45,619 nt of DNA, filler included, from Catajapyx aquilonaris (GCA_000934665.2; 2 parts of 2 records of this genome joined end to end with filler, not necessarily neighbours in it); one strand, 5' to 3'; counted from the first letter of the whole stretch, positions 1 through 45,619 are shown. The notes: generated by a model not told the origin, from the letters alone. Translations and numbers: made by a program.

Positions 1-2237
1 TACCCAAAAATGTGACCTTCGAATGGAATATTAACTTTTAACTGTCAATGGTGGAGCAGTAACGTAACAACTCCACCTTCAAATTACAAATACAGTTTCT
101 TGATTCATTAGAATAATTATAAATATACTTGGACCTCTGATTCGTATCACAGGACTACAAAATGTCACCTTCGAATCGCACATGATTAGAACCACACATG
201 ATTACAATCGCGGTTTATTAGACTTGAAAATTGAGTCGTACAGCTAAAATTGGGTAACTTGACCAAATTCCAGCGAACTGAAAGCGTATTGTTCCTCGTG
301 CACGTGAACCAAGTCCGGCCAAGTCATCTCACTTAGCTTATAGCCTCGAAGAAAGGCTTGGCGTCCACCACGATCTCACGACTTTGTACGGCGGAGTGGA
401 CAAGGCATGGCTCCCAGGCACTATCTCACAGGTTTTTTCGGCAGACGACTTGGCGCGTTTTTTACGAGTGCGTTTTTGGTGAGATTGTCTATACGAGACG
501 AGTCGGTTCCCTTTCATTTCAGTCAGAAAAATTCCAAATCTTAAATCCTAGTTTACATCTTTTAAACAAATCTCTATCAAATGGTTGAGCGAAATTCAGA
601 AATATACTGTACCTGCAATTATTATTATTTTTTTTTCAATGCCCCTGAGGGCTGTACTAAAGCCTTTAGGGGGAGACGAAACCGACAGGCATGGTAATAG
701 TCATACAAAACGAAAAAAAGAGATATCTCAGTACATCATCGATAAGTGTATACGCTTATACCCACATTGATTGGGAAGTTCTGTAAATTGTAAAAGTTTA
801 GGCCAGAGAGGTCATTTATCATCATCAAAAGATTACAGTTAGGGGCTGGTGGGAAAGTATACAAAAATTTCGTACGCGGTGTCAGAAAAAAAGGACACTC
901 ATAAAGAATGTCGTGCAGTCCTGGTCCTGGGTGAGCGTTATGTAATTTGCTCCCGCTCTGAGATAAATAGAATCATATTTTATATTAATAATTAGCCTAA
1001 TTGTAGAGAGAGGCAAATGTGCTGTTAGATAGCTTGTATTGTTTTATCCGGTGCAATACATGGCCTTACTGCTGCCGTCAGATATGAGAAGACACTAACT
1101 CAATGGCCACTACCCCTTGCGGCGAGAAAAAAAAGCAGTGGTACCAAAAGCACCCAACAGGTGGAGTTGGGATGCCGTTCCTTTTTCCCCCTTCCCCCAA
1201 CGCCACCTCTTGGATGCTTTCGGTAACACTTGCTTTCTTTTCTCGCCGCAAGGAAAGTGTATATTGAGTTACGGTCCTCTCACATCTGACGGCAGATAGT
1301 CCTTATATCTGGCTATTATGGCCGACATTTCCGATGTTGCCAAAGCTCTGGAACGAACATTATAGTCCCCTGAGGAGTAACTGTGGCAACGTTGTTGTCA
1401 GAACAATAGATTTGCGCGAGTGTGGATGCGCACTCGGTTGCGCTCGGATAAAAAAATTTATCTGCTGTAAACCATTTCCTCTAATATTGCTGTAAACCTA
1501 ACTTTTTAAATTGTCTGTTAAATATTTCTAATTATCAGTTTACTACTTCGATTTATCCACACTAACTGTAAGTCGAAAATGTATTTAACATGTTCTCATG
1601 TAAACGGAATGTTTTCCACCTATATGGGCAATTTATTTCCATTATTTAAATGCCGTGACCCCATGGCGACCTGTATGATCACGTAAACATGTTGATCTTG
1701 CCAAGTATGCAAATTCAAGAAATTCTATCTGCTGTTTTCTACATTTCTGCCAAGGTTGTAAAAGAACAAGTGATTGACTGGTGTTGTATTTCTGCACAAA
1801 CATCACAGTTTCATACTCTCTATTTGAATAATGAATAGATTGACTGTATTACGCACGTGCTGTTTGTACAGTTGAATTGCAAAAGTGTATCGTACTTCCA
1901 GCACTTATCAGAATGCATGTTTTTCTCGCTCAGATGTGTTGCTTTATATTAACCTGCGCCACTTGACTGTGTTGCGAACATAATGGCGAAATTCGCGAAT
2001 AAAATTTACATACCTGTAAGCAAGAGTTTGCGCAGAAAGGGAGAAGTTAACGGGGATAAAAGCAGGGTACTTTTCCGTATGCAGCTCACTTCAATCCAAG
2101 CCATCACCAACAGCTACCAGCTTCAGACAGTAAGTACTGTCCCCCTATTTTGTTAGTTCAGAAAATAATTCGTAATTTTTTTTTGATAGGCAATTTCATC
2201 ACCATAATAGTCCTCGACTCGTTACTCTGAGGGCAGT

Positions 2238-2777
2238 ATGATGTCAACTCGTAGCATCCTTATGACACTGATTGTGTTGGCTCTTGTGTCTCATATGACC
2301 CGAGTGACCCTTGGCCAGAATAGCTCAGGAGCAGTGGCCGCAGGCAAAAACACAGGTCCTCTGCAGCTCGAAAATTTGGCTCTCAACATAGCTGGCAAAG
2401 GTGGATCCAACGCATCTGGAGATAGTCTGAAGAGCTTGGCGGTCAATCTTCTGGGTCAAGACGGGTCAGGAGCTTCGGCCAGTGGTGGTCAACTGACCAA
2501 CGTGGCAGTCGACGCACTCTCAGGCGGTAATGAAGGACTTCTGGGCGAACTTCTTGCACTTCTTCAGAGCATCTTGGGAGGAGGCAAGACCACAAGTTAT
2601 ATGACGACTACGCGCAAGCACAGTCAGACCACAACAACATGCGAGGCAAAGACCACGACTCGTAAACCACGAACCACGACTCGTAAGGCAAGAACCACAA
2701 CCCGAAAGCCACGAACCACAACCAGAAAGCGAAGGACCACAACACGTAAGCCAAAAACTACGACTTGCGATGAGTGA
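2238..2777 (+). CDS. Secreted 179-aa protein with Gly-rich N-terminal repeats and a basic Thr-rich (TTTRKPR)n tail; mucin/glue-like
   Basis: Single coding exon with a hydrophobic signal peptide (MMSTRSILMTLIVLALVSHMTRVTLG). A 5'UTR intron lies at 2130-2189 (GTAAGT..TTTTGATAG), a GATAAAA TATA-like box near 2054 and AATAAA at 2830-2835. Repeat codons vary synonymously. Confidence 0.85.
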   Translation: MMSTRSILMTLIVLALVSHMTRVTLGQNSSGAVAAGKNTGPLQLENLALNIAGKGGSNASGDSLKSLAVNLLGQDGSGASASGGQLTNVAVDALSGGNEGLLGELLALLQSILGGGKTTSYMTTTRKHSQTTTTCEAKTTTRKPRTTTRKARTTTRKPRTTTRKRRTTTRKPKTTTCDE

Positions 2778-2971
2778 AGTTTTTTTGTAACTCAAAAGCC
2801 ATTGTTGGCCAATATGTATGCCTACCAGAAATAAAGGGACATAAAATGTAACAAAATGGTTTTCTCTATAAGCTATAAACAGGTTTTGCCCTAAACTGTC
2901 ATGGCGGCTACAGGTCCGCTCTTTAAGTTTTTAAAAAAAGATAGAACAAGGTATTGAATGAGCAGGTTTAA

Positions 2972-3992
2972 TTAGCCATATGAGGCATGATGGAACCTTG
3001 GGATGACCAGGGGGAGGAAGAGGGCTATTCCTGAGGGAATGGACCGGGAGTCTGCTCCGTTGCATTGGTCACCTTCGCAGAGACAGCTGATGCCTGGCTC
3101 TGATTTCCTGCAGTTCAGATACTCTGCTGCGAACGCACTAGACCCAATAAGGCAGCCGTACATCAGCCCAATTTCACCTTCAACTGGAAAGGTCGAGATA
3201 TCAACATATTTCGGTTTAACTCTACCACTACATAAGGGACGCAAACATTCGATTTCCGCGTCTCTCTGTTTGGGGCGTTGCCAAGGCTGGCGGCCATTTT
3301 GAAGTGGGGGCAACGCCAACGAGGTATCAATAGAGTACATGCAAAAAATAGGGTCCGCCATCTTTGATTCGCGCGTGTTCTTGCCGTGTAGTTGCCATGG
3401 CCGCCAAAACCATATTTGCCTGTACCCTATTTACACCTCGTTGGCATTGACCCCACTTCAAAATGGCCGCCAGCCTTGGCAACGCAACGGCCCCAAACAG
3501 AGAGACGCGGAAATCAATGGCGCTGACCGAAGTTTGCGCCTCTTATGTAGTACCGGTATATGCTCCCTGACCATACGTGCAAGACGGACAGTACTATAAC
3601 ACGCAAAAAGATTGTCGCACTGTATCAGTGTGGTGTCCGTGACTTGTTGTTTATCCTGGGCGTTGGTGGGTACGGTCACCCCCAAACCTTACACCAACCT
3701 TCGACTTCTATCTTTAAGCAGTACTGTGAGCAAGGGCTGCCTCCACAATCCGCGTCGGTTCTTACTTCCGGACACTTTTCCACAGGCCCTGTACCTCCTT
3801 CGCACTTTACACTGCCAGTGATAGTGTCGCAGTTGTACATGTAGCACCTTAGACCCACGGCTGCCAAAATAATGGCCGGGTCAGTCGTGCACCATAGCAT
3901 GAGAGTTGCCTATAATGTATACCTGCCTGGAAGATGGTCATCAGGAGGAAACTGGTCATCAACTTGAAAGTTGGAAGGGTGATACCCATCAT
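2972..3992 (-). CDS. Ly6/three-finger (quiver/sleepless-like) GPI-anchored protein A, about 147 aa, 3 exons
   Basis: Exons 3992-3923, 3860-3699 (alternative donor about 6 nt further) and 3183-2972 join in frame through phase-1 introns. Product has a signal peptide, LRCYMYNC...YCLK, GC...C...CLCEGDQCN and a hydrophobic tail; 12 Cys. Confidence 0.8.
3227..3569. mobile_element. Palindromic MITE family 1, copy 1 (in intron 2 of Ly6 gene A)
   Basis: Long inverted arms, nearly identical to 5740-6087 and 12270-12632 in the opposite orientation; ends in TATATGCTCCCTG, left end eroded. Confidence 0.85.
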
Positions 3993-4244
3993 CGAATCGA
4001 AAACAATGTCAGTATACTCATTGTTGTTCCTTTCGTCATGGCACCGGAATGGGAAAGGTATGATTCCAACAACCGAAAGCATTATTTCCGCAACAAAGGC
4101 ATGAGGTGGATATCATCGAATGTCATGGCAACTGCCCCAACAATGCTCTTCCCTTTGGTGTTGATACTTTCAGTCTGAAATTCTTCCAAGTTCGATAGAG
4201 TCAGCCCGAATATTTCTGGTTGTTTCAAGACGTTGCTTCCAGTG

Positions 4245-5117
4245 ATGGGCCAGCAGGTTCCTAAGGTCGTGGTCTTCCTTCTGCTGGCGTCCCCAGGTAA
4301 GTCGACCGGATGTCCCACAAGTGCGATTTATTGACCGATGCTTCTTTTGGCAGCCTTTGGTCGTTCATGCTACTATTACAACTGCACTGAGAAAGGGGAT
4401 TCCAGGTGCAACGTGGGTGAAGAAAACAAGATCGAGTGTCCAAACATCACGGGTAATGATACGTGCGGAAGCAAACCAAATGAAAAGGGCGATAATTGCG
4501 CATACTACTGCTACAAGATGTTGCTGAAAGGTGAGTCGCACATCTATCTAGCTATCTATCTATCTTTTCTATAAAATAATAAAGCCGTTTGTGATCTGTC
4601 TGTCTGTCTGCCTGCCTGGAACGCCATCCCTCATTTGCCTGCCATCTGTGGTCCACTCTCTCCAACCCAATTATTATATTTTTTCCAGTGACTGGTTACG
4701 TCCAGATCGATCTGGATCCCCGTTACCTGAACAGATCCGCCAAAGACACAGACTACGAAGATGAGAAGGGAAAGCAGACGAGTAAGGAGAAGGTAATTAA
4801 GCGGTGATCTCATTAATGAATCTGCTTAACAACACAGGAATGAAGGCGCATCTGCACTGTTTCCCTTATTATAGACGGAGGATGACCTCACCCGTCACAT
4901 CCATGGGTGCGCGAAGGGCCTGAAGGCGAACGAGGCTCAGTTTCTGAAGTGCAGGACTTCAGGGGACCAATCCGGAATGGTACTGGCGAAAACCTGCATG
5001 TGCAACACGGACAATTGCAACCCTGCAAAGGCCCAGACCACGCCATCTGCACGAACCCTCTCCTTGGCTTTGCTTCTCTCGTTCTTGTTGTTGCACACCC
5101 TGTTCCCCAGGGATTAA
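4245..5117 (+). CDS. Ly6/three-finger GPI-anchored protein B, about 191 aa, 4 exons, with a charged loop insertion
   Basis: Exons 4245-4296, 4354-4530, 4689-4792 and 4875-5117 (phases 1,1,0) give one ORF: MGQQVPKVVVFLLLASPAFGRSCYYYNC...YCYK...HGC...KTCMCNTDNCN plus hydrophobic tail; 12 Cys. Confidence 0.85.
4541..4630 (+). mobile_element. Probable non-autonomous Helitron (HINE-like) 5' fragment in intron 2 of Ly6 gene B
   Basis: TCTATAAAATAATAAA followed by (TGTC)n/(TGCC)n and GAACGC resembles arthropod Helitron 5' ends as I recall them; no 3' CTAG end was found. Confidence 0.35.
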
Positions 5118-5292
5118 AAAGTTTATTCGTTGCTTTTCACCTGCTGTCACATACTGTAGGCCTACAGTTGAATAGGAAATGAGGCTTCATCCTGACAGTG
5201 CAGGGCTACCCTCACGTCTCTGTTGCGCTATGCGTCACCTACATGCCAGGATAAAAGTCGGTTCAAATCAAAGGAAAGGACCGGACCATATT

Positions 5293-6175
5293 TTAATTCC
5301 GCAGATATTCTGGATAAGCAATTGAGATGACCACAGGTAGGAGGAGGGCTGCTGTTGTGTCTGCTTCGTTGCATACGTGTCCAAGGCAAATGCAGATCTT
5401 GTATGTTTTGTATTCGCCACAATCCAGATGGTCCTGCGCGTATGATGGGGTTGCCTCCATGCAGGTATAGTACTTGACACCTTGGGAGAAAGAACTGTTT
5501 GTGTTTGTGCGATTGCACTGTTGGCTATGCTTACTCTCCTGATGGTTGATGAGCTTGGCGCAGTACCATTTGCACACTGGAGGTTCTACTTCGCATTTGG
5601 GATCGGTAGGCTCCACTTGTATTCTTGGTACCTGTGCCGCAATGCACCATTTGCCCATCGGAGCCGTTGCAGGCATCATCCTTAGCGCACTTATGTTCAT
5701 AGCACTTCTTACTCACGACTTAAAAAACCAGCTTTCAGTCAGGGAGCATATACTACAAGAGGCGCAAACTTATGTCGGCGCCTTTGATGTTCGCGTCTCT
5801 CTGTTTGAGGCCGTTGCCAAGGCTGGCGGCCATTTTGAAGTGTGGGGAACGCCAACGAGGTATAAATAGGGTACAGGCAAAAATAGGGTCCGCCATCTTT
5901 CATGGTTTTGGCGGCCATGGCAACTACACGGCAAGAACACGCGCGAATCAAAGATGGCGTACCCTATTTTTGCCTGTACCCTATTTATACCTCGTTGGCG
6001 TTCCCCACACTTCAAAATGGCCGCCAGTCTTGGCGACCCCCCAAACAGAGAGACGCGGAAATCGAATGTTTGCGCCTCTTATTCCTGGTTCAGTCCTAAT
6101 AAAAGCAGTGTGTGTATATGACTCACCTAGCGACAAGAACTGCATGGCAAGGATGATTCCAACCAGTGACACCAT
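5293..6175 (-). CDS. Ly6/three-finger protein C, 3 exons, with a frameshift in exon 2 (possible pseudogene or assembly error)
   Basis: Exons 6175-6127 (MVSLVGIILAMQFLSL), 5718-5535 and 5480-5293. KKCYEHKC...HC and TDPKC...CKWYCAK lie in different frames; last exon TC...DC...ICICLGHVCN plus hydrophobic tail. Same 12-Cys pattern as A and B. Confidence 0.7.
5740..6087. mobile_element. Palindromic MITE family 1, copy 2 (in intron 1 of Ly6 gene C)
   Basis: Starts CAGGGAGCATATACTAC; right TIR partly deleted but ends CCTG; 7-bp flanks TTTCAGT / GTTCAGT. Confidence 0.85.
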
Positions 6176-6421
6176 CTGACAGGACTTATCAACTTTTTAT
6201 GAGGCAATTAATACACCAGCCCAACATAACGCGGCTTTAGAAGATGGCCTGGCATTGTCGCAAAATTACAACCAAAATTCTGGATGGTTTCTATTGCCAA
6301 AGACCTTCCTAATAATTGTTATGGCCGATTTGTCGCGTTGGCATGGATGCGTTGTTGTCCGAGGCATTGTTGGCCGTGATGGAACCCGGGTTCGTCTGAG
6401 AGGACGTGCAGAAACTAAGCC

Positions 6422-7408
6422 ATGCACAGGTCCACGGTTCTGATCCAAGCCACCATTCTGGCTGTCGGTAAGTATCATAGCTGTATAGCCATCACCAAGG
6501 CCATCACCTTTCTAGAGTGCTGACGCACATCACCCCTTTTCTATACACTGTGGTTTAATCCGTCAGCTTTTGGTGGTTGCGTGGCCCTGATGTGCTACGA
6601 GTGCAACTCAGACTCGATTGACAAACCCTGTCGCCAGAAACGGGAGGTCAACTGCTCGGCCTTGCAGCCCCAGAATGGGACCACCTGGTGGTGCTACACG
6701 CATAAGATCTACAGTGAGTGTCCAGCGTTATTAATTGGGAAACAGTTTAGCAGTGGCGTAGGCAGGAAATTTTTTCGGGGGGGGNTAATATTGTAACCTA
6801 TTGTAAGACTTTTTTGACGTATCATAACAGTATTCGAGTCGGAGAGGGGAGGGGGAGGATTTCATAAACCGCGAAAATATCTATAAGACAGAATGATATA
6901 CATTACATAATGTAATACATTTATTGATTTTTCTTAACATTTCGGGGGGGGGGGCCGGGCCCCCCCCCCCTGCCTACGCCACTGAGTTAAGTCATAATTA
7001 TCTGCCTCTTGCAGTCAACCATTACGTGAGGAAGTTACCAGTTAGTTACAAGGGATTCGGTGGTGACAGAGGCAGGAAAATTGCCGACAGCAAAGCGGGG
7101 CCTCCTTCAAGCCCATCTGCCGAAGACAAGGTGAGCTACAACCTACTGTAGTAAGTCATTATCAATCGCAGACTCATGATTGGTCGATTATTTTGGCAGG
7201 GCGAGTCGGCAGATGGGGAGCCACCAGCAGATGGGGAGCCAGCAGCAGACGCCATATCTGAGGATCAACCACCAGAAGGCGCAACTGATGATAATGAAAA
7301 TCCCCTATCCAACACGACGATCTGCGGCCGGGAACATTGCGGTGGCAACTGGGACAATAACTTCATCTACGTGGTGAGCCTCTTTGCCAATATAAAATGC
7401 ACAAGAAA

Positions 7409-7496
<88 letters not shown>

Positions 7497-8723
7497 GATA
7501 CCCCGTGATAGGCCCCTTGGGCCTCTTAGAGGATCATCTTTTGAATATCCGACTTTAATCATTTGCCTGTAATGTGATGGATTTTGATAGTGGGAGGAAA
7601 CGGGAGAACCCCGAGAAAACCCACGCGAACACGGAGAGAACCCATCGAAACTATCCACATAAATATCCTCCGTCAGACCCGGGGATCGAACTCGGGACCT
7701 TAGAGGTGGAAGGCTGCGGCACTAACCCCTCGGCCACCGTGTCGCCCTTAATAATAATCTATAATAAAAATAACATGCCGTCAACGTGGTGAGATTGTGC
7801 CAGCGCATTTTTGTGGGGAAAACAGTGCGCCCTACCGCGAATTTTACTCGTCATCGCTAACCTTAACTATGCCGCAATGTAGTAAAACAAGCCTAAATTC
7901 GCCTGCTGCCATCTATGTATATAAATCCCCTATCCGAGGAGGAGGATATAGGACGGAAAACATTTCGCACTTCCCGGAGTCGCAGAGCACTACCGTTGGA
8001 TTCCTAACCCACGAATTACTGGAGTCAAAAATCTTCATAATCGCAAATCTCCCAGCCGTTTTCGAGATAACGCCAATAAACTGAATCCGCAACCTCCCGG
8101 ATCGTTTCGCCACCCGCCCGACAGAGTACAGCTGCGGTCGCCTCAGCCACGCTCAGCCACCCACTGCCCCCCACCCCTCAACTCCACTCCCGTACCCAGC
8201 ACGCTCGCCCCCGCCCCCACCCGCTGGCCCAACCGCCCGTTTGGATGATACGTCAGAGACGCGTTCGGATGGTCTTCACCTGTAGCGGTGACGTCAGTGG
8301 TGGATGTTTAGTGACCGGATGAGCCCTCACTCTGACCAATTTTCGCATGAAAACACGTGCTGGGTTCGCATGGGGGGAGGGTCCCACCCCGAGCGTAGAG
8401 ACTCATATATTTATATTAGGCACATTTAGTTAGTTAGTCCATCGAAACCATTACAAACGATGGGACTCTTTTTGCAGGTTGTGAAAAGCATAGATAGGGT
8501 GTACAAGAACTGCACCGAAATCCACGAAGACGCATATCGAGATGAAACCCGCTATGGAAGGTTCCAGGATGGACTGGAGAACGTGGCCACAGGAGGGGTC
8601 GCTCATGTAACCCACTCCTTCTGCAAAGACGACTTATGCAACGGGGCCGGCCAGCAAGAGGTGACCCATCTTCTTGTGGCCATCCTACTGGTCGCTTGCT
8701 TCGGGATGGCTGCATTGGTCTAG
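6422..8723 (+). CDS. Ly6/three-finger GPI-anchored protein D, about 242 aa, 5 exons, with a ~95-aa loop insertion
   Basis: Exons 6422-6467, 6567-6713, 7015-7130, 7200-7373 and 8478-8723 (phases 1,1,0,0) join in frame: signal peptide, LMCYECNS...WCY, insertion, NC...FCKDDLCN, hydrophobic tail. AATAAA at 8777-8782. Confidence 0.85.
6751..6984. mobile_element. Small MITE (hAT/P-like) in intron 2 of Ly6 gene D
   Basis: TIR CAGTGGCGTAGGCAG ... CTGCCTACGCCACTG; flanks AGTTTAG / AGTTAAG (6 of 7 match). Confidence 0.8.
7413..7747 (-). mobile_element. tRNA-derived SINE with V-domain-like core and (ATT)n tail
   Basis: Minus strand: GGGCGACACGGTGGCCGAGGGGTTAG (A box), GAGTTCGATCCC (B box), then GTTCTCTCCGTGTTCGCGTGGG...CCCGTTTCCTCCCAC; tail is the (AAT)n tract at 7413-7495. 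Confidence 0.8.
7775..7910 (+). repeat. Dispersed DNA-transposon end fragment, related to 20685-20850
   Basis: Both copies share GTGAGATTGTGCCA, GCGCATTTTT and CCTAAATTCGCCT. Confidence 0.55.
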
Positions 8724-9739
8724 GCGTGTCGACCAATCAGCGTCAACGTAAAAGACTCACAGTTGCCAGCTTTAGCAATAAAAAAAATGCTTTTACTGTT
8801 CCAGAGCCTTTGGCAACGTCACAAACGTCGGTCAATTTGTTTCTCACCAAGCGTAACGTTGGAAATACGTGCATGGCTTATTATACACCCACTCTACAGA
8901 TGGCTCAGCAGCAATCAGTGATATTTCCAACCGTGTAAGCTACTCGAATTGTGGTGCGCACTTGGTTGCGCTCGTAAAAAAATATGATAGTGTAGGCCTT
9001 ACCCTATAGGTACCCTACAATCAAACCAAAGTACTACAGAAAAGACATGTGCAATTATTTGACAACTAGATTTATTAAACCAATAACTAACAATGCAGCA
9101 GAAGCGGGGAAACAACAACGATAACAATAACGGCCCAACAATTTGCGTAGTTATATCGAAAAATAATCAGTATTATTATATATTTTTTTCAATCTCGAAG
9201 GCGACAAAAAAATACGTATATATTTATATATATCCCTGTCGGAACGAACTGTTATATATTTATAATATATAATACCCATCATAGTCAGTGTAGTTAGAGA
9301 TGGCCTATATTATATGATACTCCCAACGCTGTGAGGTTAATATATTGCGCAACAACTTTGGTTAATAGTTATCAACAATGAGGCAGAGGTGTCTAACCTT
9401 TCGGAGACACAATCGCTTGTTCTTGTTTCCAACCCTAATTTTCATAGTATTAAATGTATTTAGGGTGAAGGAGAGTTAACGACTCTATAGCAAGGTTTCT
9501 AAAGACGACTTTTTTTGCCTTCTCGAGAAATAATCTTGCAGCAATGACTTTTCCACATATTAAGATCCGGTTGACATCCTCCAGGAAACATTTTCTGGCT
9601 GGAAAATATTGAGAATTTTTTTTCAAGTGTCAACATTGTTGTAAACAATTGTTCAAACTTTTCTGTCTCTTTTACGCAGTCAAAATGTGTCTTTTTGAAT
9701 GCGACGCAACCGAACCAAATTGGCAAAAGTCGGCCATTT

Positions 9740-11122
9740 TCTTTCACTTATTTAAGTGGAAGGATAAGTGGAAATATTTGTCATTTATGCATAGAATATA
9801 GGCGGAAGATTTTTTGCCAAGATTATAAGGATTTGCATCATGCACAATAAACAATAATTGCATGGTGAAAACAACATCAGCAGACATAATAATTTTCCAC
9901 TTAAAATATACGATTTCCTTACACTTTCACATATTTTCCACATATTGTTAAGTGAAAACGATCACGATTATCTTATTTGAAGGAGTAATCCACAATTTAA
10001 TGAGGTTATGAATGCACAGTACCTCTTGTTTCCACTTAGATGAAAGGTAGGAACTAGTCAATTCTTTCCACTTATTTCATGGGAAATTAACTGACATTGT
10101 GAAGAACGGTTTTAAGTGGAAAATTCCACATAAGTGGAGGTTAGAGGGTACGTAGGAATACACGCGATTACTTCCACTTATTTAAGTGAAAATAACAGCT
10201 GTTTAAATTGAAAATATGTCTGAATTTTACTTACATAAGTGGAAGATAATTTTTCTGTTTATTTCTGTGGAATTTGCCTGAAAGTGTTCACTCGTTCAGT
10301 TCCCTTTTCCACTTATATTAAGTGGGAACTGGTAACATCCGTTTTTTCTACTTTAACCGCCCTAATTTCCTCTTAAAATGGAAAAATTTCATTTTACACA
10401 TGAGTGGACGAGATACGTGTTTTCACTTACAGCTGTTGTCATTTCCACTTAAAATAAGCGAAAAATCTGCATTTCATTCTTAAGTGGAAATTTATGAAGT
10501 TTTAAATGGAAAGAGTTTGTTATCTATTCCACTTATTGCAAATGGAAAATATTATCCCTCCCACTTAAAAAGTCAAAAAAATGAACTTAAGAATATTAAG
10601 AATTACGCAACACTTTTAAGTGGAAAATGAGAAAATGACGGCGGTTTTAAGTGGGAAATTAGTATTCTTTAAATAAATGGAAATGCGAATTTCTTTATAT
10701 TTAACTTATAAGTAGAAGTTGCCTGAATGTGTATGAAATTATTTCCCAATTTTAAGTGGAAAGGATAAGTGGAAAAGTCGTCTTCCTTCCACTTACAAAA
10801 GTGGACAAAAATGCGAATTTCGGTTCATTTATGTGAGTGGAATTTTGCTGTGGAGTTGTTTCCCAACTTTAAGTGGAAAAGAAGAAGGAATGGCAGTTCT
10901 TAGTGGAAAATCCTTCCACTTATGTAAATGGAAATTGATAGTTTTTAGTGGAAAATCCTTTCCCATATGTAAGTGGAAATTGACAGTTTTTAGTGTAAAA
11001 TCCATCCACTCATGTAAGTGGAAATTGATAGTTTTAGGGGAAAATCCCTTCCCTTATGTAAGTGGAAATTGATAGTTTTAGTGGAAAATCCTTCCACTTA
11101 TGTAAGTGGAAATTGACAGTTT
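9740..11122. repeat. Field of TTCCACTTA/TAAGTGGAA motifs ending in five tandem 44-45-bp palindromic units (10895-11122)
   Basis: Dozens of motif copies in both orientations. Unit AGTTTTTAGTGGAAAATCCTTCCACTTATGTAAGTGGAAATTGAT starts at 10895, 10940, 10985, 11030 and 11074. Confidence 0.85.
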
Positions 11123-11178
11123 GGCTTCAACCCCTCCGGCAGCTCATGTGTTGTGGCAGCATTGTGTTACAGGTATAA

Positions 11179-13181
11179 TTAGACGCGCGTCTTCTTGGTT
11201 CCTGACTTCCCGTGGTGCGACTTTTTCCCTGTGGGCGGCTTGCCCGTGGGCGGTTTGCCCTTGGGCGGCGATGGGAGGGTGAGTACCCTGGGTGGCGGGA
11301 AGAGGTTGAGGCTGGAGCAGAACCACCAGCTGGTTGTGCCGCCTTCCTTAGGCTGCGCTGTGCTCACGTACGTGAAACGCGGCTCCTTCCGACGCAACAG
11401 GACCGCCTCGGAGAACCTTCGCGCAACCCATCTGTAAATTAATTATATTTTTTTAAAAATTTAATTACACTCGCGGCATATTCCCATGGGGTTACCAGCG
11501 ATGACCAGGTATTAAATTAATTACAATTATAATTATTGTAAATTATAGCACGATAAAAGGGGAGTCAGCATTGCCCACCGACATAGAGCATTTTGGAGAG
11601 TCAGAGACATACCTGGGCAGGAGGTAGACGGCCTCTGAGTGGCGTCGCCTGGTGGAGTCCAGCCTGAGTTCCAGAGATGACGAGAAGGCAGCTGGAAGGT
11701 AGGATCTTGTCCAGAGGATGCGGTTCTGGAAGCGTCTCTTGGTCTCCAGGACGCAGCGGGTCTCGTAGGTCAGGAGGACGTGCGGAGGCTCCCGGCTGAC
11801 CAACACCTCCTCCGAGTACGACCGACGCCAACCAGACGACATCGACGGCCTCGAATCCAGCCTATATTGTCCACAAACATGTTAAGAAATCCTGGACATC
11901 TTTTTGACGCCTATATACTTACGCTGGCCAATCAATGACGGCGCGAAGGTCATCGCTGGAGAGTGACCTGGCCCTGGTGGCAGGCGGCATGCTCTTTGAC
12001 CTCAGGCTAACTGACCTGGCGCCGACTTTTCCCGCTGGGGCCCCAGGGGCCGCCCCGGGGCCGCTCCTTACGCCCAGACACCCGCACCTGCATCTGCTCT
12101 GCGCACCTGCTGGAAAAAAATCATCGTTGCATTGTACGTAGAGAAATGTCATTATGCAAAATTAAAAATTTAACTATCATGCCCTGTTTATTAGACATAC
12201 TGACCGTATAAATGCAAACTAAGTACATAGACATAAACAGTGTGACGGAAAAATGAGACAGTCTTCAATCAGGGAGCATATACTACATAAGAGGCGCAAA
12301 CTTCTGTCGGCGCCTTTGATGTTCGCGTCTCTCTGTTTGGGGCCGTTGCCAAGGCTGGCGGCCATTTTGAAGTGTGGGGAACGCCAACGGGGTATAAATA
12401 GGGTACCGGCAAAAATATGGTCCGCCATCTTTGATGATTGTGGCGGCCATGGCAACTACACGGCAAGAACACGCGCGAATCAAAGATGGCGGACCCTATT
12501 TTTGCCTGTACCCTATTTATACCTCGTTGGCGTTCCACACACTTCAAGATGGCCGCCAGCCTTGGCAACGGTCCCAAACAGAGAGACGCAAAAATGGAAT
12601 GTTTGCGCCTCTTATGTAGTATATGCTCCCTACTTCAATGAACAAAATGTCGAGATGACATTAAATTCGTGTTTAATATAGCTTGTACGATAGTGTTACA
12701 TAACATATTTGATATTACCGTAGTTAGAATTATTTCAAGTACCTTCGATTTAAAATTATTTTCTTTCAAATTATTGAAGAATACTAAATATTTGTTGCAC
12801 TTGAAAGTATGCCAGTTAGGTTGATTACTAGTCGAGTCTCGTGACAAACAGGCGTCGATCGATCCAGCCCCAACAGAAGTATAGACGTCGCGACGCCCTC
12901 CACTCCGTCCACCCCATTTATTCGCGCCAAAAGTTTCTTGGGATGGACTTACCTCGTGTTTGGCTGTGGTGGTCAGCACTTCGGCAGGATTGGGTGGACC
13001 TGGAGGGCCCCGACGCCCCCGACGCCTTGGACGCCCCGGAGGCCCAACTCACCCTGGGATGCTGCTGGACGGGGGAGGAAGGGGGAGGAGGCGGGGGAGG
13101 GAGGGAGGAGGCCCTGCCACGACGCCTGTCCAGACGCTCGCAGGCGCCGGCGCCTCTCCCGCCCTGCTTCTCCCGGTTCAT
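11179..13181 (-). CDS. Orphan 4-exon gene E, about 305-aa basic Arg/Ser/Pro-rich protein of unknown function
   Basis: Exons 13181-12953, 12109-11923, 11861-11613 and 11431-11179 have GTAAGT/GTAAGT/GTATGT donors and AG acceptors. Phases 1,2,2 give a 918-nt stop-free frame; exons are GC-rich and introns AT-rich. Confidence 0.7.
12270..12632. mobile_element. Palindromic MITE family 1, copy 3, intact (in intron 1 of gene E)
   Basis: TIR CAGGGAGCATATACTACATAAGAGGCGCAAAC ... GTTTGCGCCTCTTATGTAGTATATGCTCCCTA; perfect 7-bp TSD CTTCAAT (12263-12269, 12633-12639). Confidence 0.92.
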
Positions 13182-13512
13182 CCAAATTGCAACTGCATCA
13201 TCATCTCCACATCACACAGCATCATTGGGTCCAAGGGCGGCGTCGCTTCCCGGATGAGAGTCGCCCACCATTGTTGGCCGTCCCTCACTTTCACTCGGCC
13301 GGTCATGCATCGCGACGCTCTTCATGTCAAAAGAGTACGCAAATAGAAGCGAAAGTGTCGCGCTCTAATAGACACGGATTATGCTCTGTGCTCACAAATA
13401 GCGCTCACCTCACCTGCCCTTTAATTGGTGCATCGTTAGCTTCCCATTGTCACGTTAAACCAATTTTTTTTTAAAAAAAATCATATATAGCAAAAACATA
13501 TAAACCACATTA

Positions 13513-13806
13513 CCGAAGCAGTTAGGCGGAGTGGCTATAGGGTTCGACTGCTAATCGGAAGGTCCTGGGTTCGAGCCCCGGGGCCGGCAACTCTAACCGT
13601 GGTTTTCTGTGGTTTCCCACGGTCCCTCCAGGAGAATTCCGGGGTTGCTTCCTAATTAAAAAGGCCACAGCCGCCTCCTTCCTTCCCTATCATATCCCAA
13701 ATCGAAAAAAGTAAACAAGTAAGCAAGAGTTCCAGACAAGACAAAAATCCCCCCTAAAGAGCCGAAAAAGGCTGACAACGGGGTAAGATATTAAGATATT
13801 ATTATA
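13513..13806 (+). mobile_element. tRNA(Ser-GCT-like)-derived SINE, family S1
   Basis: A/B boxes (AGGCGGAGTGG, GGTTCGAGCCC), GACTGCTAATC anticodon-like loop, AAGGCCACAGCCGCCTCCTTCC core; 15-bp TSD ATATAAACCACATTA (13498-13512, 13807-13821). Confidence 0.9.
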
Positions 13807-14453
13807 ATATAAACCACATTAAGTTTTAAAAAGGTCGGGCTTCTATGAACCTATAGTTTCATAATTTCTCTTGTCATACACAAATGATCAGCATAAATTG
13901 TCCTGTGGCTCAATGATTAGGTGGATATGTGCGTGTCGATCCCGAAATAATTTTAATGCAGCCGCGTCAACAATTTATTAAATTGTTATCAGGTAACTTA
14001 CCATTACATTAAAGGAGAAAGTGAAAAAAAATAAATTATCATATCGGAAGGACGTATTTCCAATTCTGGTATACTCCGGACCATAGTGCGAATTTTTTCC
14101 TCTTTAAAAAATATTGCAATTGGTAACTTTTATTTTATACAACTGCACAAATGGTTACTCTAATAAGGTTACTTTTAAAATATATGCAAAATAAAAATGT
14201 GGGCCCAATTTTTATTTTTTATTATCGAAAATTACATGAAAACATACTGTATCAAATTACAGCTGCAACTAATATTTTTCTCATATGAAATGGGGATTTT
14301 GCCATGACTGAACCTGTACATAATAAACAGCAGATGGCACATAATATAATTAGACATTTGTCACCTTGCAAACCTGACAGCTCGCAGGTTGCGCTTGTAA
14401 ATTCATCCTTGAATGCCTGACAGAATCTGACTTCTCACTCTCGTGACACAACC

Positions 14454-16108
14454 TCATATGCCATTCTCAATTGATTTGACCACTTCTTGTTGCATATTTG
14501 CTTCTCCCTGCTCTACATGCCTTTTCTTGTGCCTCCAAAGAGCCATTGAGTCACTAAACTTCATCTCGCAAATCTGACAACCATATGGCTTTTCTCCCGT
14601 GTGAGTTCTGGTGTGGCGTTTCATCTCTACAGAGCGCTTAAACTTTTTATTGCAAAATTGACAACTGAAGGGCTTCTCCCCAGTGTGTACCCTTTTATGC
14701 ATTACCAAATGAGATCCATGATTAAACTTCATTTTGCAAATCTCGCAACTAAATGGTTTTTCTCCCGTGTGAATTCTGGTATGCAGTTGCAAATGTCTCG
14801 CGTTGCTGAACTTTTTATCGCATAATCGACAACTAAATGGCTTTTCTCCCGTGTGAGTTCTGGTGTGCCTTAATAAATCGCTCTTGTCCTTGAACCCTTT
14901 ATTGCAGAATTGGCAATTAAATGGCTTCTCCCCCGTGTGTGTCCTTTTATGAGATGCCAAAGTAGACTTCAGATTAAACTTTTTGTTGCAAATTTCGCAA
15001 CTAAATGGCCTCTCCCCTGTATGAATGCGCTCATGCCTTGCCAAACGATATGGATAACGAAATTCCTTAGAGCAAATCTGACAAGCATGAGTTCTTTTGT
15101 TACATAATTGAGAACTTAATGCCTTTTCCCCAGTGTGTGTCAGATAATGCCTTTCCAAATGAGGTGCCTGCATAAACTTCATCTCGCAAATTTCGCAACT
15201 AAATGGCCTCTCCCCTGTATGAATGCACTCATGCCTTGCCAAACGATATGGATAACGAAATTCTTTCGAGCAAATCTGACAAGCATGAGTTCTCCTGGTG
15301 TTCTTCTCCAGTCTTCTTTTCTTCTGAGTTTCTTCATCAGCCTTTCTTCGTTTTCCCTGAAGAAGACACAAACGCTGTGTAAGTGAGTGCACAGTAAGCC
15401 CACCTTCTATTACCCACCTTCTTCTTTGCCTTAGGTGCGCCTGTCCTATCGCAATTAACATTCTCTGCAGGAGGGTACGGCTCATCAGCGTCCAATTCGG
15501 GTTTAATTTTGGGTGGCACAAACAATACAAGTCCAGATAAGTCTTCAGTGCATGGTGACACCCTGTCTGAACCTGGAGTAGGCTGAAAATGAAAGTGGAT
15601 TAAGTCACTACGACTGTACATTAGATGATGCTGGGATTATTCAGTATAGTTTCTGCCATCCCCGTCGAGTCTAGCTTAGCTCTTGAGTGACTCGACATGC
15701 CTACGCACCTTGATGGTCCTTTGATCCGCGATGGCCAAGGGATCATCCGCGTTGTCAGGGGCATCCCACATGGCAACCGATGCTTCTTCTTCCTCTTCCT
15801 TCATGCTGCGGATGTCCTGCTCTTCACCGACCGAATAATGCGGATGAAAGTGCGGCTTGATGTCCTCCATCGCAAGCTTCCACGTCTCCTCACTGGTGAT
15901 GTCCTCATCATCACACCCTTCTTCTTTCACCTCCATCATAATCGTGCTCCTGTAAAATATTTGTAAAACTTAGCATATGTAACACATGCTGTGTATTCTT
16001 GTCATATCCGCAAGCTCAATTCCATCAATGTGCTATGTACCGAGCCAATAGTGAGTGCGGCAATCACCTCAGACGTAATACTCACTCCTCAACATCCCCT
16101 GTGTCCAT
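14454..16108 (-). CDS. C2H2 zinc-finger protein ZF1, about 443 aa, 9 intact fingers, acidic N-terminus
   Basis: Exons 16108-16086, 15949-15709, 15582-15418 and 15356-14454; tandem CxxC-x12-HxxxH with TGEKP/TGERP linkers; exon structure shared with ZF2. Confidence 0.9.
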
Positions 16109-16590
16109 TCCAGGCTCAGATTTAAGCAGAATTGGGGACACCAAGGCAGGAAAAGCATCGGATGGAAAAAGACGACGCCATCTTGGAAATTGTTGGGGGT
16201 GCGTTCATACTCCTGGCAAGTCGCATCGCTGTTATCACAGAATCGCTGCTACTGCTCGCCAATAGCGGTGATCGCAGTACGTTATTCGCTACTGATGAAC
16301 TTAATCCACTTTAACCATCGATAATTATGTTTAAATTCATCCTCACCCGACAGGATTGTTGAGATTTTATTTCACACAGCTTCACAGGTGATTACTACAA
16401 GAAGGTTACTCCAAAAAAAAAAAAAAAAGCAGAGCCGCAGAAAAAATGCGGGCCCAATCTTTCATTATTTTATAATTTATATTATTCACAATCGCATTGA
16501 AACACATACTGTTTCACAGTACACACTGTAATTGATTTCATACTGTACTAAGTCTTTACTAGCATGGAGATCATGTCTCCCAAGAACATG

Positions 16591-16745
16591 AGGGGAGGCG
16601 GAGTGGTGCTGCAGTAACGTATGCACCCTGGGGACACCCCCTTTATCTCGTGCAGAGTTCAGGGTCACCTCTGGCTTCGTCTTGGGTGGTATTTCCTAGA
16701 GACTAAACCACCCGGGGGAGTTCACTAAAAATTGCCACAGTGATG
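16591..16745 (+). mobile_element. SINE family S2, internally deleted fragment between the ZF paralogues
   Basis: GGGGAGGCGGAGTGGTGCTGCAGTAACGTATGCACC head and ATCTCGTGCAGAG...AGACTAAACCACCCGGGGGAG core match 24466-24790 and 32282-32658. Confidence 0.8.
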
Positions 16746-16760
16746 GCGGTCACTATTGGA

Positions 16761-18599
16761 CTAATCAACTTTCAGTTGCGAACCTGATTGTTCATTGGTC
16801 TCTTTCATATATGCATCCTTGAATGCTTGGCAGAATTGAATGACTTTATCCTCTGAATCTAATAATGGGGACTCCTCACTCTCGTGACATCTCATATGCC
16901 ATTCCAATTGATTTGACTGCTTGAAACTTTTGTTGCAGATTTGGCAAGTAAACGGCTTCTCCCCCCGAATATGCACCTTCTGGTGCCTCTTCAAGCCATT
17001 TGAGTCGCGAAACTCTTTCTTGCAAATCTGACAACCAAATGGCTGTTCTCTGGTGTGAGTTCTGGTATGGCGTGTCAAATCTGTGGGGTCCTTGAACTTT
17101 TTATTGCATAATGGACAACCGAATGGCCGTTCCCCAGAGTGTGTCCTTTTATGAGCTGCCAAAGTAGACGCCTGATTAAACTTTTTGTTGCAAATTTCAC
17201 AGCTGAACGGCTTCTCCCCAGTGTGTATCAGATTATGCACTGCCAATTGAGACCTCTGCTTAAACCCTTTGTTGCAAATTTTGCAACTAAATGGCTTCTC
17301 CCCAGTGTGTACCAGATTATGTGAGGCCAAAGAAGACGCCAGCCTGAAGTTTTTGTTGCAAATTTCACATTTAAATGGCTTTTCTCCGGTATGACTTCTG
17401 GTATGCCTCGTCAAATGTGTTCGGTGCTTGAACTTTTTATTGCAAAATTGACAACTGTATGGCTTTTCTCCTGTATGTATCAGATTATGTGCTGCCAAAT
17501 GAGCCGCCTGCTTAAACTTTGTGTTGCAAATTTCACAATTGAATGGCCGTTCCCCATCAGTGTGTGTCAGATTATGCATTGCCAACTGAGACTTCTGTTT
17601 AAACTTTTTGTTGCAAATTTCGCAACTGTATGGCCGTTCCCCAGTGTGTGTCACGTTATGCGCTGCCAAATGCGATGGTAGCTTAAACCTTTTGTTGCAA
17701 ATTTGGCAACTAAATGGCTTCTCCCCTGTATGAATGCGAGCATGCCCTGCCAAACCATATGCATCACGAAATTCCTTCGAGCAGATCTGACAAATGTGAG
17801 TTCTCTTGGCGTGATCACTTTTCTTCCCTGTTTCTTCATCAGCCTTTCTTTGTACTCCCTGAAATATATACAAATGCTGCATAAGTGAGTGCACAGTAAG
17901 CCCACCTTCTATTACCCACCTTCTTCTGTGCCTTAGGTGCGCCTGTCCTATCGCAATTAACATTCTCTGCAGGCGCGTACGGCTCATCAGTGTCCAATTC
18001 GGGTTTAATTTTGGGTGGCACAAACAATATAAGTCCAGACGAATCTTCAGTGCATGGTGACACCCCATCCAAACCCGGAGAAGGCTGAAAATGACTGTAC
18101 ATTAGATGACGTTGGGATTATTCGGTATAGTTTCTGCCATCCCCGTCGAGTCTAGCTTAGCTCTTGAGTGACTTGACATGCCTACGCACCTTGATGGTCT
18201 TTTGATCCGCGATGGCCAAGGGATCATCCGCGTTGTCAGGGGCATCCCACATGGCAACCGATGCTTCTTCTTCCTCTTCCTTCATGCTGTGGATGTCCTG
18301 CTCTTCCCCGACCAAATGCGGATGAAAGTGCGGCTTGATGTCCTCCATTGCAAGCTTCCATGTCTCCTCACTGGTGATGTCCTCATCATCACACCCTTCT
18401 TCTTTCACCTCCGTCATAACTGACTTGCTCCTAGAACAATTATTTTGTAATAATTGTAACACATGAGTAGGTGTCATTTTGTCATATCCGCATGATTCAA
18501 GCTCAATAATTTCCATAAATGTGCCATGTACCGAGCCAATAGTGAGTGCGACAATCACCCCAGATGTAATACTCACTCCTCAACATCCCCTGCGTCCAT
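16761..18599 (-). CDS. C2H2 zinc-finger protein ZF2, about 508 aa, 11 fingers; tandem paralogue of ZF1
   Basis: Exons 18599-18577, 18430-18190, 18084-17920 and 17858-16761; N-terminal exons and introns nearly identical to ZF1. Confidence 0.9.
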
Positions 18600-18924
18600 T
18601 CCAGGCTCAGATTTAAGCAAAATTGGGGAAACCAAGGCAGGAAAAGAATCGGATGGAAAAAGATGACGCCATCTTGGAAAATTTCGGGGTGCGTTCAGAC
18701 TCCTGGCAAGTCGCATCGCTGTTATCACAGACTCACTGCTACTTCTCGCCAATAGCGGTTATATTAGTGTACAACGAAGCTATTTTGATTATTATAGGCA
18801 ATAAAATGTAGCATATTTTAAAATTAATAATATGGCATAATGGAGTAGTGTGTTAACATATGGAATATGGAAAAAAATAATACATATGTAGTGCCGGTTG
18901 CGTTTATAGCCTCGTAACAATAAA

Positions 18925-19225
18925 ACAGCAGGCGTCAATCGATCGTCGCTCCAGCCCATCATAGGCGTCGCGACGCCCTCCACTTCACCCATCCGGCGTC
19001 CCTTTTTCACCTATGAGAAATGCGGGATGAACTTACATCGTGCTGTATATTGTGGTGGTCAGCAGTTTATTGGCAGTCTTTGGACGCCTTGGACGCCTTG
19101 GACGCTCTAGACGCCCAACTCACCCTGCTGGGCTGCTGGATTCGGAATGATGAGTCTCTAGCTGCGACGACGCCTGTCCAGAAACTCCTCGACGCCGGCG
19201 CTTTACCCGGTTCATCCAAAACCCT
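18925..19225 (-). pseudogene. Decayed copy of exon 1 and start of intron 1 of orphan gene E
   Basis: Shares TTGGATGAACCGGG, CTGGACAGGCGTCGT, AGGGTGAGTTGGGC, GCGTCCAAGGCGTC, CTGACCACCACA, a GTAAGT donor and GTCGCGACGCCCTCCACT with 12845-13185, but has frameshifts and stops. Confidence 0.75.
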
Positions 19226-19632
19226 AAAATGAATGATGCCTTACAGTATATATATGCGAAAATGTCACCATTGCTTCCAACGCTGTAATTGTTGACATTT
19301 TGTAGCATATTTTCAGAGCTGGTTTGTGACATGTGAAGTCGTAAAACAGTACAGTGCAGACATATATATGTGGGCCTGAATACAAGCAAACAAAAGGGAT
19401 GCATATGCTGCGCACCTGATCGTAAATATTGCGTTGAATTTACGTTGTGATTTTCTGCCAACTCGGCCCAATCACAGCGCACTATACGAGCAATCACGTG
19501 GTCTTAAAAGTCCTGATAAAAAGGTCCAGACTTGAGGGGAGCACATCAGAATCTGAGAAATCACACACCACCAGACCACTCTTCTGTCCAGCTAACTCAT
19601 CGCAACACTACTTGTCACTTATTATTGTCGGC

Positions 19633-20046
19633 ATGGCTTATTACTTCCCAACAATGTGGACCATCCTGGTTATCGTCGTCGTCCTCGCAACAATGCTGGT
19701 GGCTACCACACAAGCTGCTCCACAAATGCCAGGTACCGTATTTAATTAGATTTAAACACTTGAAAAACATATTAATTTGGGCTAAACTGTGACCAGATAT
19801 TGTCCAGTTCTCGAATTATCTAGAATAATAAGGCACATTTATACACTTTGTTCTCTTGTATTTTTGTCATATTTCTGATATCTACAGTAGTAGGCCCCAT
19901 AGTATTCATATTTCCATATTTCTGATCTATTATTCACATGTCTATATCGATCTATTTCAGCCTTGCCAGCAGCACCAGCAGGCCTGCCAGCAGGAATGCC
20001 TGGCTCATCAGACGGAGGAGCCCAACAAGATGATGATCAGCAGTAA
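19633..20046 (+). CDS. Small secreted peptide precursor, 61 aa, 2 exons
   Basis: Exons 19633-19732 and 19961-20046 (phase 1) give MAYYFPTMWTILVIVVVLATMLVATTQA-APQMPALPAAPAGLPAGMPGSSDGGAQQDDDQQ. GATAAAAA near 19515; AATAAA at 20200-20205. Confidence 0.7.
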
Positions 20047-20684
20047 TATCACAGAGAAGAAGATGCTGATAACTATAAAGGGAAGTATTGCTCCAGCCAA
20101 ACCTAATCAGCTGTGAAATTTATCTGTCTGCACTTCACCTAATTTATGTAGGCCTATTGAATATGGGGAAAAGATGCATCGTATCGGTAATATCTAAAAA
20201 ATAAATTGAATTGAAGCACATGCTGGTTTTTTACTGTTGCTTTTTCCAATGTTTTTTTTGTTGGTTGCATGGAGTCAGAACTGGTTTGGCCAAACACATT
20301 TCGCTGGGTAGCACTACTGATAGACGCATTGATTGTCGACTATCTCCATTAACACTATACAATATATTGTTGCTTCCTCCGAGCCCCGTTCCTGAAACTC
20401 ATGAAGTAAAACGACATGTTGCAAGATAGTCTGAAAAATATTGTCGTGGAAAGTTGTGCTAATTTTTTTGATGAAAGTTTTATTGCTCTTTGAATGTTGA
20501 AATAGTAGGCCATTTTCCAATTTTCCCAATTTTCATTCCATAAATGACCATTGAAATAGTGTATAGAGCTCGTAGAGCTGCTTGATAGCAGCTTTTAGGA
20601 TGCCGGCAGATTTGGAATTGGCATCGGCACATAATGGCAAAGTGTGCAGCCTTAGGAATAGCCTAGAGAGTAATAAGTAGAGCC

Positions 20685-20850
20685 TACCGTAAAACGGGGT
20701 GAGATTGTGCCACGTGAGGTGAGATTGTCGTCATTGTGCCAGCGCATTTTTTTGGACAACGCCCTAACCCGATTTTTTCTCATCATTGCCAACCTTGACC
20801 ATCCCTCAATATGTAGTGAAACATATTCCTAAATTCGCCTTCTGCTTTAG
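20685..20850 (+). mobile_element. pogo/Tc1-mariner-like transposon end
   Basis: TACCGTAAAACGGGGTGAGATTGTGCCA start; second copy at 7775-7910. Confidence 0.5.
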
Positions 20851-21468
20851 TATAGGGTGCACTCTATCCCATAGAAAGACCTTGGCATTTTGATACGTAT
20901 ATCGACCTGCCTGGGTCAACGTCTGGGCGTACATTTCCTTCTGAAGTGTACAGAAGGACTAATCGTCATTCCACGCTCAAACATCTGATATAACAAAGCC
21001 ATAGCAAATTACCTGCCTGGAAATGTAGGCGTGTAAAGAGTTTTTGTTGCCTTCAATAACATATGGGCTTACATGGGATTTGAGAAAACTCTCCAATTTC
21101 TGCGCTGGGAGTTAGGGACATTTGGTGTGTTGTGACCTCGGGGGGAGGTGGGGAGTACCATAAACTACCAGTAGATGCCATCAGTTAATTTATCGTGAAA
21201 ATGGACTTAGGGGACTTTGGAATCGCACTCTTCAATATTTTATCGACCTTGCAAGTGCACATTCGAGGAAGCACATTTCGCAGATGTGGACTGATACCAC
21301 TCTGTTTCCACATTCTCACATCTGATAGCAAGCCGGCTATAAGCTTCCGGTGTGGCAATGTAGGAGCTCGGTGTTGAAATTGGTGCAATAATTAGGTATT
21401 GAGCGGAGTTTGGGTTACGTGTGAAGGCGATTATGGTTGGGTGGGCCACGTCAGTGCTTGGGTGAAAC

Positions 21469-21562
21469 ATGTCAGGGTTGCAAGTGCTGGTCCTTTGCTC
21501 CGTGGCCATGGCCATGTTTGGGGACCACACCTCATCATCATCATCATCATCATCAGCAGCAG

Positions 21563-21617
<55 letters not shown>

Positions 21618-22789
21618 GGGTGTTGGGAAGAACGTGTCTGGTCTGATGGGAGAGCAGGAGAAGAGGAAGGGTGGGGAGGAAGGAGAGTGGTGGGCAGTGT
21701 CCAGACTGGTGAGGGGCGTCCTGGACACGAGGGAGGACATGCGGGGATGCGGCCTGGTCCTGTCCACTGACCTCGTCGGGTCATCGGGCGTCTGGGAGGG
21801 AATGTGGAGGCCTCTTCTCAAAGGTCACTCGGACAAGTACCTCCCGTCCTTCTCCCTCCGGACGACCTCCTTCCCACACTCCTTCACAGACTACCCCTGG
21901 CTCAAGGGTCAAGCTGACCTCTTGGACTTCACCACCGTCCCTCCTGACCTCCTCGTCACCTCCGCCTGGTCATCCTCCGTCTGCACCCTCCACCTCCTCC
22001 TCCCCTCCTCCCCGGCCTCCCTCCCACAACTGGTCATGTCCACCGCCTTCAAGGTCAAGGTCAGTCCACTCGACGACCCTTTCCTCATCCACTTGTCTCG
22101 GAGGTCATCAGGGTCACTCGTGGAGGAGGGAGAGGTCCATCGAGTGATGACCTCGCCCCCTGCCAGTGCCCTCAGGCTGAAGGTGTCCAGTCGGATAGAG
22201 GAAGGTGGACAGTTGAAGGTGGAGACTGTCTGCTTCTTCTGCGCAGAAGGGGGACAATCGATGGTCATCGATCTGGGCAGTGTCAAACATGCGGACAGAG
22301 CAAGAGTTGACAGCTTCTTCAAAAACTGCGACATAAACAAGATGAACAGGAAGCCAGTTGTTTTTGGAATGTATGTGTGCCCTGCTGACATGCGATGGAG
22401 GATGTTCGAAGGAGAAAAAAAGAACAAGGTGGAGGTTATCTGATGCTTACCGAAATGCTTTACATCGCTCTAGAGGAGGGAAGTGATTATTTCATTTCTG
22501 AGATTTACGTCAAGGAGCCGACCAGTACCGACTTTGACCACAGGCTGGACAACGGCACTTGGGTGGGACTGACACCTGAATTGTTGTCAGGACAAGTGGA
22601 TGTGATAGGTTCCTTGCCTTACACAAGTGAATCCTATCGATATACCATCCTAACTCATCCCTTCATTTACGTACACAACACATTCCTGACCCGAAGACCC
22701 GGAGGAGTGGTCAGCTGGAGGGTGATCTACAGGCCCTACGTCCTCCCCTTCTGGTTGTCCTTGGGGGTCACCCTGGCCCTCCTCCCCAT
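21469..22789 (+). CDS. Divergent ionotropic receptor (IR/iGluR-like), N-terminal part; frame break near 22371-22443; truncated by spacer
   Basis: Signal peptide and poly-Ser from (TCA)n; second frame has S1-lobe and pre-M1 motifs DNGTWVGLTPELLSGQVDV, LTHPF...FLTRRP and IYRPYVLPFWL. Confidence 0.75.
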
Positions 22790-22889
22790 NNNNNNNNNNN
22801 NNNNNNNNNNNNNNNNNNNNNNNNNNNNNNNNNTTAATTAATTAANNNNNNNNNNNNNNNNNNNNNNNNNNNNNNNNNNNNNNNNNNNN
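22790..22889. other. Artificial 100-nt contig spacer with six-frame stop linker
   Basis: 44 N + TTAATTAATTAA (22834-22845) + 44 N. Confidence 0.95.
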
Positions 22890-24465
22890 TGGTTGCCAGA
22901 CCTGGAAATAGGCCAAAAAGCGTCAATATTTTGAATTTTTCTGATTTTTGGTCACCCTGGCCCCCTGCACATTTTGGGAGAGAAATCCAGGGCGTTTCCC
23001 AGCTACTTTGGTACCTACTAACATGATGTGCATAGTGGTTTCCGAGTAACACGCCGATTTTTTTTTTGTTGCGCTGTGTTATCCAAAAAAGGCCCCATTG
23101 TCGACAATTTTCAAATTTGCACGGTTTTTTTTCTCCACACGGTATTGCGCAATATGGATGAAATTTGATATGCAGCATTATGGAACACGACAGCTGTGAA
23201 TTCCTTTATCAAAATCAGATGTGTTCTGGCAACATTTTAGCCCACTTGATTGGGAAAAAACGCTATATTTTGAGGATTTTGGTTCTTTGACTGCCCCGAG
23301 GTCAAAAATAAATCAAAGTCAAAATGAATGCCCGAGTTACTATACACATTCAAGATCAAGAGACTGCAGGAAGGAAGTGGAATGACAAAAAAACCCGACG
23401 TCAGCCGCAGCCGGGACGCAAAAAATAGGGAGGAGCCATTGACGGAGGAGACGCTGACGACCTGACGGGGGCGGGAGGTGAAATCTGCTCGTCGGCAGGA
23501 TTTCTGTTACAAATAATAATCTATTCGTATAAACTTGCGCTATTAGTACTTCTCCCTTTCCGCAATCAATAAATGACGGACTCCTCAAATTGCGAAAGCT
23601 TGTAGGTGTCAGTAAAAGCAAGAGTAAATAATAAATTTACACCTTTTATTTACCTGATGTATTAATTTTTATTTGCGGACAGGAAGAGGCATGACAAAAA
23701 AAATTATATCATTAATTATAATTTTTATTTATTTCATATTATTTACTCTTGGTAAAAGTCGGATAACTTTTGATCACAAAACTTGGCACATTCAAGGCAG
23801 TGCGGAAAGTAAGTGTAATCTTGGTGGAATTCAAAGGAAATGACAAATCCGATGCCAGCCGCAGCAGAGCTGCGAATAACAGGGAGTCACCAACTGGCCG
23901 TGGTTAAAATCGCTTTCCCTAATCCCCAACAATTCACAAACAAGTCGGCTTCATCTTGACCCTACAAGCTTGTCCCAAAAGGGACCCAGTCACTCCCGGC
24001 GATGGAGGTACCTCTTCCCCCGTCCTTGGTCTCCCCTCCTCGCTCCAAAGACCCTCCGGTCTTGCCCTCCGGTCACCACCACCAACCCACCCTCCCGGCC
24101 TTCTATCCGGTTCGCCCCGCCCACTGGGTGTCCACTTTTCAATGACCCCCCTCGGCTGCTTCCCCGACCTAGTTCTCCCTCTCCCGCCAGGAGGAAACGA
24201 GTATGCTCAATCCACTCGCGTCAAAAGGATGGTCACACAAGTCAGTCACTCTGAATTATTTACTCTTGGTACAATTTAATAATCCAGTTTAACAGGGTGT
24301 TACTGTACACTTGAAATGTCGATTTTAGTGATATTTTTGGTCCTAAGTAGCTTAATTTTAAGCAGTTATTTTGGAATTGGGTAATTCCATGTGAGATTGC
24401 CAAATGGGCAAAATGTGCAGAAATGAGAATGAGTTACTGCATCCCAAAACACTACTCTGAAGCGT

Positions 24466-24719
24466 TCAGCCCGGGGACACCCCCTTCATCTCGTGCAGAG
24501 GTCGGTCACCTCTGGCTTCGTCTCGGGTGGTATTTCCTACAGACTAAACCACCCGGGGGAGCTCACTAAAAATGGCCACACGTCAGATGCACTGCACTTG
24601 CACATCCCCTCCTGTCATCCTGCCCGTGGGCCCGGGCGATACGTATAAAGGCTCCAATGTATACAACAAATAAAGGTCCATGTGATAAACCCTGATAGGG
24701 TGAAAGCATTACCCAAACA

Positions 24720-24790
<71 letters not shown>
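24466..24790 (+). mobile_element. SINE family S2, 5'-truncated, with (TTA)n tail
   Basis: 13-bp TSD TACTCTGAAGCGT (24453-24465, 24791-24803); core matches other S2 copies. Confidence 0.88.
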
Positions 24791-24793
<3 letters not shown>

Positions 24794-25185
24794 TCTGAAG
24801 CGTATGACTTTGCTGCTGACATGACTTTATTAATTCTAATATACTAAAGTGATTTTCATTACTAATGGACCTGAAATTGCTGCCCATTTCCCCATTGGAC
24901 AAGTTCCATTATATCTGACAAAAATTTCAGAAAAAAATCCACTCACCGCCAGGATAGCATCACATTCCTCCAAAAGACAAATTTCTTCTACATGCAGGGT
25001 CAGCTATAGCAGTGTTCCGGAATTAATAACAATAATTTTGATATCCCAGAAAAGTAATTAAAGTATCTGCTTAAAAGTAGCAATGCAGTGTCCAAAATTC
25101 ACTAATCACTATGGACCAGGCAATTGAAACATCTTAGATATGAATATCACATGAGCATTCACCCTTTATTTGGATTGATTTTCAG

Positions 25186-28100
25186 GTGCTTAGACAATGA
25201 GGGTAACAGTATGTGGATTGCTGACCAGCTCTTAGAGCACAGTTTCCTACAAACAGCTGTGGAGAAGCCATTAGCAGTAGTTGGAATGCCAATGGAGGCT
25301 GACCTGGCATGTGAAAAGCTGGAAGGAAATGCTATCAATCCATTATTTCTAACTGCAGCATGCCCAAAAGGCCAATCCAGAATCCAGACAGAATTTGAGA
25401 TTCTCACCTGGCTAGGACGTGGTAGTTTTGGAGATGTCGTCAAGGTTCGAAACAAACTGGACAGTGGCATTTACGCCATCAAGCGAATTCACCTCAACCC
25501 CAAGAATCGCCAGCTGAATCGCAAAATTACACGAGAGGTGAAACTGTTATCCCGCCTCAACCATGAGAATGTGGTGCGCTATTACAATGCCTGGGTTGAA
25601 ACACTGGTCAGAGAGCCACAGTGTAGCTTTCTTTCGAACAGTACCTTAAGTGAGCATAAAGAGTCTGGGGTGAATGTGGTAAGTAGTTTTGGCTTTGTTT
25701 TTGGTATTAAGACTTATTATAAACTCTCTTTTTTTGTTGCAGTCCTGTGATTTTGATGACGTAGAGAAATTAGCCCCTCCTGTTAAGGATGGACCTACAG
25801 ACTGGAGCATTTCTTATGAGGCAAAGAGTAGTGCTCTCATTTCGGGGCAAGGTGTCAGTTCAGATGACAGCTCTGATGACAATGAATGGCTTGGAACCTC
25901 ATATTTGTAAGCTGGATGCAGTAGAGATTTATTATTTGTTATAGGTAACTATGAAAGTATTTTTTTACAGACCCTCCTCAGAGTCTTCAGATAGTGTAGT
26001 TTTTGAGAGAGATGGTGAAGAGGATGCTCAAGAAGGTGATGCCATTATCGTGAATCAGAGCAGCACAAGTACTGTCGCAAAGCAGCCGACTGAAATTCAG
26101 TATATGTACATTCAAATGGAATTTTGTGAGAAGAGTACACTCAGGTGAGAGTTTGTAAGCATGTGTCAGGGACAATGAAACAGAATGCCTTTTGCAGGAA
26201 TGCTATCGACAACCAGCTGTGGCAGGATTCCAATCGGGTGTGGAGATTATTTCGGGAGATCATAGAGGGTCTCCTGCATATACACCAGCAGGGCATGATC
26301 CATCGTGATTTGAAGCCAGTTAATATTTTCCTGGACTCCAATGATCATGTGAAGATTGGTGACTTTGGCCTGGCTACCACCAACATGCTGCCAATGTACT
26401 GCACATTGCAGAAGAAACGTTTTCACCAATTATACTGAATTCTGTGCCGTTTCCACAGGGCTGCTGCTGCACAAGTTGGCAATGTTGATGATAGTTTGCA
26501 TAACAGCAAGTTAGATGGGAAGTTGAGTTCGGAAGAACTTACAGGACAAGTGGGCACTGCACTTTATGTTGCCCCAGAATTAGTTGGTAGTGGGGTTGAA
26601 GTTGCTTATAATCAGGTAGGTACTTTGCATACCATCCTTACACACAAAGTGATGTAAGTGTCTTTTAGAAAGTGGACATCTATTCCCTTGGGATAATATT
26701 CTTTGAGATGTGCTATCGAACCCCAAGTACTGGAATGGAACGTGTTCAAGTCCTGGTTGACTTGCGGAAGCGAGACCCACAATTTCCAGCTGATTTTGAG
26801 CAAGTGGCAACGTCCCGCCATGCTAATGTCATTTGCTGGATTCTAAGCTATGATCCTGTTCAGCGCCCCACTTCCTTAGAGTTGCTTCGCTCAGAGCATG
26901 TTCCACCTCCCCAGTTGGAAGATGCTGAGTTGCAGGAAATGGTTCGACACACTTTGTCTAATCCTCAGAGCAAGGCTTACAAGTATTTGGTGGCATCATG
27001 CTTTGAACAGGTAAGGGTAATGCCCAGCTTCTTGAAAATACATGATTGATGTTTCATATATTGTGTTTTAGGATTCTTCTGCTGCTGAAGATGTAACCTA
27101 TGACATGGATAACCCTAAAAGCACTGTGAATCCAAAAGTTCTTTGCTTGCAAGAGAAAGTGAAAGAGATGGTTGTGCTTGTTTTCCAACGTCATGGTGCC
27201 CTGCAAGTATCCACGGGTCTATTTATGCCGAAGAACATGGTATATGAACAGACCGAATCGTGTGTCAGACTAATGACTCATGGCGGCAATGTGGTATCAG
27301 TTCCACATGATTTGCATGCCCCATTTGCACGATTTGTGGTGTGGAATAACCTCTCAGCAATTAGACGTTATTGTGTTGATAAAGTGTACAGGGAGAAGAA
27401 GGTGTTTGGTTCACATCCAAGGGAACTTTACGAGTGTGCATTTGACATAGTTTCTCCTTCGTCTGGTGAGTTTTCTCAGGTTAATGTCAGTTTGTAGCTA
27501 AGAAACATTTGGAATTAATAATCTTGTGTCTGTGTTGACAGGTAACTTGATGGCAGACGCTGAGCTTTTGACCATCCTTTGGGAAATAGTCAATGAAATT
27601 CCAGGATTGAAGGATAAGAGTTATATAATACGACTAAACCACACTGGCCTGATCAAGGCTCTGCTGCTTCATTGCGGAATTGAAGAGGAGAAGCATGATC
27701 AGGTCTACTCCATACTGAGTGACGCTAAGGTGACTATTGGTTGTTGCCCTGCAATGGGTAGTTGAATTTGTGTTTTACAATAATTGGTTGTCATGCAGGC
27801 AGAAAAGCACTCTAAATTCCAAATACAGACGCATCTCATCAGTCTTTGCCTGCCTGAGAGAGCTGTGAGCTCTCTGTATAGTTACATTGAGAAGGACAGT
27901 TCGATGACAGAGATCACCAGCACTTTACGAAACCTGACTCGTCGCCAGGGTCGAGCAGCAATTTTGGCGAAGGAAGGTCTGAAGGACCTCAAACGCATCA
28001 TATCACATGCAGAAGCGTTTGGAGTTAAGGTGAGCATTGGCGTCTAAACAACTTGCACCCTGACTTTCCCCTTTCGACATGCACAAGGATGTCATAAAAT

Positions 28101-31100
28101 TAATACCAGTGTTATTATTAATCCTCAAAAAATTGGCAACACTCCTGTCACAAGGAAAATAATATATTGTATCAGTGTATAACATAAGTGTAAGTAATTA
28201 ATTGAAGTACAGAAGAGCATCACTGTTTTGCATATGTTCATTGATATGCTTTTTACCCTTGTAGTGACTGAACCATTGCTGTAACATAGCTTTTTCTATG
28301 GACAGTGCCCAATTGTTGTTGCTCCTGGACTTGTGTACAACCTTCACCACTACTCAGGAATGGTGTGCCAGATGGTGTGTAACCTGAAGAGGAAAAAAAA
28401 GAAGGCTGGACCAGATGTCCTAGCTGCTGGAGGTCGATATGATAATGTGGTCGCTGGGTTCAGGTATATGTTGACCTTGTTTATTATGTAAGCTTAGAAC
28501 AGTTTTTCATGCAGTGTCAAGTATACATGACATGGCTGACCAAACAAGTAATGTACACGTGCATTGTTTAACCTAAGCTTTGGCTCCATTCTTCAAAATG
28601 CTTGAGATTGTCCTTGGCTTGTTTCACAAGTTCTCCCTCTGGCTGGTACTCAGGCTCATACTGTAGGATATTGATGGTGTCTGACAAGGCTTTCTTTGCC
28701 TCCTTAAAGTAAAACAAATGGTGAGTTTTGGAACATGAGCATTGTAGTTTGAGGGAACATTGACATCTTCTTACATCAATAATGGCTTTCAAGACTTCCT
28801 TCTTTGGATTTTCTTTTTGCTCTTCATTTTGTGCTCTCTGGATTAATGCCTTGGCTAGCTCATACACAATGGTTCCACGAAATCGAGAAATACCTGGAAT
28901 GGAAAGGAGATGTCATGGATCAGTGTCTGGTTATGGAGAAAGCACAGAACTTTGCAGAGGTCACTTTCTGACCTACTTAGTGCATCTTTTTACAGATTGG
29001 TTGCGAGAGTTTTGCGAAACATTGATCTCAGGGTTTTGTTATGAAATCATTTAAGCACTTAAGTCACTGGCTTGCATACGGGTACTGTTTTGAGATATGA
29101 AGAGTTATCAGGAGATACTTCGGCTTTATTTACTGCTGTAAATAGGATGTCATTCTCAAGATCCTGCATTGGCCTCATTTTTATTATAGTGCAGTAGTTT
29201 CCAAACTCAGTGCTTTTACCCATTGTCAAGGGCATATTTTCAAGTGGGAAGTGTTTTAAGAAAATTGTGTCTTGCAAAATGAAGTGGTGAAATATTTTGT
29301 CTTCCCCATTATCAAACGCCAAACATACAGGGTGGCCACGAAGTAAGACGCACATGTTTGATGAGCAATAAGTCAATAAGAAAATTTCCTGAAAGCAAAT
29401 AAAACTATAAGAAAACATGTATAGAGTCAGGAAAACATAATGTATACCTAATTTTCAACTTGGGTCAACTTAGGTCAACTTGGGCACCATTCAAGTAGAT
29501 ACAAGCTTGAGGTCTTATTTTGCCCTTCTCTCGCAAACAGTTCTGCTATAATATAATATAATACCTAGAGGAGGTACTCCCTATCCTTTTCCATTAGACA
29601 GGCTGAGGTAGCCGCCATCTTGTTGGAGGTAATATTGTTGTTCTAACAGTTGTCTAGCAACTGGGACAACAACCAATAATGACAACTGGGCGACAATTAG
29701 TTCAAATAATGTCAGGCGTCCGCCATCTTGTTGGAGGTAATATTGTTGCCTGCATTGTTGCCTGCCTCACATTTCAAGCCGAGTACCTCCTCTAGGTGTA
29801 TATATAATATAGCAGAACTCTTTGTTCTCTCATGCTATTATGCTTATCACCATGGGAATTGAATTAAACACCTCAATAATAACTTGGCAAAGATGAGTCA
29901 CATCATGTTTTGAATGATTGGGCATGTTGGTTCACTTGATTGTTTTAAATATCTGCAGCTGGCATAAGGTAAGGGGAGAGTACGGGCTCATTTCCCAAAG
30001 TAAGACTTCAACCTTGCATCTACTTGAATCGTGCCCAATTGACCCAAGTTGGAACATCCGTATGCATGATATTTTCCTGATTTTATACATGTTTTCTTGT
30101 AGTTTTATTTGCTTTCATTAAATTTCCTTATTGACTTATTCCTCATCAAACATGTGACCCTTACTTTGTGAACATCCTGTGTATCAGCCCTGTGTCACTA
30201 GCAGTACAGACTGCATTTCGCTGCAAATATATTTTTAAAAGGGAACCCTAGCATAGGAAATATTGTGGGCATACAAGAGAAATTTATGTATTACAATCTT
30301 TTTTTATTTTGAGTTATTTACACCAGTAAGTAGCATTTTTTCTGCTCTAGCTCCTGGTGAAGTACATTTAGTCCTAAAGATTCACAATGAGCCAGAAAGC
30401 CAGTATTTTGTCGTCACTAGCATGTAGGCAAGTGCAAGGTCAAATATTTGGTTTGGATTATCTTGAAACTGTTTTATTTTTATTTTTAATAATAACACTT
30501 TGTGGCTTTTTCTTGTATGACCATGATATGTAACTAGAGGTTGCATAAGTTTAAAAAGGTTCAAATCATTTGTACATGGCAACAAGCCAGCAAAGCATGC
30601 CATGGGTATTTCCAAGGTAACTTGAAATTCTACCAAATGTAATATATAGGCGAGATGATGCAAGTAAAAGTATCACATGCCAAAAAGCTACATATGGGGA
30701 ATTGCACTGAAGATGATGGTACTTTTAGAAATGTATCACTCATGAAATGATCAATTAGTTCTCAGCACAATTTGATAAAAGATTTACTGTATATGAATGC
30801 ACAGGACTGAAATTAACGGAGAACTGTAATGACACTTGATGACACTACTCTAGCTACTGGCATGCACATGGAGGGGTGTGGCATAAGAATTGCAAAATAT
30901 CTACTTGTTATCATTTGTAGGTGAGAAAATCATTTCAGTAGAGAGCAGGTAGGAAGTTAGGAAGCAGTAGTAGTAGGATTTGTCTTCACCTGGCATAATT
31001 TTGTCACAGATTAAGATGAGTTCTCTGCAGAGTTCCTCTTTCCGAGCCAGTGTTTCTGGAGACATTTCATCCATGGCATAACCATCTGCAGTGCCATATA

Positions 31101-31535
31101 AATGCAGGAGAGTGTACTTGGCATCAGTGAGGTGAGCATGGTTGGGATGTATCAGCCCTGAGAAGCGCTCCAGGTAGGCTTCAAATGCAAGTGGGTCCTC
31201 AGCTGCTTCATCATCTTCTAGTTCCTGCAAGGACTGGGAGCAATCCTTCACTAGTTTGGTTCCATACTGGCCAGGAATCATCTCCTGGCACTCGCTGCAT
31301 TTCCACTCAGTCTGGTTATTGTTTGAGGGTGTAAGGGTTGCAGCTGAGCAGAGAGGACAGTGGACAGCTCCCATAAAGGACCCTAACTCAGTGGGATCTT
31401 TGCAACGTTCACACTTGCAATCAAAGAATTTGGAGTACAGCAGGTCTGCTCGGCGATCCTTTGTGGTCCACATGGGATCAGTGTAGTTCACCTGGGAAGT
31501 AGAGTACCATAGGGTGGTATTCACAGATATTATTG

Positions 31536-31597
<62 letters not shown>

Positions 31598-32038
31598 TTA
31601 TTTTTATTATTTTTATTGTTATTTTATTATTATTATTATTATTTTATTATTTTTATTGTTATTTTATTATTTTTATTATTTTTTATTATTATTTTGCCCT
31701 GTGATACAACTTTAAGTCGTTATAGGGGGGTGGCACACCACCATCAGTTTTCTGGTAATTTTTACTTCACTCTCCGGTGCAAGGAATACTAGGAAATGGG
31801 GTAAGGGTTGGGGTTTTGGGGAGCGGGGACAGGTGCAAGTGTAGGTATGGAAATGGGTCATGTGCAGTCCCCCAGGAGGCCGGTTGCCAAGACGCCTCCT
31901 TAGGCACGGGCCAGAGACCCACTGATGCAGGCGAAAGGTAACTCCTGGGTGGGGATTACAACCCAGGACCTTTCACACAGCAAGCTGAGACGTTACCATC
32001 TCGGCCACCGCACCTTCCCCATAATAACAGTAGTAGTA

Positions 32039-32083
<45 letters not shown>

Positions 32084-32119
32084 GTAGTAGTAGTAATAAT
32101 AATAATAATAACAGTAGTA

Positions 32120-32155
<36 letters not shown>

Positions 32156-32161
32156 GTAGTA

Positions 32162-32197
<36 letters not shown>

Positions 32198-32239
32198 GTA
32201 GTAGTAATAATAATAATAACAGTAGTAGTAGTAGTAGTA

Positions 32240-32274
<35 letters not shown>

Positions 32275-32989
32275 TAATAAAGGGGAGGCGGAGTGGCGCT
32301 GCAGTAACGTATGCACCCATGGATGGAAGGGTCCCGGGTTCGATCCCAGCCTGGGATCTCCCCCCTTCATCTCGTGCAGAGTTGGGTCGTCTCTGGCTGT
32401 GTCTCGGGAGGAATCTCTGATAGACTAGTCCACCCTGGGGAGTTCACAAAATTTACCGTTTGAGACATTGCACTGTACATTTTACATCCCCTCCCAGTCA
32501 CCCTGTCCATGGGCCGGGTGCTTCGTTCAAGGTTCCAGTATGTATCGTACTACAACGGTATAAATAAAGGTCCCTGCTGCATACCTCTTAAGGAGGTCAA
32601 GCACTACCCCGATTATTATACTTTACACTAGTATTATTATTATTATTGATTATTATTAGGAAGACATGGTTGGACCAGGTGGGTCAGTGTCTTAGGGTGT
32701 TGCTAGTGTTAAGCCGAGACGTTCTTGTGTCAATAGGACCATGGACGTGGCTGAGGCTAGGGTTGTTTGTTTGGACAGGTGTAAATGGCGTAGGTTAATT
32801 AATGGGTAAATAGGTAAATATGTCTGAGGATAAGGTGATGTCTGAGGTGGGCAGGGGCGGGGGGTGGGACGGGTTGTTTTTAGGTTTATTCTCATGAGTT
32901 TTATTAGTTCATATGTTGGGTTAGCTTGCGTGTCCCTTCATCGCTGACTACCCCTCATAGGGAAATGTCGTGATGTTGTTGTTGTTGTT

Positions 32990-33041
<52 letters not shown>

Positions 33042-33952
33042 GCCAGTTAGACAATGTTTGTGAGAAGAGGTGTATGAGGATTAATGTAGATAAGACTAAG
33101 GTATTTGTATTTGAGAGGGGACAGCAGGTTTCTCCTTGTATGTTGCAGGTATGAGGAAAACTGGTTGAGCAAGTCAACCAGTATACCTGGGTAGTGTCCT
33201 TGAGAGTAATGGTAGAATGGATGGGGAGATTGACAGGAGAGTTAGTTCTGGGTTGAAAGTAATAGGTGCCACAAGTAAGTTTTCTAGAAATAAGGACTTA
33301 TCTTCTGCCTGTAGGTTGTCTGTCAGTTCTCATGTTATTGTTCCTTCACTTATGTATGGTAGTGAAGCGTGGGTTTGGTCAGATAGGCATAAGAGTAGGG
33401 TGTTGGCTACAGAGATGCGTTATCTCCGGGCTGTTTGTGGGGTTACTAAGTTGGATAGGATTAGGAATGAGAAGATTTTGCAGAGGTGTAATGTTAAGGA
33501 GACTGTTAAAGACAAGGTGTGGAGGTGTACTCTAAGGTGGTTTGGCCATGTGGAGAGGATGAAGGAGGAGGAGATTGTCAAAAAGGTTTATTTGGGTGGA
33601 GTAGTTGGTAAGAGGGCAAGGGTAGGCCTAGGAAGATATGGTTGGACCAGGTGGGTCAGTGTCTTGAGGGTGTTGCTAGTGTTAAGTTAAGTTCATGTGT
33701 CAATAGGACCATGGACGTGGCTGAGGCTAAGGTTGTTTGTTTAGACAGGTGTAAATGGCGTAGGTTGATTAATGGGGTCAGTAATAGAGGAGGAGGGAGG
33801 TACAGATCAGGAGGTGGGATGGGTAGTTTATAGTTTTATTTTGACAAGTTTTAATTAGTTATGTGGGGTTAACTTGCGTCTCCCTTCATCGCTGACTACC
33901 CCTTATAGGGAAATGTCATGATGGTGTTGGTATTGTTGTTGTTGTTGTTATT

Positions 33953-34000
<48 letters not shown>

Positions 34001-37000
34001 TGTAGTAGTAATAATAATAACAGTAATAATAATGTTTGTGCACCGCCCATTTGATAGGCATTTGGCATGGTACCTTTATTTGATTTTTAGGTGTACAAGC
34101 TTTGTTGGCCCTTTTCCATAACACCCGGGTACCGGGAGCAAGGGGGGATGAGTGGGAGTGCATGTGCAATGTCGTTGCTATGGTCATTTTGTGAACTTCC
34201 CCAGGTGGTTAGTCTGAAGGAATCCCACTCAAGATGACCCCAAACTCTGCATGAGATGAATGGGGGAATGCCCAGGCTGTTGGGATCGAACCCTCGGGAC
34301 CCTTACATCCGTGGGCACATACATTACCGCAGCGCCACTCCGCCTCCCCATCACAGATATTGAGCACCCCTCTCCTAATGTGTGTGTGACAAAATTGCAA
34401 GCATGGGTCGGAAGTTGTACCTTGATGTGTTCCCCTTTCTTGATCTGGGTTGCTGCTCGAAGGACAAGTGTGTGATCGAGATTGAAACTGCGGTGTGTGT
34501 TGGCCACGCAGTTATGTTCAGGCAGACTGGCATATGGATAGAGACCTTGGACGTTGTATGTTGGCATTCGGATCTCATATGAGTTGACATCCAGGACAGC
34601 ACCAATCAAGTGAAGCTCATTCTCAGGAAAGTCTTCTTCTGTGATCCCTGAAGAAATACAAGTGTGTCACAGATAGTTGCTGGTTGGGAGAATGTCCACC
34701 AATGTTCTTGATGCCCATCACTCGCACCAAATACAGTACGCAGGATAAAGATGAGCAGCTCAGTGTGGGCAAAGAGATCAGAGTAACGCCTTTTGTCCAT
34801 GTGTCCTTCCATGTTGAGAATATGAGACCATTTCTCCGGCTCAGAGCCCTTGAGATATAGGCATCTAAGGAAAATGACGCACTCATAGTTGATGTTTTCA
34901 GGCTCCTCATTGTCAATCACCACCTTGTGGAGAAATAAAAATGAGCTTCACCATATGAAAAACCCTTACCAACAAAAGAAATACCTGTCGTCCAGTTATG
35001 CGTGCCATTTGACACTCAGGAGTGTGGTTCAAGCTGTCGCAACATTCCTGGCTACACATGGGCCAACCGCATTCATGAAGGTCCTCAATCTCCACTGGCC
35101 CATAGCAACTAAGGCAAATGGGAGGTGAACCTCTCTGTGGCCCAGTGACCAGAGGCCTGTCTTCCAGAATCAATTCCCCCTTCTGCAGGTCACGAGCTGC
35201 CACAAGGTAGCGGCCCAATTCAGGGCTGCAATTAATTTTAAAGGGGCACGTTGGGTCTAAAGTGGGGTCCACTAATGCAGTTTCCTGGCTAGTGGCCATG
35301 TCACCGGCACGTTCGTTGAAGAAAGCTAACAGACTGGGGATGCAGCTTAGAAGCAGCCAGTTGCCTAGCATGACTTTTTTTTTAAAGATAAAAATAGCTA
35401 TCTTGGCAGTTCCACTGCCGGATTATAAATAAATGGGGCAAAGTTGGCCAAGTTGGCAGGTTCTGAGCATTTGGAAACTTGTGTTTCCCCGAAGTACATG
35501 CCAAGAGGTTCTTGACACAGACTGGGGGTTTTTATGTCCTTGACCCTTCTGATTATATATTGGAAATTCATCATAGGCCTATTATTATATTGCATATGGA
35601 CCCATGCAGGAATCCCTTAAATAATTGGCTTTTTCTGTCCCAGAGTTGATGTGATGTCCAGTGGGAAGGATTTTTAGCATGACCAATATTAATTAAATTA
35701 AAAACCTAACTTTCAGTGTGATAATCATTACAGCTAGGATGCTTTAGGGCAGAAGTTCCCAAACTTTTTGAGTCGCGGAGCACTTTTCAGGAGAGATATT
35801 CGTGATGGAGCACTAACATCATCGACGGCGTAAGCAGAAAAAAATTCTGGGGTGGAGGGTGGGGGGGGGGGCAGCACCAAATTAGTAAATGGGAAGGTGA
35901 GGGGCGAAATTTTTTGGGGTCCAAGGTCACACAAGCTACTGAGAGATTTGAATGGATATAGCTTATTGAAGAATTCCTTTTTTTCCCAACCTCTTCGCAG
36001 AGCACAGTTTGGGAAACTCGGCTCTAGGGTAAGTTGATCATTGACAGAGAGTTTAAGCAATGTTACGTTTGATTGCTAATGGTTCATAACAATTGCCAGC
36101 AACTGATAACATATGAGCAATTCCACGATAATGTCAACCGGGCAGGGGTTACAAAAAATTTATGGTAGGAGAAAATATATTGCTCTGAGTGTCAATTTGT
36201 TATATGAAAACACTGTTCTGGCAATTGACTCTGTGTAAGAAAGTGTCACAACCTCATATAATTCGCAGGAATTTCATATAATGTAGTAAACCCCTTCCTG
36301 TAAGGCTGTTTTACTTACGTATGTCCCGTCCCTAACGCGTACAGTAACCCTGCTTGTCATTTTGTGTGCATTTGAAAGTGGTCATTTAACACACTAGGTG
36401 AAAGTTCAGATCCTTCTTGTTCCCTGTGCCATTGGTATTACATTATCACTTGCATATTACATCGCAGGACCAGCGATCTGTCCCCACTTGCGCATGCGAT
36501 TGTCCCGTGCCTAACGCTGGAATTGCTCATATCTCGTATGTTAGACCTCCCTTCAACAATCTACCTTCAGTGGTGAAATGTGGCCTAAGATAGAAAATGG
36601 TGATGGAACTACAAGCACTTCCATGTCACCGATCGGGACAAAAATTATGTGATTGGTCAATTGTAGGCCAGGTATGAATATGTGGGAATCACAAGCGTCA
36701 CTGCTCGAGTAATTAGCAATTTAATGTGGCCCCGTAACCCCAGTGACGGGGATAGAGCACAGATTGGAACGTTCGAAACTAGTCAAGGTCGAGTAGCTCA
36801 GTTGGTAACGCTGTTGTTTAGAGATCAAAGATGTTCGCACTTGGTCTGGGACCCGTTTCCATTTTCGTTTTTTCCCCCCTTCATTTTCTTTTGTCTATTT
36901 CGTTTTTTTTCCTCCGTGTCTTTCTGTTTTACTCCTTTTCTTATGTCTACCAAGTAATTTCTTGACTTTTGCAAACAACCGACAGAAAACTTCGTTAGAT

Positions 37001-39770
37001 TTTTTTTTTCTCTCTCACTCTACATACCTACCAGCATAGGCCATTGGGTAACTATTTTTGGCACTCGGGTCGAAATGTTAGGTCAATTGCTGCCACGGGT
37101 AAGCAAGTGCCTGTCCTGCTTTGTAGTACTTTGTTACGGGAAGTATGAATTTGTAAGTCCCAACCAAGCAGTCAATAAACCGTACGGGTCTTTCCCTCAC
37201 AAGCCAGTCAGAGATGCGTTATATGAGCTCACTGGAGGGGAGGCGCTGTGGCTGAGATGGTAACGTCTCGGCTTGCTGTGCGAACGGTCCCGGGTTCGAA
37301 TCCCACCCGGGAGTTCCCTTTCGCCTGCGTCAGGAGGATCTCTGACCCGCGCCTTGGCTGAAGTTGACTTCGTTTTTTTTTATTCGTGCTTATTATTAAC
37401 AGCTCACTTCAATCATGCAGGATGCTCATATTTATTTATTTTATTTTAATACCCTGTAATAGGGCTCTGGGGCCCTTTTAGGGGGGTCGAATACCAGCAT
37501 CTTTTTTAAATAGATTTTTCTGACATTTTTTCTTCATCACATGTGCAGAGAAGAAAGCACATGAGATAGGGATGGGGATTTCTGGGGAGGAGACAAGGGT
37601 GCAGGTGCAATGTCTTAAACACTGGGCCATGTGCAGTTCCCCAGGAGGTTAGGTTGCCAGATGCCTCCAAGGTGCGGGTCAGAGATCCTCCTGATGCTGG
37701 CGAAAGGGAACTCCCGGGCGGGATTCAAACCCGGGACCTATCGCACAGCAAGCTGAGACATTACCATCTCAGCCACAGCACCTCCCCTCCAGTGAGCTCA
37801 TATAACGCGTCTCTGACTGGCTTGTGAGGGAAAGACCCGTACGGTTTATTGACTGCTTGGTTGGGACTTACAAATTAATACTTCCCGTAACAAAGGACTA
37901 CAAAGCGGGACAGGCACTTGCTTACCCGCAGCAGTAATTGACCTAACATTTCAACCCGAGTGCCAAAAATAGTTATCGAATGGTCTTTGCTGGTAGGTAT
38001 GTAGTAGAGTGAGAGAGAAAACAACAATCTAACGAAGTTTTCTGTCGGTCGTTTGCGAAAGTCAAGAAATTACTCGGTACACATAAGAAAAGGAGTAAAA
38101 AAGAAAGACACAGAAAAAAAATGAAATAGACAAAAGAAAAAGGAGAAGGGGGAAAAAAACGAAAATGGAAACCGGTCCCAGACCAGGTGCGAACTTACGA
38201 TCCTTTGATCTCTAAATATACCAACTGAGATACTCGACCTTGACTAGTTTTGAACGTTCCAATTCGCGCTCTTTCCCCCGTCACCGGGGTACGGGGCCAC
38301 ATTCAATTGCTAATTACTCGAAAATGCTTGAGCAGTGACGCTTGTGATTCCCACATATTCATACCTGGCCTACAATTGACCAATCACGTAATTTTTGTCC
38401 CGATCGGTGACATTGAAGTGCTCGTAGTTTCCTTGCTAGTGATGGATATGACCGTGGATATGACTAACCTTAATTGCTAGTTTTGTTGTTGGCATTGAGA
38501 TGTCAGTGCCCAAGTTCATATGCCTCGATTATATTTTTAAATTCCTTTTTTTTATGGCATGTGAGATGCATTGCAAGGACTACTCTTAAAATCCTCACAT
38601 TAGATCACATTCAGGATGGCCATTGCAAGTGTTTAGTTTTTTTTTACATGGAATGGGCATACATTTAATACAAGCTTTCATTATAGGAAGATGGTAGCTG
38701 GACTGTCACCCAAGGAGGTTACGCAGTCAGCAGTTGGTATAAGCATCTCCCTAGACAAGATAGTGTCAGTTCTTCGAGAGGAAGAAAACACCTTGTCTCC
38801 ACCAGCTGCAGAATTGGTGGTGTGTTCACTGGGTCAGTCATCTTTAACCAAAGAAAAGGCGTCTCTGGCCAGGGAGCTGTGGGCCTGTGGATTGAGGGCA
38901 GTGTTGTTGGATGTGGTCTTGAGCTTGGATGAAGTTCAAGACTCATGCCGAGAAATGGGTTGCATGCACTTGCTGCTTCTGAAGGATGGTGAGCTAGGAA
39001 CTGTGCGCATCCGCTCTTGGGAAAAGGACCGGTAAGGCATCAAGTTCTCAAGTTTTACTGCTTTGGTTTTGAAGGAGGGGTAAACTTACATCCATATTCT
39101 ACCAAGTATTGATACATGTGAAATATTGTTGATTAGGTTTCAAGAAAAGAAAATTGCTGTAACTGAAGCTGTAGATTACATACTGAAACAGCTACGACCA
39201 TCAGGAGATGTCTCAGATGCATGGGGAACCAACAATTCATCCTCACGCGCTGAAGCTATCCGGGCTTCAGGAGATGCTTCCTTGCCCTCTCCACGAGTAG
39301 TCTGTTCTATATTTACCAATTCCAAATTGAGTGCGAAAGAAAGGCGCCGATATGAAAATCAGGTAAGTGATGCATAATGTCCCATATTGAACTTTCCTCA
39401 TGCATTCATTTGTTTGCAGATCATTTCACATGTTACACCATCCCTCCAGCATTTTTCACCCCGTGTAGTGATTGAAGTGATGGGCCTGGATTTAGGTTCC
39501 CCTGTCATGAAGACTCTGGCGTCTCATTTAGAATTAGACACCATACAGGACTTCTGGTCTGGTGCTACCGAAGTCATGGAGAAGTATGTGTTTGTGCAAT
39601 AAAATAGTCATAAGAATATTTATGATTGGATTGCACATTTCAGGCATCCTCGCTATAGGAAGTACTTAAGCAAGATATGCGACAAGATCTGTGAGCTGCG
39701 GTTTGAAAAAGAATGCCCAGTCATCATCCTGTACTCTTTGCCTGACAACATGCACAGAATTCTCCTTTAG
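25186..39770 (+). CDS. Gcn2: eIF2-alpha kinase GCN2 (eIF2AK4), 5'-incomplete: kinase, HisRS-like and C-terminal domains
   Basis: Exons 25186-25678, 25743-25906, 25971-26144, 26198-26395, 26459-26615, 26669-27010, 27072-27465, 27542-27729, 27799-28029, 28306-28463, 38687-39031, 39137-39362, 39420-39583, 39644-39770. Motifs LGRGSFGDVVKVRNKLD, HENVVRYYNAWVE, YIQMEFCEKSTLR, HRDLKPVNIF, KIGDFGLAT, GTALYVAPE and HisRS-like AAGGRYD. Confidence 0.95.
28568..35299 (-). CDS. Arthropod SmydA-type (msta-like) SET/MYND protein, about 497 aa, nested antisense in a GCN2 intron
   Basis: Exons 35299-34985, 34923-34728, 34647-34421, 31491-30990, 28893-28775 and 28702-28568 join in frame. Motifs LGRYLVAARDLQKGELILED, MYND-like CLSC..CGWPMCSQEC..H..EC, DVNSYE, EHNCVANT, VNYTD, post-SET FFDCKCERCKDPTE. 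Start could be the ATG at 35371. Confidence 0.9.
29328..30179. mobile_element. Tc1/mariner-type MITE with ~190-bp inverted arms
   Basis: TA|CAGGGTGGCCACGAAGTAAG ... CTTACTTTGTGAACATCCTG; arms about 29328-29522 and 29996-30179. Confidence 0.8.
29539..29819. mobile_element. Small MITE nested in the previous MITE
   Basis: TIR AGTTCTGCTATA...CCTAGAGGAGGTACTC / GAGTACCTCCTCTAGG...TATAGCAGAACT; internal direct repeat CCGCCATCTTGTTGGAGGTAATATTGTTG. Confidence 0.8.
31527..32020 (-). mobile_element. tRNA-derived SINE family S3 with long (AAT)n tail
   Basis: Minus head GGGGAAGGTGCGGTGGCCGAGATGGTAACGTCTCAGCTTGC...GGTTGTAATCCC; matches 37236-37357 and 37430-37789. Confidence 0.8.
32021..32280. repeat. 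Compound (AAT)n/(AGT)n microsatellite between two back-to-back SINE heads
   Basis: Directly visible. Confidence 0.95.
32282..32658 (+). mobile_element. SINE family S2, full length
   Basis: Head GGGGAGGCGGAGTGGCGCTGCAGTAA, B box GGTTCGATCCC, S2 core, (TTA)n tail. Confidence 0.85.
32657..33950 (+). mobile_element. Two tandem 5'-truncated RTE-clade LINE 3' fragments (32657-32990 and 33040-33950)
   Basis: Frameshifted RT C-terminus KTKV...YLGS...LMYGSEAW...EMRYLR...DRIRNE...LRWFGHVERM; both copies end CCCTTCATCGCTGACTACCCC..AGGGAAATGTC plus (GTT)n. Confidence 0.88.
33955..34349 (-). mobile_element. SINE family S2, minus-strand copy
   Basis: Minus head GGGGAGGCGGAGTGGCGCTGCGGTAATGTATG, GGTTCGATCCC, S2 core, (ATT)n tail. 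Confidence 0.8.
37236..37357 (+). mobile_element. SINE family S3 head, 3'-truncated, at the inner end of the left arm
   Basis: TGGCTGAGATGG A box, GGTTCGAATCCC B box. Confidence 0.8.
37430..37789 (-). mobile_element. SINE family S3, full length, spanning the spacer and right arm
   Basis: Minus head GAGGGGAGGTGCTGTGGCTGAGATGG; body matches 31700-32020; A-rich tail. Confidence 0.8.
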
Positions 39771-40215
39771 TACTTATGCTTCTGAAAGCTGGCAGCTGTT
39801 GGGTTTTTTGGAAAAGCTAGTTATCATGAAGTACTGGTATTATGTGACAGGATATAAAGCATGTGGGTGGTGAAATTTGTTGCCTGTGATAAGCATAATT
39901 TTTATAATGTTATGGAATAAGTCAGCTCTCCGCAGAGAGAGAGTAAATTTCAGTACCCACACAAATGATGTTCTTTGTCATCATAAGAAGTAGGGAGGGA
40001 GGGAGGTGATATGAAGAATATGTTTTAGTTTTTTTAAATGTGAGTCTCTTTGTAACATACATGGATAAGAAACAGTCTCAAGGAGTGCCATAACTTATGG
40101 AAGAAACCTTGAGTCAATAGGACAATGAGAGGCATTTCTGTAATTTATTTTTTTGCAATGTTTTGGAGTAATAAATTACTGGAAATTATGGATACCTTTT
40201 AGACTTTTTTGAGGG

Positions 40216-40710
40216 AAAAAAGTCTTATAGAACTGCTCAGTCTGTCTGTAGACATGTATCAGACAGACAGAGCTGTGCTATAAGACTTTTTTTTCCGATT
40301 TTCGGGTTCCGGGTTCACTCTATCCGCACAAGTCACCTTCACCACCCCTTCCCCCTGGCTGCCCCCTCCCCCCACCACCCCCTACCCCTGACCGCCCATT
40401 CTCCCCAGACTGTCCCTTCCCCCCTGACATCCCAGTTCCCCCACCGCCCCCTCCCCCAGATCACCTGTTTCCCCCTCCCTCCTCCTACCCCCCGTTACCT
40501 GTCCACAGATGGACGGACAGACAGAGACTTGCTATATGACTTTTTCCGATGGATGAGAAAAGGTCTAAAAGATGGGTTTGCTAGGATATATTTTTTAAAT
40601 GGGAAAGGGGTGGTCTGGGGGTAGGAGGAGGGTTGGAGAAAAGGGTGATCTGGGGGAGGGAGCAGTGAGGGGACTGGGAGGTCAGGGGGTAGGGGGTGGT
40701 GGGGGAATGA
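40216..40710. repeat. Hairpin plus (GTCY)n motifs and inverted C-rich/G-rich blocks; DINE-1/Helentron-like relic
   Basis: Hairpin 40216-40292; related AAAAAGTCATATAGCAA..TCTGTCTGTCCGTCC on the minus strand near 40510-40545; CCCCAGATCACC / GGTGATCTGGGG inverted pair. Confidence 0.5.
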
Positions 40711-41579
40711 GGCACAGGTGGCATAATACACAACATGCAGGTTGACATCAACAACAATGCTACAGTCATTAGCCTACTTGAAAGAATGAGCGAAAGTCTA
40801 CTCTAATCACGCTCCATGATTTGCCAAACTTGTTTATTTTTAACAGTGCATATGATGGTCAGTGAATCATGTACTAAAAGGATGAGGAGGGCAGCATCAT
40901 GAATGTTATTAAGATAGATGTCAAAATGAAGCGAAGTGAGAGAAAAACTCAATTGTATCCAGTTCTTCTCCACCAAGTGATGTGGTTTTTGTGTGGCTCT
41001 TTCACATATACCTTTAGGGAAAAATAATTTCCTTACAACAAAAAGTTGTAATAATCAGGCTGAAAAATTTTGCTGGTGCCATCATTTTCTGCACCTTAGG
41101 GAAAAAAGCCCACAAAAAAGAACCGTTGGCCTTGACCTTTCCATTTTAGCATAGGGCTACCCTCAAACTTCATCAATATATTTTACCCAAAAGTTAATTC
41201 AATGAGACTAGAATTGACAAGCTCGAAATCAAAAGCAGGAGAGGAGAAAAACCTGTCATCTGGAAACTGTTGCAAACTGAAAGTAGCTGATAGGGGGAGT
41301 CATGAGATTGCATTTTTATGCATTTTTAAAAGTAAGTTTTGAAAATCGTGAATTGGTATTATATCCGCTTTGGAGGTCAGTTTGGATCTAGCTGGTTTTG
41401 CTTGAAAAAAAATATGTTTTTTCCACAGAAATTATTTTTTAAGAATAATATGGAGACTGTTAAGATGAGGATTCCGCTACTCATGAGACAGTCTCGTGTA
41501 TATGTTTCATATAGATACGAAAAAACCTCACTTTTAACACATTTAACATTATGGGAAAATTTATCGCATTGGAGCTGGC

Positions 41580-41995
41580 TTGTTTTGTACCAGCCCCCAG
41601 ACACTCTCCCTCTTTTCGTGTGAGCTTCGTTGATCTCTCCCACCGAGGGGGGTTGGCCACGGGCGCCGGGCGGCGCTAGGATCATGCACCAAGCGGCGCT
41701 AGGATCATGCACCAAGATGGTTAGTGGAGCCTTAACCTGGCAGCCACCTCAGAACCATTTCGGTCGACTCTGATTGGCTGGAGTAGTATAGGAGGCCTTT
41801 AAGACTCCAGCCAGTCAGAGTTGACTGAAATAATTCAGAATTGCCCTGTTAGGGAAGGCACCACCATCTCAGTGCGTGATCCTAGCGCCGCCCGTGGCCA
41901 ACTCCCCTCGGTGGGTGGGGGAGATCAGCTAAGCTCATGGGGAGAGGAATGTACTGCTGTAGGGAGTGACTGGGGGCTGTTTTGTACACAAACAT
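41580..41995. mobile_element. Palindromic (foldback) MITE
   Basis: Symmetric about 41790: GACTCTGATTGGCTGGAGT / ACTCCAGCCAGTCAGAGT, GGGCGGCGCTAGGATCA / TGATCCTAGCGCCGCCC, CAGCCCCCAG / CTGGGGGCTG. Confidence 0.8.
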
Positions 41996-43106
41996 GGATC
42001 TAGTTGCTTTATCATGCAGAAAACATACTTTATGGCTTGTATCTAGTTGTTTTTGCTTAGGACATGCATTTTTGGAGCCATTTTACACCCATTTATATGT
42101 GGTTGTGCTAAACCATATTTGGGTACTGGTTAGAGGACATCATGGCCACTTCGAACTCATTTTTTCCCACGGTCGGATCTAGCTGCTTTTGCTTGGAAGC
42201 TCCTCAATTGGTTTTGCATGTAATTCAGTTGTTAAAACTGCTGACATATTTTGCATGAGTCTGTGAACTGAGATGTTCCCATCCTTGTAATACCTCCAGC
42301 TTTCTTATTGCAGGTTTCCACCTTGCATTTCATTCCTACTACCCCCAACTTGCCATCCTCGCAGTCCAATGCATGTGTCCTGCTTCCTCCCTCACAATCA
42401 AGGATAAAATCGCCCAAAGGAAGCTTACCAGCTTGCAAGACATTGCCAGTAGGATGTTGTTTCTTATGTTATAGCATATCCTATGGAATTTTCCTTGTAT
42501 TACACATACCAGGTCAGAGGGGACCACCATACACTGCTGAGGGTATGGGTTGAATGGAAATCTAACAGTGTAAAAACTTGTTTTTAATGGCTTCAAAATG
42601 CTGATGATAATTCTACTCTCAGTACTTCATCTAATGGATGCCTAAAACCTCGCACAAGCAGAGAGAGAATCCTTTGCCCTCCACAGTGCAAACTGCCATA
42701 GCCTCGCAAATAAGTGAGAGATGCAGGCTTTGAATGTACTTACTACGTTCTTAACTCATCAATGGCAACACGAGCAAGGTGTTTTTTTCTTCCACTTCCC
42801 AAATTGTGCAAAAATAACAAAATGATACCCATGGAATTAGCTTCAAGTCCCAACAGCTTTTAAACATGACCTTCCTCTTTTGTGTACCTTTGTTACCCTT
42901 GTTAGTAAAATGTTGTGGGTTCAGCCAGAACAACATTATTTGTATCTTGACTGGCCAATAGAATCATCAGGAGATGAGTTGATGCTTGCTTGCATCTCAG
43001 TTCAATTCTGCCTTGATCATCTCCATATTCAGGCTGTAATGATAAAATGTAATGCAGTTACATCAGTGATATGTGCTCTTCAGGAAGAAAGAAAGTGAAA
43101 ACCTAC

Positions 43107-43425
43107 TTCCATAGCAGCTTGAAAGGCATTTTTTGCTGTGTCTATAGCCCACAGCAGCCTTTGATGTAGGGTCCTGTAGTGCTGCAATTTCTTTTCTTGT
43201 GCAAGGACTTCCAGGAGTAAAGTGTCTCTCTGCTGTGTTTGTGTATATAAGAAATTTCGCGCTTTTTCCAGTGTTTCCCTTGATGTCTGTTGCAATGCTT
43301 TTTCATTAATCAAATTGTTCTGCAGTGCTTTAGTTGTGTCCAGCTGCTGCGAAAAGGATGAGTATTTCTCCATCAAGAACATCTGCGTCTGAAAAGACAG
43401 GTGAAGTTCATTTAATTCTAGCATC
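43107..43425 (-). CDS. Candidate internal exon encoding a coiled-coil segment of an unidentified gene
   Basis: Acceptor CCCTACCCAG, donor GAA|GTAGGT, Leu/Gln/Glu/Lys heptad-like ORF; neighbouring exons could not be joined confidently. Confidence 0.4.
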
Positions 43426-43539
43426 CTGGGTAGGGTTGAAGAGAATGGCAATGTTGACGCATAAATCACATGGAGGAACATGGAAACTATGGAAGGTTGT
43501 GATAATTATGCTGTTTATAAGAAGATGATGGATGTTGTG

Positions 43540-43849
43540 TGGGAACGCATTGGTTTAGCGGTCATGCCTCTGGCCAGCCAAGTTGGAGCTTCAGGGTTCC
43601 AGTCCCTTCCAAAGCGGCACCTTCACTTGGTTGTGTCTTTTGTTACTTTTCTACTTCTGTGTCTGGGCTGCACTTCTTTACTGCCCAGGGCCATGCGAAA
43701 AGGTTGGGTGCTGTAGATGGTCCAAAAGGACCTGTAAACTACCACGGAGTTCCCTACCCTGGGAACCTTGTGCCTTCCATAGGCAAAGTTTCACAATAAC
43801 TTTGTATGACCACATGTTTTATAAAGACTTGTGTTTTTTATTTTTATTT

Positions 43850-43921
<72 letters not shown>
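43540..43921 (+). mobile_element. Possible old tRNA-derived SINE with (TTA)n tail
   Basis: TGGTTTAGCGG and GGTTCCAGTCCC resemble A/B boxes; (TTA)n at 43852-43921. Confidence 0.4.
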
Positions 43922-43924
<3 letters not shown>

Positions 43925-44171
43925 GGCTATTGTGGTACCAGTATGCATAATAATTTATCATGAAGATAGACTGACTTCTATTGTCACATCCCTCTCATAG
44001 GCAAGCTAAAATTGGTTATAAGAACTGACATCACTGGTTTTTGTTTTGGGTCTCAGTGGTTTGTTCTAAAGCACTGGTCAGCTATAGGCATGGGACATAG
44101 ACAGACTATAAATTATACAGGGTCATCGAAAAAGAATGTCCCAATTAAAAAACCCTATAACTCGAAAACTT

Positions 44172-44468
44172 GCACCAAAGCAGGTTGGTGTAGTGGTTAG
44201 CCTAAGGAGTCCGACTGCTAATCGGGAGGCCCTGGGTTCGATTCACGGGGCCGGCGATCCTGATCGTGGTCTCCTGTGGTTTTCCATGGTCCCCCCCAGG
44301 ATAATTCCGGGATCGCTTCCATACAATAGGCCACAGCCGCTTCCTTCCTTCCCTGTCCTTGGCCCCATCCATGTGAGGAAGATTTCAGAAAGATTAAGCG
44401 GTGAAATGGTGGTATTCCACCCCCCTAATGGAGCGCCGATTCTCCCAATGGGGTAATATAAATAAATA
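44172..44468 (+). mobile_element. SINE family S1, second copy
   Basis: TGGTGTAGTGGTTAG, GACTGCTAATCGG, GGTTCGATTC, AGGCCACAGCCGCTTCCTTCC; head and core match 13513-13690. Confidence 0.85.
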
Positions 44469-45065
44469 CAGTAAAACTTCTATAAGTAGAACTTCCCTAA
44501 GTCGAAGTTCTCTATAAGTCGAAGAAAATGATGAGCTTGGTTGGTCACAATGTAAAAGAATAGGAAATAGACTTCCCTAACTAGAATTTCTATAACTCGA
44601 AGTGCAGGCAGGGCCTTACAATGGGATATCAATGCACTTTCAGTCTCCCTAAGTCGAAGTTCATGTTGGCGAGTACGGAAAATTTTCTCATTTCCCAGGT
44701 GAAGGGTCGAGAGTGGGCCAACATGCACAGAAAGGCTCAATTTCCTGATCTCCGTCTACCAGATGTACCGAAAGAAGTGTTTGACTCGATTGTGACAATT
44801 TATTGAATCCTTGAATCTAAGAGTAGGCAAATGTCCATAACAGAGTTTGTTTTTTTTACAACAAAACAACTAGGAACATTGTAAGTGTGATAGTGACAGT
44901 TATTTTAAAGTTTTGAACACCTTTCGTAACTGGATATAAAGTTAGGCTTCCTTATCAAGTTGTGTGCTTAAAAAAAGCCAAACTTCTCTAACTGGAGTCT
45001 TCGTCTGTAACTGGAAGTTTTATTCCGGTCCCATGGAGATTCGACTTATTTTCGAGTAACAAATG
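44469..45065. mobile_element. Tigger/pogo-like DNA transposon remnant
   Basis: TA|CAGTAAAACTTCTATAAGT with repeated TAAGTCGAA/TAACTCGAA motifs; right-end-like GGTCCCATGGAGATTCGACTTAT near 45030-45050. A separate TACAGGGTCATC mariner-like end lies at 44115-44170. Confidence 0.55.
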
Positions 45066-45619
45066 GAACTCATATCGAAACAAACTTAAGACATTTCATA
45101 GCATTGTAGTGCCTCACGATTATGCGTAAGAGACACCACAAAATAACCCAGGGAAACACACCGGGGAAGAGGGGTGTTGACTTCTATTCAGGACAACTCG
45201 TATCGATACAACACATCCGTCCAGGAGGATGGTAGAACAAGAACTAACTTTATCAAAACATCAACAACATCAGTGCCCTGGCAACCAGGGCAACAGACAA
45301 CAACCTGGTTGCCAGGACACTACAATCTTCCCCCCTTAAGAGCGCGCTCTAGGCTACGCTATTCATTGTTGCGGGGAGCCCGTCGCGGGCCGGCCCGTGA
45401 GTTTGACACTTCTTCCTCTCGCTGTCACGGCCGCAAATATGGAGGTATCGGCATGAAACTGGAGTATATGGACGCGAAAGGGTTGCACTTTGAGATGGTG
45501 AGCTTATTTTTCTCCTGGGGCAATATTTGCGGCCGCCGCGGCCAGGTACATTTTTTTATTTTGACCCGCAATTACTCCTTTCCATGTCGGTATCTGTGAA
45601 ATTCGAGAGCGTCAGCATG

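Follow-up and report, generated by a model that had tools for sequence, protein, structure and literature searches.

The locus examined here raises the question of how two head-to-head pairs of small genes came to stand side by side, and whether the pairing itself has a function. It lies in a stretch of 45,619 nucleotides from Catajapyx aquilonaris (GCA_000934665.2; two parts joined with filler), referred to below as the window. The original prediction held that a short and a long Ly6/three-finger gene on a shared bidirectional promoter had been duplicated as a cassette, and that the members of each pair may act as co-expressed partners.

Gene models and layout of the locus

Four spliced Ly6/LU-type genes, A(-), B(+), C(-) and D(+), form two divergent pairs, as had been proposed, and all of their predicted introns (11/11) have GT-AG ends. 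The ATG codons stand at 3992/4245 in A/B and at 6175/6422 in C/D, leaving 252 and 246 bp between them, and the predicted distance of about 250 bp thus holds for both pairs. The gene models and two inserted elements are as follows:

2972..3183, minus strand, A exon 3, plesiotypic Cys6-10 and hydrophobic GPI-type tail
3226..3572, no strand, palindromic MITE-like element in A intron 2
3693..3860, minus strand, A exon 2, seven Cys (Cys1-5 plus the extra pair)
3923..3992, minus strand, A exon 1, signal peptide; ATG at 3992 or, more likely, 3959
4245..4296, plus strand, B exon 1, signal peptide
4354..4530, plus strand, B exon 2, seven Cys
4689..4792, plus strand, B extra exon at the loop II tip, adding 35 charged residues, phase 1 to 0
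4875..5117, plus strand, B last exon, Cys6-10 and GPI-type tail
5293..5480, minus strand, C exon 3, Cys6-10 and GPI-type tail
5535..5718, minus strand, C exon 2, 184 nt, frameshifted as assembled
5737..6083, no strand, the same MITE-like element in C intron 1
6127..6175, minus strand, C exon 1, signal peptide
6422..6467, plus strand, D exon 1, signal peptide
6567..6713, plus strand, D exon 2, Cys1-5 with classical CxxC spacing, without the extra pair
7015..7130, plus strand, D extra exon 3, rich in G/P/S and basic, phase 1 to 0
7200..7373, plus strand, D extra exon 4, acidic and containing a C-x4-C pair; phase 0 at both ends, can be skipped without a frame change
8478..8723, plus strand, D last exon, Cys6, Cys9, Cys10 and GPI-type tail

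The structural plan of an LU gene, in which a signal exon precedes two domain exons, the introns are in phase 1 and one of them lies at the tip of loop II, is found here: the first and second introns are in phase 1 in A, B and D, and likewise in C once its frame break is allowed for. Each gene ends in a C-x4-CN motif and a hydrophobic tail of putative GPI type, 24-31 residues long with hydropathy peaks of 2.40-3.36. A and B have the ten plesiotypic Cys in order, an Asn after the tenth and two extra Cys, which gives 12 in each; C has them only when read through with X. Gene structure and Cys pattern support the Ly6/three-finger assignment of all four genes, and the predicted 12-Cys pattern stands for A and B, for its absence from D, and for C with that proviso.

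The same reservation applies to the description of a short minus-strand and a long plus-strand gene in each pair. The exon numbers agree with it (three in A and C, four in B and five in D, with the extra exons of B and D both inserted in the loop II intron), but C as assembled is not an intact three-exon protein. Its coding sequence of 421 nt, in which the 184-nt exon 2 is flanked by phase-1 introns, loses its frame in the middle of that exon (about 5615-5635) in this assembly. A small extra intron that would skip the break is unlikely, because the paralogs have none there and the options of normal intron length spotted by eye would each delete a conserved Cys. In A, exon 2 may end at GTAAGG after 3693, the same donor as in the paralogs, or at GTTGGT after 3699, both in phase 1. 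The start of A at 3992 is doubtful because the family promoter module described below overlaps it; judged by promoter spacing, translation probably begins at 3959, which fits better.

The compact layout is in itself ordinary, since arthropods often have clustered Ly6 genes and often have head-to-head pairs. According to PMC2670823, divergent pairs with starts less than 1 kb apart account for 31.6% of Drosophila genes, and 58.2% of such pairs correlate positively, so that a head-to-head arrangement is common; yet tandem duplicates make up only 4.3% of those pairs and housekeeping genes predominate, whereas at this locus a gene is paired with its own paralog and the promoter modules are duplicated. 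Nor is tight spacing peculiar to the head-to-head junctions, because the tail-to-tail gaps are equally short (194 bp between the neighbouring gene E and A, 175 bp between B and C). With E included, five genes alternate + - + - + within 6.5 kb. The MITE-like element shared by A and C was considered as a sign of cassette duplication and rejected: it occupies different introns, which makes the copy in C an independent insertion, and it recurs at 12262-12640, in the intron of gene F and beside C12268.

The 12-Cys family and its relatives

Judged by their sequences, A, B and C are members of a lineage-specific 12-Cys Ly6 family, and 22 further loci in the genome share their Cys pattern and exon layout. 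The signature consists of a C-x4-C start together with one additional Cys pair, located between Cys4 and Cys5. A profile built from nine paralogs on other contigs gave 64.3 bits with C, 50.2 with A and 48.0 with B, against at most 9.1 for the eight classical Ly6 genes of the same genome that served as controls. Both core exons are open in 12 of the 25 family loci, and an open frame across both domain exons is absent from every member fetched. In profile-profile comparison, only the last 14 columns (23%) of the family aligned to the genome's classical Ly6 genes, so the case for a three-finger fold is made by the order of the Cys and the structure of the exons.

The genes resemble those of single-domain GPI-anchored Ly6/uPAR proteins. 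As PMC6600238 describes them, these share the signal exon and two domain exons, the phase-1 introns with one at the loop II tip, ten Cys in LU order ending in CN, the hydrophobic tail, and a habit of small clusters and lineage-specific expansion. Unlike them, A, B and C have four residues between Cys1 and Cys2 as well as the extra pair that follows Cys4; in B and D, extra exons add loop II inserts of 35 and 97 residues, and D is without Cys7 and Cys8. In Drosophila, Ly6 clusters III and V (with crok, atilla, CG6583 and twit among their genes) are similarly compact groups of duplicated genes with a common exon structure, orientations mixed between lineages and lineage-specific duplicates; according to PMC4476152 they have 8-10 Cys and diverged expression domains, whereas members of the present family have 12 Cys, are mostly dispersed and often broken, and keep one promoter module.

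The exon 3 profile found no close relative outside the genome among 1.84 billion protein representatives. The four matches it gave were generic: a multi-repeat protein from a nematode, a two-domain protein from krill, an artefact of repeats and an unnamed Ly6 of classical type. Nothing scored in homologue searches with C at near lengths, or with the exon 2 alignment and the last exon of D at longer ones, these searches being word-based and weak for short divergent queries. An Atlas search with B exon 2 gave no usable match, and a PDB sequence search returned only BMPR2 (E 0.12) and nothing for D. The subfamily comprises at least 25 loci missed by Pfam, and none of three large protein searches brought up a close relative.

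The analogy with quiver/sleepless and septate-junction proteins, under which the four genes would encode conserved proteins that modulate ion channels, nAChRs or the assembly of junctions, is weak. The general architecture of signal peptide, single LU domain and GPI-type tail is common to both, as in the arthropod quiver/sleepless proteins (PF17064). The last exon of B matches QVR at E 0.028, and that of D falls near a cluster in which 14% of members carry QVR (0.91). This match of B is nevertheless the best in a scan of single exons, and its 15.9 bits lie under the gathering cut-off of 27.3, a level no exon in the window reaches; the genome's QVR matches over the cut-off (7/18) are all on other contigs. 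The lack of a close relative in the search of representatives also counts against the analogy. The many broken copies and a dN/dS near 1 in the core are unlike housekeeping modulators, and we regard such a role as improbable.

That dN/dS comes from six pairs, several of whose members are broken copies, and amounts to 1.01 (0.73-1.43) for the non-Cys core and 0.52 (0.33-0.84) for the tails, after the tails of two of the six pairs were dropped for truncation; among the pairs kept, one has a shifted tail as well. For the domain, positive selection is unsupported, as the interval spans 1, and the tails are under purifying selection.

Promoter modules and the origin of the pairs

The spacers between the paired genes hold the following elements:

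3992..4046, minus strand, A copy of the family promoter module, with its upstream element at 4046, AACAATG element at 4030 and downstream element at 4004
4118..4174, plus strand, B copy of the module, with its AACAATG element at 4134, TGTTGAT element at 4157 and TCAGT word at 4170
6350..6376, minus strand, two AACAA(T/C)G elements facing C (6376 and 6361)

The module of A is an imperfect palindrome with a two-part score of 19.3, and that of B scores 18.0; values of at least 18 occur at 2 of 367,796 background positions. The two modules lie 104 bp apart and face outward. Anchoring succeeded in 11 of 12 paralogs, with leave-one-out scores of 20.6-38.5; C2835 was omitted from the matrix because the anchor pattern did not fit there. 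Gene F, the probable sister of A, scores only 7.6, and the suggestion that the neighbour E shares the family promoter failed, the element being absent from E. A genome-wide search with the promoter pattern gave 11 matches against 3 for a control, of which seven are family promoters and one led to a new member. Amino-acid identity among members sharing the module is at most about 40%, and its retention despite this divergence points to one tissue programme. Insect SoxC binds AACAATG in EMSA (PMC9309532), and a Sox-family factor acting on this element might turn the genes on in one tissue. A and B are probably co-expressed; their transcription start sites are placed from motifs only.

The C/D spacer is built differently. 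Between its genes stands a single pair of elements, scoring 16.0 and 15.9 (2/367,796 background positions reach 14 or above). This pair lies 46-61 bp upstream of the ATG of D on the opposite strand, nearer to D's ATG than to C's; a downstream element at the family spacing is absent, and D is without the module of B (best matrix score 5.0). When each spacer was compared with its own reverse complement, 5 of 500 shuffles equalled the A/B score and 95 of 500 the C/D score. No similarity was detected between the two spacers (244/300 and 60/300 shuffles equalled the score). Promoters in the short spacers agree with the prediction, but a single bidirectional one fits A/B poorly, as each gene owns an outward-facing module, an arrangement that suggests inverted duplication with two promoters; C and D may share one.

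Protein comparisons lead in the same direction. With the Cys held fixed, A and B score 88 in exon 2 and 67 in the last exon, values reached by none of 500 shuffles in either case; A and C score 49 and 58; and B and D only 5 and 12, equalled by 18/500 and 27/500 shuffles. Blastp gives 60.5 bits for A-B against 16.9 for B-D, and a 44-nt inverted DNA match (75%) joins A and B at the start of exon 2. Within the window, A and B are by sequence each other's nearest relatives. The LG+G4 tree recovered (A,B,F) in 713 of 1,000 bootstraps and the mixture model in 369. These trees are weak, no grouping among the window genes being starred, and their family side had 13, later 14, rows out of 25 loci plus D, broken and partial paralogs being omitted (C514, whose exon 3 is broken, was for that reason absent from the second tree). 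The genes elsewhere in this genome that we take to be crok-like branch apart (91/88 to 95/96). From the start of the last exon to Cys6 there are 5 codons in C, 5-6 in the dispersed paralogs and 9 in A and F.

Could a short(-)/long(+) pair nonetheless have been copied whole, with C/D then diverging fast or gene conversion homogenizing each pair, so that only the layout still betrays the copied unit? The near-equal spacers would suit such an event, and so would a phase-0 intron (by best acceptor) 11 codons before Cys6, seen only in B and D among 24 Ly6 genes. Both also have an extra exon of 35-39 codons that runs from phase 1 to phase 0, a longer loop III, and four N-glycosylation sequons each against 0-1 in A and C; the inverted A/B match is what conversion, or duplication, would leave. 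The loop II position of the extra exons is nevertheless expected, because the intron there is the sole one inside an LU domain (PMC6600238) and any new exon would arise at it. The extra exons themselves are not detectably similar (anchored p 0.13-0.15; local, 804/1000 shuffles), the spacers are unrelated, and D is without the promoter module, the C-x4-C start and the extra pair. The (B,D) grouping of the proposed cassette appeared in 0/1000 bootstraps in every tree and (A,C) in 9, 0 and 0 of 1,000, with both given as 0/1000 under both models. The AU test rejected neither (p 0.149-0.253 for (B,D), 0.219-0.336 for (A,C)), so the predicted tree found next to no bootstrap support while falling short of rejection. 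On balance, cassette duplication appears rather unlikely.

We somewhat favour, instead, the view that this is a local cluster of long standing, part of a lineage-specific Ly6/LU subfamily which grows and decays by duplication. One gene would have undergone inverted duplication together with its promoter to give A and B, after which a new exon would have arisen in the loop II intron of B. A separate branch nearer the dispersed paralogs would have given rise to C and D, with D acquiring its loop II exons independently, and we hold this sequence of events, read from the comparisons above, to be fairly probable. Compared beyond Cys6 with dispersed paralogs, D obtains scores of +9, +7 and +5; the comparison with C gives 0, and those with A and B give -17 and -14.

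Gene D and possible roles of the proteins

The encoded proteins would be secreted, with LU disulfides 1-5, 2-3, 4-6, 7-8 and 9-10 and, in the 12-Cys members, one more formed by the extra pair between Cys4 and Cys5. Anchored by GPI, they could expose their variable loops to outside partners, for recognition or adhesion on the surface of a gamete, a gland or an epithelium. A surface-recognition role under birth-and-death turnover, rather than that of conserved channel modulators, seems to us moderately plausible from the sequences. The rapid turnover would also suit three-finger proteins secreted by a gland, or of venom type. The product of the neighbour E is secreted and rich in repeats, and contig C1656 groups a paralog of E, an A-like gene and an ORF that we take, from its motif, to be phospholipase A2-like. 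The hydrophobic GPI-type tails of all four genes and most paralogs, maintained by purifying selection, speak against release from the membrane, however, and E is without the family promoter element; this is the least probable of the roles considered. The SLPTX5 frame is listed with 5-11 Cys in PMC4379518.

D departs furthest from the family. Its mature chain has 10 Cys in a pattern unlike that of A and B, with Tyr (TAT, 8553) at the position of Cys7 and Ser (TCC, 8616) at that of Cys8, so that 8 of the 10 plesiotypic Cys are kept and the ten-Cys definition of LU is missed. It is alignable with classical Ly6 genes over 81 columns (88%), on which ground we class it as an eroded LU domain. Its scores of 13.6 bits against the 12-Cys profile and 14.5 against the classical one, together with the lack of the extra pair, leave it outside the subfamily, while trees place it beside or inside the family, which suggests a derived relative. 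No second copy of D appeared in genome searches. Its frame is open, and it apparently encodes an intact single LU domain without the 7-8 disulfide. Loss of this bond is described as very rare and destabilizing in single-LU proteins, and as tolerated in N-terminal domains of multi-LU proteins (PMC6600238). D resembles uPAR domain I and other such N-terminal domains in lacking this pair and in its long loop III, but those sit within multi-LU proteins, whereas D is a single domain with a large loop II insert.

It could therefore be imagined that the pairs are obligate partners, the short protein binding the long one, and that D, a functional single-domain three-finger protein, leans on the LU domain of a co-transcribed 12-Cys chain much as uPAR domain I does on its neighbours. 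Both replaced codons of D are one base from a Cys codon, suggesting paired loss in a maintained gene, and the closeness of both spacer elements to the ATG of D is also in its favour. Yet the supposed partner C is frameshifted as assembled while D is open; none of 13 dispersed paralogs has a divergent LU neighbour that might serve as a long partner; and D has no second copy in the genome searches. Moreover, two Drosophila multi-LU proteins and TGF-beta R2 also manage without the 7-8 bond (PMC6600238), so other means of stabilization exist. Two-chain receptors of this kind are quite improbable, only marginally less so than venom-type proteins; were they real, the pairs would be a split version of the multi-domain uPAR design under one Sox-site promoter, and the dispersed short paralogs a variable repertoire of partner chains. 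As a putative single domain, D could be used to probe the rule that the 7-8 bond is needed for single-domain folding.

Four three-finger genes and a twelve-cysteine subfamily

Six-frame reading combined with splice modelling gave four spliced Ly6/LU three-finger genes, A to D, in two head-to-head pairs, as the original prediction had described them; the start codons, placed by it about 250 bp apart, are separated by 252 bp (A/B) and 246 bp (C/D).

Gene A: 3992-3923, 3860-3699 (or 3693), 3183-2972; minus strand; 147 aa, 12 Cys
Gene B: 4245-4296, 4354-4530, 4689-4792, 4875-5117; plus strand; 191 aa, 12 Cys
Gene C: 6175-6127, 5718-5535, 5480-5293; minus strand
Gene D: 6422-6467, 6567-6713, 7015-7130, 7200-7373, 8478-8723; plus strand; 242 aa, 10 Cys in the mature chain

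All 11 introns have GT-AG borders, and each product has a hydrophobic N-terminus and, past the final CN, a tail of 24-31 residues with a hydrophobic stretch. The tail-to-tail gaps are equally short (194 and 175 bp), and the strand alternates over five genes when E, a secreted repeat-protein gene next to A, is included. The 12-Cys pattern had been claimed for A, B and C and denied to D; this held for A, B and D, whereas the frame of C (coding sequence, 421 nt) breaks, as assembled, in the middle of exon 2 (184 nt, flanked by phase-1 introns), and its pattern emerges only if X is put in for the break. The donor and acceptor words of C intron 2 match those of several paralogs, which supports the gene model and hence the break.

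A search of the same genome (285.6 Mb, 20,583 contigs) with single-exon queries, followed by local profiles on the retrieved stretches, revealed 22 further loci with the 12-Cys pattern, or at least 25 in total, since such searches score only the best candidates. Both core exons are open in 12 of the 25; the other 13 include 2 at contig ends, the rest being frameshifted, interrupted or partial. A profile built from nine dispersed paralogs scored 64.3 bits on C, 50.2 on A, 48.0 on B and 13.6 on D, and at most 9.1 on eight classical Ly6 genes of this genome. Compared with the LU consensus (PMC6600238), the family combines all ten plesiotypic Cys with an additional pair located between Cys4 and Cys5, and its disulfide connectivity probably follows that consensus. 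The analogy with quiver is weak: in single-exon searches with the QVR model (PF17064), the last exon of B reached only 15.9 bits, and the genome's 18 matches with E up to 0.1, of which 7 pass the cut-off, all lie on other contigs. Nothing close was found beyond this genome, in searches that are weak as negatives. The set of conserved Ly6 genes, together with the Atlas neighbours of D, indicates an arthropod.

Several family copies are incomplete or rearranged. Open 12-Cys domains at C1126:46593-46770 and C2887:22550-22817 lack the hydrophobic tail and are either secreted forms or decaying copies. The copy at C3241:16214-17043, whose exon 2 is broken, carries a tandem duplication of exon 3 (408 bp, 99.5% identity). 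A promoter-only copy (C4032:17450-17600) and an exon-3-only copy (C4281:1109-1800, seemingly inside an intron of an unrelated gene) are both close to paralog C24; pieces of the family travel as DNA fragments.

Gene D has a classical CxxC start without the extra Cys pair, and its last exon retains only Cys6, Cys9 and Cys10. In a gap-free alignment from Cys6, the Cys7 and Cys8 positions are occupied by Tyr (TAT) and Ser (TCC), each a single base off a Cys codon, so that the 7-8 bond has lost both its Cys; the frame nevertheless stays open across all five exons. Loss of this bond is described as very rare and destabilizing in single-domain LU proteins (PMC6600238), and a literature search for further cases brought up only that review and one on uPAR. 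Loop II of D is extended by a 97-residue, mainly low-complexity insert; a skippable exon within it contributes a separate C-x4-C pair. Genome searches returned no second copy of D.

Tandem-grown Ly6 clusters have been described (PMC4476152, PMC6600238), and arthropods are credited with a mean of 31 such genes per genome (PMC13719153). Neither 12-Cys invertebrate Ly6 expansions nor head-to-head Ly6 pairs were found in the open-access literature; the supplementary lists of PMC13719153 may hold relatives. The layout is ordinary, but the subfamily is undescribed and has one structurally odd member.

Origin of the head-to-head pairs

No divergent LU gene was detected within 1.5 kb of any of 13 paralogs (two stretches being shortened by contig ends); applied to the four window genes, this detector recognized the LU start in 4/4 and the signal exon in 3/4. 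Family arrays elsewhere run head-to-tail. The head-to-head arrangement is thus local rather than a family requirement; it is widespread in insects, with 31.6% of Drosophila genes so organized (PMC2670823).

The original prediction proposed that an ancestral short-plus-long pair was duplicated as a unit, grouping A with C and B with D. The closest similarity is instead between A and B: blastp gave 60.5 bits for A-B, 51.2 for A-C, 27.7 for B-C and only 16.9 for B-D. When exons were scored with Cys positions fixed against 500 shuffles, A-B reached 88 and 67 in its two exons, above 500/500 shuffles each, and A-C 49 and 58, while B-D did not exceed A-D or C-D. A domain-core tree of 21 rows recovered (A,B) in 697, (A,C) in 9 and (B,D) in 0 of 1000 bootstraps. 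With F, an A-like 12-Cys gene on contig C1656, added (22 rows), (A,F) and (A,B,F) received 785 and 713 under LG+G4 and 503 and 369 under a mixture model, and both (A,C) and (B,D) had 0 under either. Past Cys6, D is similar to the dispersed paralogs rather than to A or B; the two spacers are unrelated to each other, as are the inserts of B and D. Yet the branches are long, and AU tests rejected neither (B,D) (p = 0.253, 0.149) nor (A,C) (p = 0.336, 0.219). B and D also share a phase-0 acceptor 11 codons before Cys6, found in exactly these two among 24 Ly6 genes. Of the others, 20 have their best last-exon acceptor in phase 1 and one in phase 2; one further gene has a phase-0 acceptor 18 codons out, with its phase-1 site ranking second. 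The acceptor common to B and D is the sole real mark of their kinship. Duplication of a ready-made pair seems rather improbable, and we lean towards independent inverted duplications as the explanation of the cluster.

Promoter modules

Twelve dispersed paralogs are preceded by a conserved block: it opens with a CGTTG-type element, continues with ACAACAATG and, some 9-16 bases further, TTTGTTGAT, and closes with an initiator word resembling TCAGTT. The block is anchored in 11 of the 12 (leave-one-out scores 20.6-38.5; 12.9 for the twelfth), an agreement that is not independent because of common descent. The window genes share no alignable non-coding DNA with these paralogs, repeats excepted, and therefore serve as a test. 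Modules were found for A (minus strand, 4030, score 19.3) and B (plus strand, 4134, score 18.0), against a background of 2/367,796 positions at 18 or above. In 10 of 11 paralogs the initiator-like word lies 44-60 bases past the first element, and the ATG 102-235 past it. The same spacing would put the start of A at about 3970-3986, beyond ATG 3992, which makes ATG 3959 the likelier one (distance 71; 73 for its equivalent in F).

With an oriented module for each gene and these predicted starts, the A/B spacer looks like two back-to-back promoters rather than the shared bidirectional promoter originally proposed; the C/D spacer leaves room for the latter. There, two strong first elements for C (6376 and 6361) lack a second element to go with them; the strand of D carries none, though the two elements of C lie 46-61 bp before the ATG of D. 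For gene F the score is only 7.6, although an inverted pair, AACAAT-N4-ATTGTT, is present. A genome-wide search for the exact pattern returned 11 matches, as against 3 for the reversed control; the 11 comprise 5 known family promoters, 1 new family gene (C514), 1 promoter-only copy and 4 unrelated sites. EMSA showed AACAATG to be a SoxC site in a moth promoter (PMC9309532), and a Sox factor may bind the AACAATG element of the family.

By eye, acceptor-like pyrimidine plus CAG words were also seen directly before the ATG of B (4233-4245) and of C (6167-6175), and a donor-like site at 6269 could mark the border of an intron in the 5' UTR of C, the splicing of which would eliminate two upstream ATGs.

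Selection, neighbourhood and possible role

For six paralog pairs on other contigs, dN/dS was 0.84 (0.61-1.15) over the domain and 1.01 (0.73-1.43) without the Cys codons; tails, available from four pairs only, gave 0.52 (0.33-0.84). The loops thus appear to evolve at a roughly neutral rate, a figure inflated by broken copies, with scaffold and anchor conserved; positive selection on the domain was not demonstrated in the six pairs.

Other features of the window are as follows.

2238-2777, plus strand: gene E, single coding exon, 179 aa, signal peptide
14454-18579, minus strand: two C2H2 zinc-finger genes in tandem, their acidic first exons almost identical
21466-22841, plus strand: long ORFs, frame change near 22400; no Pfam match, presumably an intron-poor variant ionotropic receptor
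25106-39377, plus strand: kinase gene (domain by Pfam), which we take to be GCN2-like
About 28500-35400, minus strand: presumed SMYD-like genes, seemingly in the large intron of the kinase gene

The product of gene E is rich in Gly, Ala and Leu in its middle part and contains six TTT(R/K)K repeats; the gene also has a TATA-like word and, in the 5' UTR, an intron of 60 nt. It presumably resembles mucin or glue proteins; seven more matches occur in the genome, two pairs among them inverted. At C1656:36100-44315, an E paralog (plus strand) stands head-to-head with the intact F (minus strand), about 1.7 kb apart, and an ORF that is presumably phospholipase A2-like follows. Contig C1656 also carries a zinc-finger gene related by family to those at 14454-18579; it may be an old segmental copy, or else belong to the same chromosomal neighbourhood. 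The position of E beside A, and of its paralog beside F, hints at a secretory epithelium; E itself lacks the family promoter element.

A Sox-type factor might activate the family in one tissue, where the products would be secreted, fold as LU domains and then become GPI-anchored, displaying variable loops that could bind outside partners. With such turnover and such variable loops, a role in recognition or adhesion is a better fit than one like that of quiver, given that the conserved Ly6 genes exist separately.

A MITE-like palindrome, about 340-380 bp long, occurs in the window at 3226-3572, 5737-6083 and 12262-12640, as well as in the F intron and next to paralog C12268. A 45-bp tandem repeat (10895-11122, 5.1 copies) lies in AT-rich sequence made up of related short repeats.
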